Notes: generated by a model not told the origin, from the sequence alone. DNA of 64,000 nt from an uncultured Acidimicrobiia bacterium (GCA_963786955.1 CAWBAT010000004.1:832001-896000), one strand, 5' to 3'. Numbered from the stretch's first letter, positions 1-64,000 are shown. Numbers and translations: made by a program.

Positions 1-87
1 CCAATCGCGCCTCAGCAGTGGAGCTTACGGAAAAGGAGGGCTACGCGCGGCCCGGTGGAAGTCCTTGTTCTCCCGTGTTACTCGGAC

Positions 88-432
88 TTACGGATGAAAG
101 ATGATTTTCTGCGCCTGCACAGCATCGACAATCGCGAGCAGATACGCCTTTTGCTGTCCGGAAGAAGCAGCGCGAATCGTGTCCGCATCTTTTCTAAAGC
201 CTTGGCGTGTCAGGAAATCACAGAAGCTCGCCAAAACCTCGCTTTCTCCAGAGTTAACTGTCGCCCGCAATTCCTCAAGGGACGGAAGCCAACAATTGCC
301 ACACCGATAGGACGTGAAGATTTTGCGCGGTTCCGGATTCCAGCGAGGAATCACATGGGCGTCCGCACCTGAGCATGGGGTATGGCAAGTCGAACACAAG
401 AGGAAGTAAGACTCAGGGGCTTCTTCATCCAT
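88..432 (-). CDS. Hypothetical protein with two CxxC pairs (possible Zn-binding)
   Basis: ORF from ATG at 432 (MDEEAPESY...) with CSTC and CGNC motifs; no family recognised. Confidence 0.55.
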   Translation of the reverse strand: MDEEAPESYFLLCSTCHTPCSGADAHVIPRWNPEPRKIFTSYRCGNCWLPSLEELRATVNSGESEVLASFCDFLTRQGFRKDADTIRAASSGQQKAYLLAIVDAVQAQKIIFHP

Positions 433-593
433 GCGAATTCCCTCGGTGATTGGTCTGAGGTCCAGTTTAGTATAGCAAACTTCGGAAGCTGGCTCGCTAG
501 TAGCGGCAAGCAACGAGTCACAAGCTTCATCACAAAACGCGGTGAAAATTCTGTTGCAGCATTAAGCCCCCGCTTCTTTCCCGCCATTGTTCC

Positions 594-983
594 TTATTTT
601 TTCGAAACAGTGACGACCACTTGATCAGACCAATCCTCAATCGCTTCGTCAGCTGGACCTAGATGGTAAATATTTGCCTTGATGACGTAAGTACCCGCGT
701 CTTTATATGAGTGCTTCAAGCCCTCGGAACAATCTGAACCCACCGGACCTTGCGGAGAAGATGAGTAGGGACCATCCCCCCAAAGGATCGAGTATCCGCA
801 GCCTGCCCGGCCTTGATAATGTCCCCTGCCGAGTCGCACCAATCGCTCGGGCTCTATCACCTGGACAGCCAACGGGGCCGGGCCTGACAGCCTGTTTAGT
901 TTCAGCCGGTCGTTGACGCCGGCATAATAAAAAGCGCAAGCCAGGGTACTCACCAAAAACACTAACGAAATTCTTAATTTCAT
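594..983 (-). CDS. Secreted or membrane-anchored PKD-like domain protein
   Basis: GAGGTG RBS then MKLRISLVFLVSTLAC hydrophobic leader; WGDG...H.Y..AGTY.I pattern typical of PKD domains. Confidence 0.6.
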   Translation of the reverse strand: MKLRISLVFLVSTLACAFYYAGVNDRLKLNRLSGPAPLAVQVIEPERLVRLGRGHYQGRAGCGYSILWGDGPYSSSPQGPVGSDCSEGLKHSYKDAGTYVIKANIYHLGPADEAIEDWSDQVVVTVSKK

Positions 984-1213
984 ACTTTCACCTCGTCTTG
1001 GGTCCAACGCTGCAGTGAGCGGCAGCGCTGGAGACCTGTCCATACAGGTACGTTGTAACCGACAAGAAAAAAAGCAAAGCAATAAGAATTCGGTAAGTTG
1101 TAAGTTTCATCTGGCAATTTGGTTTAGCATTAGTCTTGATAGTACCAGGCGCTCATCACAATCAAGCTCAGCCGCAACAACCTAATTTGACGGGCATTCC
1201 ATGAAGCGATGGG

Positions 1214-1795
1214 TTAGGGCCATTCCACCGAATACACGGCAAATATCCGGCATGGCCCCGGCTCAGCGTTTTTGAATTGGCCTTTTTCCAATAAATGCTG
1301 TGCGTCTTCCAGAGAAGCCAGTAAACAATGTTGATTCGTTCCTACTTCTGTAGCCAACGAGTTGCATGATAGCGGGGAGCACTCTGCGCTTGTTCTCGCC
1401 GAAAAGGTGACGACATCGTAGCCCTCCAGACTTTTTCTTCGTGGCTCGATGACTTGAGTTGTGAACGACGCCTCTGGCTTGAAGGAGATCCATTGACCGT
1501 CGGCTTCATCGAATTCTAATTCATGAACCTCGTAGTAAAAAAGACTTGTCCCGGTTAGATAGATAGACTCTGCCTCAGATAGCTGCCGGATCGTGTCCGG
1601 AGAATCGAAAAACCAATAGCCATTGTGTTTCCAGTACTTGATGTAGTCGGCGAAGTCTTTGGATACGCAGTTGCTGACCAAGTAAACATCGATGACACGC
1701 TCGGCCTTTAACCATTCCGGCCGACTTATTACTCGCTTGGCCATGTATCCGGCTGGAATCATTTTGGCGCCAAACATGTACGAGAATGGCTGCAC
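1214..1795 (-). CDS. Hypothetical protein
   Basis: 193-aa ORF with GGAG RBS; globular composition (IPAGYMAKRV, WKHNGYWFFDSP, ECSPLSCN). Confidence 0.65.
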   Translation of the reverse strand: MQPFSYMFGAKMIPAGYMAKRVISRPEWLKAERVIDVYLVSNCVSKDFADYIKYWKHNGYWFFDSPDTIRQLSEAESIYLTGTSLFYYEVHELEFDEADGQWISFKPEASFTTQVIEPRRKSLEGYDVVTFSARTSAECSPLSCNSLATEVGTNQHCLLASLEDAQHLLEKGQFKNAEPGPCRIFAVYSVEWP

Positions 1796-1966
1796 CTCCT
1801 ACTTAAGGCGGAGCAAGGTGGGTCTGCCGATACCGAAAAAAGGGGGTCAACCTCCCTGTCGCCATTGGCACTGTCCCCTTTGTTTGAGGGGGACGATTGC
1901 GCGGTGGCCCGGCTTCGCAGAGCTCAGCCCTCCAAGCAAGGTGCTGCGTCTAGACGCACGCCCGGC

Positions 1967-3031
1967 TTAAATCCCCAGTTTTTGCGCGGCCATTTGGGTC
2001 CCGAGTACTCGGGCACGAATTTTCTGAAATGCCGTCTCCCGGCTCGTCGAGGTATCATCCCCAAAAGGAGAAAATCCGCAATCGTCCGTCGTGCCCAGTT
2101 GTCCCAGGGGAATGAATTCGGCGGCTTCGAGCACTCGATCTCTGACTTCCTCGGGGGTCTCTGCTTTTGGGTTGATCGGATCGATCACGCCGACAAAAAT
2201 CTTCTGGTCCGGCCTGGCGCTTTCTTTGATGACCCTCAAGACCCTGGAACGAGAGGTCTCACTCGCAAGCTGGATATAGAAATTTCCAACCTTCAGCTCA
2301 AACAAGAGAGGTAACAGCTCTGCATAATCCACGTCTGCGCTGTGTGTGGAGTCTTGATCGCCCCCGGGGCAAGTATGGACTCCAATACGTTTGCGCTCTT
2401 CCGAGGAAAACCGGCTAAAGACGCGGTTGTTCAACTCGACAAAATTCTTCAAAAGTTTCTTGGAAGGATCGAGCTTTACCGAAAGCCGCCCTTCCGTGAA
2501 ATCAACTTGAACATTATAAGCCCCTCGCTCGAGACAGCGCCGGATATCGGTTTCGTTTTCGCTAACCAGATCGGCAACAAAGGCTTCCCGTGGATAGCCC
2601 TCCAGCCTCTGCTGTGGATACAAGAGACTCAGGGCGGAAGCTGAAATCACAGCCTGCTTGACGGGAACATGCGCATGTTTTCTAGCTTCCACTAGATATC
2701 CCTCGGCATAAGTTTTGTAACGAAAAGGACCTGCCGTGAGTCGCGGCAGCTGGCGGGTGTGCCCGTCAGCAAACGGGATCGTCACTCCGTCGGATGCGAG
2801 CGTGGTCAGTCCGTGAATGGGGTAGGTTGCAAAGCTGGGCTTGGTCTGCTCGCCGTCGGTGATGACGGGGGAACCCGTGGCTTCGAAAAGCCGGATGGTG
2901 TCACGAACCGCATCGTTGTAAAACGAATTCACTTCCTTCTGGGTGATATGCCCGGCGTTGAAAGCTTGGACAGCTTCGATCAGTTTTTGCGGTCTGGGAA
3001 TACTGCCTATAGGTTCAGTGGGGATTGGCAT
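1967..3031 (-). CDS. Cobalamin-independent methionine synthase, short single-barrel form (MetE C-terminal-domain family)
   Basis: PTEPIGSIPRP start, ITDGEQ, Zn ligands HTC and DDCGF; GGAGG RBS before ATG 3031. Confidence 0.85.
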   Translation of the reverse strand: MPIPTEPIGSIPRPQKLIEAVQAFNAGHITQKEVNSFYNDAVRDTIRLFEATGSPVITDGEQTKPSFATYPIHGLTTLASDGVTIPFADGHTRQLPRLTAGPFRYKTYAEGYLVEARKHAHVPVKQAVISASALSLLYPQQRLEGYPREAFVADLVSENETDIRRCLERGAYNVQVDFTEGRLSVKLDPSKKLLKNFVELNNRVFSRFSSEERKRIGVHTCPGGDQDSTHSADVDYAELLPLLFELKVGNFYIQLASETSRSRVLRVIKESARPDQKIFVGVIDPINPKAETPEEVRDRVLEAAEFIPLGQLGTTDDCGFSPFGDDTSTSRETAFQKIRARVLGTQMAAQKLGI

Positions 3032-3156
3032 GAATTTAATCCTCCGCATCGAAAAGGATGACGCCAGCTCAGGTGGGCTGGCCTAAAGAATTGATCTGTT
3101 TGTCAATTTTAGTTTGTAACCCGTCATTCATAAAGTTCGCTTTGGAGCAATGGGTG

Positions 3157-4224
3157 CTAGCAGATCCGGGGCAGTTGTTCACCGCTGAGCATATCGACGA
3201 TCCGGGTGGCGCCAATCCTGCTTTTCATCGTCACCAGTCCATTTTCTTCCGGGGTGACCTGTCCGATCCTGCTGGCTTCGATTCCAAGAGGGTGGGCTCT
3301 CATGAGATCGAGAGCCCGTTCGGCGTGCTCAGGAGCTACAAAACAAACGAACCTTCCTTCGTTGGCCACATAGAGCGGATCAAAACCCAGGATTTCACAG
3401 GCGCCCCGAACATCTTCCCGGGCCGGAATGGAGTTCTCATCGATGTGGATCCCAAGTTTCGCAGCTTCGGCAATTTCAACCAGGGCGCTGGCCAACCCTC
3501 CGCGCGTCAGATCTCGAAGACAATGGATTTCAAGTTCTGCCTCGAGCATGGAAAGCACGAGTCCGGAAACGGGCGCACAGTCACTCTCAATGGTGGTCTC
3601 AAACTCCAACCCTTCCCTGACCGCCATGATGGCAATCCCATGCCGGCCAATGTCTCCGCTGAGGAGAATCACGTCTCCCGGACGAATGCTCGCTGGTGAG
3701 ATGGTCCGGGGAGTTTCGAGGACGCCCACTCCGGCGGTATTAATAAAGATGCCATCTCCCTTTCCGCGGTCAACGACCTTGGTATCCCCCGTAATCAATT
3801 GAACACTCGCCTCTTCGGCTGCCCGTTTCATCGACTGGACCACACGCCAGAGCGTTTCCATGGGAAGTCCTTCCTCGAGGATGAACCCTGCGCTTAAATA
3901 AAGTGGCCGGGCCCCGCACATTGCCAGATCATTGACCGATCCATTGACGGCCAGGGTCCCGATGTCTCCTCCTGGAAAAAAGAGCGGCCGGACTACGTAA
4001 CTGTCGGTGGTAAAAGCGAGCTTCTGGGAACCTATCTGAAACACCGCGCCATCGTGGCGGGATTCCAGGAATGGGTTGCTGAAAAGTGGCAAAAACATCT
4101 TCTCGATGAGTTGGTGCGAGAGAGTGCCGCCGCCACCATGAGCGAGCAGGATGTGGGGATATTGGTCAATGGGGATAGGGCAAGAGAAGCCATTGGCCAA
4201 ATCGTTCGCAGAGTCAGGCTTCAT
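3157..4224 (-). CDS. hypE: Hydrogenase maturation protein HypE
   Basis: [30 protein letters not shown] and C-terminal LPRIC; start at 4224 overlaps the hypD end. Confidence 0.97.
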
Positions 4225-5350
4225 GCGCTTCCACTTTCTGATGAGGAATCGAGCCCTCGTTTGGCCGGATTCGCCGGTAGCGATAGTAAGCGGCACAGGC
4301 TCCTTCGGAAGAGACCATGGTGGCTCCCAGCGGGTGTTCCGGCGTGCAGCGTGATCCAAACGCGGGGCACTCGAAGGGCTTCTTCACGCCCTGAAGGACC
4401 AACCCGCTGATGCACTCCGGGGATTCTTCAAAGGTTTGGTCCGCCACACCAAACCGGCGCTCGGCGTCAAAGTCAGCAAACGGATCCTGCAATCCTAACC
4501 CACTATGATTGATCTGCCCCACTCCCCGCCATTTTCGATGAACGACCCGAAACACTTTTTGAATCAAGTTCTGGGCAACTGTATTCCCTCGTCTCTGCAC
4601 AGCTCGGCGGTATTGGTTTTCCACTTCAGCCCGCCCTTCTTCCAGCTGGCGGATGCACATGTAGATACCCTGAAGGATATCCAAAGGCTCAAACCCGGTG
4701 ACGACGATGGGCACGTGATATTTCTTCGCGATGGGCTCGTATTCCTCGTACCCCATCACGGTGCAGACGTGTCCCGCTGCCAGAAAACCCTGCACCCGGT
4801 TCGATGGGGAAGAAAGGATGGCCTCCATCGCCGGAGGCACCAGAACATGGGAAACGAGGATGGAAAAATTCTTGACCTGCTGCTGATGAGCCTGGAACAC
4901 GGCCATGGCATTGGCCGGAGCGGTCGTCTCAAATCCAACCGCAAAAAAAACCACTTGTCGTTCCGGATTCTCCCGTGCCAATCGCAAGGCGTCCAGAGGA
5001 GAATAGACAATCCGTACGTCACCCCCTTCCGCCTTCACGCTCAACAAATCCTTGGAATTGCCGGGCACTCGGAGCATATCCCCGAAAGAACAGAAGATCA
5101 CTCCGGGGCGCGAAGCAATCTCAATGGCTTTTTCGATGAGCTCCAAAGGAGTCACACAAACCGGGCAACCGGGCCCGTGCACCAGAGTGATCTGTTTGGG
5201 CAGTAATTCATCGATGCCGAATTTGACAATCGAGTGGGTCTGCCCGCCACACACCTCCATAATGGTCCATTCTCGCGTCGCCAAACGATGGATCATTCGC
5301 GCGTAGCGTTGAGCGGCCTCACCGTCCCGGTACTCATCGATGAACTTCAT
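4214..5350 (-). CDS. hypD: Hydrogenase maturation protein HypD
   Basis: [33 protein letters not shown]. Confidence 0.97.
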
Positions 5351-5613
5351 TTCACTTCCTTCTCCCCATTCTCCTCAAGTTCGGCTAATTCTCCCATTTG
5401 GCGCAAATATTCAAAGACCTGCCGAGCTTCGCCTTCATCGATGGTGTTAATCGCGAAACCCACATGAACAAGAACGTAGTCGCCCACCTGAGCTTCGGGA
5501 ACATAGGCCAAATTAATCAGTTTGACGATCCCACTGAAGTCCACTTTGCCGCTTCGAAGCAAGGGGTCTGAACCTTCAATGCTAAGGAGCTTCCCTGGCA
5601 CGGCCAGACACAT
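5347..5613 (-). CDS. hypC: Hydrogenase maturation chaperone HypC
   Basis: MCLAVPG N-terminus, [11 protein letters not shown]. Confidence 0.97.
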
Positions 5614-6058
5614 GTCAATGACTCCTTAATTATTATGCCGTTCTAAAAATATCATCTTTAGTTTGACCCACCCGAGAAGGCTTATCAAGTGTTCATTCCC
5701 CTCCCCAGTCGGGGAGAGGAATCAAGGGTGAGGGTTCCACAAACCGCAAAAACCAAATTTCGAATCTGCGGCTGCAAATTGGTTTCACGTCCGATAACCC
5801 AGGGCGGCATGGATGCGGTGCTCGTTATAGAATTCCACATAGGCTCGAATTTTACCTGGTGAGATTCGCCAAAGGTTTCACGGGCGCTGGGCCATATCTC
5901 TTTTTCTTTGATGGTTCGAATCTCTCGTTCGACATAAGCATTCTTATCCAGGGCGTTGTATCCGGTGTATTGGGCTTCGATTGCCCTAATGACGCAGACT
6001 CGCTGGGATTACCCTTCCGCTGCGCGAGGGATGCGATCAAAGACCCCGGCTGAACGCT

Positions 6059-8848
6059 CTATCGGTAGGACACGATTTCTGCGTAGAGGATTAGAAGGAT
6101 TAACAACAACCCGATCGTCAGCGCCGTGAAACCAAGCCGCCGCCAAAGCTTCACTGCCAGCGGGTTTGGTCGCGGCATCAGGAGCTTATCCAATTCACCG
6201 CTTTCTACAAGTTGCTCGTATTCCCGTGGCCGGTCCCGCTTGAATTCTTCGAGCGGAACTCCTTCCGTAAAGATGACCGTATCTATTGGGAACTTCTCGG
6301 GTCGGAAGTGGGTGTTGAAGAAATGGATGGTGAAGATGAATCCCACCGCAAGCAGCGCCTCGTCGCTATGGATGGTGGTAGCCACGTTAATCATCCAGCC
6401 CGGCATGAATCGTGTAAAGAATTCCGGAAACCAGAGCAAGAGACCGCTGGCCCCAATCACTGCCACGCCCCAGAAAACGGCAAAGTAATCGAACTTTTCC
6501 CAGTAGGTCCACCGCCCATAGGCCGGCCGTTCTCCTTTACCAAAAAACCACTTCACCGAGCCAATCAGTTCGCAGAGATCGTTGCGGTTGAACAGCATGC
6601 TCTCCTTGCCCAGGATGAACTGGCGCCATGTTTTGCGAGCCTCGCGCTTTTTGCGGACGAGATCACGAACATGGAAAGCGAAATAGCCGAAGGTAAGGAC
6701 GGCGCAGGTCCGGTGGATGAAACCCGCTGCTTCGAATCCACCGAGCAGCCGCGAGACCAGCTGTGCCCAGCCAGCATAGGAGAACTTCAGCATCATACCC
6801 GTAATTGCCAAGCCGAAGAAACTGACGATAACGGTCAAGTGCAGATTGCGGTGCAGTTTTTCAAAGCGCCGCACATAAACAGGGCTTTCTTCCACATGCG
6901 CCGCTTTGAGTTCGCGACGGTATTGCAGGGAGCGGGGCAACCACGCGATCGTGTGTGAACCGGAGATCAGCAGCGTACCCAGCAGGAGTGTGGTCATACC
7001 CCAAAAAGTGTAAAACAAAAACGGATATTTATGCGGATCATGATGTGTGGCGTGAGTCAGGTAGCCTGCAAATCGGCGGTGTGAACCCGGATGACATTTT
7101 CCACAGGTTGCCACAATGTTGGCGCGACTTAACCGGGATTTCTGATCGTCTACGCGTCGTATGTCGTGCGCTCCATGGCAGTCGTAGCACTTCGCTGTTT
7201 TGACGTATCCGAGTTTGGACACCTTCCCATGATACGTTTCGAAATAGGTGTCCGTGATGTCCTTGTGGCAGCGACCACACTGCTCCATGATATGCAGCTG
7301 GAAATCGGTGATGTCCGTGCGCTGAATCGTGTGCGCCGTATGACAGTCGCTGCAAGTCGGCTGGAGCTTCCCTGTTCTTGTTACCTCGGGCGAGTGGACA
7401 CTGCCAACGAACTGCTCATAAATGCCGCGATGACATTTTGAGCAGGTGGCAGCAATATTCTGAGGGTTAACGCTGGACCGCGGATCAGCTTTCGGCAGCT
7501 CATGGTGCGGCGTGTGGCAGTCGGCGCAGTCGGCTGTCACCGTCAGGCCGGCTTCGAGTAGACCTTTGCCGTGAATGCTCTCGCGGTAGTGTTCCAGGAT
7601 TTCGGTCTGCTGCCCTTTGTACCTTAAGGCCGCTTTTTGTCCCGTGCGATGGCACTGCGCGCACAGAGCCGGCACATTACGTGAGTAAGTAGGGGAATTC
7701 GATTGATTCTTGCTCAGCACATTATGTGTGCTGTGGCAGTCGGCACATCGCGGAGAATCCGGGCTGCCTTTGGCGCTGAGCGTTCCATGCGTGCTTTCCC
7801 GATATTGACTGACCGCTTCGGCATGACAGATGGAGCAATCCACCTGCGCAACCACAGTGGCACACGGCCTCGTCCCCGACGGCATGACTCCGGTGTGACA
7901 CTGCACGCAGGTGACTCGTGAGTGCCGCGAACCCGAGAGTTCTGCTGTCTTCACATACAAAGAAAAGGTCTGGCCGCCTCGCGTCACCGTCAAATCCGAT
8001 TTACCGTGGCAGCGCAGGCAGTCATGGTCCGACATACCTTGCGCGTAGAACACGCGACGAATCTTGTGCGGTTCATGACAATCAACGCAGGCTGGAATCA
8101 GATGGGACTGCTTTTCCCAGAGTTCCCCCCGGATCACTTTCTGATGAACCGCCTCGATCTGCGCGTGGCAGTGCATACAGGTCTTGGCGATATTTTTCGC
8201 GGCAATCGAAGAGCGCGGGTCGGTGTGCGGGAGCACGGAGTGAGAGGTATGGCAGCTGGTACACACTGCGGTTACGGTGAGCCCCCGCTTGAATAAGCCC
8301 TCACCGTGAATGCTGTCGGCATAGTTACCGAAGATATTGGTCTGGGGAATGTCGTGTGTAAGGCTGACCGGAGACCCTTCCCGGTGGCAGCGGCCGCACA
8401 ACTTCGGCACTTCTGTGACGGAAACGGATGAACCCGGAGTGGAGGGGCTCAGCAGATGATGCGTACCATGGCAGTCCTTGCAGGTAGGCGCAAGCTTATC
8501 CCCTCGGCTTAGTGCCTTACCATGCAAACTCTCATCATAATGTTTCTGCTGGTCTGCATGACAGTTGCCGCATTCCACCTTCGACAATTTTTCAGCGTGG
8601 GGCAGTTGCTTCGGATCGATGTCGGAATGACAGCTCGAGCACTCGAGCGAAGCATGCGGGGAGGCCTTTAACGCTGCTTCATCATAAGCCGGCGGCACGC
8701 CAGCTTCCCTTTTTCCCGTTCTCCGACCTGGGTCATGGCACCCAGCACACTCTTCTGATCCCGGGAGCGTTTTCGACTCTGGGGCAGCCTGGACAGAGAC
8801 TTGTAAGTAAAGGATCAGTAATAACTTAACCAATAACCACACTACCAT
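6059..8848 (-). CDS. Multiheme cytochrome c (19 CxxCH) fused to a C-terminal FdnI/HydC-type diheme cytochrome b (CbcL-like)
   Basis: Signal peptide, 19 CxxCH counted by hand, then TM helices with HRNLH, HRTCA, YWEKFDYFAVFWG, IHSDEALLA, HFFNTHF. Confidence 0.9.
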   Translation of the reverse strand: MVVWLLVKLLLILYLQVSVQAAPESKTLPGSEECAGCHDPGRRTGKREAGVPPAYDEAALKASPHASLECSSCHSDIDPKQLPHAEKLSKVECGNCHADQQKHYDESLHGKALSRGDKLAPTCKDCHGTHHLLSPSTPGSSVSVTEVPKLCGRCHREGSPVSLTHDIPQTNIFGNYADSIHGEGLFKRGLTVTAVCTSCHTSHSVLPHTDPRSSIAAKNIAKTCMHCHAQIEAVHQKVIRGELWEKQSHLIPACVDCHEPHKIRRVFYAQGMSDHDCLRCHGKSDLTVTRGGQTFSLYVKTAELSGSRHSRVTCVQCHTGVMPSGTRPCATVVAQVDCSICHAEAVSQYRESTHGTLSAKGSPDSPRCADCHSTHNVLSKNQSNSPTYSRNVPALCAQCHRTGQKAALRYKGQQTEILEHYRESIHGKGLLEAGLTVTADCADCHTPHHELPKADPRSSVNPQNIAATCSKCHRGIYEQFVGSVHSPEVTRTGKLQPTCSDCHTAHTIQRTDITDFQLHIMEQCGRCHKDITDTYFETYHGKVSKLGYVKTAKCYDCHGAHDIRRVDDQKSRLSRANIVATCGKCHPGSHRRFAGYLTHATHHDPHKYPFLFYTFWGMTTLLLGTLLISGSHTIAWLPRSLQYRRELKAAHVEESPVYVRRFEKLHRNLHLTVIVSFFGLAITGMMLKFSYAGWAQLVSRLLGGFEAAGFIHRTCAVLTFGYFAFHVRDLVRKKREARKTWRQFILGKESMLFNRNDLCELIGSVKWFFGKGERPAYGRWTYWEKFDYFAVFWGVAVIGASGLLLWFPEFFTRFMPGWMINVATTIHSDEALLAVGFIFTIHFFNTHFRPEKFPIDTVIFTEGVPLEEFKRDRPREYEQLVESGELDKLLMPRPNPLAVKLWRRLGFTALTIGLLLILLILYAEIVSYR

Positions 8849-8907
8849 TACTGCTCCCTTAGACAAATCTCTTGCGGACGTTTCGCCGCAATATCATGTT
8901 AAACAAG

Positions 8908-8923
8908 TGCAATTCTCTTGCCG
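8908..8923 (-). promoter_or_regulatory. Putative sigma54 (-24/-12) promoter of the multiheme cytochrome gene
   Basis: Minus strand CGGCAAGAGAATTGCA = GG-N10-GC, 60 nt upstream of ATG. Confidence 0.6.
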
Positions 8924-9247
8924 TTTTTTTCGGCCATTCTAGTCAGAGCCAACGACATCCAATGGCATCGGGAACTGACACGTCTCAGTTGGGCTCGAAG
9001 GTGGGGACAGGACTTCACATCTGAAAGCGACGAAGAGATACCTAATCTGAAAACCACAACAGTTCCACCAGCCTCCCCTGATTCCCGAAACCGAAAAGAA
9101 CTGCTTTCGCGACTGTTTACTTGCTTATTGCCGCCAGGACACGCTAGCGATGGCGGAACTTATCAACCTAATCGGTTGTGCAATTGAATTTCGGCTCTAA
9201 GTTGAATGCCTTCGACTAGACCTGTTGACAACTGTGGGCGCCCCAAC

Positions 9248-10429
9248 TTAGGGCATTTGCCGATAAGCTTGTCGAACAATTTCGACTTGTTCACGAAGAG
9301 CGGGGTGGGGACGAAAATCAGGTGGGGTTCCATGTGCATATCCGAAGAAGTCGCATCCGGATTCGTACCATTTTTTCCAAGTGTTGGGATCGCACAACCC
9401 TTTCACATCGGGCCGACCAATGATGGTAGTCATGACCCGTTGATTCGGTTTGCGGATCTTCAGGAGCCAATCCACCACGGCATCGGATGATTCCGCGATG
9501 AGTTGGTCACATTCGTTGACCATCGGATGGTCGACCCACATCGGTTCCGCCGGTCTGTAAAATGGCACATTGAAGTTCGCTTTGGTTTCTGGGTTGCCTT
9601 TGTGCATGGCTTCCTGGATGCGATGGAATTGCCGGGCCATAACTTCCCGCTTGTACTTCAGGCTTTCCTCCGGGCTGATCTCGGATGCTTTCTCCGGCAT
9701 GTCCCGCCCGATAATTTCCCGGAACGGATTTTTGACGAAAGCTGATGGCTGCACCGGGAAATCATTGCAATCGTATTTCCCATAATTAAAGCAGTCAAAA
9801 TTGATCCAGTCGACAGGATAGAGGCGCAAGAACTCGGTGATGCGGGCGCAGAGCAAATCTGTCCAAGGACTCTCGGGCGCCAAAAGTCCTACCTCGTTAT
9901 GGTTTCGAGTGGTGGGAACGAGCCAGTCGGAGCGGATATTGCTCATGCAAAGGTCCATAGCAATGCAAAAATAGCCGCAAAACGGCAGATTCGCCTTTTG
10001 CGCCATTTTAAACAGCCTGGGAAACAAATCTCTGCCGGGTCCCGGAGCTACAGGCCCGAGTTTTGTCGGATAATAGGCGTATCCACAATAGGAATAACCC
10101 TGTAAGAAAAAGATGTTCACGCCGAAATCCCGATGCCATGCAAAGTACTCCTCAGGGTCAATGAAGGCCCAGTCCTGGGGCATGGCTGGCGTCATTACGA
10201 CTCGGTCTCCCTTGCGAGCGATAAAATTCAGGTCGCAGCAAAACAACTTGATCGGTTTTCCGCCGCTAGGCAAATCTTTCGCGTTAGGCAGTAATTGCAC
10301 TGACGGTTTCTTGCTTATTGCGGTCACGGCAGATTCGCTGGGAGCAGAATTTAGAGCCGCAGCCGTGCCAACAGCGAGCCACGATGATTTCTTCAGAAAC
10401 TTTCGGCGAGTCTGGCTTCCATCATTCAT
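9248..10429 (-). CDS. Tat-exported protein, probable TIM-barrel glycoside-hydrolase-like
   Basis: TRRKFLK twin-arginine signal; GYAYYPTK..P..PG.GRDL and YPVDWINFD resemble GH29/GHL-type barrels; family call tentative. Confidence 0.55.
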   Translation of the reverse strand: MNDGSQTRRKFLKKSSWLAVGTAAALNSAPSESAVTAISKKPSVQLLPNAKDLPSGGKPIKLFCCDLNFIARKGDRVVMTPAMPQDWAFIDPEEYFAWHRDFGVNIFFLQGYSYCGYAYYPTKLGPVAPGPGRDLFPRLFKMAQKANLPFCGYFCIAMDLCMSNIRSDWLVPTTRNHNEVGLLAPESPWTDLLCARITEFLRLYPVDWINFDCFNYGKYDCNDFPVQPSAFVKNPFREIIGRDMPEKASEISPEESLKYKREVMARQFHRIQEAMHKGNPETKANFNVPFYRPAEPMWVDHPMVNECDQLIAESSDAVVDWLLKIRKPNQRVMTTIIGRPDVKGLCDPNTWKKWYESGCDFFGYAHGTPPDFRPHPALREQVEIVRQAYRQMP

Positions 10430-10486
10430 AGGAATCTCCAAGATTTCTCAGTGAAGGTGCGATGCTCTATTCTTTGTGGGACTGCA

Positions 10487-10670
10487 TCCCTCACCCGGTC
10501 CTGATGGACCACCCTTCTCCCGCAAGGGTGAATTCTTGTGCGGGTGCGGAGCTATAAATAGGCCGCCCCTAACGGGACTGGAGAGAATGAGGGAACCGAC
10601 TGCGGTCATAGAGCATCGCTATTTCTTCACACCTTCGGAAGACAGGGGTGCCCAATGTCGGGTGAGGGGC
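10487..10670. repeat. Inverted pair of CCCTCACCC-type REP-like palindromes; related copy near 5696-5735
   Basis: CCCTCACCCG...AAGGGTGAA faces TTCACACCTT...CGGGTGAGGGG. Confidence 0.55.
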
Positions 10671-10686
10671 TGATGTCAAGATCCAA

Positions 10687-13035
10687 TCAATTGTTCATCT
10701 TCTGCAAGGCTCCTGCCGCGGCAACAATTTGCCCAAAGGCAATCCCACCATCATTGGGAGGAACTCGCTGATGCCAGTATGGGCGAAAACCTTCCGAACG
10801 CAGCCGCTCAATCGTCCGTTCGCTCAAATACTTGTTCTGGAAGCAGCCTCCACTCAGCACGACCCGTTCCTGTGAAATGCGCCTCGCGATGGAGATAATG
10901 ATCTCAACCAAGGCATTGTGAAAGGCCGCCGACAAACTTCCGATCGACTTCCCTGTCTTCACACCTTTAAGAATAGCGAGGACAAGTGGCTCCCAGTCTA
11001 TCACAATCAACCCATTCCGGGTTACCGATGCCCGGTCCATGATTTCATGAACTGCCGGGAGTTCCGCAGTGGTCAGCCGGTAAGGGAGAGGGGACTCGTC
11101 GGCAGCCGTTTCGGCCAAGGCGAATTCCATCTCCATCGCAGCCTGGCCTTCAAAGGTGATCGACTGGCGCAAGTCCATTAATGATGCCACCGCATCGAAT
11201 AATCGTCCTACACTGGAAGTCCAGGGGGAGTGGATGCCGTCCGCGAGCATCTGACGCAAGACATTATTGCTGGCTTTTGGTAAACTGCCTGACAGGAGCC
11301 AGTTCCTGCAAGTCGGAAAGGTTTCTCTCCGTAAATCTCAAAAAGGACACCCAGGGCGGTTCGCCTGCGGCTCTTTGACGGCGCGTTCCCCACCGGGCAG
11401 ACGGAACTTTCGAAAGCTAGCAACCCGCCGAAACCCGCACTGATCTGCCAAAAGAAATTCTCCACCCCAAACAGTCCCATCCAGTCCATACCCTGTGCCG
11501 TCCCAGGAGACTCCGAGCACTGCCCCTTCCAATCCATTCTCAGCCAGGCAGGAAACCACATGAGCGTAGTGGTGTTGCACGGAAACGACTTTCTTGCCGG
11601 ATGCCATGGCAAATCGGGTAGAGACGTAATCGGGATGAGAATCTGCCACAATCACTTCGGGATCCGAGCGGTAGAGCTGCTTGAAAACTGTTGATGACGT
11701 TGTGAAAGGCATTCACGGCTTCTTTGTTCTCCAGGTCCCCAATATGCTGGCTGATGAAGACGTTCTCACGCACGGTCATGGCGACGGTGTTCTTTAAGTG
11801 CCCACCCACCGCCAGCATCTTGGGTACTGGTTTCGAGAGTCGCAAGGGCAGCGGAGCATAGCCCCGGGCACGCCGCAATATCAGCTCGCGACCCATCATC
11901 ACTCGAGCGATGGAATCGTCGACGTGGCGTACAATCGGCCGGTTATGGACCAGGAAGAAGTCAGCGATAGCTTCCAACCGTTTGAGTGCTTCCTGTTCAT
12001 CAATGCAGATCGGCTCATCCGAGAGATTGCCGCTTGTCGCCACAACCGGAACCTTAAGCTCCCGTGTTAACAGGTGATGCAACGGAGTGTAAGGGAGCAT
12101 GATTCCAAGATACGGATTGCGCGGAGCCACGGAAGGAGAAAATTCACCCGCGGATTCTGTTCCTGGATTTTATTTTGTCGAGCAGAACAATAGGGGATTC
12201 GGGTGAGAGGAGCAATCGTTCTTCCAGCGCCGAAACATGACAAAAGTTTTTTACGGCATCGAGCGATGAACACAAGAGCGCAAACGGTTTCTCTTCACGG
12301 TGCTTGCGGGCTCGCAGGCGGCTCACCGCCTCGTCGTTCGTCGCATCGACAATCAATTGAAACCCGCCAAGCCCCTTCAGGCCGAGGATTTTTCCTTTAC
12401 GAACAACCGCACAGGCATCCAGCAAAGCCTGATGATGTAACCCTAAGACCTTCCCCTTGGGGTCCCACAGCTTGAGGTGAGGACCACATTCAGGACAGGC
12501 TGTAGGCTGCGCATGGAACCGGCGGTCAAGCGGGTCCTCATATTCTTTGCGGCATTGCGGGCACATTGCGAAGGCTTTCATCGAGGTATGGATACGATCG
12601 TAAGGGAGAGCATTGATGATCGAAAAACGAGGGCCACAGTTTGTGCAGTTGGTAAAAGGGTAGAGGTAGCGGCGATCGTTGGGATCGAATACGTCACGCA
12701 AACAATCCTGGCAAGTCGCGATGTCAGGCAAAACCAGAGTCAGGTTTTCTCCCTGATGGTCGCTGTGACGAATCTCAAAAACTCCGGAAGAAAAGAGGGT
12801 CCAGGCGGGTCGATTCAAGACTCTGGATCGAAGCAGCGCGAGGTTTTTCTTGCTCCAGGCGGAGGAGGAAAGTGTCTAGGACCCCGCCTCGCCTTCAACC
12901 TCGATGAATACCCCTTGTGGAGAGTTGAGCACCCAGCCACAAAGATTCATCTCGTGTGGCGAGACGATACACAAAGGGCCGAAATCCTACCCCTTGAACG
13001 GCCCCCCGGATGACAATATGAGCCCGTTCGATCAC
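10687..13035 (-). CDS. hypF: Carbamoyltransferase HypF (several frameshifts in this sequence)
   Basis: GTG overlapping the hypB stop gives MIERAHIVIRGAVQGVGFRPFVY; later fragments carry CQDC/CTNCGPR, LKGLGG, SQHIGDL, QHHYAH, PPNDGGIAFGQ in shifting frames. Confidence 0.92.
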
Positions 13036-13685
13036 GACGATGCGGATTGTTCCTTGAGCCAATGGCACCATTCAAGAATACCCGCACCGGTTGTGCAGGA
13101 AGTCTCGAATACTCTCAAGGAAGGATTAATATTGAGGGCATTCTGCTTCAAGGCTTCCAGGTTGCAGTTCACATAGGGAAGTAGATCGATTTTATTGATG
13201 ATCAAAATGGAAGCATGGCGAAACATTCCCGGATATTTAAGGGGTTTGTCATCCCCCTCCGTCGTACTGACCACAACTACTTTGAGCGCTTCGCCCAGAT
13301 CATAGTTCGCTGGACAAACCAGATTCCCGACATTTTCAATGACCAGGAGATCCAGTTGATGCAGGTCCATCTGGGCCATGGCGTCCTGGACCAACCGCGC
13401 TTCCAAGTGGCACCCCCCGTTCGTCACGATCTGGATCACGGGCACCTGGTAACGGGCCACACGTTGAGCATCAAAATCCGTTTGCACATCCCCTTCGATG
13501 ACGCCGATTCGGAGACGACCCCGCAGAATACCCAGGGTTTGCTCCAGTATGCTTGTTTTTCCAGAGCCCGGTGAACTGACCAAGTTGATCGAAAACACGC
13601 TATGCTGTTTCAATGCCGAGCGATTCAGTTGCGCGATCTCGTCATTTTTCTCCAGGACTTTTCGTTCGATGGTGATGATGTTCAT
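13032..13685 (-). CDS. hypB: Hydrogenase nickel incorporation GTPase HypB
   Basis: SSPGSGKT, GGCHLEA, ENVGNLVCP, EGDDKPLKYP, NKID. Confidence 0.97.
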   Translation of the reverse strand: MNIITIERKVLEKNDEIAQLNRSALKQHSVFSINLVSSPGSGKTSILEQTLGILRGRLRIGVIEGDVQTDFDAQRVARYQVPVIQIVTNGGCHLEARLVQDAMAQMDLHQLDLLVIENVGNLVCPANYDLGEALKVVVVSTTEGDDKPLKYPGMFRHASILIINKIDLLPYVNCNLEALKQNALNINPSLRVFETSCTTGAGILEWCHWLKEQSASS

Positions 13686-14045
13686 TGAGTCTCCGACCCA
13701 TTCTCAGCCATTTCGATCTCAACTACCTGGAGTTCCGTGCCAGAGATGAGCTTAATATCGTGGCTCCCGCACTCCGGGCAGAGGAAAAGGGGACCTTTAA
13801 TCTTGGAGGTTTCCCCACAATCCGCACAATGCAACTGCGTCTCAACTCGTTCGATATTGAGTCTTAGCTTGTCTCAGAGACGTATCGCTGGTGATGGCGG
13901 AAAAACAAAAATCGAGCGACTCCGGCACAACTCCCGACAACCCGCCTAATCGAACCTTTATGGACTGAACTTCGGCGGAGCAGGTCTCCGGAATAGATTC
14001 ACGGACAATATCCAGAATGCTTTGAGCAATGGATAACTCGTGCAT
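13682..14045 (-). CDS. hypA: Hydrogenase nickel metallochaperone HypA (frameshift near 13862)
   Basis: MHELSIA start; second frame gives CADC...CPECGS...GTELQV with stop overlapping the hypB ATG. Confidence 0.92.
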
Positions 14046-14068
14046 GATCAGGCGGCCATTCCGTTCAT

Positions 14069-14557
14069 CTATACAATAACACGGGACGTGGTAACACCGG
14101 CTATCGAATTCAATAAGGAATGGACCAACTGAGTGATTCGAGGGAGAGATTCCGCCACCGCCGGGGAAAGTTCTGTGCGCAGAGATTGTATCTCGGCAAT
14201 CGAAATCGTGACGAGATAGATTTTAGGGAGTGGACCCAGCAGCACCGCTGATTCGATAAGATCTCTCAATCCAATATCATGAGCGCTGAGCGCGCGGGGA
14301 AAGTCCGAGGCAAAGCGCGGTTCAATGATACGCAGGGATCCGGCCGGCTGGCCGTCCATCGTCGCATCGATCATGACGATCGTTTCATAGTCGGAAAAGT
14401 AAGAGAGAAGATGGAAGCCACCCGTACCGCCATCAACCAAAGTAACAAAGGGCGGGAGTTTTTCGCGCTCAAGTTCATGAATCGCGTGAACTCCCACCCC
14501 TTCATCTCCCAACAAGTAATTTCCGATGCCTAAGACAAGAATTTCAGGTTTAGCCAT
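14069..14557 (-). CDS. Hydrogenase maturation endopeptidase (HyaD/HybD family)
   Basis: LGIGNYLLGDEGVG, DGGT, SAHDIGL. Confidence 0.92.
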   Translation of the reverse strand: MAKPEILVLGIGNYLLGDEGVGVHAIHELEREKLPPFVTLVDGGTGGFHLLSYFSDYETIVMIDATMDGQPAGSLRIIEPRFASDFPRALSAHDIGLRDLIESAVLLGPLPKIYLVTISIAEIQSLRTELSPAVAESLPRITQLVHSLLNSIAGVTTSRVIV

Positions 14558-14641
14558 GATCGAAGAAAGTCACGTTTGCGGTTTTCAAGCAGCCGCGACC
14601 ATCGCAAAAAGCATGGCGGTCTTGGCTGCCACTAGGAATCA

Positions 14642-15320
14642 TCAACTGTTTCGCTTTTCGATAAACTTCCAGCCTCCGGCCATGGAAGAAAACACTCCTC
14701 GTCCTTCTACATAATCGTGGTAGAAGACCAGGTAAACATGCACTATGGAAAATATAATAAAAAACCACATCATCATGTGGTGCCACTGGCGCACAGCGAA
14801 ATCGCCTCCCATCAACGGGACGATCCAGGCAAACAAATGCGGCAGCCAGGCCTTACTCATGGCGGAGTACATCGCCGAATCCCGTCAGACTTTGAAACAC
14901 AAACGCCAGAAAAGTCAGAAAGTAGGTGAGCCCTGCCAAGCGTGTTGTGCCCGATGGAGTCAATGGGTTTGGCACTGGATTGGAGGATGTCCACTTTAAG
15001 GACTTCCACCAATTCCTTCCACTGGCTCCGCTTTCAAGGGGATGAAGAAATGCCAGCGGGCATAGCGTGTTTCCGACAAATCCCCAATAGATCCGGAAGA
15101 GAAAGTTAAAGAAAAAGATGAACGCGGCCACAAAATGGAGAAACCGGACCGTCCCGAACCAATAGCCGAAGGCCGCTTCTCCGCCAACCTGGAGGGATAG
15201 GGGACGGCCAATGACGAAGCCGGTCGCGATCAAGACGCCCACGCAAAGGGAATTGATCCAGTGGTAGAAGCGGACGGGCAGTTCCCAGACATAAACTCTC
15301 TGCATTGTCGTCGTTCCCAT
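14642..15320 (-). CDS. hyaC: Ni/Fe-hydrogenase b-type cytochrome subunit (frameshifted)
   Basis: VWELPVRFYHW, RFLHF, RIYW, RQWHH, VHVY spread over shifted frames. Confidence 0.9.
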
Positions 15321-15329
15321 AAACCCCTC

Positions 15330-17048
15330 CTAAAACGTGTTGAGGTGATGGACTGTGCTGCCTTTTTCGTCGTACAGGTGCACGGCACAAGCCAGGCAGG
15401 GATCGAAGGAATGAATCGTTCTGAGCACCTCCAGGGGTTGCTCGGGATTATGAACCGGAGTCCCGATCAGCGAGGCTTCGTAGGCTGACATTTGCCCGAG
15501 GTGGTCCCGGGGAGAAGCATTCCACGTGCTCGGAACGACCAGCTGGTAGTTGGCAATCTTCTTGTCTTTAATCACGATCCAATGAGCCAGTGCGCCTCGG
15601 GGAGCCTCAGAAAGCCCAACCCCTTCGGCCACCGCCGGCCAGGTGTCTGGTTCCCACTTGGCATCGTTAAAGGTCCGCGTATCGCCATTCTTGATATTGC
15701 TGATGAGCTGGTCGAAGAACTCATTGGACCAATGTGCGATCAGCCGGGTTTCCAACCCGCGCGCGGCGGTTCTGCCAAGCGTCGAGAAAAGAGCCTCGAC
15801 AGGAACGTTTAGCTTCTTCAGGGCTTCATTCACCACTTCCTTGACATCTTCCCGACCAGATGCATAAGCAACGAGCAACCGGGCCAGGGGACCGACTTCC
15901 ATGGCATGTTCATTCCAACGCGGGGTTTTCAACCAACTGTATTTTTGTTGAACATTCAGCTGCTCGTAAGGAGGTTTAGGGCCTGTGTATTTTAGTTTGG
16001 TTTCGCCTTCCCATGGATGTCTGGCGATTGTGTTTTCCCCGGAATACTCATACCATGAGTGGGAGATGTATTCTTGAATCTCCTTGCGGTTCTTGCCATC
16101 CACGGGCAAGACTTCTTTCAGATTCCGATCGAGGATGACTCCACGCGGAAACTTAAACTTGGCAGGTTCAGAGTAGCCATTAGTGGGCAGATCGCCATAC
16201 GCCAGGTAGTTCTTAAGACCTCCACCAATCGCCCCCCAATCTTTATAGAAGGAGGCTACCGCCATCAGATCCGGCAGATAGACCTGTTCGACGAACTCTT
16301 TGGCTTGATCCAGCAATTGTTTCACATGAGCCAATCGTTCAGCATTGATGGCATTCGACTCGTCCAGATTAATCGAGCAAGGTGCCCCTCCAACCAGATA
16401 ATTGGGGTGCGGGTTCTTTCCCCCGAAAATGGTATGAATCTTCACAATTTCTTTTTGCCACTCAAGAGCCTCCAGATAATGGGCCGTTCCGATGAGATTC
16501 ACTTCAGGCGGTAACTTATATGCCGGATGCCCCCAGTAGGCATTGGCGAAGATGCCCAACTGGCCGCTACTCACAAAAGCGGTCAGCCTCTTTTGGATAT
16601 CTGAGAAATACATTGGAGAACTCTTGGGCCAATTGGAAAGGCTCTGGGCAAGCTCCGACGTTTTCTTAGGGTCTGCTTTCAGCGCGCTCACCACGTCGAC
16701 CCAGTCCAACGCGTGAAGGTGGTAGAAATGGACGACATGGTCTTGCATATATTGCGTGCAGAACATCAAATTGCGGATCAGTTCGGCATTGGGTGGCACT
16801 GTAATCCCTAATGCGTCTTCCACCGTGCGCACCGACGCCAAGGCATGGACTGTAGTGCAAACCCCGCAGGCGCGCTCCGTGAAAGCCCAGGCGTCCCGTG
16901 GATCCCTGCCTTTGAGGATGATTTCAAAGCCACGGACCATGGTTCCTGAACTGTAAGCGTCAACGACTTTTCCATCCTTGACTTCCACTTCGATGCGAAG
17001 ATGCCCCTCAATTCGGGTAATCGGGTCAATCACGATTCGGTTAGCCAT
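15330..17048 (-). CDS. hyaB: Group 1 [NiFe] uptake hydrogenase large subunit
   Basis: DPITRIEGH, L1 ERACGVC, KNPHPN, L2 SFDPCLACAVH plus cleavable tail. Confidence 0.97.
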   Translation of the reverse strand: MANRIVIDPITRIEGHLRIEVEVKDGKVVDAYSSGTMVRGFEIILKGRDPRDAWAFTERACGVCTTVHALASVRTVEDALGITVPPNAELIRNLMFCTQYMQDHVVHFYHLHALDWVDVVSALKADPKKTSELAQSLSNWPKSSPMYFSDIQKRLTAFVSSGQLGIFANAYWGHPAYKLPPEVNLIGTAHYLEALEWQKEIVKIHTIFGGKNPHPNYLVGGAPCSINLDESNAINAERLAHVKQLLDQAKEFVEQVYLPDLMAVASFYKDWGAIGGGLKNYLAYGDLPTNGYSEPAKFKFPRGVILDRNLKEVLPVDGKNRKEIQEYISHSWYEYSGENTIARHPWEGETKLKYTGPKPPYEQLNVQQKYSWLKTPRWNEHAMEVGPLARLLVAYASGREDVKEVVNEALKKLNVPVEALFSTLGRTAARGLETRLIAHWSNEFFDQLISNIKNGDTRTFNDAKWEPDTWPAVAEGVGLSEAPRGALAHWIVIKDKKIANYQLVVPSTWNASPRDHLGQMSAYEASLIGTPVHNPEQPLEVLRTIHSFDPCLACAVHLYDEKGSTVHHLNTF

Positions 17049-18170
17049 TATTCATCTCCTTTCTTCGTATCCGAAGTGTTTCGGCTGCTCTCGATTTCCT
17101 CAAGGATGAGTTTGCGTTTTCGGATATTGGTCGAGATGGCGTGACCGGCAATACCGATCAATGTCCCAGCTCCCACAACGAGGCCGACTTTATCCGCTGT
17201 CGTCTCAATCCCGAACCCCGGGAAAGAAGCCAGGTGCTGATAGAACGGGCCGTTGTCCCAGAAATTGGCCTCGCTGCAGCCGATGCAGCCATGGCCGGAT
17301 TGGATTGGGAAACTGACGCCGTTGTTCCAACGCATCACGCCGCAGGCGTTGTAGGTGACCGGTCCGCGGCATCCCATTTTGTAGAGACAATAACCCGCGC
17401 TTGGCATTCTCATCATCAAAGGCCTGGACGAATAAGCCCGCATCATAGTTGGGCCTTCGGTAGCAGGTATCGTGAACACGCCGGGAATAGAAAGCCTTCG
17501 GCCGTCCAAGTCCGTCCAGTTGGGGGATACGCTCAAACGCAAGCAAATGAACGATCGTTCCCGCCATGACCTCGGCAATCGGTGGACACCCAGGAACGTT
17601 GATGATCGGCTTGCCGGAGACGAGTTTGTGAATCGGCGTTGCTCCCGTCGGATTGGGTTTGGCCGCCTGAATACAGCCATTCGAAGCACAGCTTCCCCAA
17701 GCCACAATCGCCTTGGCGTCGCTGGCAGCTTCTTTAAGAATATCGAGCGCCGTTTTGCCGGCAATACAGCAGTAAACGCCGTCTTCCTCGGTTGGCACCG
17801 AACCTTCAACCAGCATCAAGTATTGGCCCTTGAATTGAGTCATGGTCTTATGCAGAGCCTCTTCGGCCTGTTTGCCGGCCGCTGCCTGCAAGGTCTCGGT
17901 GTAATCGAGGGAGACTTTGTCCAGAATGATATCCGCGACGATAGGATGAGAAGAGCGAATGAAGGACTCACTACAACATGTACACTCCTGAAAATGGAAC
18001 CAGACAACAGGAAGGCGCGGCTTCTTATCGAGGGCTTCCACGACCTTTGGGAGCATGGTGGATTCGATGCCAGCAGCAGCAGCGATCCAGCCGCAAAACT
18101 GCAGGAAATCGCGTCGTGAGTAGCCTAGCATTTGAGCCTGTTCCCAGATAGTAAGGGGTTTATCGCTCAT
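17048..18170 (-). CDS. hyaA: Group 1 [NiFe] hydrogenase small subunit, Tat-exported with C-terminal anchor (frameshift near 17400)
   Basis: [50 protein letters not shown] tail. Confidence 0.95.
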
Positions 18171-18214
18171 CGAGACCTCCTTCAATATTTGATGTGGAGA
18201 CACTCATTCCCGGT

Positions 18215-18514
18215 CTAGTTGATTTGCTTTACAAAATCAGGGTCGAGTTCGTCATTGAGATCTTGAGATCTGATCCGGTCGATCGTGATCTTGGCTTCAA
18301 TGATGACCCGATCTCCGAGATGAGCGTCCTGAAGATTCTCAGCAGTGATATCCAGCAAGTTCGAATGCTTTAGGGCGATCTTGGTCAGACAATGCCCCCC
18401 CTTTTCGAAGATCTCAACGACTTCCCCCGGAAGTGAAAGAAGATGGGTCTGACCTGGCTCGATCACCATGGCAGCAATGAATTGTTGTCGTGAATTGATT
18501 GGATCCCATTCCAA
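18215..18514 (-). CDS. Small HypC/HupF-like protein lacking the N-terminal Cys (start uncertain: 18514 or 18469)
   Basis: LSLPGEVVEI...AHLGDRVII...IDRI resembles the HypC pattern; first ORF after the sigma54 promoter. Confidence 0.5.
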   Translation of the reverse strand: MEWDPINSRQQFIAAMVIEPGQTHLLSLPGEVVEIFEKGGHCLTKIALKHSNLLDITAENLQDAHLGDRVIIEAKITIDRIRSQDLNDELDPDFVKQIN

Positions 18515-18531
18515 CTGGCTGAAGCTACTTA

Positions 18532-18547
18532 AGCAAATCGATTGCCA
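18532..18547 (-). promoter_or_regulatory. sigma54 promoter of the uptake hydrogenase operon
   Basis: Minus strand TGGCAATCGATTTGCT, near-consensus GG-N10-GC. Confidence 0.8.
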
Positions 18548-18598
18548 CTAAAATGGACTGGAAAAGTGAATAGAATATAAGGTTTGAGATCCGGCAGG

Positions 18599-18636
18599 TA
18601 ACGGGAATCCGTTAGGATGTTTGCGGAATTCCGTTA
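18599..18636. promoter_or_regulatory. Tandem palindromic enhancer (UAS) sites for a sigma54 activator
   Basis: TAACGG-GAAT-CCGTTA (18599-18614) and TTGCGG-AATT-CCGTTA (18621-18636), 22 bp apart, about -80 to -115. Confidence 0.65.
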
Positions 18637-18997
18637 GTCATAACGCCCCTTGTGACGGGGGAGAGAAAGAGGAAATCCTGCTTTAGCTAGCAGTACGGAA
18701 GCTGTTTCAACGAAACGAGGTGGAGCGGGCGCTCCGGCCTGCACAAATGTTGTAGCGGCGGTCTGTGACCGTCGTGTTCTTTTCATTTCAATGGATTCGT
18801 CGGCCTTCCTTTGGCACAGGCCATCGTCCCCCCTTGCACAAGGGGGGGAGCTGTGAGCGGGAGTCTGTGCCCGCGGAAAAGCCCACGATGAATGCAGAAA
18901 ACGCTTTCATCGTGGCTTCCAAAGCTTTGCGATTCCCATGGTAAGGTGGAGCGGGGGACAGCTGGCCCACGTGCTCGTTCTACCCAAACAATCAGCA

Positions 18998-19982
18998 CTA
19001 ACAAGGATCCGTGTGGTTTTCCAACCCATACTTTTTCAATTTGTCGCGGAGGGTGGAGAGGCTGAGGCCGAGAACTTTGGCGGCCTGGCTGCGGTTACCG
19101 CCCGTTTCCTGGAGGGCCTGCTTCAGCAAGTTGACTTCGAGGCAGGTGATGACGTCATTGAATTGAAGCGATTCTTCCATGAAACATTTCGTGCAAGCCT
19201 TGACCAGAAGCTCGACAGGATGGCCGTCGTGAAGCTCGGGAGGGAGATCCTGCAGGTTAATCTCGCTGAGTCGCAAACAGTGCCAGCCGTTGCATAATGT
19301 TTCTGAGTTCGCGGACATTCCCCGGCCAATCATAATGGGCCAATGCCTCTTGGGCCTCCGGCGACACAGAGAGGGCTTTGCCAGGCGCGAACCGTTTCAA
19401 AAAATGTTGTAACAATAAGGGGAGGTCTTCGCGCCGCTCACGCAACGGAGGAATTTGAACCGGGAAAACATTGATCCGGTAATAGAGATCCGCCCGAAAG
19501 GAACCGTGCTCCACCATTTCTTTCAAGCTTACTTTGGAGGCTGCAATCAAACGAACATCAATCGGGATGGTCGCAGATCCTCCAACCCGAAGGACTTCCT
19601 GCGATTCCAAAACGCGGAGCAATTTGGATTGCGTGGGCATAGGAACATCGTCGATGTCGTCAAGGAACAGGCTTCCCGTATGGGCAAGCTCAAACAACCC
19701 CTTCTTTTCGCTCACGGCACTGGTGAAGGATCCTCTTTCGTGACCGAAGAGCTCACTTTCGAGCAGATCATGAGGCATCGCCGAAAGGGCAATTTTGACA
19801 AATGGGCGATCACTCCTCGGGCTTGCCCTGTGGATGTAATCGGCAAAGAGCTCTTTTCCGACGCCTGTTTCGCCTATCAACAATATCGTGCTGTCGGATG
19901 CGGCAATGGCTTCGACGCGGGATAAGATCAAACGCATCTTCTCGCTTTGGGTGACGATGGCAAGAGATGGAAGGGGCTTCAT
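18998..19982 (-). CDS. sigma54-dependent AAA+ activator with Fis-type HTH and no N-terminal sensor domain (frameshift near 19270)
   Basis: GETGVGKE, ESELFGHERGSFTSA, FLDDI, FRADLYYR, WPGNVREL; HTH GGNRSQAAKVLGL in a second frame. Confidence 0.9.
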
Positions 19983-20039
19983 GACCGGACCTTCTTTAGG
20001 GAACCTTAGGCACCCAAGATCCATAGGAGACGATGTCTC

Positions 20040-20068
20040 ACACTACATGACTGGCAGGAGGAAGTCAA
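20040..20068 (-). promoter_or_regulatory. Putative sigma70 promoter of the activator gene
   Basis: TTGACT-17 nt-TAGTGT on the minus strand. Confidence 0.45.
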
Positions 20069-20167
20069 TCGATCGACTAAGCAAGCGGAAGGGAAACAAA
20101 GGACCTCGTGATTGCCGTAGGCCGGGTCCGTCGGCCCCGCGGAATGGTATCTCAACTGCTTCCCGAA

Positions 20168-20767
20168 TTACACAACAGGTCTCTCTTCACCCTCACTTCG
20201 AACCATGGCTTCCAAAACCATCCTCGGACAGATGGCTCCGTGGATGTAATCCACCAAGCTCGTCGCGACGGCACGGATGCGCTTCTCCACAGAACTGTCC
20301 AGGCACCGCCCTTCTTTGTCGAAAAGTTGCTGTACATTGGCGACGGACACAAGGCTCGGAAGGACGATGGCACCGACATGGGAACACACGCTGCGGAGGT
20401 GTTCCAAAGATTTGATGGCTCCAATCTGTCCGGCTGCCACACCAAGCAAGGAAATAGGCTTGCCTGCCAGCACACTCGGGAAACCCAAGTTTTCAATCGC
20501 CAGCTTGATCACGCTGCTGAAGCTTCCGTGATACTCGGGAGTGGCCAGGACAACCCCTGTAGCGCCCTTGACGGACTCCCGGAAACGCTCGCTGGAATTA
20601 TCCCGCGACGGGGTGCCGGGAAAAGGAAGGTCGTACTCTGCGAGATCGATGGCCTCCACATCCACATCTTTCTGCTTCGCGAACTCACTCAACACTACCG
20701 CCAGCGCCATGGAAGTGTAATTCTTCGGCCTCACGCTCCCGCAAATCGTCACAATTTTAATTGGCAT
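20168..20767 (-). CDS. NAD(P)H-dependent FMN reductase (SsuE/ChrR family)
   Basis: ICGSVRPKNYT, LATPEYHGSFS, GKP motifs. Confidence 0.88.
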   Translation of the reverse strand: MPIKIVTICGSVRPKNYTSMALAVVLSEFAKQKDVDVEAIDLAEYDLPFPGTPSRDNSSERFRESVKGATGVVLATPEYHGSFSSVIKLAIENLGFPSVLAGKPISLLGVAAGQIGAIKSLEHLRSVCSHVGAIVLPSLVSVANVQQLFDKEGRCLDSSVEKRIRAVATSLVDYIHGAICPRMVLEAMVRSEGEERPVV

Positions 20768-20895
20768 AACCCTTCCTTTCACTCTCGGAGAAATGGCGTG
20801 TTTCTGCGTGCGTTCAAATCCGTCACACCTCCATCATGCTCGCATAGAACAGTCACTGTCAAAGGAGTTTCCTCGCTCAGCAGTTTCCCCTGGTT

Positions 20896-21279
20896 TCATC
20901 TCATACCGATCAGCCAGTTCGTGATGAACGCCGAAAGTGGCAGATAGATAGTCTCTGAAATGATGCCTGCCATGGCCTCTTTCCAAGAGTAGCCGGGGCC
21001 AATCGCATTCCCAAACTCTCCAACGACGAACATGACCCACCAGGCAAAGGCATAGAGGAGCCAGTGGCTGCTAAATGAATTCCGGGCAACATAGAAAATA
21101 AGCACAAAGGCAAACGCCGTCCCTGTTTTGGAGACAAATATACTCAAGAGAAATCGAGCAGGGGAGACATTTGAGGGCGGCTTCAGGTCAGTAAGAACCG
21201 TGAACAGACTGTATACCAGAAAAGGGACGATATAGATGATGGCTAATACAGTGAGCATACTCAGGATAATACGTAGCAT
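20896..21279 (-). CDS. Small integral membrane protein (about 4 TM)
   Basis: Hydrophobic ORF from ATG 21279 with AAGG RBS. Confidence 0.6.
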   Translation of the reverse strand: MLRIILSMLTVLAIIYIVPFLVYSLFTVLTDLKPPSNVSPARFLLSIFVSKTGTAFAFVLIFYVARNSFSSHWLLYAFAWWVMFVVGEFGNAIGPGYSWKEAMAGIISETIYLPLSAFITNWLIGMR

Positions 21280-21379
21280 GGGCACCTTACTTTCTGAGAG
21301 CCAAACGCGGAACGATCCTCTTTTCAAAACTCCACCCGAAGGATCTCCATGCAAACAGCAGAGAAGACCTTCGAACAGG

Positions 21380-22585
21380 TTATTTCTCTGATGACCGCAT
21401 CGGGAGCAAGCGAGCAACAACCCGGAATCCGAGGTAGGGGGTGCTGACTTCCGGCGGGAAAGTTTCACGGTAAGGAATGTAGAGGACAGCGGTGCTCGCG
21501 GTGTACCAAGATCCTCCTCGGACCACTCGAGTCCCGGTTAGGTCGGAACGATTCCGGTCATCATCGGCATAAGGATGCTCTCGGTTATAAGGACGATTGA
21601 GGGTACTGGTCCATTCGGAAACATTTCCAGTCATGTGGTACAGTCCATAGCGGTTGGGAACAAATTTTTCCCGAGAGAGTTGGGATCCGATCACAGTGAC
21701 TTCTGCTGTCGGATTTTTCTTCCAGTTATATTGGCTCACTTCCTGGTCGCTGACACTGGCACCTAAGGCATAATCAAAATTGTCCGGGCCCCTGGCTGCC
21801 TTCTCCCACTCGGCCTCACTCGGAAGTGAAAATATCCAGATTCCTTTTCCGTACTTCTTGCTCAGCCAGCGGCAATACGAATCCGTCTCAAACCAATTGA
21901 CGAGTACGACGGGTTGGTCAGCCTGACCAAATCGAGCGTAATCTCCATCCATGGGCTTTAGAAGCGCCGTCGCCCGACAGCCATTACCGGCTTTCCAATG
22001 CCTGCCTTCTTCTGTCCAGTTCTGGTCATTGCGATATCCGTCAGGATCATCTAGATACGCTTTGAATTCCGAATTGGATACTTCAAACAGAGACACATAG
22101 AATCCGGGCAACCAGACAAAGTGCGGCTCACGCGGATTCAGCCGGTCTCCAAACAAGACGTGCCCTGGCGGAATAAAGGCAAAGTCGGAGGCCGCAGCGG
22201 ATGGTCTTGGTGGCTGTTCGAGCGGCAAGGAACGAATGGTGAGCGTAAAAAGTCCATCCTGATCAGGTCCACTCCGATACCCGGCGATCGGTACAGGATA
22301 AAGAGCTGTCCCGTTTGGAAATTGTGCCTTAAGAAAATAATTTCCTTGCCGCAGCCAGGCACTTTCTCCATCGAAGCCGCTAACCGGTTTGGCTCCTTCC
22401 AGGTTTTTTCCCGCTTGTAATAACTCGACAGGAGCGTGAGCGAGATTGGAAACGATCAGCTTCGTCTCATTCTTTTGAAAATGCAATTGCTCTTCACGCT
22501 CACTGGCAACATAGCGCCATGCAAAATATCCACTGGCACCGAGCACAACAACGACCGGAAAAACGATAATCCAAAGTTTCTTCAT
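21380..22585 (-). CDS. Membrane-anchored FGE-sulfatase (SUMF1/NirV-like) domain protein
   Basis: N-terminal TM; FEVSN..F, PVV.VNW, LPSEAEWEKAARG, GLYHMTGNVSEW, RGGSW, GFRV. Confidence 0.85.
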   Translation of the reverse strand: MKKLWIIVFPVVVVLGASGYFAWRYVASEREEQLHFQKNETKLIVSNLAHAPVELLQAGKNLEGAKPVSGFDGESAWLRQGNYFLKAQFPNGTALYPVPIAGYRSGPDQDGLFTLTIRSLPLEQPPRPSAAASDFAFIPPGHVLFGDRLNPREPHFVWLPGFYVSLFEVSNSEFKAYLDDPDGYRNDQNWTEEGRHWKAGNGCRATALLKPMDGDYARFGQADQPVVLVNWFETDSYCRWLSKKYGKGIWIFSLPSEAEWEKAARGPDNFDYALGASVSDQEVSQYNWKKNPTAEVTVIGSQLSREKFVPNRYGLYHMTGNVSEWTSTLNRPYNREHPYADDDRNRSDLTGTRVVRGGSWYTASTAVLYIPYRETFPPEVSTPYLGFRVVARLLPMRSSEK

Positions 22586-22596
22586 TTTTCTAATAA

Positions 22597-22641
22597 GTAG
22601 GGGCGAAGCATCCGTCAGCTTGATGGATGCTTCGCCCCGAC
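22597..22641. repeat. GTAG-type REP palindrome; second copy at 39556-39625
   Basis: GTAGGGGCGAAGCAT...ATGCTTCGCCC at both sites. Confidence 0.75.
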
Positions 22642-22670
22642 AAAGTCACATGATTGATAATCGCCAATCG

Positions 22671-23503
22671 TTAGATGTCCTGCTCATTCATCGATCGGCT
22701 CGAAAGGTAGATCGGGAATATAACCCAGCACACAAGCCCGAGGACCAAGGCCAATAGGCTCGCCGTGTCTCCGCCCAGGAATTTTACTAGCGCCTGCGCC
22801 GGCTGGGCCAAAAATCGGCTTGCCATTGAGCACAATGAGACTGGCCACCCTCACCATATCTACCGGATTTCCCGCCAGCGAAAAAAAGATAAAGCGGTTG
22901 GCTATTCTTTCCTGAAGCAAAAACGTACCGCCAATGACCAGCAAGTCGTAGAAAAGCACAAAAAAGAACCAGAGAAAGAGCGTGATTCCAAACGCCTTTG
23001 CTTTCCTCTGGCTCCAGGCAGCCACCAAGGCTGACAAAGCCAGGAAAATCAATCCGAGGAGCATCGAAAGAAATTACGAGCAGGGGGTAACGCAGCACTC
23101 CTTCGGGTCCAGCCTTGACAGCGATGATCAGGCCACCGAGCCCAAAACCAATCAGGGTGGAGGTCAATAACGATGCAAAAAGTCCCGCCAGCTTCCCGAT
23201 GAGAATTTCCATTCGAGTGACCGGCTGGGCATACAATAAATCACCGGAGTTTTTTTCACTCGTGAAGCTCATGGTTCCCATCACAAGAGCGACCAAAGGA
23301 ACGATGTAGAGAACAAGATTCAATAAGCTGGCAGATGTCCTGAGAAAACCCTGGAACCCAACTGTACCGGCCGTGACGAGACCAAAATAAGCAATCGCCA
23401 CAACTAGCACCGCAAATGCCAAGGCAAAGATCAGTGTCCAACGATTGCGAATGTTTATCTTCAATTCAAGTCGTGCGATGTTGAAGATCGCATTAAAATC
23501 CAT
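22671..23503 (-). CDS. nosY: NosY ABC transporter permease (two frameshifts)
   Basis: IARLELKINIRNRW, SLLNLVLYIVPL, QPVTR.EILIGK, NPVDMVR; position in nosDFLY. Confidence 0.88.
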
Positions 23504-23518
23504 TCAGAACTCCACTTT

Positions 23519-23594
23519 AAGGTCTAAGGTCAAAGGTCCAAGGTCCAAAGTAAAAGTTGAATGTCCAAGGTCCAAAGTCTAAGGTCCAAAGACT
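23519..23594. repeat. Degenerate heptamer tandem repeat (AAGGTCC)n, about 10-11 units
   Basis: aaggtct aaggtca aaggtcc aaggtcc aaagtaa ... aaggtcc aaagtct aaggtcc aaagact. Confidence 0.8.
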
Positions 23595-24025
23595 TCGGCA
23601 AACGTCATGACTGTTCCTTGAGTATCATGAGCCAGTTGTTCTGCTCGTGTTCTCTCCCGGAGTGCTACAATCCCGCCGCTCATAGGCGTTTTAAATTGAC
23701 TGGACCGTACAAAACTGGCCAGCTGCGCGGGTAACCAGCGCTTTGTCTCATAATCAACCGCAAAATAATACTGTGGAACATTTTGGCCAAGTTTCTTGGT
23801 GTGGAGGAATTCCTTCATGCACCCCAAATCGTCAAATTTGTACGCCTCGCCTTCTTTATCGATGAACTCGGCGGCATAACGTTTTTCAGAGATCGCCATT
23901 TTGCAGTAACTGCACATATCAGAAGCTTCAATTTCAACGGGATCAACCGCCTTCTGAAAGCAGGCTGCTAGGAATATTGCAATGACCGGAGCTATCCAGA
24001 GCGCAACCACCTTTTGCGGATTCAC
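23579..24025 (-). CDS. nosL: NosL copper-chaperone lipoprotein
   Basis: LAAC lipobox, CSYCKM, FDDLGCM, TPMSGG. Confidence 0.93.
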   Translation of the reverse strand: MNPQKVVALWIAPVIAIFLAACFQKAVDPVEIEASDMCSYCKMAISEKRYAAEFIDKEGEAYKFDDLGCMKEFLHTKKLGQNVPQYYFAVDYETKRWLPAQLASFVRSSQFKTPMSGGIVALRERTRAEQLAHDTQGTVMTFAEVFGP

Positions 24026-24027
24026 AT

Positions 24028-24939
24028 TCAGACCTTTTTCCGGACATAACTAAGATAGATATCTTCCAATGACAACTCTTCAGTCATAAATCGGGCCACT
24101 TGTGCTCCGGCAAATTCCATGGCCTTTAAAATGCCGAATCGGATTCCCGGGTCGGAAGTGATCAAGAGCGAATCTCCATCCCAGTTGGAGGTTTCTGCCC
24201 CTGCTTGCCGGGCCGTCTCGGCCCAGCGAGGATCCGGATTGCTCAGAACAACTCTCATCTTGCAGGTGTGCATCAGGTCTTCTCGCAATCCCGAGATGGT
24301 TTCCAGTGCAATCAGTTTTCCCCCAATCAGAATGGCGACACGATCGGCAAGCTGCTCCACGTCGGCAAGGACATGCGACGAAAACAAGATGGTTTTCCCC
24401 TCTCGCTTGAGATTGCCAAGAAATTCTCTGAATTGAATGGCTCCTTCTGGATCGAGGTTGACGGTGGGCTCGTCTAGAATGAGGACCGGCGTATCGGGAA
24501 GGCAGGCCACAGCCAGGCCTAATCGTTGGATCATTCCTCCCGAAAACTCACTGACCAATCGGTCGCTGAACCCATTGAAATGGAAGCGTGGGCTCGCGAC
24601 CAGTTGGTCGATTCGGGAGGGATTCACTTTTCTCAGCCGGCCATAGAACTGTAAGATTTCCCGTGCCGTCAGATTCTCATCAAAACTAACCCTTTGCGGT
24701 AAATAGCTAAGCCACCTGCGAGATTCCCGCGGCTGCCGAACCACATCAAAACCTTTGATCGTCATTTCCCCACCGGCGGGACGCGCTAACCCGGCCAAGC
24801 ATTTGAGAGTGGTGCTTTTCCCGCTCCCGTTAGGACCGAGCAGAGCAAAGGTCTCCCCTGCTGCGACTTCAAAGGAAACGGCATCGACCGCCGTGAATTC
24901 TCCGTAGGATTTGGTCAGCCTGTCTACTCGAATCATCAT
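24028..24939 (-). CDS. nosF: NosF ABC ATPase
   Basis: GPNGSGKST, FSGGMIQR, LILDEP, SSH; follows nosD. Confidence 0.9.
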   Translation of the reverse strand: MMIRVDRLTKSYGEFTAVDAVSFEVAAGETFALLGPNGSGKSTTLKCLAGLARPAGGEMTIKGFDVVRQPRESRRWLSYLPQRVSFDENLTAREILQFYGRLRKVNPSRIDQLVASPRFHFNGFSDRLVSEFSGGMIQRLGLAVACLPDTPVLILDEPTVNLDPEGAIQFREFLGNLKREGKTILFSSHVLADVEQLADRVAILIGGKLIALETISGLREDLMHTCKMRVVLSNPDPRWAETARQAGAETSNWDGDSLLITSDPGIRFGILKAMEFAGAQVARFMTEELSLEDIYLSYVRKKV

Positions 24940-26354
24940 CGTCGGAGCCCCTTTCCAACGGCAACGACCCCGGTAAGCAGCATCGTCACGGACAGCACTG
25001 CCAATGGCAAATGGGCGGAACTCGAGGCTTGTTTCGTCTGTAAAGGGAGAGGGTATTCCATTGCCCGCATCAGGGGAGCTGAATCAATTTCCGCGGAACC
25101 CGTGATCACTGGAAAAGTCTTTTCAGCCATCGCCAGTGCTTGCGCGACGGGGCTATTTAAGTACAGTCGTAAACGAGGATAGTTCCCTTCCAAATATTCA
25201 AATATATTTTGAATCTTGTGGGGAACATCCCCCACCCCGTCACCATCCAAGTCATACCCGTCGTAATCACTCCAGAAATTTCCTTTGCCACCCTCCTGCC
25301 AGAAAGAAGCGGTCTTCTTTCCGACGAGCCGGAGCGGACTGAGGTTTTCTACAAATTGATTTTCCGAGAAGAGATTCTCCTCAGAACTGCTGAAAATCTG
25401 CATGGCGACGTCATTCTCTGCGATGATATTCTTTCGAAAAGTTGTGTGGCGGACTGCCTCCAAGAAAAGGCCAGTTGCGTTATCAATAATAAAATTGCCT
25501 TCGGCCAGGTTATCTTCGCAACCTTGGAAAAGAATCCCGAAAGAACTGAATCCCCGATTATGCATGAAGGCATTTCTCCGGAATTGAATGCCTCGCGAGT
25601 ACATAATGGCAGCGCCCGCTACATTGTGGGAAAAAACGTTTTCCTCAAATTGGTTATCGTCGGAATTCATGTAATGCAGGCCGTAACGTAATTGTGAAAC
25701 ATGGTTCTGGCGCATCACATTATGGGAACTGTTCTGGATATACATCCCGTCCCGTGTTTCCGTGATGGAGTTCCCTTCAATGAAATTGTTGGCTGAATTC
25801 CACAGATGAATACCGGCGCCGCGTTCTCCCATCTCCAGCTCAGACCTCCCCTGGATTCGGTTATGCCGGATGCGGTTTCCCGAAGAGTGGTAGAGGTAAA
25901 TGCCAAAGAGAATGTCTCGCAGTTCGTTGTTCTCAACTTGATTTCCGTTGCTCTTGAGCAGAATCCCGGAATCCTCGTTCCGCAGGTCATCGCCGCTATG
26001 TTCAACAATGACTCCGCGGATGATACACTTGGGAGCTAGCACCTCGAGCACGCTGCCTTTCCCGGAACCGCGCAAGATGGGCTTTTCGAATCCCTCTAAC
26101 GTCACTGTTTTGTCCAGCTTGATTTTCCCCGTATAGACCCCTGGAAAGATCTGGATCGTATCCCCAGGGCTTGCTGCGTCCAATGCGGCCACAACAGATT
26201 GGAAAGGGAGACTCATGCCGACCTTCAGAATTTCGGCCTGCACAGCCGGAGCGCAACTAAGCACCAGCAGACTCCACAAGAGGACTCTCTGTTGAGTGAC
26301 CCGAAACCACGCTAGGGTGATCCATGGAAAGAGTCGCATTCTTTCGACCTTCAA
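24936..26354 (-). CDS. nosD: NosD periplasmic beta-helix maturation protein
   Basis: CASH repeats, RDGMYI, LRYGLHYM, GNFWSDY.GYDLDGDGVGD. Confidence 0.95.
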   Translation of the reverse strand: MKVERMRLFPWITLAWFRVTQQRVLLWSLLVLSCAPAVQAEILKVGMSLPFQSVVAALDAASPGDTIQIFPGVYTGKIKLDKTVTLEGFEKPILRGSGKGSVLEVLAPKCIIRGVIVEHSGDDLRNEDSGILLKSNGNQVENNELRDILFGIYLYHSSGNRIRHNRIQGRSELEMGERGAGIHLWNSANNFIEGNSITETRDGMYIQNSSHNVMRQNHVSQLRYGLHYMNSDDNQFEENVFSHNVAGAAIMYSRGIQFRRNAFMHNRGFSSFGILFQGCEDNLAEGNFIIDNATGLFLEAVRHTTFRKNIIAENDVAMQIFSSSEENLFSENQFVENLSPLRLVGKKTASFWQEGGKGNFWSDYDGYDLDGDGVGDVPHKIQNIFEYLEGNYPRLRLYLNSPVAQALAMAEKTFPVITGSAEIDSAPLMRAMEYPLPLQTKQASSSAHLPLAVLSVTMLLTGVVAVGKGLRR

Positions 26355-26403
26355 TTAGGGTGGATGCAAGCGGGACAGCGCTAAAAAGATCCAGCCACTC
26401 CTG

Positions 26404-27096
26404 TTAGTGTGGTTCCGGTTTTCTGGAGAGGAAAATAGCCAGCAGCAAGAGCAATGAAAAGCCAACCAGTAAAAAAGAACCTGGGGCCGGGAGGCTATAG
26501 ATTGTGAAATTGGCAATCTGCTTCATGCCGAATAGTGGGGGCGTAAACGGCGGAACTTTAATGGCTGCCGCAGGATCGAGATTGTGCCCGTAAGAGTATA
26601 GCCGGTGATAGAAGCTCCAAAAAGAGAATAAGCCAAAGTAGGAAAAAAGAACAAAAACGTCAACGAGACTTGCCATCTTACCAATCACCATCGCTCTTAA
26701 TGACAGGATGGCGAGGATGCCGAGCACGAAGGGAAGCCAGGTAAATTCACTAAAATCACTCTCCAGCAAAGGTCTCATCCCAATATAGTGGTTGAGCGAA
26801 TTAATTTCCCGCAAATCATCGCGATTGGGAGTTTTTCCCCCTTCCAACTGATATGGGTAGATTTGTAATGCCAATCCATCCAGATACTGATTGGAGGTAA
26901 AAGTCATCGTCCAGAGCGGAAATAGAAAATTGCCAACCAACAGGAATACCGCGATTAAGATCACGAAGCGGCTTTTGAGATTGAGCGGCAGATCAAAGAA
27001 TGCCATGGCCTGATCCAATGCGCTTTTTTTTTCAGGATTTGTTCCCTGTGAGGACGCTCTCTCTAGGGGGTCCAACGGTACCCTTTTGCCTTCCAT
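26404..27096 (-). CDS. nosB: NosB-type membrane protein of clade II nos clusters
   Basis: Directly downstream of nosZ; EINSLNHYIGM, YGHNLDP.AAIK, 4 TM. Confidence 0.88.
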   Translation of the reverse strand: MEGKRVPLDPLERASSQGTNPEKKSALDQAMAFFDLPLNLKSRFVILIAVFLLVGNFLFPLWTMTFTSNQYLDGLALQIYPYQLEGGKTPNRDDLREINSLNHYIGMRPLLESDFSEFTWLPFVLGILAILSLRAMVIGKMASLVDVFVLFSYFGLFSFWSFYHRLYSYGHNLDPAAAIKVPPFTPPLFGMKQIANFTIYSLPAPGSFLLVGFSLLLLLAIFLSRKPEPH

Positions 27097-27114
27097 AGGT
27101 TTCTCCTGAAGAAA

Positions 27115-27158
27115 GCTGAACGTCAGAGGCCGGCCAAAGCCTACCCCTGGCGTTCAGC
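27115..27158 (-). other. Stem-loop between nosZ and nosB
   Basis: GCTGAACGTCAG...CTGGCGTTCAGC inverted repeat; possible transcript stabiliser or attenuator. Confidence 0.5.
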
Positions 27159-27177
27159 ACATATCGCGCGAATTTTC

Positions 27178-29035
27178 TTATTTCGGCTTAACTAACATAT
27201 ATCCTTGCATTTCCTGGTGTAAGGCTGAGCAGAAGTTTGTGCAATAGTATGGGAAGACTCCCGGTTTATTGGCCACGAACTCAATCGTCTTCGTTTCTCC
27301 AGGGTCGACCACTACATTGATATTGTAATCGTTTAAGCCAAACCCATGGAGTTCGTCCGTGGTCTGCTCGATGTTAGTGAGGTAAATGGTCACCTTGTCG
27401 CCCTGGTTCACTTCAAGCTTGTTGGGCTCAAAGCTGCTGCGCACCGCAACCATCTTCACTTTCACATCCGAACCGTTTCGTGCGACGTGAGGCATCTTTC
27501 ACATCCCAAATGGCGTTGGCGTTCTTGTTCTCATCTTTCGGGTAAACCTCAATAGGCTTCAGCTTGTCCGTCTTGATAATCTGGGCATAGTGTGGTTCCG
27601 GTTCGGTAAAGGCATCGTAAAGCAGTTTCATCTTCTCCCCGTTGATATCGATCAATTGAGACGACTCCGGCTGGGAAGGTCCAACATTCAAATGCCGGCC
27701 ATGGGAAAGTTTGTTGAGAGCCACAAGGTATTTCCCGGCGGGGTGAGCCGTATCCCCTTCGGCCGCGGCTAAGTGACCGATGTTATAAGTAACGGGAATT
27801 TTGTCGAGGACTTCCCAAGTTCCCAATTTCCATTTAGCAATGGCGCTTTCCACAAACAGACTCGTATAAGCATTGCCCTGGTCATCAAACTGGGTATGCA
27901 ATGGGCCCAGTCCGACGTTGACCTCGGCATCCTTGATTTTGTCGTAGTTGAGCACCGGGATGCCATCCTCATCACCCGTGAAATCTTTGTTTTGGATCGC
28001 CGTTTGAACCTTCTCGATATTAAATACCGTGGTGATGGACTGGAGTTTTCCACTAGCGATAATGTACTTTCCGTCCGGGCTGACATCCACGCCATGCGGG
28101 CTCTTAGCGCAGGGGAAAAGATACACCACTCCCGGCGCATCTTTCGGGTCAATGACCTTCACTCCGCCGATCATCTTGAACTTATTCTCTTTGATGGCCT
28201 TCTCGGCTTCATGCCAGTTCACTGCCACAACATAGTCGCGATCCTTCTGGGTCGAGGTGACTTCCAATTTTCCCGTCGCCCGCTCAGAGTTATAACAGGT
28301 CCAAAACCCCCAACCATTACTGGCCCCTTTTCCAGCATCGCCCAGGTCATAGTTGAATGGCGGCATCAGGACTTCCCATCCCAGGCTCATCTGTCCGGTC
28401 TTCGGATCGATGGCGATTCCAGCCACTACCCCTTTGTAAGTAGTGGCATATTGCTCGATGGGTGCATAGGTACCCCGAGGAAGCGGAATCGAAAAACGCG
28501 AACCCGCCAAAACGTACTCGGTATTCGGGGTTACAAACGAAGAGCAGTGATTTCCGGAAACATTCGGGATAGGTCCAAAAATCTGCTTCGTTTTAAAATC
28601 TCGCAGATCAATGCGCGCCATGCGGTTATTCGCATTATCACTGATGAACAACCAGCGGCCGTCATAATCTCCATTGGTTTCACTGATTGAAGGATGGTGT
28701 GCATCCCCCCAAGTGTATCCTCCCAACATCTCTTTCGAATCTTTATCAAACCCATAACCTGTAGCCGGATAGGGAGTGAATACCGGAATCGTGCTAATGT
28801 GCCGCATCGAAGGGATGCCCGCCACATAGACGTTTCCAGAATGTCCTCCGGAATAAAACAAATAATACTCATCCAAATCACCCGGCGCGACATAAGTTGC
28901 AATGGCCGCCTCTGCTGTCCCCCCCCGCTGAACTTGTGTCACTTTCTTACCGCAGTTCATGAGAGTAAACGCTAAAAACAGGAGGGCCCCGCCCCCCACC
29001 CACAGCCAGTTCCATTGAATTCTTTTTTGTCTCAT
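27178..29035 (-). CDS. nosZ: Clade II nitrous oxide reductase (non-Tat leader; frameshift near 27490)
   Basis: CuZ motifs DAHH, GNH, SPHG, GPLH, EPH; CuA CTNFCSALHQEM; FYSGGHSG; hydrophobic leader ending LMNC. Confidence 0.96.
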
Positions 29036-29136
29036 ACCTTCTCCTTTCTCCTCAAATAATGGCCATATGAGCGCGGAAACACGGTTTCAATGAAGATGTC
29101 GCTTAGGATTACAAAGATGGGTATGTCTTCCGTATC

Positions 29137-30327
29137 TCAATGCTTTTGTGGCTGCAACTCTTTTTGTGCCAACTTCTTTTGATAAGCCGATTTCAGCTTT
29201 TCAACCGCTTCCCGCTTTTCCGCGTCCGTCAGCTGAATTTGCGTGGCCAGCACAACACTCATTGTTCCCGTGGGGTTTGCTAGAAAATCTTCCAATGTTC
29301 TTCCAAATCGGCGCTGGACATCGGCCACGGCATCAGACAGATCCGGACCGATCTTGGCAGCGGATTCAATGCCCAGCGTGCTGACTGAATGACAAACGAA
29401 GCAGCGGTGGGTCACAAAGAATGCTCCTTCGCCACTCATCATCTGCTTTTCTTTTTCCAACTCTTCGGCAGTGGGACGATCTACAGGTTGGGCTCCCGGA
29501 AGATATCGGGTGGGCACGGTCTTATCCTTCCAGCTGAGGATCAAGAGGGCCAAGGCCTGAGCATCCGAACTCGTGAATCCGAAATTGGGCATGACCGTCT
29601 CAGGGACAAGCGCTTTAGGGTTCTGAAGGTGTGCGACGTGCCAGGCAAAGGCCGACTTCACTCCGTACATGTGCGAATAGTCATATTGTTCAGGGGACTT
29701 GGCACCGACATTGGTCAAATCCGGTCCAATGACCCCTCCTCTGCCGTTGATGGCGTGGCAGGCCCGGCAACTTTTTTCACTGACTATTTGCTTAGCCCGA
29801 TTTAAGGCATCGGCTCCTTTGGTCTCACGATCATAGCGGTGACATTGATTACAATTCATCTGGAGCAAGATTTTCTTGTCTTTCACCGTGTAGCGCTCTG
29901 CAATGTCCTTACCCAGGACTGGTTCTTCCCAATGTTCCACCAGGCCATGAGCCGGCTTCCTATCGGTCGAATAACCCTGACCCCCATGACAAGATGTACA
30001 GCCGTATTCCTGAACGGGATGTTTTTGCAGAATCTCGCGCGGGTGAGTTCTGAAAGGGTGCGGCGCATTTTCCAGTCCCTTCCAGTCGATACCTTGATGG
30101 CAGGTAATACAGCGATCCACAATTCCCAGGTCTTTGGCCCAGATTTGCTGAAGCCCGCTGGGAATGAAGGCCGCTTTCTGCTGGCCAAACTTTTGGCTCA
30201 CCAGAGTCTTAAACTCATCTTGATAGTCTTTCCACTCCGGTTGGAAGTATCCCCAGCCAACAAAAACCATCACCAGCAGCGTGGCAGCTCCAAATGAGTA
30301 AAGCCAGATAAGGTCTTTTCGGTACAC
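29137..30327 (-). CDS. Membrane-anchored pentaheme cytochrome c
   Basis: GGAG RBS plus GTG at 30327; TM helix; CITCH, CTSCH, CNQCH, CRACH, CFVCH. Confidence 0.88.
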   Translation of the reverse strand: MYRKDLIWLYSFGAATLLVMVFVGWGYFQPEWKDYQDEFKTLVSQKFGQQKAAFIPSGLQQIWAKDLGIVDRCITCHQGIDWKGLENAPHPFRTHPREILQKHPVQEYGCTSCHGGQGYSTDRKPAHGLVEHWEEPVLGKDIAERYTVKDKKILLQMNCNQCHRYDRETKGADALNRAKQIVSEKSCRACHAINGRGGVIGPDLTNVGAKSPEQYDYSHMYGVKSAFAWHVAHLQNPKALVPETVMPNFGFTSSDAQALALLILSWKDKTVPTRYLPGAQPVDRPTAEELEKEKQMMSGEGAFFVTHRCFVCHSVSTLGIESAAKIGPDLSDAVADVQRRFGRTLEDFLANPTGTMSVVLATQIQLTDAEKREAVEKLKSAYQKKLAQKELQPQKH

Positions 30328-30359
30328 GACTGCTCCCTGATCGGTGAAATGGACAAAGG

Positions 30360-31676
30360 CTAGAACGTTCGTGGTATTTCCGGCCAGGCCTGCCAAGGCC
30401 AATAGAAATCCCAGTAAGGTCCTCGCATGAATGTCCCAACGATAGTCAAAATAGCAACACACAGCACAACAATCAGAAAAACAATAATCTGTCTCTTCCG
30501 TTCAGCGGCGAACCAGACTCCTACTGCAGAAGCTGGAGACTTGTCAAAGTACGGCCACAGAATCAATCCTAAGACGAGAATACCGGGTAACAGGACTCCT
30601 CCCAGGAGCGCTCCATTGACGGTAAAATGGCCGATTCTAAACGTGGTATCACTGACCAACTCCTGCAGCCAGAGGAAATACCAGGGAGCTTTTGCCGGAT
30701 TTGGAGTGATACTGGGGGTGGCTGGCTCCTCGAGCGGAGCTCGAAGTAGAAGTGTCAATAGAGACGTCAGAAGGAGCGTGCCGACCATGACAGCGGCAAT
30801 CCGACGGGTTACGTTGGGAGAGGATTGAACTGTGTGTAAATCCTCATCGATCAGGCTTGTTTCCACGTGAACCGTGGCACCCCGAGTAATTCCCAGCAAC
30901 GAATAGGTCTTGCTCTTGATCGGGATTGCTTTCTCTTTTTTCTGAGTCAGTGCCAGTTGGTCCGCGCAAGCCAGCCCGCCGTCTTTCCTCACTCTCCACA
31001 TGTGATACGAAAAGAGGAGCAGAACAATTAGAGGCAGAAAGAAACAGTGCAAGACGTAGAACCTCAATAGCGTGTTTTGGTCGATGGTGGACCCACCCAG
31101 CAACAGGAAACGCATCCACTCCCCGACGATGGGCGCAGAGCTGGCGATATTCGTCCCCACGGTGATGGCCCAATACGCCAGCTGATCCCAAGGTAGTAAA
31201 TAACCGGTAAACGAGAGGAAAAGTGTGACCAAGAGCAACACCACCCCGATCACCCAGTTTAAGGGCCGGTTTTGATTGGCTGCGGCTCCGTTCTTGTAGG
31301 CACCCGCCAAAAAAACCCTGACCATATGGAGAAACACAACAGCAACCATCAAATGGGCTGAGATTCGATGCAGGCCGCGCAGGAACCATCCAAACGAAAC
31401 CACGAACTCCAGATCCTTAACGGAAAGATAGGCGCGCTCAACCGAAGGAACATAGAGGAACATCAGAACAGTTCCCGTTAGCGTGAGAATCAAGAAAAGA
31501 ACGGCGGAGATAGTTCCTAGCCAAAACGAATAGCTCCAGGAAAGGCTTCGTTTGGTAATTTTTGCCGGAAACCAGTGGAGTAGAAAATTACGGACAATGG
31601 AATCACCGGCTTCCCGCTCACTCGAAGGTTGCCAGCTCCACTTGATTTTTTGCCAGGCAGTTTGTTTCGTTGGCAT
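30360..31676 (-). CDS. Cytochrome b of a Rieske/cyt b complex (fused b6 + subunit IV type)
   Basis: Four heme His (LHRISAH..FLH; VLH...YH), [15 protein letters not shown], Qo-like KAPWYF. Confidence 0.93.
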
Positions 31677-31723
31677 TGCTGCGATTCTCCTGTCGAGGTC
31701 CCGCCTGCCGGGAGATTCTTTTC

Positions 31724-32302
31724 TTAGACGGTCAGCCGGAAAGTACGCGGCACTTCAGTCGTGAGGTCGACGACCAATTGTCCGTCATCTGGTGATAGCT
31801 CAAGTTTGTGATACGCCAGTGGCCGAGGGGCCGGGCCGGAATAGTTGGTCCCGTCTCCAAAGTATTTAGAGCCGTGGCACGGACAGTGAAATTCTGCCTG
31901 CTCTTCAAACTCACGCCCCCCGAAGCTGACCTTCTTGGGCTTATTTAAACGTTCCATCTTAACGGTGCATCCCAAGTGCGTGCAGACAGCCGAAATGGCA
32001 TAAAAGGTATTTCGCTCCCGAAAGATGTAGACCCTTTTCTCTTCCAAAAAACGGGCCCCTTCTCCAAACTGCGCGGGGAGGCCAACCTTAGAGCGTTTTG
32101 GCTCCTCGTAAAGGACATTGGGAACCAGAGAGCGCATGAACGCATACGCCTGGGCAGCCAAAGCCAGCAAGAGGGAACCGAGTCCCAATCGACTCAAGAA
32201 GGAGCGGCGTGCATTCTCTTTTTTCCCCTCGGGATGAACGGGAGGATTGATGGTGACTTCCGGCTGAGGATTTGGATCAGGCATAGGATTCTTGCTCCTC
32301 AT
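31724..32302 (-). CDS. Rieske [2Fe-2S] protein
   Basis: RRSFLS Tat motif plus TM; CTHLGC and CPCHGSKY boxes; GPAPRPL. Confidence 0.95.
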
Positions 32303-34199
32303 AATGAAAGACTTCCATTGTCATGGCATCCGTAGGGCAGCGAATCGCGCAAAGGCCACAGCGGATGCACTTCTCGTCATCCTTCACCATGGCGGCAAGA
32401 GGCTGTCCCAGCTGCAAATTTGCGTTCTCCAAGATCCGCTGTTGAGCCTCCAAATCAATGTCCAGTTCCTCCAACGGCACCAGCTTGAGGCAGTATTCCG
32501 GACAGATATCGACACACCGGTTGCAAAGGACGCACTTCTCCGGGTCGTAAATCGTTTGAATATGGCAATAAAGGCAGCGTTCCGCTTGCCGCCTGGCTTC
32601 CTCTTCACTAAAACAGGACTCCACTTCAGAGATTCCGGTTCTTCGATTGAGAGAGACGGTAGGGGGAGTCTGGCGGTCGCAGGTTTCATATCCTTCTGCC
32701 ATTGTGTAAGTCCGCGTTGCCAATTTCTCAACTGTGAGATTGATGACCGGCCGGCTTGCGGGGCCACGCAAATAGTCGTCAATGGAAAGTGCTGCACGCT
32801 TTCCGTTAGAGACGGCCTCAATCAAGTTCCGTGGGCCAAAGGCCACGTCTCCTCCCGCAAAGACCCCAGGACAGGAAGTCGCCAGAGTGTTCAAGTCAAC
32901 CCGGATCGTTTTTTGCGGTGTAAGTTCGATCCTGTCTTCGGGTTTCAGAAAAGAAAGATCTGCTTGTTGTCCTATCGCCAGAATAATCGTATCGGCTTCA
33001 AACACTTCGCTGAGGTTGGGGTCGTACTCAGGATTGAAACGGCCGTTGTCATCATAAGTGCGATGAACTCCTATCAGCTCAACCGCCTTCAGTTTTCCGT
33101 GTTCTCCAATGAACCGCTTGGCACCCCGTTGCGGATGGAATTGAATGCCCTCGCGCAAGGCTTCTTCAAATTCTTCTTTACCCTGAGCCGTTCGCATGAC
33201 TGGCATTTCTTCAAAGGATTCGAGGCTGGCGATATGGACTTCTGTCGCGCCAGCTCGGAGAGCAGATCGTGCCGCATCCATCGCTGTATGGAGTTGACCG
33301 GAAGAATCTGGCGCTGAGGCAGCATCTTGACTCGCGCGAAGGGCCAACCTCGCCGCGTCGAAAGCCACAAATCCGCCACCAATGACCAGAACCTTTCGTC
33401 CGAGGGTAACGCGGTACCCGTTATTGATGTTGATCAGGTAATCAATGGCTTTGATCAAACCATCCAGGTCCGCCCCTTCTACATTCAAATCCCGTCCCTT
33501 CTGTACGCCCATCGCAATGAAGATTGCTTCGTATCCCTGAGCCTTCAGCTCGCGAAGACCAAAGGCCGGAGTGAGCGGCGTATGGAGACGAATCTCGACA
33601 CCGAGTTGCTCTACCCGGTCAATTTCTTTTTCGATAAGGGAGCGAGGGAGCCGGAACTCCGGGATGCCGTGAAACATCATGCCCCCGGCTTTGTCGGAGG
33701 CTTCAAACAGGGTCACCGCATATCCCATCAGGGCCAAATCATGGGCGCAGGCAAGTCCTGAGGGTCCGGCGCCAATCACAGCAACCTTCTGCCCGCGGCC
33801 CACTCTCTTGCGAGTTTGTTGGAGCACGGGCAAATGACCCCGTAGTTTGTTCCCCTCATCTGCCACCCCCTCAAACAACTTTTCCTGAGTATTTGGTTCC
33901 ATTGATTCGACGCCATACTTCTCCGTGACAAATCGCTTCAATCCTCGAATGGTGACGGGCGCATCAATTTTTCCCCGGCGGCAGTTGTCTTCACACGGGG
34001 CAGCACATATCCTGCCGCACACAGAGGCTAAGGGATTAGGAGAGCGGGCCACCAGATAGGCTTCTTCGTAGTTGCCTTCGGCAATGAGCTGGACGTATTT
34101 TCCCGCATCCGTCCGCACAGGACAGGCCGCCTGACAGGGGATCATCCCCTGCCAAAATGCGATATCCGGGATGATGGTTTTGTATTTCTTTTGGTTCAT
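32277..34199 (-). CDS. FAD/NAD(P)-dependent Fe-S oxidoreductase (GltD/NfnB/DsrL-like) with C-terminal 2x[4Fe-4S] domain
   Basis: CQAACP, CGRICAAPCEDNC, VIGAGPSG, VIGGG, GGDV, RCLYC, CVLCNRCVDICP, CIRCGLCAIRCP. Confidence 0.92.
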   Translation of the reverse strand: MNQKKYKTIIPDIAFWQGMIPCQAACPVRTDAGKYVQLIAEGNYEEAYLVARSPNPLASVCGRICAAPCEDNCRRGKIDAPVTIRGLKRFVTEKYGVESMEPNTQEKLFEGVADEGNKLRGHLPVLQQTRKRVGRGQKVAVIGAGPSGLACAHDLALMGYAVTLFEASDKAGGMMFHGIPEFRLPRSLIEKEIDRVEQLGVEIRLHTPLTPAFGLRELKAQGYEAIFIAMGVQKGRDLNVEGADLDGLIKAIDYLININNGYRVTLGRKVLVIGGGFVAFDAARLALRASQDAASAPDSSGQLHTAMDAARSALRAGATEVHIASLESFEEMPVMRTAQGKEEFEEALREGIQFHPQRGAKRFIGEHGKLKAVELIGVHRTYDDNGRFNPEYDPNLSEVFEADTIILAIGQQADLSFLKPEDRIELTPQKTIRVDLNTLATSCPGVFAGGDVAFGPRNLIEAVSNGKRAALSIDDYLRGPASRPVINLTVEKLATRTYTMAEGYETCDRQTPPTVSLNRRTGISEVESCFSEEEARRQAERCLYCHIQTIYDPEKCVLCNRCVDICPEYCLKLVPLEELDIDLEAQQRILENANLQLGQPLAAMVKDDEKCIRCGLCAIRCPTDAMTMEVFHYEEQESYA

Positions 34200-34313
34200 G
34201 GAGGAAAACCGCTTGGGATCTGGGGGTGAACGTTCCTACACCGCTTCAAATGAATGTCGGCGAAACTTGCCGGAGTTACAGGGGGCAGTATCATGATTGG
34301 CCACAAGGAATGC

Positions 34314-34329
34314 AGTGACTTAAATCACA
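34314..34329 (-). promoter_or_regulatory. Crp/Fnr-family binding site upstream of the nos-linked operon
   Basis: TGTGA-TTTAAG-TCACT; centred at -41.5 if GATACT (34292-34287) is the -10 element. Confidence 0.55.
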
Positions 34330-34886
34330 TGGGCCAGTAATTTGTGACACCCTATCCCCATTCTGAAAACCCAAATACGGGCAGGGAAAGGGTAATTGAA
34401 GTGAGGTAGTTCAGAGCCGGAGTCACCAACTGGTCAGGAAACTTGTCCTTCTCCTGGACAAATAGCTGAGGAGGAATTGCTAGAGCAGAAAACATCAGTG
34501 ACAACCAGGACAAAATTTATAATTTGCAAAAGACCTTCCAAATATTGCGACCATGGGCACTTATGGCCTATGACGATTCAGGTCTCGCATTTTGAGGACT
34601 CTTATCGAGAAGCCAGACTTCATCCTTGAACCATTGAATCGTGGGTCTTCACCCGCAAAAAGTGTGGTATATCCCCCATCAGAAGAGTCTTTTCCATCAA
34701 ATCTTCTCTCACCAATTTGCGGATCGTACTAGGACTGTTGAAGTTCCGAATAAAGACTCCCAATTCATTGATTTTGGAGAAACAACTGCCCTATCAGATC
34801 GGGGAGGGGGGTATCGATCAGAATTGCTATAGTCTTGGTTTCACTCAATTGACTCGCTTCTGACCTGATAAGGACGGATCGCACTC

Positions 34887-36069
34887 ATGAACACAAAACA
34901 ACTCAAACCCGGTGGTTCTGTCTTCATTGAAAGCAAAACCCTGGGCGAACTGATTGGGTGGCTAAAACAACAGGGATACTCGGTGATCGGCCCCACGATT
35001 CGAGACAATGCCATTACTCTAGGGCCTATCGACAATCTTGACGACCTTCCAATGGGTTGGACTGACGAGCAAGAGGCCGGAAGATACCGCCTGACAAAAC
35101 GGGACGATAAGGCTTTCTTTGGCTATGTGGTGGGCCCGCATAGCTGGAAACGTTTTCTTCATCCACCCGAAGTGCGTTTGTTCGCGGCAACTCGTCAAAA
35201 AAAGACTTTCAGGATCCTTGATAACGAGGCCCCCCCTTCTCGCTATGCCTTCCTTGGAGTTCGGGGCTGTGATTTGGCCGCGATCAAAGCACAGGACCGT
35301 GTTCTGCTTCCAGGACAAGTTCGTTGACGCAATCTATCAAGAAAGACGCCGGGATAATTTTATTGTGGCGGTCAATTGCACCCAGGCGGCTCCTACCTGT
35401 TTTTGCACTTCAATGGGAACCGGACCCAAGGTCGAGGGAGATTTTGACCTCTGTCTGACGGAGCTCATCCTGCCCCAGTCGCACCGATTTCTGGTTGAGA
35501 TAGGAAGTCCCAAGGGTGTGCAGGCCATCGAGGCTCTTGAGCACACGGAAGCCTCCGAAGACGGACGTCAGCAAGCTGCAGAGGCGGTGGAAAAAGCAGC
35601 CAACATGATCAAGAGAAAAATAGACACGTCCGGAATCCGAGAGCTCATCTACAGCAATCTGGAAAGTCCACACTGGGACAAGATTGCGGCGCGATGCCTC
35701 AATTGCGCTAATTGTACGATGGTCTGCCCAACGTGTTTCTGCACGACGGTCCAGGACGTCACGGATTTGACCGGCGCCCACGCTGAGCGATGGAGAAAGT
35801 GGGATTCCTGCTTTAATACAGAATTCACTTACATTCATGGCGGAAGCATCCGCATTTCCGCAAAATCTCGCTATCGCCAGTGGTTTGTCCACAAATTGGC
35901 ATCCTGGCACGACCAGTTCGGATCCTCCGGTTGTGTGGGCTGCGGGCGATGTATCACCTGGTGCCCCGTAGGCATCGATATTACCGAAGAAGCCAGAGCC
36001 TTTCGCGAGGGCGAGGGAAGCCAGCCGACTTCGCGTAGTCCTGACTCTCCTCAATCTCTTTCTCCGTAA
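34887..36069 (+). CDS. Group 3b hydrogenase (sulfhydrogenase) beta Fe-S subunit (frameshift near 35310)
   Basis: [54 protein letters not shown]. Confidence 0.92.
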
Positions 36070-36144
36070 TCGGAATTAGGGAATTCCTTTATTCGCGGAC
36101 ATCGAGTCTCGCGACTCTCAATATCAAGAAAAAGGAGAGATCTC

Positions 36145-36606
36145 ATGGAAAGCTTGGAACCCATTCTTAGAACCCACCCCTTTTTGGAGGGCCTCGACTC
36201 CCGGTTTATGGAGTTGATCACTGGATGCGCCTCAAACGTCCGGTTCAACGCGGGGGAATTTCTGTTTCACGAAGACGAGGAAGCGAACCAGTTCTACATC
36301 ATTCGCCAGGGCAGGGTTGCCGTCGAATCGCACGCCGCCGGGATGGAACCAATTATTATTCATACCGTCGAAGCGGGTGACATCCTGGGCTGGTCCTGGC
36401 TTGTCCCGCCTTACTATTGGCATTTTGATGCCAAGGCCGTTGAATTGACCCGCGCCATTGCCCTGGACGGGAAATGCCTCCGACAGAAATGTGAAAATGA
36501 CCATGAGCTGGGTTATGAATTGCTTAAACGATTTACAAACATCATCACCCAGCGTCTCGAAGCCACACGAATGCAGCTTTTGGACTTTTATGGGGTGAAA
36601 AAATGA
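36145..36606 (+). CDS. Stand-alone cyclic-nucleotide-binding domain protein
   Basis: HPFL.GL, GEFLFHE, FYII.QG.V, GDILGWSWL; no HTH. Confidence 0.88.
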   Translation: MESLEPILRTHPFLEGLDSRFMELITGCASNVRFNAGEFLFHEDEEANQFYIIRQGRVAVESHAAGMEPIIIHTVEAGDILGWSWLVPPYYWHFDAKAVELTRAIALDGKCLRQKCENDHELGYELLKRFTNIITQRLEATRMQLLDFYGVKK

Positions 36607-37449
36607 CTACGGGAAACTTGACTCTTGATCCCATGATTCCGTTGCCTTATGTGGTAACCCGCACGGCCCAGGAAACTCACGACACTTTCACCCTGGAGTT
36701 GAAGCCGGAAAATGGCGAGCGGCAGCTTGGTTTCAGCCCGGGGCAATTTAATATGCTTTACATTTTTGGCACCGGTGAAGTCCCTATTTCCATTAGCGGA
36801 AATCCAGCCTCCTCGGATATTTTGATCCACACGACGCGGGAAGTTGGCACTGTCACCAAAACCATGCGAAAGCTGAAACGGGGGGATAGCTCTGGGAATT
36901 CGAGGTCCCTATGGCAGCCAGTGGCCGGTTGAAGAGGCAGTTGGAGATGATGTCGTGATTATCGCCGGCGGGATTGGCTTAGCTCCGCTGCGTCCGGCAC
37001 TGTACTATTTGCTCTCCCATCGGGAGAAGTATGGCAAGGTAGTCCTGCTCTATGGTACGCGCAGTCCCGACGACATTCTTTATCGTCGGGAGCTGGAAAA
37101 ATGGCGCTCCCGATTAGACTTAGAAGTGTCTGTGACGGTGGACCGTGCCCTCGGAAATTGGCGAGGGAACGTAGGGGTAGTGACCACCCTGATCCCTCGA
37201 GCTCCTTTTGAGGCAACCAACACCACTGCCATGGTGTGCGGCCCCGAGATTATGATGCGCTATGTGGCTATGGAATTACAGAAACGAGGGGTTTCCACGG
37301 ACAAGATCCATGTTTCCATGGAACGAAACATGAAATGCGGCGTGGGATTCTGCGGACATTGTCAGTACGGGCCACGCTTTATCTGCAAAGACGGCCCTGT
37401 TTTCCGTTACAGCGAAGTCAAAGAATTGATATCAAAGCGGGAGATCTGA
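36603..37449 (+). CDS. Group 3b hydrogenase gamma FAD/NAD(P) subunit (frameshift near 36890)
   Basis: [46 protein letters not shown]. Confidence 0.92.
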
Positions 37450-37467
37450 ATTCAATCAGAGGAAGCT

Positions 37468-38247
37468 ATGCCTCAAAAACCTAAACCGAAACTGGCTGTT
37501 TGGAAATTTGCCTCTTGCGATGGATGTCAGCTGAGTCTCTTGGATTGTGAAGATGATCTTTTGCTGATTGCCAACCACATCGAAATCGCCAATTTTCCGG
37601 AAGCGTCCAGTGCTGTGGTAAAAGGCCCGTATGACGTATCGTTAGTGGAGGGTTCCATTACAACAGCTCATGATGCGGAGCGCATTCATCAAGTCCGTCG
37701 GGCTTCGAAGTTCCTGATCACCATCGGAGCTTGTGCCACAGCAGGAGGGATCCAAGCGCTCAGGAACTTCAAAGATGTCAAAGAATTTATTTCCATCGTC
37801 TATGCGGTCCCTGGCTATATCGAGACTTTGAATAAGTCCACCCCGATCGCCGACCATGTCCCGGTTGATTTCGAATTACGGGGTTGTCCCATTAACAAAA
37901 CCCAACTGGTTGAAGTGATCAGTGCGTTTCTCAATGGACGAAAGCCCAATATTCCTCATTACAGCGTTTGCATGGAATGCAAACGCAAAGGGACTCCCTG
38001 TGTCATGGTGACACAAGGGATCCCTTGTCTCGGTCCGGTGACACATGCCGGTTGCAATGCCCTTTGTCCCAGCTACTCACGGGGTTGTTATGCGTGTTAT
38101 GGGCCTAAGGAAACACCGAACCCATCTTCCCTCAGCTCCTGGTGGATGGACTCTGGGATTAAAGAGGAGAAGCTCGTCCAGATGTTCCGAGGATTCAACG
38201 CCTATGCCGAACCATTCCGTCGGGAGAGCGAAGCCCATGAAAAGTAG
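37468..38247 (+). CDS. Group 3b hydrogenase small (delta) subunit
   Basis: [35 protein letters not shown]...RGC..C. Confidence 0.94.
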
Positions 38248-39530
38248 AACGATTAAAGTCGACATCCTGGCCCGCGTGGAAGGCGAGGGTGCTTTGTATG
38301 TCAAAGTCAAAGACTCCAAAGTAGCCGACGTGAAACTCAGAATCTATGAGCCTCCTCGCTTCTTTGAGGCCTTTATGCGAGGACGAGACTATACCGAGGC
38401 CCCGGATATCACGGCCCGGATCTGCGGCATTTGCCCCGTGGCGTACCAAATGAGTTCCGTGCATGCTATGGAGAATATTGCCGGCGTTCACGTCGAGGGT
38501 CCCATCCGGGAACTCCGCCGTTTGCTCTATTGCGGAGAGTGGATCGAAAGCCATGTCCTCCATATCGCGATGCTCCACGCTCCTGACTTCCTCGGTTACC
38601 CAGACGCTTTGCAAATGGCCAAGGATCACCCGGGTATTGTCCAGTCAGCCCTGCAACTAAAAAAAATTGGCAATGAGATCATGGCCTTGATTGGGGGCCG
38701 CGAAATTCATCCAATTAACGTTCGGGTGGGAGGATTTTATCGAGTTCCCGATCGCCAGGAATTGTTGCCTCTCGTGGAAAAACTTAAATGGGCGCGGGAC
38801 ACCGCTCAGGAATTGGTGCGCTGGACAGCCGGTCTGTCATTCCCGGATTTTGAAAGAGATTACGAATTCGTGGCCTTGAGCCATCCCAGTGAATACCCAT
38901 TTAACGAAGGTCGGCTCGTTTCCAATAAAGGGCTTGATATCCCGATTTCTGAATATGACAACGAGTTCAGTGAAGAACACTTGGCCCATTCCAATGCCTT
39001 GCACTCTACCCTCAAGAAACGGGGCGCCTACGTCGTCGGGCCCTTGGCAAGATTTAATCTCAACTACTCCAAGCTTTCTCCCCTCGCCCAAGAAGCAGCC
39101 CAGTCGGTTGGTTTGTCGGCTGATTGCCGCAATCCGTTCCGTAGCATCATCATTCGAGCTGTTGAAACCCTTTATGCTTGTGACGAAGCTCTTAGAATCA
39201 TCGAGAATTATAAAAAGCCAGATAAGCCGGCCTATGAGGTTCCTCCAAAAGCCGGCGTGGGTTACGGATGCACGGAAGCACCCAGGGGAATTCTTTTCAA
39301 TCGCTACCGAATCGGATGAGGCCGGCAAGATCCTCGATGCAAAGATCGTCCCTCCAACTTCGCAAAATCAGCGCTCCATTGAAGAGGACCTGTGGAATTT
39401 CATTCCTTCACGGCTTAATTTGTCTGACGAGAAACTGACATTACAGTGTGAACAGGCCATCCGAAATTATGACCCGTGTATTTCCTGTGCCACTCATTTT
39501 CTAAAGTTGAAAATTGAGCGCGAATCATAG
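38237..39530 (+). CDS. Group 3b [NiFe] hydrogenase large (alpha) subunit (frameshift near 39316)
   Basis: LARVEGEG, L1 [16 protein letters not shown]2 [10 protein letters not shown] plus tail. Confidence 0.94.
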
Positions 39531-39774
39531 GATCTTGCAAGAACCCGTAGAACTTGTAGGGGCGAAGCATTCGATGACAGAAGCTAAATCAGGTTCCACC
39601 ATTCAAACGAATGCTTCGCCCTTACTGTTGGCTCTCTCCGAGGGACTAATCCGAATATTGTAAGGTCAGGCGGCGTCGCGGAGCTCCGCCCTCCAGCGAA
39701 ATGATTGCCAATGCAGAAAAAGCCGCAGACCCGCCACGGCGGCTGCGATACAGCGGACTAAACTCAGCGGAGCC

Positions 39775-39985
39775 GCACGGCAGCTGATTTGTGTGTCAAA
39801 TGTAGGTGAAAGCGTAACTCGTTGAAATATGGAACCTTAAGTGCCGGGATTGGGGATAGATTTACTGCTTGTGCAATGGGTTTTGTGATAGAATTTTTAC
39901 CAGTTAAATTACCGGGGCTAATTGATCTCAAGAACTGGCTCCGTGGCACGCCTTCCTACCTCGCATTCTCTCGGAGGTTTCCGCA
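39775..39985. promoter_or_regulatory. Conserved upstream regulatory block, copy 1 (copies 2 and 3 at about 45720-46035 and 51263-51588)
   Basis: Near-identical non-coding DNA before each wHTH gene, with AGGTGA-type direct repeats at 11-bp period. Confidence 0.75.
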
Positions 39986-42015
39986 ATGGAAACCCCTCTC
40001 CGCTCGAGACATCTGATTTGTTTTGGGGCCTTTGAATTCGACCCTCACACCGGAGAACTCCGCAAGCACGGAATGAAGTTGAAATTGCATGGACACGCCA
40101 TTGATGCGCTGGTCCTATTGCTGGAGCATCCGGGGGAACTCGTCACTCGCGAGGAGTTGCAGAAGCGACTCTGGCCTGCAGACACCTTCGTTGATTTCGA
40201 ACACAATCTCAACGCGGCAGTAAAGAGGCTGCGCGAGGAATTAGACGACTCCGCCGACAAACCCCGCTTCATCGAGACGCTACCTCGTCACGGCTACCGC
40301 TTCATCGCCCCGGTGAACGATTCCCTTACTCCCAATTCCACAAACCACCAGACAGGGGAGGAAAGCCCATCTCTTCATTCCCAACTTTTTTCTCGCTGCG
40401 AGATGAGTCGTCTGCAGATAGTGGAAACGAGTGAAGGCAAAATACCCGATAGAAGACAAAGAGTTACGTTTGGACCGCGCTCGGCAGGGGAGAGTTCCCC
40501 TTACAAGCTCGGCGGCGCTGACTGGCGGGTTGTTGGCGCTATTGCGGTGGTAGTGATTAGCTTAATATGCGGCGGTATTCGCGATCGTTTGCTGTCGGCT
40601 GTCGGCGTGAGGCGCACTGTTGCCTCCGTTCCAAGATCGAGTCGATTGCCGTCCTGCCCCTGGAAAATCTCTCGGGTGATAAAGAACAGGAATACTTCGC
40701 CGACGGCATGACCGAGGCATTAATCACGGACCTGGGCAAGATCGGGGCGCTTCGGGTGATCTCACGGACCTCCGTGATGCAGTATAAGGGCACCAAGAAG
40801 CCACTGCCGCAGATTGCGCAGGAACTGAATGTGGACGCCGTCGTCGAAGGCACGGTGCAGCGTTCAGATAACCGTGTGCGCATCACGGCTAACCTGCTCC
40901 ACGCTCCCAGCGACCGGCATCTCTGGGCGGATGCCTACGAGCGTGATCTGCGCGACGTGCTGGTGCTGCAAGACGAAGTGGCGCGAGCCATCGCGAGCGA
41001 GATCCAGATCAAAATCACGCCCAACGAGCAAGTCCGCCTGGCCAGCGCCCGCCTCGTCAATCCTGAGGCCTATCGGCTTTACCTAATTGGGCGGTTCCTC
41101 TTGAACAAGCGGACCGAGGAAGGATTCAAGCAGGCTATTAACAACTTCCAGGGCGCCATCGAGACAGATCCCCACTACCCTGTGGCTTACGCGGGGCTGG
41201 CGGATGCCTACACCTTGCTCGGAAACTGGGGCCATCTGCCTCCCCGGGACGCTTACCCAAAAGCAAAGGTAGCGGCGCAGAAAGCACTGCAAATCGACAA
41301 AGACTCGGCCGAAGCCCACACTTCCCTGGCGCTTGTTTACTATGAATACGACTGGGACTGGCCTGCCTGCGAGAAAGAGTACAAGCGCGCCATCGAGCTC
41401 AATCCAAATTATGCAACGGCGCACCAGTGGTACTCAGAATACCTTTCGACCATGAAGAGGAACGCCGAAGCTATCGCTGAGGCTGAACGAGCGCAGCAAC
41501 TGGACCCGCTCTCTCCGATGATCAGTACTAATGTAGGTAATAGCTACGTATTGGCGCGTCAGTATGACATCGCAATCAGCCGGTTAAGGAACACGGTCTC
41601 ACTGTTTCCCGAGTTCTCCATTGGCTTCGGGTGTCTTGGGGACGCTTACATGGCAAATGGTAATTATGAACAGGCGATTGCCGCCTATCAAAAGTGGATG
41701 ACTCTTTCTGGAGCGAGTGCCGCCGAAGTAGCCGGGGTGGGACAAGCATACTCGAAGGAAGGTATGCGAGGTTTCTACCATTGGGCGCTTCGCAGATTGA
41801 AGGAGGAGTCGAAACACCGGTATGTCAGGGCGTATGAGTTCGCTTGGTTTTTTGCTAGCTTGGGAGAGAAAGACCAGGCTTTCTCCTATCTGGAAAAAGC
41901 CTACCAAGATCGTGACTATAAATTAACCGATCTCCAAAGACATCCACGCCTAGACACCCTACACTCCGACCCACGCTTTCAGGATCTCCTGCGCCGCATG
42001 AATTTCCCACCATAA
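39986..42015 (+). CDS. CadC/ToxR-like wHTH + TM + TolB-N-like + TPR regulator, copy 1 (frameshift near 40625)
   Basis: FGAFEFD..TGEL, VTREEL..RLW, FIETLPRHGYRF; TM; SIAVLPLENLSGD..QEYFADGMTEALI; TPRs. Confidence 0.88.
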
Positions 42016-42325
42016 GTAAGCTGGTCGCAATGATTGACGCGATTCAAGCATCGATCTTGGCCGTGAAACTCTGTTCGCCCCAATCGGAAGTTGGTTTTGC
42101 ATTGTCTGCTGGAACGGGCGCTCTGTCGCAAGTCCCCTCCTATTTTAGGAGGGGCAGGGGTGGTAGATTCCCTGAACGCGCGACGGAGCGCGCGTTCCAC
42201 CTAAAGCAAGAATTTACCGGAACATTTTTACCCTTTTCTCAATGGCTCGCATATCAATCTTAAATTAGAAAATGGAACAAATCACCAGTCACCAACTTCG
42301 GAATTCGGGATCAATAGAACAAAAA

Positions 42326-42521
42326 TGAATTCCCCTCGGGAGGGGTGCCTGCCGCAGGCAGGCGGGGTGGGTCTATGTAAGAATGGCTTTCCCGATTCAC
42401 GACCCACCCCTGGCCTTCGGCCGTCCCCTCCGCCGGAGGGGATTTCTTTAACACGAGGCGGCGTCGGTCACCTGGCGGACGAGCCCGGCAGAAAGATTGG
42501 AGACGCCGCTCCCCCGCGGCG
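42326..42521. repeat. About 195-bp composite REP/MITE-like repeat; second copy at 53695-53893
   Basis: Near-identical ACCCACCCCTGGCCTTCGGCC...GGCGTCGGTCACCTGGCGGACGAGCCCGGCAGAAAGATTGGAGACGCCG downstream of wHTH copies 1 and 3. Confidence 0.85.
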
Positions 42522-42523
42522 AT

Positions 42524-43195
42524 TCAATTTGTCGGCTGCAAGCCTAAGTTGAACCCAGGCTTCCTCAACATGAAAAGAGTGCGTCCACTGACTTTCTGAT
42601 CGAACTTCAGGTCTTCTCCTTCGACAGCCAGTCTGATTCCGTCGCCCTGCTGGTTTTCCGGCACTTTGCCGAGGGCGCAGTTCACCTGCAGAAAGGCTTC
42701 TTTTGGTTTGCCCACGTCGGGGAGCAACTGAATACGGAGGAGAGCCAGCCCGCCTGCAGGCATCGGCCCATTGCGAAATCCCATTGGGAACATACCCATC
42801 GACTTGAATTTCCGCTTGTCACGCACAAGCGCTCCTGGTGCAACCCCGTAGGAATTGAATTTCACCAGTTCTGTGGCTTTCCAGATGCCCGTTTCCACAA
42901 TCTCCCCTTTGGCGGTCTTGCGGGTAAAGGCGCCCATAGCGGTAACCGTCTTGCTGGAAGGGTTCAGCATCCCTGCACCGCTGATTTCGATGCTGTCCCC
43001 ATTGGCTGTTTGCGCCACGGCCGGGCAGGCACTGGAGTCGTTCGGGTCGCATACGTACCCAGTGCCCACCAGGAAGTTGTAATCATTGGAACTCGTGTCG
43101 GGTGAGGCAGGACTAGCGCGAATAGCTGTGGCCATGACCAGCATGATCAATAATGTCAAAATGCTTCCTCGCTTACCCATGATGCGTTTCCTCAA
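42524..43195 (-). CDS. Secreted hypothetical protein
   Basis: Signal peptide (LTLLIMLVMATAIRA), three Cys, beta-rich. Confidence 0.65.
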   Translation of the reverse strand: MRKRIMGKRGSILTLLIMLVMATAIRASPASPDTSSNDYNFLVGTGYVCDPNDSSACPAVAQTANGDSIEISGAGMLNPSSKTVTAMGAFTRKTAKGEIVETGIWKATELVKFNSYGVAPGALVRDKRKFKSMGMFPMGFRNGPMPAGGLALLRIQLLPDVGKPKEAFLQVNCALGKVPENQQGDGIRLAVEGEDLKFDQKVSGRTLFMLRKPGFNLGLQPTN

Positions 43196-43233
43196 TCTGA
43201 ATTCAGTAATCGGAGACTGCGTTCGCTGGTTCG

Positions 43234-44106
43234 TTAATGTCGGTTCATGAGAAAGCCATGCACAACCCCATTGGCATCAACGTACAAACCCACAATGTCG
43301 CCACGGTTGTTGATTCCAGCGGTTAGTGTATACACAGATCCCGGGGGATCAATTGCTGTGAACTTGCCATCGCTCAGCAGATAGCCATGCACGGTATCGG
43401 TATAAAAGACGATCTCGCCTCTATCATTAACCCCCAAGCAATGGGTCGTGCTTGCACCGGGGACATCAATTGTTGTGAACTTGCCCTTGCTCAGCAAATA
43501 ACCATGCGCCCCCTGCGAAAAGTCATTAGCACAGACAGGGTCACTAGAATCACAGTACAGTCCTACGATGTCGCCTTTATCGTTATTCCTCTGGGCAAAG
43601 GTGAGGCTTGAACTGGGGACATCAATGGTGGTGAAAGTGCCCTTGCTCAGGAGGAAGCCGCGTCCCGCTCCATTGGCATCAGTGTACCCACCCACGATCT
43701 CTCCACGCGCGTTGATCCCTAAGGCATTGGCGCCGGGAACACCGGGAGGAAGGTCAATGTTAGTCAATTGGCCCTTGCTGAGCAGGAAGGGATGCCCCCA
43801 GTAATCGGGAGGAGGCCAGTACGCTCCTACCATCTCGCCGGCAGGATTGATGCCGTTGATATCGGTGTAGGGAGCACCAGAGAAGTCAATCGTAGTGAAT
43901 TGGCCGTGGCTAAGCAGAAAGCCATGCTCGAGACCATTGGCATCATCGTAACGTCCCACAATCTCTCCAAGCGAGTTAATTCCATAGGGAAATGTGAATA
44001 CAGCCCCGGGGACATCAATATTATAAAAGGTCGGTCCTGCCGCGAAGATCGAGGTCGCGCTAAGCAACAGGACTACTGAAAACGTGATACCCAATAATTT
44101 ACGCAT
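43234..44106 (-). CDS. Secreted repeat protein (HAF-like extracellular repeats, probable beta-propeller)
   Basis: Signal peptide; six ~45-aa repeats GINxxGEIVGxYxDxxGxxHGFLLSxGxFTTIDVPG; GGAGG RBS. Confidence 0.85.
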   Translation of the reverse strand: MRKLLGITFSVVLLLSATSIFAAGPTFYNIDVPGAVFTFPYGINSLGEIVGRYDDANGLEHGFLLSHGQFTTIDFSGAPYTDINGINPAGEMVGAYWPPPDYWGHPFLLSKGQLTNIDLPPGVPGANALGINARGEIVGGYTDANGAGRGFLLSKGTFTTIDVPSSSLTFAQRNNDKGDIVGLYCDSSDPVCANDFSQGAHGYLLSKGKFTTIDVPGASTTHCLGVNDRGEIVFYTDTVHGYLLSDGKFTAIDPPGSVYTLTAGINNRGDIVGLYVDANGVVHGFLMNRH

Positions 44107-44153
44107 AATTCACCTCCAATGATTAAATGATTAAGAGATCCAGTAGCAGACTC

Positions 44154-45095
44154 TCAGTAGCAGGTTTCCAACTTCGCCTCAATCCAGCCCACCAGTCGCT
44201 GGCTCGGCTGCCGCACCAATACCACAAAGTCGTCGGCATAGCGCACCAGTTTCGCCTGAGCCCAGTGGGCTGGCCCTCCCGAGCGGTGAAACACCGTGTC
44301 AAACCAGTGCAGATAAAGATTGGCCAGCAAAGGCGAAATCACCCCGCCCTGCGGCGTTCCTTTCTGCGACCGGCTGACTTTCGGCGCGCCGCCCTTCGTC
44401 TCTGGGGGTTCCACCACCGGCGTCTCCAACCAGAGCCTAATCAGTTTCAATACCTGTCGGTCCGCAATCCGCAGGCGCAAACAAGCCATCAACCGCTCCT
44501 GCGGAATCGAGTCAAAGTAGCCCTTCAGGTCCGCGTCATAGACCGCTTGATGCCCTCCCCGCAGATGACTGCGGATCTCCTCCAGAGCATCGTGCGCCGA
44601 GCGACCCGGACGGAACCCATACGAGCAATCCTGGAAGTCCGCCTCAAAGATCGGCTCCAGAATCAACAGAGTCGCCATCTGCACCACCCGGTCCCGCACC
44701 GTCGGTATGCCCAGCGGTCTGAGCTTCCCGTTGGCTTTGGGTATCCAGACCCGTCGTACCGCCGAAGGTCGGTAGCTCTTGGTCTGCAACGATTCCTGAA
44801 CCTCGTCCAGAAACCGCCCCAAGCCCTCGCCTGTGGCCTCGATCTCGTCGATCGTTTGGCCATCGACTCCCGGCGCGCCTCCGTTGCGACGCACCGCCTG
44901 CCAGGCTGCCTCCAGCGTGTCCCGCCGATAGATCCGGTCATACAATGCGTAAAACCGAAACTTCGGCTCCTGCTTTGCCTTCTGGCCCAGCTTCTGTCTC
45001 AGCTGAGAAAGTTTCACGGGCAGCCCTCGCTCTCGGTCCCTTTCTGGCACCGCCTCGATGGCCTTCCGCTCTTCCGTAGTGGGAATCTCTTCCAA
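44154..45095 (-). pseudogene. Group II intron reverse transcriptase/maturase, truncated shortly after YADD
   Basis: [54 protein letters not shown], then stop after about 25 aa. Confidence 0.9.
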
Positions 45096-45576
45096 GCGGT
45101 TTTCCCCTCCTCTTACAGAAGCATATCCCGGCTCAGGCCCCTTCGCTCCACGGTCATTACCCGCTTCCCCGCTACTATGAGCCTGTCCGATTCCCAGCCG
45201 GAGCCGCTCCCAGGGTTATGGATTCCCCCAAGGCGTCGGCGTCTCTCTCGCCACCCCGCCGGGCCTCCCAGGTTCCTCAGCAGATCTGTCCTCGCGCGCC
45301 GTCCACAAGCACCCCGGAGAGTCCCACGACTGCTCATGCCCATGCTTCGTCATCGGTATCAGGCTTCATCCAAAAGGGGAGGACTGGCCACTCTCAGCTT
45401 TACCCTTTCACGAGGCCGAATCGGTTCGCTTTCGCTACGGCTCACGAGTTTGCCTCCCCAGGCTTCACCGTTGGAATTACTCCCATCCGGTGCTGGTTCG
45501 GCTACATGTACGATAGGCAATTTACATGGTTAGTACCTCGCAACTAACAAGATCCGCCAGGCTTTGCCTGACGCGC
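44154..45576 (-). mobile_element. 3'-truncated group II intron
   Basis: 5' end GCGCGTCAGGC (variant of GUGYG) at 45576, ~480 nt non-coding region, then RT ORF; no X domain or DV/DVI visible. Confidence 0.8.
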
Positions 45577-45724
45577 CCCCTTGGAAAGGGGTGCCGCATG
45601 TGCGGCGGGGGATGTAACGAGTCTGCGGCTTTGGTTCTCCGATTTACAAACTGCAGAGTTAAAGAACAACTCTTAGCTACCTTGCTGTTCAACAATTTCC
45701 TGACCCGAACGATGATGCGCCCTT

Positions 45725-45789
45725 GAGATGACCACTCGTTCCCCTAAGCGCACACTTCTTATGAAGGGTTTGCCCATTCGGCCATGCTC
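45725..45789 (-). ncRNA. Candidate structured 5' leader (homologue at 51267-51330)
   Basis: Long hairpin starting at the predicted TSS; outer stem differs between copies but stays paired. Confidence 0.4.
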
Positions 45790-46035
45790 AATCACCCTAC
45801 TCCAGCTCTTTGCAGAGTTCAATGCACGGGAGGTGATTTGTGTGTCAAATGTAGGTGAAAGCGTATCTCGTTGAAGTATGGAAGCTTAAGCGCCGGGATT
45901 CGGGATAGATTTGCCCCTTGTGGAATGGGTTTTGTGATAGAATTTTTGATCAGTTGATTTACCGGGATTAATTGATCTCAAGAACTGGCTTCGTGGCACC
46001 CCTTCCTACCTCCTTTTCTCTCGGAGGTTTCCGTA

Positions 46036-48060
46036 ATGGAAACCCCTCTCCGATCGAGACATCTGATTTGTTTTGGGGCCTTTGAATTCGACCCCCACAC
46101 CGGAGAACTCCGCAAGCACGGAATGAAGTTGAAATTGCAAGGACACGCCATTGATGCGTTGACCCTATTGCTGGAGCATCCGGGGGAACTCGTGACTCGC
46201 GAGGAGTTGCAGAAGAGACTCTGGCCTGCAGATACCTTCGTTGATTTCGAACACAGTCTCAACGCGGCCGTAAAGAGGCTCCGCGAGGTGTTAGACGACT
46301 CCGCCGACAAACCGCGCTTCATCGAAACACTGCCTCGCCACGGCTACCGCTTCATCGCCCCACTGGACGATTCCCTCACTCCCGATTCCACAACCCACGA
46401 GACAAAGGAAGAAAGCTCCTCTCTTCATTTCGAGCCTTCTGCAGCAGGGAGAGACGGGACCGCGGACGGCGGAGCGAGTGAGGGCGACATACCCCCTCAG
46501 GACAAAGAGTTGAGTTCGGGCCGCTCGCGGCAGGTTAGAGCTTCCCCGTACAAGATCGGGCTGCTGGCTGTTGGGTTGTCGGTGGGATTGGCGGCAGTCG
46601 TGATCGCGCTTAATGTGTGGGGTCTGCGCGATCGCTTACTGTCAACCCTCGGGGAACGGCGCACTGTGGTCTCCACTCCCAAGATTGAATCGATTGCCGT
46701 CCTGCCCCTGGAAAATCTCTCGGGTGATAAAGAGCAGGAATTCTTCGCCGATGGCATGACCGAGGCATTAATCACGAACCTGGGCAAGATCGGTGCGCTT
46801 CGGGTGATCTCACGGACATCCGTGATGCAGTACAAGGGCACCAAGAAACCCCTGCCGGAGATTGCCCGCGAACTGAATGTAGACGCCATCATCGAAGGCA
46901 CGGTGCAGCGTTCAGATAACCGTGTGCGCATCACAGCGAACCTCCTCCACGCCCCCAGCGACCGGCATCTCTGGGCGGATGCTTACGAGCGCGATCTGCG
47001 CGACGTACTGGCGCTGCAAGACGAAGTGGCACAAGCCATCGCAAGCGAGATCCAGATCAAAGTCACGCCCAACGAGCAAATCCGCCTAGCCACCGCCCGT
47101 CCCCTCAATCTCGAGGCATACGAGGCCTACATTAAGGGACGCAGGAGCCTAGAGACTTGGACGGAAGCGGGGGCCAAGACCTCCATCAAGCACTTCGAAA
47201 AAGCGATTGCAGTGGATCCGACTTACGCGGAGGCTTATGCGGGGCTCGCCGATGCGTACAGCATGGAGGGCGATTTGATGCTTCTCCTACCGAAGGAGGC
47301 TTACCCGAGGGCAAAGGAGACAGCGGCAAAGGCTCTAGCGCTCGACGGAAACTTGGCTGAGGCGTATGCCTCCCTTTGCCATATCAGAGTGCGCTTCGAC
47401 TGGGACTGGCCTGCCGCCGAGAGAGACTGCATGCGAGCAGTGGAACTCAACCCGAATTCCGCGACCGCCCTCAACGAGGCCTCGCGTTATCACCTAGCGA
47501 TGGGCCGAATGGAAGAGGGCCTGGCTCTCGCGAGGCGACGGGTTGAACGAGACCCGCTCTCACCTGCCGCACACTCCAGGTTGGGATGGTGCTACTATCT
47601 TTCACGCCGATACGACAACGCCATCGCAGAGTTTGAGAATGCACTCGTACTTGATCCCAACTACCTCGACACCTGGGAAGGACTAGGGCATACCTATCTG
47701 GAGAAGCGAATGTACCCGGAAGCCATCAAAGCGTACGATAGATCTGCTGCGGTTGGGAGCCTTGCTTATCGAGCTAACCTCGGCAACGCTTATGCAAGAG
47801 CCGGAATGCGAGAGCAGGCTCTCAAGGTGCTGGAGGAGCTGAAACAAATTTCGAAACACCAGCATATTCCGCCGGGTGCTTTTGCTTGGATCTACACAGG
47901 CTTGGGGGATAAAGATCAAGCCTTCCTGTGGTTGGCGAAAGCTTTCGAGGAACGTGACACATCAGGGTTTCCAATGGCCAAGGTTTTTCCGGCGTGGGAC
48001 CCCTTGCGCTCCGACCCACGCTTTCAGGATCTCCTGCGCCGCATGAACTTCCCACCATAA
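46036..48060 (+). CDS. wHTH + TM + TolB-N-like + TPR regulator, copy 2
   Basis: Intact 674-aa ORF with the same architecture. Confidence 0.9.
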   Translation: METPLRSRHLICFGAFEFDPHTGELRKHGMKLKLQGHAIDALTLLLEHPGELVTREELQKRLWPADTFVDFEHSLNAAVKRLREVLDDSADKPRFIETLPRHGYRFIAPLDDSLTPDSTTHETKEESSSLHFEPSAAGRDGTADGGASEGDIPPQDKELSSGRSRQVRASPYKIGLLAVGLSVGLAAVVIALNVWGLRDRLLSTLGERRTVVSTPKIESIAVLPLENLSGDKEQEFFADGMTEALITNLGKIGALRVISRTSVMQYKGTKKPLPEIARELNVDAIIEGTVQRSDNRVRITANLLHAPSDRHLWADAYERDLRDVLALQDEVAQAIASEIQIKVTPNEQIRLATARPLNLEAYEAYIKGRRSLETWTEAGAKTSIKHFEKAIAVDPTYAEAYAGLADAYSMEGDLMLLLPKEAYPRAKETAAKALALDGNLAEAYASLCHIRVRFDWDWPAAERDCMRAVELNPNSATALNEASRYHLAMGRMEEGLALARRRVERDPLSPAAHSRLGWCYYLSRRYDNAIAEFENALVLDPNYLDTWEGLGHTYLEKRMYPEAIKAYDRSAAVGSLAYRANLGNAYARAGMREQALKVLEELKQISKHQHIPPGAFAWIYTGLGDKDQAFLWLAKAFEERDTSGFPMAKVFPAWDPLRSDPRFQDLLRRMNFPP

Positions 48061-48271
48061 GCTGCCAGCCACGATTGACGCGCCTTCTGCGGCAATCGTG
48101 GGCTTGTATCCGGGATTTATGTGGTTCATCAGTGACGTGAGACTCCTGTTGGCGTCACTTTGTCCACGATTGAAAGGTTAAACCCGAATTCGGAAGTTGC
48201 CTTGGGCACAAGGTGGAGCAGGCGCGTGAGACAGCGGTCCCTCGCGAGCGTTCCACACCCCGCATTTACCT

Positions 48272-51187
48272 TTACATCCCTGGCAAATCGGCTGTCCAAT
48301 TAAGGGCCCCATTGAGTTGCAGACTGGATGAATCTTTCGTCAGGACGTAGAAAGACTGTCCGTCCGGGCTCACGGCATAGCGATAGATCCCTCTTCCACC
48401 TTCTTCAAGATTCTTAACTTCAAAAAGCGCCTGGGGGACGCCGTGCTGGAAAACCGTCGTCGTTCCGGACTGAACATCCACTGACATCAATCGTCCAGAC
48501 GGCTCAACATAAAACAGCTCTTTTCCGTCTTTACGCCACAGCGGCTGGTTGCCGCCACGCGTTGAGACGAGCCACTTCTTTTCTGAGAGCGGGAATGTCC
48601 TAACGTAGACTTCGTTATGGGAGGAATAAGCAACCCATTTGCCATTGGGTGAAAATCGTCCATCGATTGCTGAGCCGAGGAACAGCTCAGGTTTTCGCTC
48701 GCCAAAAAGGGGCAAACGCCAGAGCGAGGTATCTGGAGAGTCTGCATTATGATAGAGAATATAGTGCTCGTCTCGGGACCAATCTGAGGGAAGTTTGAAT
48801 TGGCTGGATCTAAACAGGGGAGATTGGCTGGGGCTGCCATTCAGGTCTTTCACATAGAGGTTTCCTGCGCTAGAGTCCGATAAACCCGAGAATTGGTCCC
48901 GATTCGAAGCAAACAAGATCCGCTTCCCGTCGGGAGACCAACGAGCGTACTCATCATATTCCGAGCCGGTGCTGCTGGTGAGCTGAGTCTTTGTGCCACC
49001 TCTCAGCAAATCAATAATCCAGGTCTCGCCGGTGCTGGATTCCGCTTTTAACTGAACCATTGCAATCTGCCTGCCATTAGGGGAAAGTTCCAGGGCTCGA
49101 TACTCTCCCGGTGGTCCAATGCGGTCGATGGTTCTCCCATTCCGGTCTACCTGACTCAATTGTTGGCTCACGCCACCGGCCCAATAAAGCAGAGTCCTAT
49201 TCTCTGATACGGTGAAGATGCCAGCATTAGCAGACTGACTCAGAGTAAGTTCCTCGGCAATTGAAACCGGGTCACCTAATATATTTAGGTATTTAATATC
49301 GAAGGGATGGGCCAGAAGTTTCCGATCGCGTTGATACAGAAGATATCCGGGTGACGCATACAGGGCGTTGCTATCCACATCCACTAGTCGTTTGGATTCC
49401 TTGGAGTCCAGCGAGCCCCAATAAATGCCCCGGCTCTCGGCCAAGCTACTCCTGACCGTGTAGAGAAAGTGCCGGCTATCCGGAAGCCAACAGGGCCAGG
49501 TGTGTGAATATTCCTGGCGCGCCTTGTCCAGTTTCGTGACCTGCAAAGGCTTTCCTCCTTCGGCAGAGATTCTCCAAATGCCTCCAGACTGAATATGGCC
49601 GAAGAGGATGATCCCCTGCCTGTTCCAGGCAGCACTCTCGATGGGCCTCCCAATGTCACAGATCACTTGGGGGTTCCCGCCCGTGGCCTTAACCTTCATC
49701 AGTTTCCCCTGTTGCGAAAAACCGATAAAGCGGGAATCGGGCGACCAAAAAAGGGTTCCTGCATTTTCTGTGCCTGCCAGCTGCAGAGCTTCTGATGAGT
49801 TGAGCGGGCAAATCCAAATGAAACGCCTATCATTAATGGCGAGTTGCCCACCATCCGGTGAGATGGCGATGTCATAACCAAGGCTGTTGACTTGCTTTGG
49901 CGGCGGAAGGGTGAAGTGCAGCGCGCCCCTCCGAACCGGTTGTTGGTGAAGGTAATAGATGCCAATGATTAAACCCAACCCAAAGAGGAGAACAGATACT
50001 GCCGACCAGACCAGGCGTTCTCGCTTCTTACGATTTGTCGCGGCAACCACCGGAGCTCCTACCCGGGAGGAGTCTTCGGCAATCCACTTCAGTTCGTTCG
50101 TCAGGTCGCCAGCACTCTGCCAACGCTCATCTGGATCCTTCGCTAGGCAGCGCTTGACCACATGGTCTAAGGCCGGTGGAGTCATCGGCTGAATTCTGCT
50201 GATGGGCGGCGGCTCAGCGGTCAGGATAGCCGCAGTCAGACTGGCCTTGCTTTCACCTTCAAATGGGTTCCACCCTGTCGCCATCTCGTACAGGACCACA
50301 CCGAAGGCAAAGATATCTGTCCGCACGTCCACCTCCTTTCCTTCCACCTGCTCGGGCGCCATGTATTCCAGAGTCCCCAAAATCATGCCTTCTTCTGTCA
50401 GACTCTCGCTTTGGGAAAGGTAGGGCGCGCTCGCCGAGCGCGCCGTGTGGAGGTCATCCGTTGCCCCCTCGGAGGCCGGCGGTTTCGGCGAAACCGCCCT
50501 ACCTGACTTCGCCAGCCCAAAGTCCAGCAGCTTGGCACCATTCTTTGTCAGCATGATGTTACCCGGCTTCAGGTCCCGGTGAACAAACCCCTGACGGTGA
50601 GCTTGATCGAGTGCACTGGCAATTTCAATCGAGTACCGTAAGACCTGTGCCGCTGGCAATGGGCCTTTCTTCAGCCGCTTGCTCAACGTCTCACCTTCCA
50701 GATACTCCATCACCAGAAAGTCAATTTGGTCCTCATTGCCAATGTCATACAAGGCGCAGACATGGGGATGATCCAAACCGGCAATTGCCCGTGCCTCCCT
50801 CTCAAATCGCCGACGCAAATCCGCTTGCTCCGATAGGTATTCCGGTAAAACTTTAATGGCTACGGTGCGGTTCAGCCGAGTATCTCTTGCCTTGAAGACC
50901 TCTCCCATTCCTCCGACACCCAACACAGCTTCAATCTGGTAAGGACCTAGTTTCCTCCCCAGTAGTGAAACTGGCTCGGCCGCTAGCTTTTCGGCAGTCA
51001 ATCGTAGAGCCGATCGATCCAGAAGCTGCTGGGCCGGCTGATCATAAGCCAGTAGCGAATCCACTTCGCGACGCAGTTCCGCGTCTGCTTCGCAGGCCAT
51101 CTCCAAGAAAGTTGTGCGCTCATCTTCATTGACCTCAATGATGGCGTTATAGAGATGATTGATTTCTTCCCAACGGTCGGGAGTCAT
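48272..51187 (-). CDS. Hanks-type Ser/Thr kinase with TM and extracytoplasmic TolB/PD40-like beta-propeller
   Basis: LGVGGMGEV, VAIK, HRDLKPGN, DFG, YMAPE; TM; WSPDG repeats. Confidence 0.93.
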   Translation of the reverse strand: MTPDRWEEINHLYNAIIEVNEDERTTFLEMACEADAELRREVDSLLAYDQPAQQLLDRSALRLTAEKLAAEPVSLLGRKLGPYQIEAVLGVGGMGEVFKARDTRLNRTVAIKVLPEYLSEQADLRRRFEREARAIAGLDHPHVCALYDIGNEDQIDFLVMEYLEGETLSKRLKKGPLPAAQVLRYSIEIASALDQAHRQGFVHRDLKPGNIMLTKNGAKLLDFGLAKSGRAVSPKPPASEGATDDLHTARSASAPYLSQSESLTEEGMILGTLEYMAPEQVEGKEVDVRTDIFAFGVVLYEMATGWNPFEGESKASLTAAILTAEPPPISRIQPMTPPALDHVVKRCLAKDPDERWQSAGDLTNELKWIAEDSSRVGAPVVAATNRKKRERLVWSAVSVLLFGLGLIIGIYYLHQQPVRRGALHFTLPPPKQVNSLGYDIAISPDGGQLAINDRRFIWICPLNSSEALQLAGTENAGTLFWSPDSRFIGFSQQGKLMKVKATGGNPQVICDIGRPIESAAWNRQGIILFGHIQSGGIWRISAEGGKPLQVTKLDKARQEYSHTWPCWLPDSRHFLYTVRSSLAESRGIYWGSLDSKESKRLVDVDSNALYASPGYLLYQRDRKLLAHPFDIKYLNILGDPVSIAEELTLSQSANAGIFTVSENRTLLYWAGGVSQQLSQVDRNGRTIDRIGPPGEYRALELSPNGRQIAMVQLKAESSTGETWIIDLLRGGTKTQLTSSTGSEYDEYARWSPDGKRILFASNRDQFSGLSDSSAGNLYVKDLNGSPSQSPLFRSSQFKLPSDWSRDEHYILYHNADSPDTSLWRLPLFGERKPELFLGSAIDGRFSPNGKWVAYSSHNEVYVRTFPLSEKKWLVSTRGGNQPLWRKDGKELFYVEPSGRLMSVDVQSGTTTVFQHGVPQALFEVKNLEEGGRGIYRYAVSPDGQSFYVLTKDSSSLQLNGALNWTADLPGM
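50419..50503. repeat. REPIN-like double palindrome inside the kinase activation loop
   Basis: GGTAG-GGCGCGCTC-GCC-GAGCGCGCC ... GGCGGTTTC-GGC-GAAACCGCC-CTACC. Confidence 0.8.
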
Positions 51188-51588
51188 AAAGTTCGTGACA
51201 GGTGATTCGTTACTAGTGGGTCAGTGAACAAAGATAACCAGGTGACAGCCAGAGGGATGATTCCTTAAAATGGCTGTTCGTTCCCCTAAACCCAAACTCT
51301 TGATGAAGGGGTTCCCGTCCCAGCCATTTTCGTTGACCTTAGTGCATCTCCTTGCAGAGTTCAATGCACGGGAGGTGATTTGTGTCTCACTTCTAGGTGA
51401 AATGTAGGTGAAAGTGTATCTCGTTGAAGTATGGAAGCTTAAGCGCCGGGATTCGGGACATATTTGCTGCTTGACTAATCGTTTTTATGATAAAATTTTC
51501 GATGCGTTAAATTACCGGGTTTAGTTGATCTCAACAACTGGCTTCGTGGTACCCATTCCGACCTCGCATTCTCTCGGAGGTTTCCGTA

Positions 51589-53592
51589 ATGGAAACCCCT
51601 CTCCGTTCAAGACATCTGATTTGTTTTGGGGCCTTTGAATTCGACCCCCACACCGGAGAACTCCGCAAGCACGGAATGAAGTTGAACTTGCAGGGACACG
51701 CCATTAATGCGCTGACCCTATTGCTGGAGCATCCGGGGGAACTCGTGACGCGCGAGGAGTTGCGGAAAAGACTCTGGCCTGCAGACACCTTCGTTGATTT
51801 CGAACACAGTCTCAACACGGCCGTAAAGAGGCTGCGCGAGGTATTAGACGACTCCGCGGAAAGACCCCGCTTCATCGAGACGTTGCCTCGTCACGGCTAC
51901 CGCTTCATCGCCCCACTGAACGATTCCCTCACTCCTGATTCCACGGCCCACACAACAGGACAACAAAGCCAATCTCTTCATTCCGAGCCTTCTACCGCTG
52001 GGAGAGATGGGACCGCAGACGGCGGAGCGAGTGAGGGCGAAATACCCCCCCAAAAAAAAGAGTTGAGTTCGGGACGTTCGCGGCAGGTTAGATCTTCCCC
52101 TTACAAGATCGTCGTGCTGGCTGTTGGGTTGATGGCGGGATTGGCGGCGGTCGTGATCGCGCTTAATGTGGGGGGTCTGCGCGATCGTTTGTTGTCAGTG
52201 GTCGGGGGACGCCGTGCTGTGGTCTCCACGCCCAAGATCGAATCGATTGCCGTCCTGCCCCTGGAAAATCTCTCGGGCGATAAAGAGCAGGAATACTTCG
52301 CCGACGGCATGACCGAGGCATTAATCACGGACCTGGGCAAGATCGGCGCCCTTCGGGTGATCTCACGAACTTCTGTGATGCAGTACAAGGACACCAAGAA
52401 GCCCCTGCCGCAGATTGCGCGGGAACTGAATGTAGACGCCATTGTCGAAGGCACGGTGCAGCGCTCAGATAACCGCGTGCGCATCACCGCGAACTTGCTC
52501 CACGCTCCCAGCGACCGTCATCTCTGGGCCGAAACCTACGAGCGCGATTTGCGCAACGTGCTGGCGCTGCAAGACGAAGTGGCACGAGCCATCGCGAGCG
52601 AGATTCAGATCAAAGTCACGCCTAACGAGCAAGTCCGCATGGCCAGCGCCCGCACTGTCAACCCCGAGGCCTATGAACTTTACCTTCAGGGGCAGTATCA
52701 CTATTACAAGTGGAGACCAGACGAGTTCCAGAAAGCCATCGCGTACTTTGAGAAGGCGATCGTGGCCGATCCCAAGTGGGCCCCGGCCTACGCTGGGCTG
52801 GCCAACTCCTACGGGTGGCTTTGGATAGAAGGTGCTCTGCCACCCCAAGAGGTCCTGCCTAGATTCAACGCAGCGTTGAGCACAGCGATGGAGATTGATG
52901 ACACGCTTCCCGAGGTGCGTTACACACTGGCAGTGAGAGCATTCTATTATCGTTGGGACTGGGGTGAGACGGAGAGGGAATTCAAGCGAGCGCTGGCGCT
53001 CAACCCGAACCTGGTGGAGGCTCGCTACGAATACGCCTGGTTCTTATCGTCGATGGGGCGAATCGCTGAAAGTCTCACGGAGGCAAAGCGAGCCGTTGAA
53101 CGCGATCCACTCTCGGTCACGGCAAACCTAGCCTTGGGTTCAATGTACTCAATGGCCCGGAAATACGACCAGGCAATACCCCAGTTACGGCATACTATCG
53201 AGCTGGAGCCAAATGACCCGAGAGGATACGGATTCCTCGCCGGAGTATATGAGCAGACGGGAATGTACGAGGAAGCTGTCATGGCCCACCAGAAGGCCAT
53301 GACTCTGTCAGGGGCCCAGCCTGGAGAAGTTGCCGCACTTCGTCGTGCGTACAACGAGTCGGGATACAAGGGTTATTTGATGTGGTTCCTTGGACGGCAG
53401 AATGACCCATATTCTAATGCCGTACTGCATACGCGGCTTGGGCATAGGGATGATGCCTTGGTGTGCCTTGAAAAGGCCTACAAGCAACACCGCTGGGAGA
53501 TGGTTCAGCTGAAAGGACGCCCAGTGTGGGACCCCCTGCGCTCCGACCCCCGCTTTCAGGACCTCCTGCGCCGCATGAATTTCCCACCGTAA
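51589..53592 (+). CDS. wHTH + TM + TolB-N-like + TPR regulator, copy 3
   Basis: Intact 667-aa ORF with the same architecture. Confidence 0.9.
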   Translation: METPLRSRHLICFGAFEFDPHTGELRKHGMKLNLQGHAINALTLLLEHPGELVTREELRKRLWPADTFVDFEHSLNTAVKRLREVLDDSAERPRFIETLPRHGYRFIAPLNDSLTPDSTAHTTGQQSQSLHSEPSTAGRDGTADGGASEGEIPPQKKELSSGRSRQVRSSPYKIVVLAVGLMAGLAAVVIALNVGGLRDRLLSVVGGRRAVVSTPKIESIAVLPLENLSGDKEQEYFADGMTEALITDLGKIGALRVISRTSVMQYKDTKKPLPQIARELNVDAIVEGTVQRSDNRVRITANLLHAPSDRHLWAETYERDLRNVLALQDEVARAIASEIQIKVTPNEQVRMASARTVNPEAYELYLQGQYHYYKWRPDEFQKAIAYFEKAIVADPKWAPAYAGLANSYGWLWIEGALPPQEVLPRFNAALSTAMEIDDTLPEVRYTLAVRAFYYRWDWGETEREFKRALALNPNLVEARYEYAWFLSSMGRIAESLTEAKRAVERDPLSVTANLALGSMYSMARKYDQAIPQLRHTIELEPNDPRGYGFLAGVYEQTGMYEEAVMAHQKAMTLSGAQPGEVAALRRAYNESGYKGYLMWFLGRQNDPYSNAVLHTRLGHRDDALVCLEKAYKQHRWEMVQLKGRPVWDPLRSDPRFQDLLRRMNFPP

Positions 53593-54004
53593 GCCACGAT
53601 TGACGCGCCTTCTGCGCCTATCGTGGGTATGTATCCTGGATTCGTGTGGTTCATCAGGGACGTGATACCAAGTCGCATTCAAACGATGACAGTTTGAATT
53701 CCCCTCCACGGGAGGGGTGACTGCCGGAGGTAGGCGGGGTGGTCGAAGTCAGAAAAACCCTTTCCGAGTTAAAACCCACCCCTGGCCTTCGGCCATCCCC
53801 TCCGCTGGAGGGGATTTCTTTAACACGAGGCGGCGTCGGTCACCTGGCGGACGAGCCCGGCAGAAAGATTGGAGACGCCGCGCCCCCGCGGCGCCTATTT
53901 ACAACGGGACGAGGGCGTCCCGACTCCAAAAGCTGATCTTGCAAGGGCGTGGAGACAGGCTTTCCCGCTTGACAAACCTTGAAGATGTGTGACCCCATCT
54001 TCAT

Positions 54005-54469
54005 ATGTTAATTATCGGTTGCGGGAATGAACTTCGAGGCGACGATGCCGCGGGACTGCTCGTGGCCCGACATCTCCGGTCCTTGGGGCTGAACGCCTGT
54101 GAGCACACAGGGGATGGGCTCAATTTAATTCAATTGTGGGAACCCTCGAGTGAAGTTGTCCTGGTGGATGCGGTTTTGGCGCAGGGGGATCCGGGACAGG
54201 TGAGAGTCTGGGATGGTATCGCTGCTCCTGTCGAACCAGATTTATTTCGCTTTTCTTCGCATTCTCTTGGAGTTGGCGAGGCTATTGAGATGGCACGGCT
54301 TCTCGGCAGTTTGCCTAAACAGTTGATTATCTACGGCATCGAAGGAAATCAATTTGAAATTGGAACCACTCCCTCCGCCGTGGTGCTCCAAGCCGTAGAG
54401 AAAGTCGTGGACATGATCTTGGAGAGGAACACCCCGTCTGAATCGTCGCGGAGAAAAGAGCAGATTTAA
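54005..54469 (+). CDS. Hydrogenase maturation endopeptidase (probably for the group 3b enzyme)
   Basis: IIGCGNELRGDDAAG, LVDAV, SSHSLGV. Confidence 0.88.
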   Translation: MLIIGCGNELRGDDAAGLLVARHLRSLGLNACEHTGDGLNLIQLWEPSSEVVLVDAVLAQGDPGQVRVWDGIAAPVEPDLFRFSSHSLGVGEAIEMARLLGSLPKQLIIYGIEGNQFEIGTTPSAVVLQAVEKVVDMILERNTPSESSRRKEQI

Positions 54470-54503
54470 AGAACGGCTCTTTTCTTCAAGGAGAGGCAGC
54501 GAC

Positions 54504-55187
54504 CTATTGCCCTCTTTGAAAGGGCACGAAGCGGACGGGAATCAGATTGCGCTTCAAGACCGCTTTTCCATGCTTCTCCACCAAGATGAGGTTCTGAACC
54601 AGGTAGGGAGAACCCACGGGGATGACCATTCTGCCCCCATCTTTGAGCTGTTCAATGAGTGGCGGAGGAATGGACTCCGCACCTGCGGTGACCATAATGC
54701 CGTCAAAAGGCGCGTGTTCTTTCCAGCCTTCGTAGCCATCACCAATCTTGACGGTGATATTTTTGTATCCCATCGCAGAGAGCCGTTCGCTGGCCCTTTT
54801 CCCCAATTCCGGGATGATCTCAATCGTATAAACCGTGTCCACGATCTCGGCAAGCACTGCTGCTTGATAGCCTGAACCGGTACCGACTTCCAGAAAACGC
54901 TGGCCCTTTTGAGGATTTAAGACCTCTGTCATGTAAGCCACGATATAAGGTTGCGAAATCGTCTGCCCGAATCCAATAGGCAGTGGCGCGTCATCGTAGG
55001 CGGAATCCTTCTGCGACGCGGGTAGGAAAAGGTGCCTAGGCACTTTCCGCATGGCCCGCAGAACGAGAGGATCCTTTACACCCCTCATTTCAATTTGGAA
55101 CTCAACCATCTTTTCGCGCATCACCTGAGAACGGTCCGACATCAGGGTAATCAAACTCATGAAAATGAAACCTGCAATCCTCCACAT
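54504..55187 (-). CDS. pcm: Protein-L-isoaspartate O-methyltransferase
   Basis: VPRHLF, GQTISQPYIV, LEVGTGSGYQAA, GDGYEGW..HAPFD, VRFVP. Confidence 0.95.
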   Translation of the reverse strand: MWRIAGFIFMSLITLMSDRSQVMREKMVEFQIEMRGVKDPLVLRAMRKVPRHLFLPASQKDSAYDDAPLPIGFGQTISQPYIVAYMTEVLNPQKGQRFLEVGTGSGYQAAVLAEIVDTVYTIEIIPELGKRASERLSAMGYKNITVKIGDGYEGWKEHAPFDGIMVTAGAESIPPPLIEQLKDGGRMVIPVGSPYLVQNLILVEKHGKAVLKRNLIPVRFVPFQRGQ

Positions 55188-55427
55188 GATTGGTGCCTCA
55201 TATCCAGTTCTTCACAGGGACACCCTTCCTTCATATCATAGAACAGTTTGGTGGGGGCAGTCTCTTGAACTCATACAAACGCATAATGTATTGTTACGAA
55301 TCACCCACGCCTCGCTTAGCTCAGCGTGGCTACCAAAGCGGGATTGCGACGCCAAATTAATGCGTTTGTATTAGATCTGTGACAGGAATAGCCAGGTTCC
55401 CTCCTGCGAATTGAACACCGATTCCGA

Positions 55428-57083
55428 TCAACTCATGCCTGTGACGTTTCCTTCTCCATCCACATCCAGCTTCATCGCCTGAGGGACCTTGGGAAGGCCC
55501 GGCATCAGGAGCATATTGCCAGCGATCACGACAACGAAACCGGCGCCGGCAGACAATCGCGCATCTGAAACGGTCAGGACCCAATCCTTGGGTGCCCCCA
55601 GCAACTTCGGATTGTCTGACAAAGAGTATTGAGTCTTGGCAACACAAACCGGGAGATTGCCAAAGCCCAAATCCTGCAACTTCTGAATTCGTTTCCGCAC
55701 GGCCCCTTCTATATAGATGGACTTGGCTCCATAGATCTCTTTCGCGATGACTTCGACCTTCCCTTCGATATCAAGATCGGAGCGATACAAGGGCCGGATG
55801 GGATCGAGCTTGGCCGACTCGGCAACGGCAATGACCTTCTTGGCCAGTTCCAATCCACCGTCTCCCCCTTTCTCGAAGACCTCGCTAGGAGCACTCTCCA
55901 CGCCAATGGTCTGGCAAAAATTCTGGACAATTTGGATTTCCTCGGGAGTGTCCGTAGCAAAGCGGTTGATGGCTACGACCTGAGGTAAATTATATTTCTT
56001 AAGGTTTTCAACATGCTTTGCCAGATTACAGAGGCCTCTCTTGAGCGCTTCTATGTCACCGAGCAATGACGTTCTCTTCTGCGAACCCTGCAACATGAGC
56101 GCCCTTACGGAGGCAATCACCACCGCCACCGAGGGCTTAATCCCTGAGGAAGGCATCACAATATCCAGATACTTTTCAGCTCCCAAGTCAGCCCCAAAGC
56201 CGCTTTCGTTGACCACATATTCTGCCAGTCGCAGCGCCATTTTCTGTGAAAGGACACTGCTTGTTCCGTGGGCAATATTGGCAAACGGTCCGGCATGAAC
56301 GAGGGCCGGGGTGTTTTCCGTGGTCTGGACCAAGTTAGGCATGATCGCCTGGCTGAGCAGGACCATCATGGAACCCGTAGCACCCAGGTCACGGGCTCGA
56401 ACGGGCCCTCCGGTTCGATCCAATCCGATCACAATCTCCCCAAGCCGGTGTCGGAAGTCCTCCCGGGAGTTTGCCAGGGCCAAAATGGCCATAATCTCCG
56501 AGGCCGCGGTAATCACAAAGCCCGTTTCTCGAGGCACGCCGTTCATCTTGCCTCCGAGTCCGACGATAATTTTCCTTAAGACTCGATCGTTCATGTCAAT
56601 GGTACGTGGCCAAGAGATGGTGTCGGGATCGATATTCATCTCGTTTCCGTAGTAGAGGTGTGAATCTACCAGCGCCGCCAACAGGTTATGAGCGGTAGTC
56701 ACAGCATGGAAGTCCCCATTGAAATGAAGGTTAATCATCTCACTCGGGTGAACTTTGGACTTTCCGCCTCCCGTCGCTCCCCCTTTGACTCCAAAAACCG
56801 GGCCTAACGAAGGCTCCCTCAAGGTCGCGACGCTTTTTTTGCCACACTTTTCTAAGGCTTGAGCAAGCCCGATGGAGGTGACGGTTTTCCCTTCTCCGTA
56901 CTCTGTCGGAGTGATCGCGGTGACCAAGATGAGTTTCCCCAAGCGGGCCGGTTCGGGTTGTAATAGAAAATCCAACTTGATCTTGGCGGTATATTTTCCA
57001 CAAGGCTCAAGGAATTCACCCGGTATCCCAAGTTTTTTTGCGATCTCGAAAATTGGCAGCATCGTGGCTGAATTTCTGCTCAT
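55428..57083 (-). CDS. fhs: Formate--tetrahydrofolate ligase
   Basis: TAITPT..GEGKT, REPSLGPVFGVKGGATGGG, H.GPFANIAHG, AKTQYSLSD, MPGLPK. Confidence 0.97.
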   Translation of the reverse strand: MSRNSATMLPIFEIAKKLGIPGEFLEPCGKYTAKIKLDFLLQPEPARLGKLILVTAITPTEYGEGKTVTSIGLAQALEKCGKKSVATLREPSLGPVFGVKGGATGGGKSKVHPSEMINLHFNGDFHAVTTAHNLLAALVDSHLYYGNEMNIDPDTISWPRTIDMNDRVLRKIIVGLGGKMNGVPRETGFVITAASEIMAILALANSREDFRHRLGEIVIGLDRTGGPVRARDLGATGSMMVLLSQAIMPNLVQTTENTPALVHAGPFANIAHGTSSVLSQKMALRLAEYVVNESGFGADLGAEKYLDIVMPSSGIKPSVAVVIASVRALMLQGSQKRTSLLGDIEALKRGLCNLAKHVENLKKYNLPQVVAINRFATDTPEEIQIVQNFCQTIGVESAPSEVFEKGGDGGLELAKKVIAVAESAKLDPIRPLYRSDLDIEGKVEVIAKEIYGAKSIYIEGAVRKRIQKLQDLGFGNLPVCVAKTQYSLSDNPKLLGAPKDWVLTVSDARLSAGAGFVVVIAGNMLLMPGLPKVPQAMKLDVDGEGNVTGMS

Positions 57084-57132
57084 AGTATATAGGCCTCTCT
57101 AACTAAGATCTTATACGTCCAAATTTAAGAGT

Positions 57133-57148
57133 AGCAAACTTCATTCCA
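57133..57148 (-). promoter_or_regulatory. Putative sigma54 promoter of fhs
   Basis: Minus strand TGGAATGAAGTTTGCT (GG-N10-GC), 50 nt upstream of ATG. Confidence 0.65.
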
Positions 57149-57435
57149 TCTCAAATTGCTTCCAGAAGCACCGATTCCAGGTCCTAAGAGCATGATTTTA
57201 ACGGATTAGATCCCCCAAAAGCGGGTCAAACGCCGCAATCAAAACCGGGAAGAAAAAGTCATCTTAGCAGAAGAAATGAGTTTGACCTTCGGCATGATTT
57301 GGTGTGTCGGTTGCTCGGTCGCATATTAAGGAGCTGAGTACCGCTCGAGCCGGGCTAAGAGAAACGTGTGACATCTGGATTCTGAATAATATTGATGCCA
57401 TTTTCCCGCTCCAATTTTGATGAAGGGAGGGGCCT

Positions 57436-57903
57436 ATGTCGGTGAAAGTCACAAACGCGAGTATTGCAAAACAGCTTAAGAAAGAACACGCCTATATCCA
57501 TGAAATAATCAAGAAAATAGAGAAACGAGTGGCTATGATTGGACCTCAAAGACCAGCATTAGAGTGGGGTTCCTCACTTCTGGAAAACCTCAGCTCACTT
57601 CGCGAACATCTGGAGAAACATTTTGAGTTTGAAGAAATGGGGGGCTTCATGGAAGAAGTGATGAAGGCTTTGCCGAACGTCAGCCCTCAGGTAGAATCCC
57701 TACGCCGTGACCATCAAATACTAGCCTTTGAAATCAATGATTTGTACAAGCGAGCCGAAACGTTAATTCTTGACAACGGTCCAACCTCGCGGGAAATGGG
57801 AGAGGATATCAAACACTTTTTGCACTCGCTCGGCGAACATGAGAGAAAAGAGAACGAATTGATCCTCCATGTATTCCTCGATGACGTTGGAATGATCGAT
57901 TAA
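57436..57903 (+). CDS. Hemerythrin-like (HHE) domain protein
   Basis: EH, HFEFEE.GG, LRRDH, HERKE helical-bundle motifs; GGAGG RBS. Confidence 0.8.
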   Translation: MSVKVTNASIAKQLKKEHAYIHEIIKKIEKRVAMIGPQRPALEWGSSLLENLSSLREHLEKHFEFEEMGGFMEEVMKALPNVSPQVESLRRDHQILAFEINDLYKRAETLILDNGPTSREMGEDIKHFLHSLGEHERKENELILHVFLDDVGMID

Positions 57904-57934
57904 TCCCGGATTCCGAAGTTGCTTTAGCATCACT

Positions 57935-58010
57935 AGGTGGAGCGGGCGCGTGGGACCGCTGTCACCCCGCGCACGCTTTTTGAACGCGCGGCGGAGCGCG
58001 CGTTCCGCCT
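57935..58010. repeat. GTGGA-type REP-like palindromes; related copies near 18717, 18943, 42173-42202, 48211
   Basis: AGGTGGAGC(G/A)GGCGC and GAACGCGCG.CGGAGCGCGCGTTCC.CCT recur in intergenic DNA. Confidence 0.6.
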
Positions 58011-58066
58011 GAATCCGCAGGTCAGCAGTATACTTTTTCCCTTTCCTGACCGTCTTACAAGTCCTA

Positions 58067-59014
58067 CTAACAATTCATCGAGTCGCTGGACTCAAAAAGG
58101 CTCATTTGGCAGGAATCTGAATCTTCCTCTCGGGTGTAATAGGCGAGACATTCCGATTCCCTTCCCCGAATCACCCGTTTTCCTACTAGACTTCCTTTGG
58201 TCTCCGTCACGATTGTCTGCTGCCCTTCCCGATGGTGGTCATCATAGAAGAAAACGACGATCCAATCCCGCGTTCGCCCCAACTCATGCGCTCGAGCCGT
58301 GTTTGAGTACAGGGCTGTAAAATGCCAGTTCCCGCGTTGAGTGTGGAGTATTGGCATCCAGGCTTTTCCCTCCGGATTGAAGCGGCGCGGCGAAATTCGA
58401 GGAAGATGCCCTTTCTCGGCTTTCTCCCGATACTCGGCATCAACGTCCAGCAGCAGTTCCAAGGGGGGTGGCTGTAGAACTTTACTGGCACGGTTCTGAA
58501 CCTGTCCTAGCATTTTGCCAAGCGTCGCTCGCAACACAGCTGCACGGCGTGGCCCTATGCCCGGAACTTTTTCCAGGCGACCATCATGAGCGGCTATTTC
58601 GAGAGCTTCCAGCGTATCAATGTTCAAAGCATCATGGATGCGTTCAGCCAGCTTGGGGCCAAGACCTGGGATGGTTTGATAGAGATGGACAGGGTCCAGC
58701 GTTCCACGTAGACGTTCGAGTTGGGCCCACCGCCCTTGGGTGAGAATTTCATGAATGACGGCTGCAATCCCCTGACCGATCGAGGGAATAGCTTTGAGGC
58801 CCTTGAGGCCTTGAGATTCAAAAATCTCTTTAATACTGCAATCCAGCTGGACAATGGTGTCGGCTGCGTGTCGATAGGCTCCGACGCGGAATGGATTTGC
58901 CCCTTGCTGCTGAAGAAGACTGGCAACCTCACGAAGTTTGTCGGCGACTTGTTGGTTAATGGAGAGATCCAAGGTTTCACTCCTTTGGAACCCCCGCTTA
59001 ATCAGTGAACTCAA
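58067..59014 (-). CDS. Helix-hairpin-helix DNA-binding protein (PolX N-terminal-like, no polymerase domain)
   Basis: NPFRVGAYRHAA, IPSIG, IPGLGPK, VPGIGPRR; C-terminal domain unrecognised. Confidence 0.8.
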   Translation of the reverse strand: MSSLIKRGFQRSETLDLSINQQVADKLREVASLLQQQGANPFRVGAYRHAADTIVQLDCSIKEIFESQGLKGLKAIPSIGQGIAAVIHEILTQGRWAQLERLRGTLDPVHLYQTIPGLGPKLAERIHDALNIDTLEALEIAAHDGRLEKVPGIGPRRAAVLRATLGKMLGQVQNRASKVLQPPPLELLLDVDAEYREKAEKGHLPRISPRRFNPEGKAWMPILHTQRGNWHFTALYSNTARAHELGRTRDWIVVFFYDDHHREGQQTIVTETKGSLVGKRVIRGRESECLAYYTREEDSDSCQMSLFESSDSMNC

Positions 59015-59156
59015 AGAGCGAGAGTGTCATTCCTATTGGATGATGCTGACACTTAATTTGTTGTCTCGAGTCTCTCGCGGACCTGCCATGAAAATTCTCA
59101 ACGCCGTCCGTATGCAAATGGCCGGCTCCTCCCGAAAGGGGTCACCCTTAATCCGT

Positions 59157-59576
59157 CTAAAAAGCCATGAACTCCGGTTCCAAGACGGCTCGAATCAGAT
59201 CGCTGCGCGACAGGATACCCACGAGTTTCCCTTTCTCGGTGACGGGAACTCGCAGAATATGATGCTCCTGTAAGAGCTTCATCACCTCTTCCGTCGGGGT
59301 CTCTACATCAACCGTCGTCGGAGAAGTAGACATGATATCCGCCGCGGCAATGGTTTCGAGAGCCTTCCCTTCCACCAGCGCCCGCAAGATGTCGGCTTCC
59401 GTGACGATTCCGACAACGCTACCATCTCTCTCGGCCACGGGCATTCCACTAAAGCCGTTGGCAACGAGCTGGCTGGCAATGTCACGGACTGAGGCACGCG
59501 GAGTCGTCGCAAACACAGGCCTTTGCATGATTTGCCCAGCCGTGGCAATTACTTCCTTTTGGGATTTAGCTTTCAT
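59157..59576 (-). CDS. Tandem CBS domain protein
   Basis: IM..PV, SGMPV, VGIVTEADI, LVGILSRSDL; GGAGG RBS. Confidence 0.9.
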   Translation of the reverse strand: MKAKSQKEVIATAGQIMQRPVFATTPRASVRDIASQLVANGFSGMPVAERDGSVVGIVTEADILRALVEGKALETIAAADIMSTSPTTVDVETPTEEVMKLLQEHHILRVPVTEKGKLVGILSRSDLIRAVLEPEFMAF

Positions 59577-59704
59577 TAGCCCCTCCTTTGGCTGTCGGCC
59601 TTCGAATGCTATCTTCCCGTCTAGGAAGATCACAACCTACAGGCCAACGCAGCTTCACTTTCAGTACGGAGAATGGAGTACCAGCACCTTTAACATTCTG
59701 CGTA

Positions 59705-59720
59705 TGCAAAACGGATGCCA
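59705..59720 (-). promoter_or_regulatory. Putative sigma54 promoter of the CBS gene
   Basis: Minus strand TGGCATCCGTTTTGCA. Confidence 0.7.
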
Positions 59721-60048
59721 GTGCGGAAATCTCACTCAAAAACAAAGGAGAATCGTAAATCAAAGAGACAGGGCAGTTAAACACGAAGAGGCGAATGCCC
59801 ATTAGAGCCCGGTGGATGAGAAAAAATTATTGTAATGGGGGAAGTCACCCATTAGTGGTTTAGACTGCTTAGGCCGGGGAGGGTAATTCTTCCGAAGACT
59901 TTACGAAAGCTTTACATTTTTTACTGCACCAATTTTGACCTAAACAGCATCTACTAGAGCTAACGGTGGATGGTTTCGAGTGTTGTGACAAGCCACACAC
60001 ACTAAGGAATAGGATGGTCTGGCTATAAGTCAGAGTTGGGAGGCGGCA

Positions 60049-60777
60049 ATGAGGCTCAAAGAGTTACTGTTCATTTTTATTGCTTCGCTGTTACTTGGCA
60101 GCGCGGATGTTCATGCAATCGACACGAAACCCAACTTCTCGGGGACTTGGACACTTGACAGACAGAAAAGCGATCTAGGCGCCGGGAATGGGACAGGTCA
60201 CAATCGGAGTGGCGGAGGGAAAATGGGTGGTTTGGGTATGGGCATGCCAGGATCGGGATACCCTGGCATGGGAGGGCCTCGCATGGGCGGAGGTATGGGA
60301 GGGCCTCGCACGGAGGGCGGAGCAGGCGGACCCCAAACCGGCGACCCGGGACTGGGAGGTACCAGCACAGGACAGAATCGATATCCTTCCCCAGAAACAG
60401 GTGAAGCGGAGCGGCCCCGCAGAGCTCAGATTCCGTCGACGGTAGTCATCGAACATGCGGAACCGCAACTCATCGTAAAACAAAAGATCAATCCCCAAGG
60501 AGAAGAACAATTCCGCGAGTTGAAATACACAACAGACGGGAAAACAAACCAGAATGAAGGATTCCGAGGCTATATCGTGGAGTCGCAGACCTCTTGGAAA
60601 GACGACCATCTTGTAACGAAATCAACTATCGACACAGACAATGGGATGATCAAGATTACCGAAGTGCGCAGCCTCTCAGCAGACGGGAAAACGATGACTG
60701 TTGAAATCAAATCCAGCGGCGGGCCGATGGACCGGCAACAAAAGCTGGTTTACGACAAAGATAAGCCTGCACTATGA
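60049..60777 (+). CDS. Secreted beta-barrel-like protein with a Gly/Met/Pro-rich insert
   Basis: Signal peptide, PNFSGTWTLD, low-complexity GMGGPR stretch, SLSADGKTMT. Confidence 0.75.
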   Translation: MRLKELLFIFIASLLLGSADVHAIDTKPNFSGTWTLDRQKSDLGAGNGTGHNRSGGGKMGGLGMGMPGSGYPGMGGPRMGGGMGGPRTEGGAGGPQTGDPGLGGTSTGQNRYPSPETGEAERPRRAQIPSTVVIEHAEPQLIVKQKINPQGEEQFRELKYTTDGKTNQNEGFRGYIVESQTSWKDDHLVTKSTIDTDNGMIKITEVRSLSADGKTMTVEIKSSGGPMDRQQKLVYDKDKPAL

Positions 60778-61052
60778 TTGACTTTAGGATGGGATGGAGA
60801 TTTTCTCCTCTGATAAACCCCAGAATGTGAATTGAGGAAAGGAATTTAAAACACTGAACTCCCTTTTTCTTGCAAGGGATATCAGTTCACGAATCTTGCC
60901 CAACCGCGTAGGCTTAGAAGGTCTGCATTCCCCTCCAAGGGTGTATCGATGGTGGGTGAAGATGCCGATCAAGAAGACGGTACCAATCAAGGCGGTACGG
61001 AATGATGCCGCTTGTCAGACAAACACTAATAAGGTTGTAAAGACACCCAGGA

Positions 61053-64000
61053 ATGAAAAATTTTCGTTATTTCTCCGCTTTGCTTGTCTTGATTGCTTGT
61101 TTCTCCACGGAGGGGTTTTCCCGTTCAACCTCCCCTCGCCCATCCCGATTATCCAACCACCCCTTTTGCGGAGCATATCCGGGACGTATTTTCGACGAGC
61201 TTCGCAAAGCCAAAGCCGTGCGCCAAGTCCTCGAATTAAGAAGATCTCCCCTGGCCTTAAGAACGAACAGCTTGGCCACGGGAGATGTTGGCAATATTGC
61301 TATCATCGAGGATGATGGCACCATTGTTTCTCAAGCGAATCCGTTTGACCTCGCGGACACGAACCTGAAAATGACTCCGAATGGACCAGGGGCTTACGCG
61401 TTGAGCTTCCAAGTCGGCAGCGTCAACCAGAAATTCGGCACGAAGCTCGCTTTAACAGACGATGACTTTCGGGAAATTGCTTTCCCGACCGGATTCCAAT
61501 TTCCGTTCATGGGCACCAAATACGGTAGTGTCTTCATCAATTCAGACGGCAACATCACGTTCACCCAAGGAGACTCCGCCCATACCGATCGAGATCTAAG
61601 CCGCTTTAACGGCGGGGTGCCTCGAATTGCGGCGCTTTTTGACGATCTGGATCCCACCTTGGGAGATGGGAGCGTATATTACAACATATTGCCAGATCGG
61701 TTCTTAATTACGTGGAACCTGATTCGGGAATTTGAAGGCATCTTGCCAAACACAGTTCAGTTGGCCTTATTTCCGGACGGATCGTTTGAGATTACTTTTG
61801 GCTCAGTGGGGGCGACTTCTTTGATCGTCGGTTGGACGGCAGGCCAGAATCTTCAGACCATCAATTTAACTGATTTGAGCAAATCGAGTGGAGCGCTCCC
61901 TTCAGGCCCCGTTGCGGAGAATTTTTCCGACCAAACGAAGATAGACTATGCAGCGCTGGCCAAAAGGTTTTATCAAACTCACCCGGATGACTATGATCAG
62001 CTCGCTTTTTACACCAATTTCCCTTACGACATTGGGGCTGATACCTTTGCCTTCGAAGCCACCATTAAGAATGATATCAACGGAATCAATGTGGACATTT
62101 TTGATTACAGTCAAGAATTTGGAAGTGGCGGTAGGCTCCAAAGCTTTCTTTCATTGAATCAATTGGCTGCCTTCCCCGACAATCCAGATGAGATTGCCGT
62201 TCGCACTTATTCTCCCGTGGCGGTCTTAGCCCACGAGACGGCTCACCGGTGGTTAGCCTATCCTCTTTTCAAGCTGGGCACGACGAATAGTGGGGACTTA
62301 TTGGGTTATCAACAGGCCCACTGGAGCTATTTCTTTAACGCCGATGCTTCACTCATGGAAGGTCATGTCATTCGTGATAATGGGAATGGTTCTTTCACGA
62401 TTACAGAAGCGACAAACCGTTTTGGCAAACTGGACCAATATCTTATGGGGTTGCGTGGCGCAGCCGATGTCGGGCCTCTCTTCTATGTAAAACCAAGTGC
62501 AGGAAGCGGCCATGATGCTACCGATGTCACACACCTCTCAGATATAGGATTGACCTTTAATGGAACTCGAACAGATCTGACTGTAAACGATATTATTGCT
62601 GCAGAAGGGCCGAGAAGCCCTGATGTCGTTTCGGCTCCAAAGGGAATTCATCAGGCTTCAATTTTGCTGGTACGCTCAGGCACCTCTCCCACGGCAGCCG
62701 AGCTCGAAAAGCTGTCTCGAATGCAGCAACACTTACAAGAGTTCTTCTCCCAAGCGACTGAAGGTTTAGGAACCGTAGACACGAGACTTAACTCGACTCC
62801 CATTGTGCCCATCATCAGCGCAGTATCCCCAGCTTCAGGATCCACACTGGGTAACACGACCGTTTACATTTCAGGCAGTAACTTGCAGGCTGGAGCTACC
62901 GTCACCTTTGGTAGTATTTCGGCGGCTGACATTCAGATCGTGAGTCCCTCTCTCATCATCGCCACAACTGGACCCGGCCCTGCAGGAGCAGTCAATCTCA
63001 CGGTGACGAATCCGGGTGCTCAGTCCGCCACCTTGACCCATGCATACACGTATCGGGCTCTTGCTCCTGTCACAATTCCTGCTACGGCTCTGAGAATCCC
63101 CTACGCGGTGGATAATCTCTATTTCCGGTCCAATCTGGGTATCAACAATCCCAATCCTCTAGAAGCGAATGTCCGGATTTCCGAGTTGGATAACAATGGA
63201 CTGCTGGTCAATCAGCCGGTCTCAGCGACAGTTTCAGCCAACGGCTTTCTCCAGATCAACAGCCTGCTTGCCTATCTGGAGGGAAGCGCCGCACCGACCG
63301 GGCGAGAGGGTTCCCTGGTCTTGGAATCAGATCAACCCATCCATGGGTTTGTTTCGCAAATTGACAATCAGACGGGGGACCCGAGTATCTTGGATGGCAC
63401 ACAAACGGGGGGGATGCGGCTGATTTTACAGTCAGCAGCCAACACAGGACCCTTCCGATCTACTTTGGTGATTCTCAACCTGTCTCCGGGTCAGGCCTTG
63501 GTAGATGTCACGGCACTCAGCCGAAGCACAGGGCAGCCGATTGGGAACTCATTGAGGAATGTTTCGATTGCCGGGCATGGATTTATTTCATTTAACAATA
63601 TTTTGCAGGCCTTGTCGGTCCCGGGTGAATATGGTCCCGTAGAAATCCATTCAACCAATGGGACTCTGCTCGCGGCAGTTTCTCGTGTCTCGGGCTTAAG
63701 CGCAAGTACCAGTGGTTTCTTTACGGCCCAGGATAGTAACTCGGGCTCTCAATCCGAGATCATTCCATTTGTAATTGACACCGACACGTTCCGAACAAAT
63801 CTCGGATTGAATAATTTGAGTGGTACTGTGGCGAATGTCCAGATCGCGCTGTTTGATCAGGATGGGAACACCCGGGCATCTACCGCATCGCCGATTCAGG
63901 TGGCTCCTCAGGGGATGGTTCAGATCAATGGCATCCTGCGGTTTCTAATCAATGGCTCGAGTAACTCAGGCCTCACCAATCAGCAGGGGTACCTCCGAAT
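61053..64000 (+). CDS. Large secreted HExxH metalloprotease-like protein with NIDO-like and IPT/TIG domains (runs off the window; absent from the ORF track)
   Basis: Partial manual translation: MKNFRYFSALLVLIAC leader; FPFMGTKYGSVFINSDGNITF; VLAHETAHRW in frame at 62232; PIISAVSPASGS IPT-like segment. Confidence 0.8.
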   Translation, partial: MKNFRYFSALLVLIACFSTEGFSRSTSPRPSRLSNHPFCGAYPGRIFDELRKAKAVRQVLELRRSPLALRTNSLATGDVGNIAIIEDDGTIVSQANPFDLADTNLKMTPNGPGAYALSFQVGSVNQKFGTKLALTDDDFREIAFPTGFQFPFMGTKYGSVFINSDGNITFTQGDSAHTDRDLSRFNGGVPRIAALFDDLDPTLGDGSVYYNILPDRFLITWNLIREFEGILPNTVQLALFPDGSFEITFGSVGATSLIVGWTAGQNLQTINLTDLSKSSGALPSGPVAENFSDQTKIDYAALAKRFYQTHPDDYDQLAFYTNFPYDIGADTFAFEATIKNDINGINVDIFDYSQEFGSGGRLQSFLSLNQLAAFPDNPDEIAVRTYSPVAVLAHETAHRWLAYPLFKLGTTNSGDLLGYQQAHWSYFFNADASLMEGHVIRDNGNGSFTITEATNRFGKLDQYLMGLRGAADVGPLFYVKPSAGSGHDATDVTHLSDIGLTFNGTRTDLTVNDIIAAEGPRSPDVVSAPKGIHQASILLVRSGTSPTAAELEKLSRMQQHLQEFFSQATEGLGTVDTRLNSTPIVPIISAVSPASGSTLGNTTVYISGSNLQAGATVTFGSISAADIQIVSPSLIIATTGPGPAGAVNLTVTNPGAQSATLTHAYTYRALAPVTIPATALRIPYAVDNLYFRSNLGINNPNPLEANVRISELDNNGLLVNQPVSATVSANGFLQINSLLAYLEGSAAPTGREGSLVLESDQPIHGFVSQIDNQTGDPSILDGTQTGGMRLILQSAANTGPFRSTLVILNLSPGQALVDVTALSRSTGQPIGNSLRNVSIAGHGFISFNNILQALSVPGEYGPVEIHSTNGTLLAAVSRVSGLSASTSGFFTAQDSNSGSQSEIIPFVIDTDTFRTNLGLNNLSGTVANVQIALFDQDGNTRASTASPIQVAPQGMVQINGILRFLINGSSNSGLTNQQGYLR

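What the first reader, a model, noticed from the sequence alone, without database searches (positions are those of the whole stretch)
29137..34199. NAD(P)H flavoprotein-Rieske-cyt b-pentaheme c complex dedicated to NosZ: candidate non-canonical Q-cycle or bifurcation
Seen: a GltD/NfnB/DsrL-like flavoprotein overlaps the Rieske gene, followed by cyt b, 5-heme cyt c and nosZ. Cyt b has APWY for PEWY, 14-residue His spacing in helix D and no heme-ci Cys. The Rieske has both Ser and Tyr (GSKY). The second Rossmann fold reads GGGFVAFD, with SLES in place of the NADPH-type YRR. Known: anammox Rieske/cyt b complexes carry NAD(P)H oxidoreductase subunits, and some clade II nos clusters include Rieske/cyt b genes. 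Inference: N2O reduction could pull quinol oxidation and drive the low-potential branch to NAD+, or NADH from the 3b hydrogenase could enter directly.
Basis: partly seen in the sequence, partly recalled or inferred. Interest (0 to 1): 0.8.

Follow-up and report, generated by a model that had tools for sequence, protein, structure and literature searches.

The report
NAD-linked Rieske/cytochrome b complex feeding NosZ
The nitrous-oxide reductase operon of this soil or sediment acidobacterium starts with its own quinol-oxidising membrane complex plus a cytoplasmic NAD(H)-type iron-sulfur flavoprotein, a widespread but untested relative of the puzzling anammox complexes.

Summary
On the minus strand lie an NfnB/GltD/DsrL-like FAD/Fe-S flavoprotein (34199-32277), a Rieske protein that overlaps it by 26 nt, a fused b6-type cytochrome b, a membrane-anchored pentahaem cytochrome c, and then clade II nosZ-B-D-F-L-Y.

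Most are conserved across the family.

Gene linkage is near absolute in relatives. Downstream of the flavoprotein I found Rieske in 66 of 66 loci, cytochrome b in 63 of 63, the multihaem c in 56 of 56, and nosZ in 34 of 49.

The nosZ-linked form carries organism labels from eight phyla, including cultured Anaeromyxobacter. Sister forms of the same four-gene unit sit beside a periplasmic Nar/Nxr-like molybdoenzyme, a cbb3-type oxidase, or larger multihaem cytochromes.

Among solved structures, the closest Rieske proteins are the two anammox Rieskes whose complexes carry an NAD(P) oxidoreductase.

Direction is untested: making NADH from menaquinol, pulled by N2O, or feeding NADH in. Physical binding was not shown here.

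The nosZ and nosY frameshifts in this assembly look like assembly indels.

This scan had already found the same unit in at least eight other genomes. My independent tests agree with those reports.

The parts
32277..34199 (-). Cytoplasmic FAD/NAD(H) iron-sulfur flavoprotein (640 aa): N-terminal Fer4_20 domain, two Rossmann folds, C-terminal 2x[4Fe-4S] ferredoxin domain
   Evidence: Pfam. No transmembrane segment. AF2 model with pLDDT 86.4 and pTM 0.86. Foldseek and phmmer tops are NfnABC 9bov/9bp5, StnABC 8oh5 and NfnI 5jca. E327 in the (S/C)LE motif replaces YRR.
31724..32302 (-). Rieske [2Fe-2S] protein with a twin-arginine signal (RRSFL) and motifs CTHLGC and CPCHGSKY
   Evidence: Pfam. Motifs. 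Best PDB matches are 9rk4 (E 1.3e-22) and 9rk3 (E 3.5e-21), which are the anammox Kuste4569 and Kustd1480.
30360..31676 (-). Fused b6 + subunit IV-type cytochrome b (438 aa, 7 predicted transmembrane segments). Five invariant His (34, 103, 117, 210, 225), no haem cn Cys, APWY in place of PEWY, and a conserved cytoplasmic D-E linker.
   Evidence: Pfam. Alignments. Hydropathy. AF2 pLDDT 74.6.
29137..30330 (-). Membrane-anchored pentahaem cytochrome c: three c7/NrfB-like haems plus two class I domains. The open frame reaches 30462.
   Evidence: Five CxxCH. Pfam. One transmembrane anchor. Present downstream in 56 of 56 assessable loci.
27178..29035 (-). Clade II nosZ (propeller + cupredoxin), read as two ORFs because of one extra base at about 27487
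   Evidence: Pfam. tblastn with the intact 618-aa NosZ of G001. The base is left out in contigs of runs X1, X2 and X3.
26404..27096 (-). nosB-like membrane protein directly after nosZ
   Evidence: No Pfam hit. Hydrophobic segments. Conserved at this position in the nos-linked loci. The name follows the description of nosB in PMC11096178 (passages).
22684..26354 (-). nosD (26354-24936), nosF (24939-24028), nosL (24025-23579), nosY (23503-22684, two single-base indels)
   Evidence: Pfam. Indels. The bases at 23070/23071 and at 22793 are each left out in contigs of two of the four runs laid.
21380..22585 (-). FGE-sulfatase-family protein at the end of the cluster
   Evidence: Pfam E 1.5e-41. Also present after nosY in G001 and G002.

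Best explanation
The first four genes encode one membrane complex that is the dedicated electron donor of NosZ.

Menaquinol is oxidised at the outer (Qo) site of the b6-type cytochrome b. One electron takes the high-potential path: Rieske cluster, then pentahaem cytochrome c, then the CuA centre of periplasmic NosZ. The other crosses the membrane through the two b haems. Instead of ending only at a quinone-reducing site, this low-potential path is wired through the flavoprotein's chain of [4Fe-4S] clusters to FAD and NAD(H) in the cytoplasm. An extra haem held by the invariant His34 may lie on that path.

The direction I think most likely is the one proposed for anammox complexes. The very favourable reduction of N2O pulls quinol oxidation hard enough to push the second electron uphill to NAD+. 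The NADH can then be re-oxidised by complex I, so more protons are moved per N2O than in an ordinary Q cycle.

Shown: the genes, domains, motifs, linkage, distribution and similarity to the anammox parts.
Inferred: that the flavoprotein is a bound subunit, the electron path, and the direction.
For: Linkage. Rieske follows the flavoprotein in 66 of 66 loci with at least 700 bp downstream. Cytochrome b follows in 63 of 63, the multihaem c in 56 of 56 and nosZ in 34 of 49.

Phylum sample of 301 genomes. About 82 of 84 flavoprotein loci have a cytochrome b match within 8 kb (my hand cross-tabulation). In all 13 genomes where a cytochrome b match lies within about 3 kb of nosZ, the flavoprotein lies just beyond it.

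Trees. The flavoprotein and cytochrome b trees give the same split between nos-type and other forms, with support 99/100 and 100.

Placement. The flavoprotein has no signal peptide and no transmembrane segment. The Rieske has a Tat motif.

Features shared by the flavoprotein-linked cytochromes b and missing in two ordinary paralogues of the same genome: invariant His34 and a conserved cytoplasmic linker motif, KTY.L.

No haem cn cysteine.

The Rieske has the Ser (invariant) and Tyr hydrogen-bond donors of high-potential Rieskes. It is closest to the anammox Rieskes measured at +303 and +335 mV.

The NADPH-type YRR is replaced by (S/C)LE with an invariant Glu.

Sister forms sit beside other high-potential terminal enzymes.

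The genome has four NuoF-like genes.

Reported biomass yields up to 1.5 times higher in clade II N2O reducers are still unexplained (PMC5864245, Introduction passage).
Against: No experiment and no model here shows that the flavoprotein touches cytochrome b.

The hosts are mostly heterotrophs, which make NADH in plenty. An NAD-type rather than NADP-type site fits NADH oxidation at least as well.

Pushing an electron from the inner b haem to NAD+ works against both the redox gradient and the membrane potential.

The Rieske Tyr is Phe in the Bacteroidota and Ignavibacteriota nos-linked copies and in all non-nos forms.

Ser/Tyr also occurs in a flavoprotein-less paralogue of this genome, loc2 with CPCHGSGY. 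The motif therefore does not mark the flavoprotein-linked complexes alone.

The anammox mechanism itself is a proposal, not a demonstrated reaction (PMC12954380).

His34 lies 196 residues before the RK motif, against 204 in both anammox proteins. Equivalence is not established.
Confidence: 0.4

Rival explanations
1. Same complex, opposite direction. The flavoprotein is an NADH-input module. NADH reduces FAD and the electrons pass along the Fe-S chain to the inner b haem, where they help reduce menaquinone or pass on. The unit then works as a self-contained NADH:cytochrome c (N2O) oxidoreductase that bypasses complex I.
For: NAD-type dinucleotide site: Glu327 where NADPH enzymes have YRR. The hosts are heterotrophs. 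NADH to menaquinone is downhill, so no special coupling is needed.
Against: The genome appears to have complex I-type NADH dehydrogenase genes (four NuoF-like matches), which would conserve more energy. The anammox authors reject this direction for the same reason (PMC12954380, Discussion passage). It gives no reason for a high-potential-type Rieske in menaquinone organisms. The hydrogenase neighbourhood recurs only in the genus and in one other locus.
Confidence: 0.25
2. The complex runs an ordinary Q cycle. The flavoprotein is a reversible side branch, a redox valve or sensor that equilibrates the b haems with the NAD pool. It matters only under over-reduction or when N2O respiration starts up.
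For: The four canonical haem-ligand histidines are invariant in 42 of 42 cytochromes b aligned, in the usual b6-type arrangement. A closely related cytochrome b type (loc2 of this genome, with the same His and RKDGG motifs) has no flavoprotein gene beside it. So the membrane core can apparently work without one.
Against: Near-absolute linkage and matching trees over eight phyla point to a core subunit rather than an accessory. The haem cn cysteine is lost and PEWY is changed, so the core is not canonical.
Confidence: 0.15
3. The flavoprotein is not bound to the membrane complex. It is a soluble enzyme that is merely co-expressed, for example one that supplies low-potential electrons for NosZ maturation or activation, a role played by NosR in clade I.
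For: No binding was shown. Clade II clusters lack nosR (PMC11409646, Introduction passage), so some other protein may fill that role.
Against: The same flavoprotein family is equally linked to Rieske/cytochrome b genes in operons with no nos genes at all: a molybdoenzyme, a cbb3 oxidase, or octahaem forms. A cytoplasmic protein cannot reach periplasmic NosZ without a membrane partner. In the anammox homologues all subunits were reported to co-migrate (PMC12954380, Discussion, which cites its reference 9).
Confidence: 0.12

Closest known systems
Anammox Rieske/cytochrome b complexes Kuste4569-4574 and Kustd1480-1485 of Kuenenia stuttgartiensis (PMC12954380: abstract, Introduction, section 3.3, first part of the Discussion and further passages read)
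   Same: Operon of Rieske + b6-type cytochrome b + multihaem c in place of cytochrome f/c1 + a cytoplasmic NfnB-like FAD/NAD(P) Fe-S oxidoreductase. The window's Rieske is far closer to these two Rieskes (E 1e-22 and 4e-21) than to any other solved one (next 8e-13). The flavoprotein's best solved relative, NfnABC 9bov/9bp5, is the entry the paper found for Kuste4570. Ser, or Ser plus Tyr, next to the cluster.
   Different: Here cytochrome b is one fused 438-aa protein, not b6 plus subunit IV. The cysteine that binds haem cn is Trp, whereas the anammox models keep haem cn. The cytochrome c has five haems, not six or eight. The partner enzyme is NosZ. The hosts are ordinary heterotrophs without an anammoxosome. 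I could not obtain the anammox cytochrome b and flavoprotein sequences, so those two subunits were not aligned directly.
Clade II nos gene clusters drawn with 'Fe-S', Rieske, cyt-b and cyt-c genes before nosZ (figure legends of PMC11096178, and PMC13122619; Sanford et al. 2012 recalled, not held)
   Same: The same gene neighbourhood. Anaeromyxobacter sp. PSR-1 has the full order flavoprotein-Rieske-cyt b-cyt c-nosZ-B-D-F-L-Y (L062).
   Different: In the texts I could read, the first gene is labelled only as an iron-sulfur protein. My equating it with this flavoprotein is an inference, since figures are not held. Its FAD/NAD(H) nature and its likeness to the anammox subunit were not mentioned in any paper found by searches.
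NfnB / GltD / DsrL-type flavoproteins and subunit A of NfnABC/StnABC
   Same: Fer4_20 + FAD + NAD(P)H fold. The extra C-terminal two-cluster ferredoxin domain matches the DsrL architecture (recalled).
   Different: (S/C)LE in place of the YRR of NADPH binders. Encoded with membrane-complex genes, not with NfnA, GltB or DsrAB. The nos-type copies carry GGGFVAFDAA, where the sister forms have GGGNVAxDVA.
Cytochrome b6f and Firmicute-type menaquinol bc complexes
   Same: Best solved cytochrome b matches are b6 (E 4e-40). Fourteen residues lie between the helix D histidines. A subunit IV-like C-terminal half is present.
   Different: No haem cn cysteine. APWY for PEWY. A fifth invariant His near the N terminus. 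A roughly 60-residue cytoplasmic linker with a conserved motif. A multihaem c. A flavoprotein partner.

Membership tests
NAD(P)-oxidoreductase-bearing Rieske/cytochrome b complexes (anammox type) | Rieske, b6-type cytochrome b and multihaem cytochrome c genes in one operon | tested here: met
NAD(P)-oxidoreductase-bearing Rieske/cytochrome b complexes (anammox type) | NfnB-like FAD/NAD(P) Fe-S oxidoreductase gene in the same operon, conserved with it | tested here: met
   (66 of 66, 63 of 63).
NAD(P)-oxidoreductase-bearing Rieske/cytochrome b complexes (anammox type) | Sequence kinship of the subunits with the Kuenenia proteins | tested here: inconclusive
   Rieske: met. Flavoprotein: only indirect, through the shared best solved relative. 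Cytochrome b and cytochrome c: not compared, because no anammox sequences could be fetched.
NAD(P)-oxidoreductase-bearing Rieske/cytochrome b complexes (anammox type) | Haem cn retained (covalent Cys) | tested here: not met
   W52 aligns with Cys35 of b6. None of the 19 flavoprotein-linked cytochromes b printed has Cys at this position.
NAD(P)-oxidoreductase-bearing Rieske/cytochrome b complexes (anammox type) | Flavoprotein physically part of the complex (co-migration) | not testable with these tools
   Needs complexome profiling or a structure.
GltD/NfnB/DsrL flavoprotein family | Fer4_20 cysteines, an FAD GxGxxG motif and a second GxGxxA dinucleotide fold | tested here: met
   Pfam. Invariant C22, C26, C61, C65, C69, C73, G143-G145-G148 and G274-G276-A279.
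GltD/NfnB/DsrL flavoprotein family | NADPH-type YRR after the second Rossmann strand | tested here: not met
   SLES here, with L326 and E327 conserved. This points to NAD(H).
Clade II nos cluster | nosB-type membrane protein gene directly after nosZ; nosD, F, L and Y present; no nosR | tested here: met
   No NosR-like gene lies between 21380 and 34199.
Clade II nos cluster | Sec-type rather than twin-arginine NosZ signal | tested here: met
   The N terminus has a hydrophobic signal and no RR motif (read directly from the sequence).
Canonical cytochrome b6f / bc1 | PEWY motif and a quinone-reducing site with haem cn (b6f) | tested here: not met
   APWY. No Cys35 equivalent.

The most novel reading that the evidence does not exclude
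This is an electron-bifurcating respiratory complex found across at least eight phyla. It uses the large, otherwise wasted energy gap between menaquinol and N2O (or O2, or nitrate-type acceptors in the sister forms) to make NADH at the membrane. Complex I then re-oxidises that NADH, in a proton-pumping loop. This would explain the higher growth yields reported for some clade II N2O reducers. It would also show that the contested anammox 'quinol to NAD(P)H' mechanism is a general design, testable in culturable Anaeromyxobacter.
Probability: 0.35. Interest if true: 0.85.

Novelty: new variant of a known kind. Interest (0 to 1): 0.65.

Why it matters
NosZ is the only known biological sink for N2O. 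How electrons reach clade II NosZ, and how much energy cells gain from that step, are open questions. Reported yields up to 1.5 times higher than in clade I are unexplained (PMC5864245, passage).

A flavoprotein-bearing Rieske/cytochrome b complex heads the nos operon in 13 of the 35 nosZ-carrying genomes in a sample of 301 Acidobacteriota. It also occurs in loci labelled from seven further phyla.

It is the same design whose function in anammox bacteria is debated and hard to test, because those bacteria resist genetics. Anaeromyxobacter carries it and can be grown on N2O, so the mechanism becomes testable.

The same unit occurs beside a cbb3 oxidase and beside a Nar/Nxr-like enzyme. This suggests a general, overlooked way of coupling high-potential acceptors to the NAD pool in menaquinone-using bacteria.

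Tried and rejected
Complex prediction (complex prediction: two copies of cytochrome b residues 16-418 plus flavoprotein residues 478-640, both as alignments). The result was 'no answer', score 0.29 against a mark of 0.32. My design, a C-terminal domain only and no haems, may also have been poor.

Direct alignment with the anammox cytochrome b and flavoprotein.

Gene fusions as evidence for contact. Of 198 adjacent gene pairs checked for same-frame continuity, only L059 (flavoprotein-Rieske) had no stop. I cannot rule out an assembly error there, so I set it aside. The first version of that script had a frame error and its output is discarded.

Promoter, terminator and FNR/CRP-box scans gave nothing above the shuffled controls.

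Literature searches found no paper describing the flavoprotein in nos clusters. Sanford et al. 2012 is not held.

The Ignavibacterium album genome paper describes its nos genes but mentions no Rieske or cytochrome b genes beside them.

PMC11906303 gave nothing usable.

An AU test of the non-nos clade did not finish. I rely on the support values.

Residue arithmetic for His34 against the anammox His43/His62 (196 versus 204 residues to the RK motif) is inconclusive.

Figure S7 and the other supplements of PMC12954380 were not seen. They may show the anammox haem-binding residues.
Full report
**What is there.** On the minus strand of the window lies a run of genes with short gaps or overlaps.
- Flavoprotein, 640 aa, 34199-32277.
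- Rieske protein, 192 aa, 32302-31724, overlapping the flavoprotein gene by 26 nt.
- Cytochrome b, 438 aa, 31676-30360.
- Cytochrome c, open frame 30462-29137. By comparison with the 396-aa ORF of a relative (L014), the true start is near 30327-30330.
- nosZ (29035-27178), a nosB-like membrane protein, nosD, nosF, nosL, nosY, and an FGE-sulfatase-family gene ending at 21380.

Pfam confirms each assignment. The flavoprotein has a Fer4_20 domain, a Pyr_redox_2 fold (E 3e-34) and a C-terminal two-cluster ferredoxin domain. It has no hydrophobic segment, so I read it as cytoplasmic. The Rieske protein carries a twin-arginine motif. Cytochrome b has seven predicted membrane segments and the cytochrome c has one. 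The cytochrome c has five CxxCH motifs.

All are present.
- KAPWYF stands where canonical complexes have PEWY.
- Fourteen residues separate the helix D histidines H210 and H225.
- In the phmmer alignment with cytochrome b6, Cys35 of b6, which binds haem ci/cn, faces Trp52.
- The Rieske cluster loop reads CPCHGSKY.
- The second dinucleotide fold reads GGGFVAFD.
- SLES stands where the NADPH-binding NfnABC subunit has YRR (alignment).

Across relatives:
- NPAKAPWYF is constant wherever it could be read in the fused cytochromes b.
- CPCHGS is constant in all but one of the Rieskes where the loop could be read (CACHGS in L076).
- The Leu-Glu of the (S/C)LE motif is conserved.
- GGGFVAFDAA marks the nosZ-linked copies, whereas the sister forms have GGGNVAxDVA.
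- The Rieske Tyr is present in the Acidobacteriota and Anaeromyxobacter copies, but it is Phe in the Bacteroidota and Ignavibacteriota copies and in the non-nos forms.

**Linkage in the same class.** Among 41 genomes of the same class, 13 besides the window's own have a full-length relative. I fetched 15 regions around them. Wherever the contig goes on, Rieske, cytochrome b and a multihaem c follow. nos genes follow only in the two same-genus genomes and one same-family genome.

**Linkage in the species-representative collection.** A scan with an alignment of the flavoproteins matched 773 stretches. Of these, 641 encode a relative, and the best 80 gave 60 loci. Over all 74 loci held (L013-L087 without the duplicate L015), downstream of the flavoprotein and on the same strand:
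- Rieske in 66 of 66 loci with at least 700 bp downstream;
- cytochrome b in 63 of 63 with at least 2 kb;
- the multihaem c in 56 of 56 with at least 4 kb;
- nosZ in 34 of 49 with at least 6 kb.

Every locus whose flavoprotein is at least 54% identical to the window's has nosZ. None at 50% or below does. Some loci are near-copies of each other (L031/L033, L040/L044), and relatives are not independent.

By record title, 37 of the 60 scanned loci carry nosZ. Their phylum labels are Acidobacteriota 25, Myxococcota 4, Bacteroidota 2, one each for Ignavibacteriota, Calditrichota, Kryptoniota, Zixiibacteriota and Actinomycetota, and one unlabelled. One of them is the cultured Anaeromyxobacter sp. 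PSR-1 (L062).

**A sample of the phylum.** In 301 Acidobacteriota genomes:
- 35 have nosZ at E 1e-50 or better;
- 68 have the flavoprotein family at E 1e-90 or better;
- 121 have a cytochrome b of this kind at E 1e-45 or better. This tally includes the unpublished genome G063.

I cross-tabulated the coordinates by hand.
- In 13 of the 35 nosZ genomes (NosZ 64-93% identical to the query), the flavoprotein and cytochrome b lie a few kb upstream of nosZ on the same strand.
- In the other 22 (NosZ 63% or less), neither lies near nosZ. Several of these sit on short contigs, where adjacency cannot be judged.
- I saw no nosZ with a neighbouring cytochrome b but no flavoprotein.
- About 82 of 84 flavoprotein loci have a cytochrome b match within 8 kb. 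The exceptions are one gene at a contig edge and G087 C17.
- At G087 C17 the flavoprotein is followed by a short Rieske gene and a porin-like gene (L089).

**A modular unit.** The same four-gene unit occurs with other partners.
- A periplasmic molybdoenzyme of the Nar/Nxr/ethylbenzene-dehydrogenase type: alpha subunit of 921-1151 aa, Fer4_11 beta, EB_dh gamma and a delta chaperone (L022-L024).
- Octahaem cytochromes with a split b6 plus subunit IV and a cupredoxin-like gene upstream (L016-L021, L083, L086).
- Hexahaem cytochromes in Verrucomicrobiota loci.
- A further arrangement seen at 14 places in the phylum sample, in which cytochrome b lies 5-8 kb upstream of the flavoprotein. In the one I inspected (L088), cbb3-type oxidase genes (COX1 and FixO families) lie between them.

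A careful tree of 61 flavoproteins puts all non-nos forms in one clade with support 99/100. The nos-type copies fall into two large groups and one small group. L046 was left out of that tree for its long branch, and 14 truncated or badly read rows had been dropped earlier. A tree of the b6-like part of cytochrome b gives the same nos versus non-nos split with support 100. The two proteins are therefore inherited together, and the phylum labels are mixed within the nos groups.

**Relation to known systems.** Among all solved structures, the window's Rieske is closest to 9rk4 (E 1.3e-22) and 9rk3 (E 3.5e-21). The next best is a b6f Rieske at 8e-13. These entries are Kuste4569 and Kustd1480, the Rieskes of the two Kuenenia complexes that carry an NAD(P) oxidoreductase. 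Their measured potentials are +303 and +335 mV (PMC12954380).

The flavoprotein's best solved relatives by sequence and by fold are subunit A of NfnABC (9bov/9bp5), StnABC and NfnB. 9bp5 is also the entry the anammox paper reports as the best structural match of Kuste4570.

Published maps of clade II nos clusters label genes before nosZ as 'Fe-S', Rieske, cyt-b and cyt-c (figure legends). I infer that 'Fe-S' is this flavoprotein. Six full-text searches found no paper that identifies it as an NAD(H) flavoprotein or links it to anammox.

Source databases name the family only 'FAD-dependent oxidoreductase', 'glutamate synthase beta-like' or 'formate dehydrogenase beta'. In that search 7977 of the 8000 scored candidates had E 1e-30 or better. 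The 120 listed are 72-100% identical to the window's protein.

**Features that bear on mechanism.** In an alignment of 42 flavoprotein-linked cytochromes b, five histidines are invariant. Four are the canonical haem ligands. The fifth is His34, in the cytoplasmic N-terminal segment.

His34 and a conserved motif in the cytoplasmic D-E linker (KTY.L) are missing from two ordinary Rieske/cytochrome b paralogues of the same genome. Folded alone, the linker is of low confidence.

The anammox models predict an extra b haem held by an N-terminal His of each cytochrome b monomer. Whether His34 is its counterpart could not be settled.

Unlike the anammox proteins, this family lacks the haem cn cysteine.

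The window's genome has four Rieske/cytochrome b loci, and only this one has a flavoprotein. It also has four NuoF-like genes.

**Most likely working.** I commit to a four-subunit complex that oxidises menaquinol and feeds NosZ through the Rieske cluster and the pentahaem c. Its low-potential branch ends in the flavoprotein. Of the two directions I favour NAD+ reduction, at odds of about 0.4 against 0.25 for NADH input. My reasons:
- It is the only direction that gives the cell something complex I does not already give.
- The Rieske is of the high-potential kind in menaquinone organisms.
- All the partner enzymes identified beside the unit use high-potential acceptors.

The points against are real. 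The site looks NAD-type, the hosts are heterotrophs, the step is uphill, and no binding has been shown. The rivals and their refuting tests are listed in their own sections.

**Side results.** nosZ and nosY are frameshifted in this assembly: one extra base at about 27487, and two in nosY.
- Contigs of three public DNA runs of close relatives all leave out the base at 27487.
- The two nosY bases are each left out in contigs of two of the four runs.
- Other genes in the window are also fragmented.

I therefore read these as assembly indels, not decay. Contigs from one RNA library cover parts of nosF, nosD, the cytochrome c, cytochrome b, the Rieske gene and the 3' end of the flavoprotein gene. 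This is a weak hint of expression in relatives, because DNA can be present in such libraries.

**Earlier notes of this scan.** A word search showed that the scan had found the same unit in at least eight other genomes, with the same reading. I had reached my reading before seeing them, and my tests agree.

Noticed in passing
window 27487; 23070-23071; 22793: Single-base insertions split nosZ into two ORFs and nosY into three pieces. Contigs of public runs from close relatives leave these bases out, so they are probably assembly indels.
   Followed up: yes
window 35119-39530 (+ strand): A gene set resembling a group 3b [NiFe]-hydrogenase, transcribed divergently from the operon: a Fer4_22 protein, a cNMP-binding regulator, an NAD_binding_1/DHODB Fe-S subunit, a small subunit and a large subunit. 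Several of these genes are also broken into pieces. The same neighbourhood occurs in G001 (L014), and partly in L071.
   Followed up: partly
G000 C5:115686-121669; C5:542890-545096; C5:641748-645690: The genome has three further Rieske/cytochrome b loci: b6 + subunit IV + a 1039-aa octahaem c; Rieske + a cytochrome b fused to a dihaem c; and b6 + nine-haem and five-haem cytochromes. None has a flavoprotein gene beside it.
   Followed up: partly
L022:11576-16758; L024:11739-17196: In relatives, the flavoprotein/Rieske/cytochrome b unit precedes a periplasmic Nar/Nxr-like molybdoenzyme with an EB_dh-type gamma subunit and a NarJ-like chaperone.
   Followed up: partly
L088:4760-16619: In another acidobacterial genome the order is Rieske, cytochrome b, heptahaem c, cbb3-type oxidase subunits, flavoprotein, and a P-type ATPase. 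This order probably recurs at 13 more places in the phylum sample.
   Followed up: partly
L089:4980-8977: The one flavoprotein locus found without a cytochrome b. A short Rieske gene is followed by an Alginate_exp-family porin gene. It may be a remnant.
   Followed up: no
window 21380-22585: An FGE-sulfatase-family gene closes the nos cluster here and in G001 and G002. Its role, possibly copper-related, is unknown.
   Followed up: no
window 39986-42015, 46036-48060, 51589-53592: Three paralogous genes encode a winged-helix (Trans_reg_C) domain followed by TPR repeats. The first is apparently frameshifted. They lie next to a Ser/Thr kinase with PD40 repeats (48272-51187).
   Followed up: no
L016:3858-6009; L086:7985-9958: In the octahaem-type operons, an unknown monohaem protein of about 440-500 aa and a cupredoxin-like protein with a CarboxypepD_reg domain lie just upstream of the flavoprotein.
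   Followed up: no
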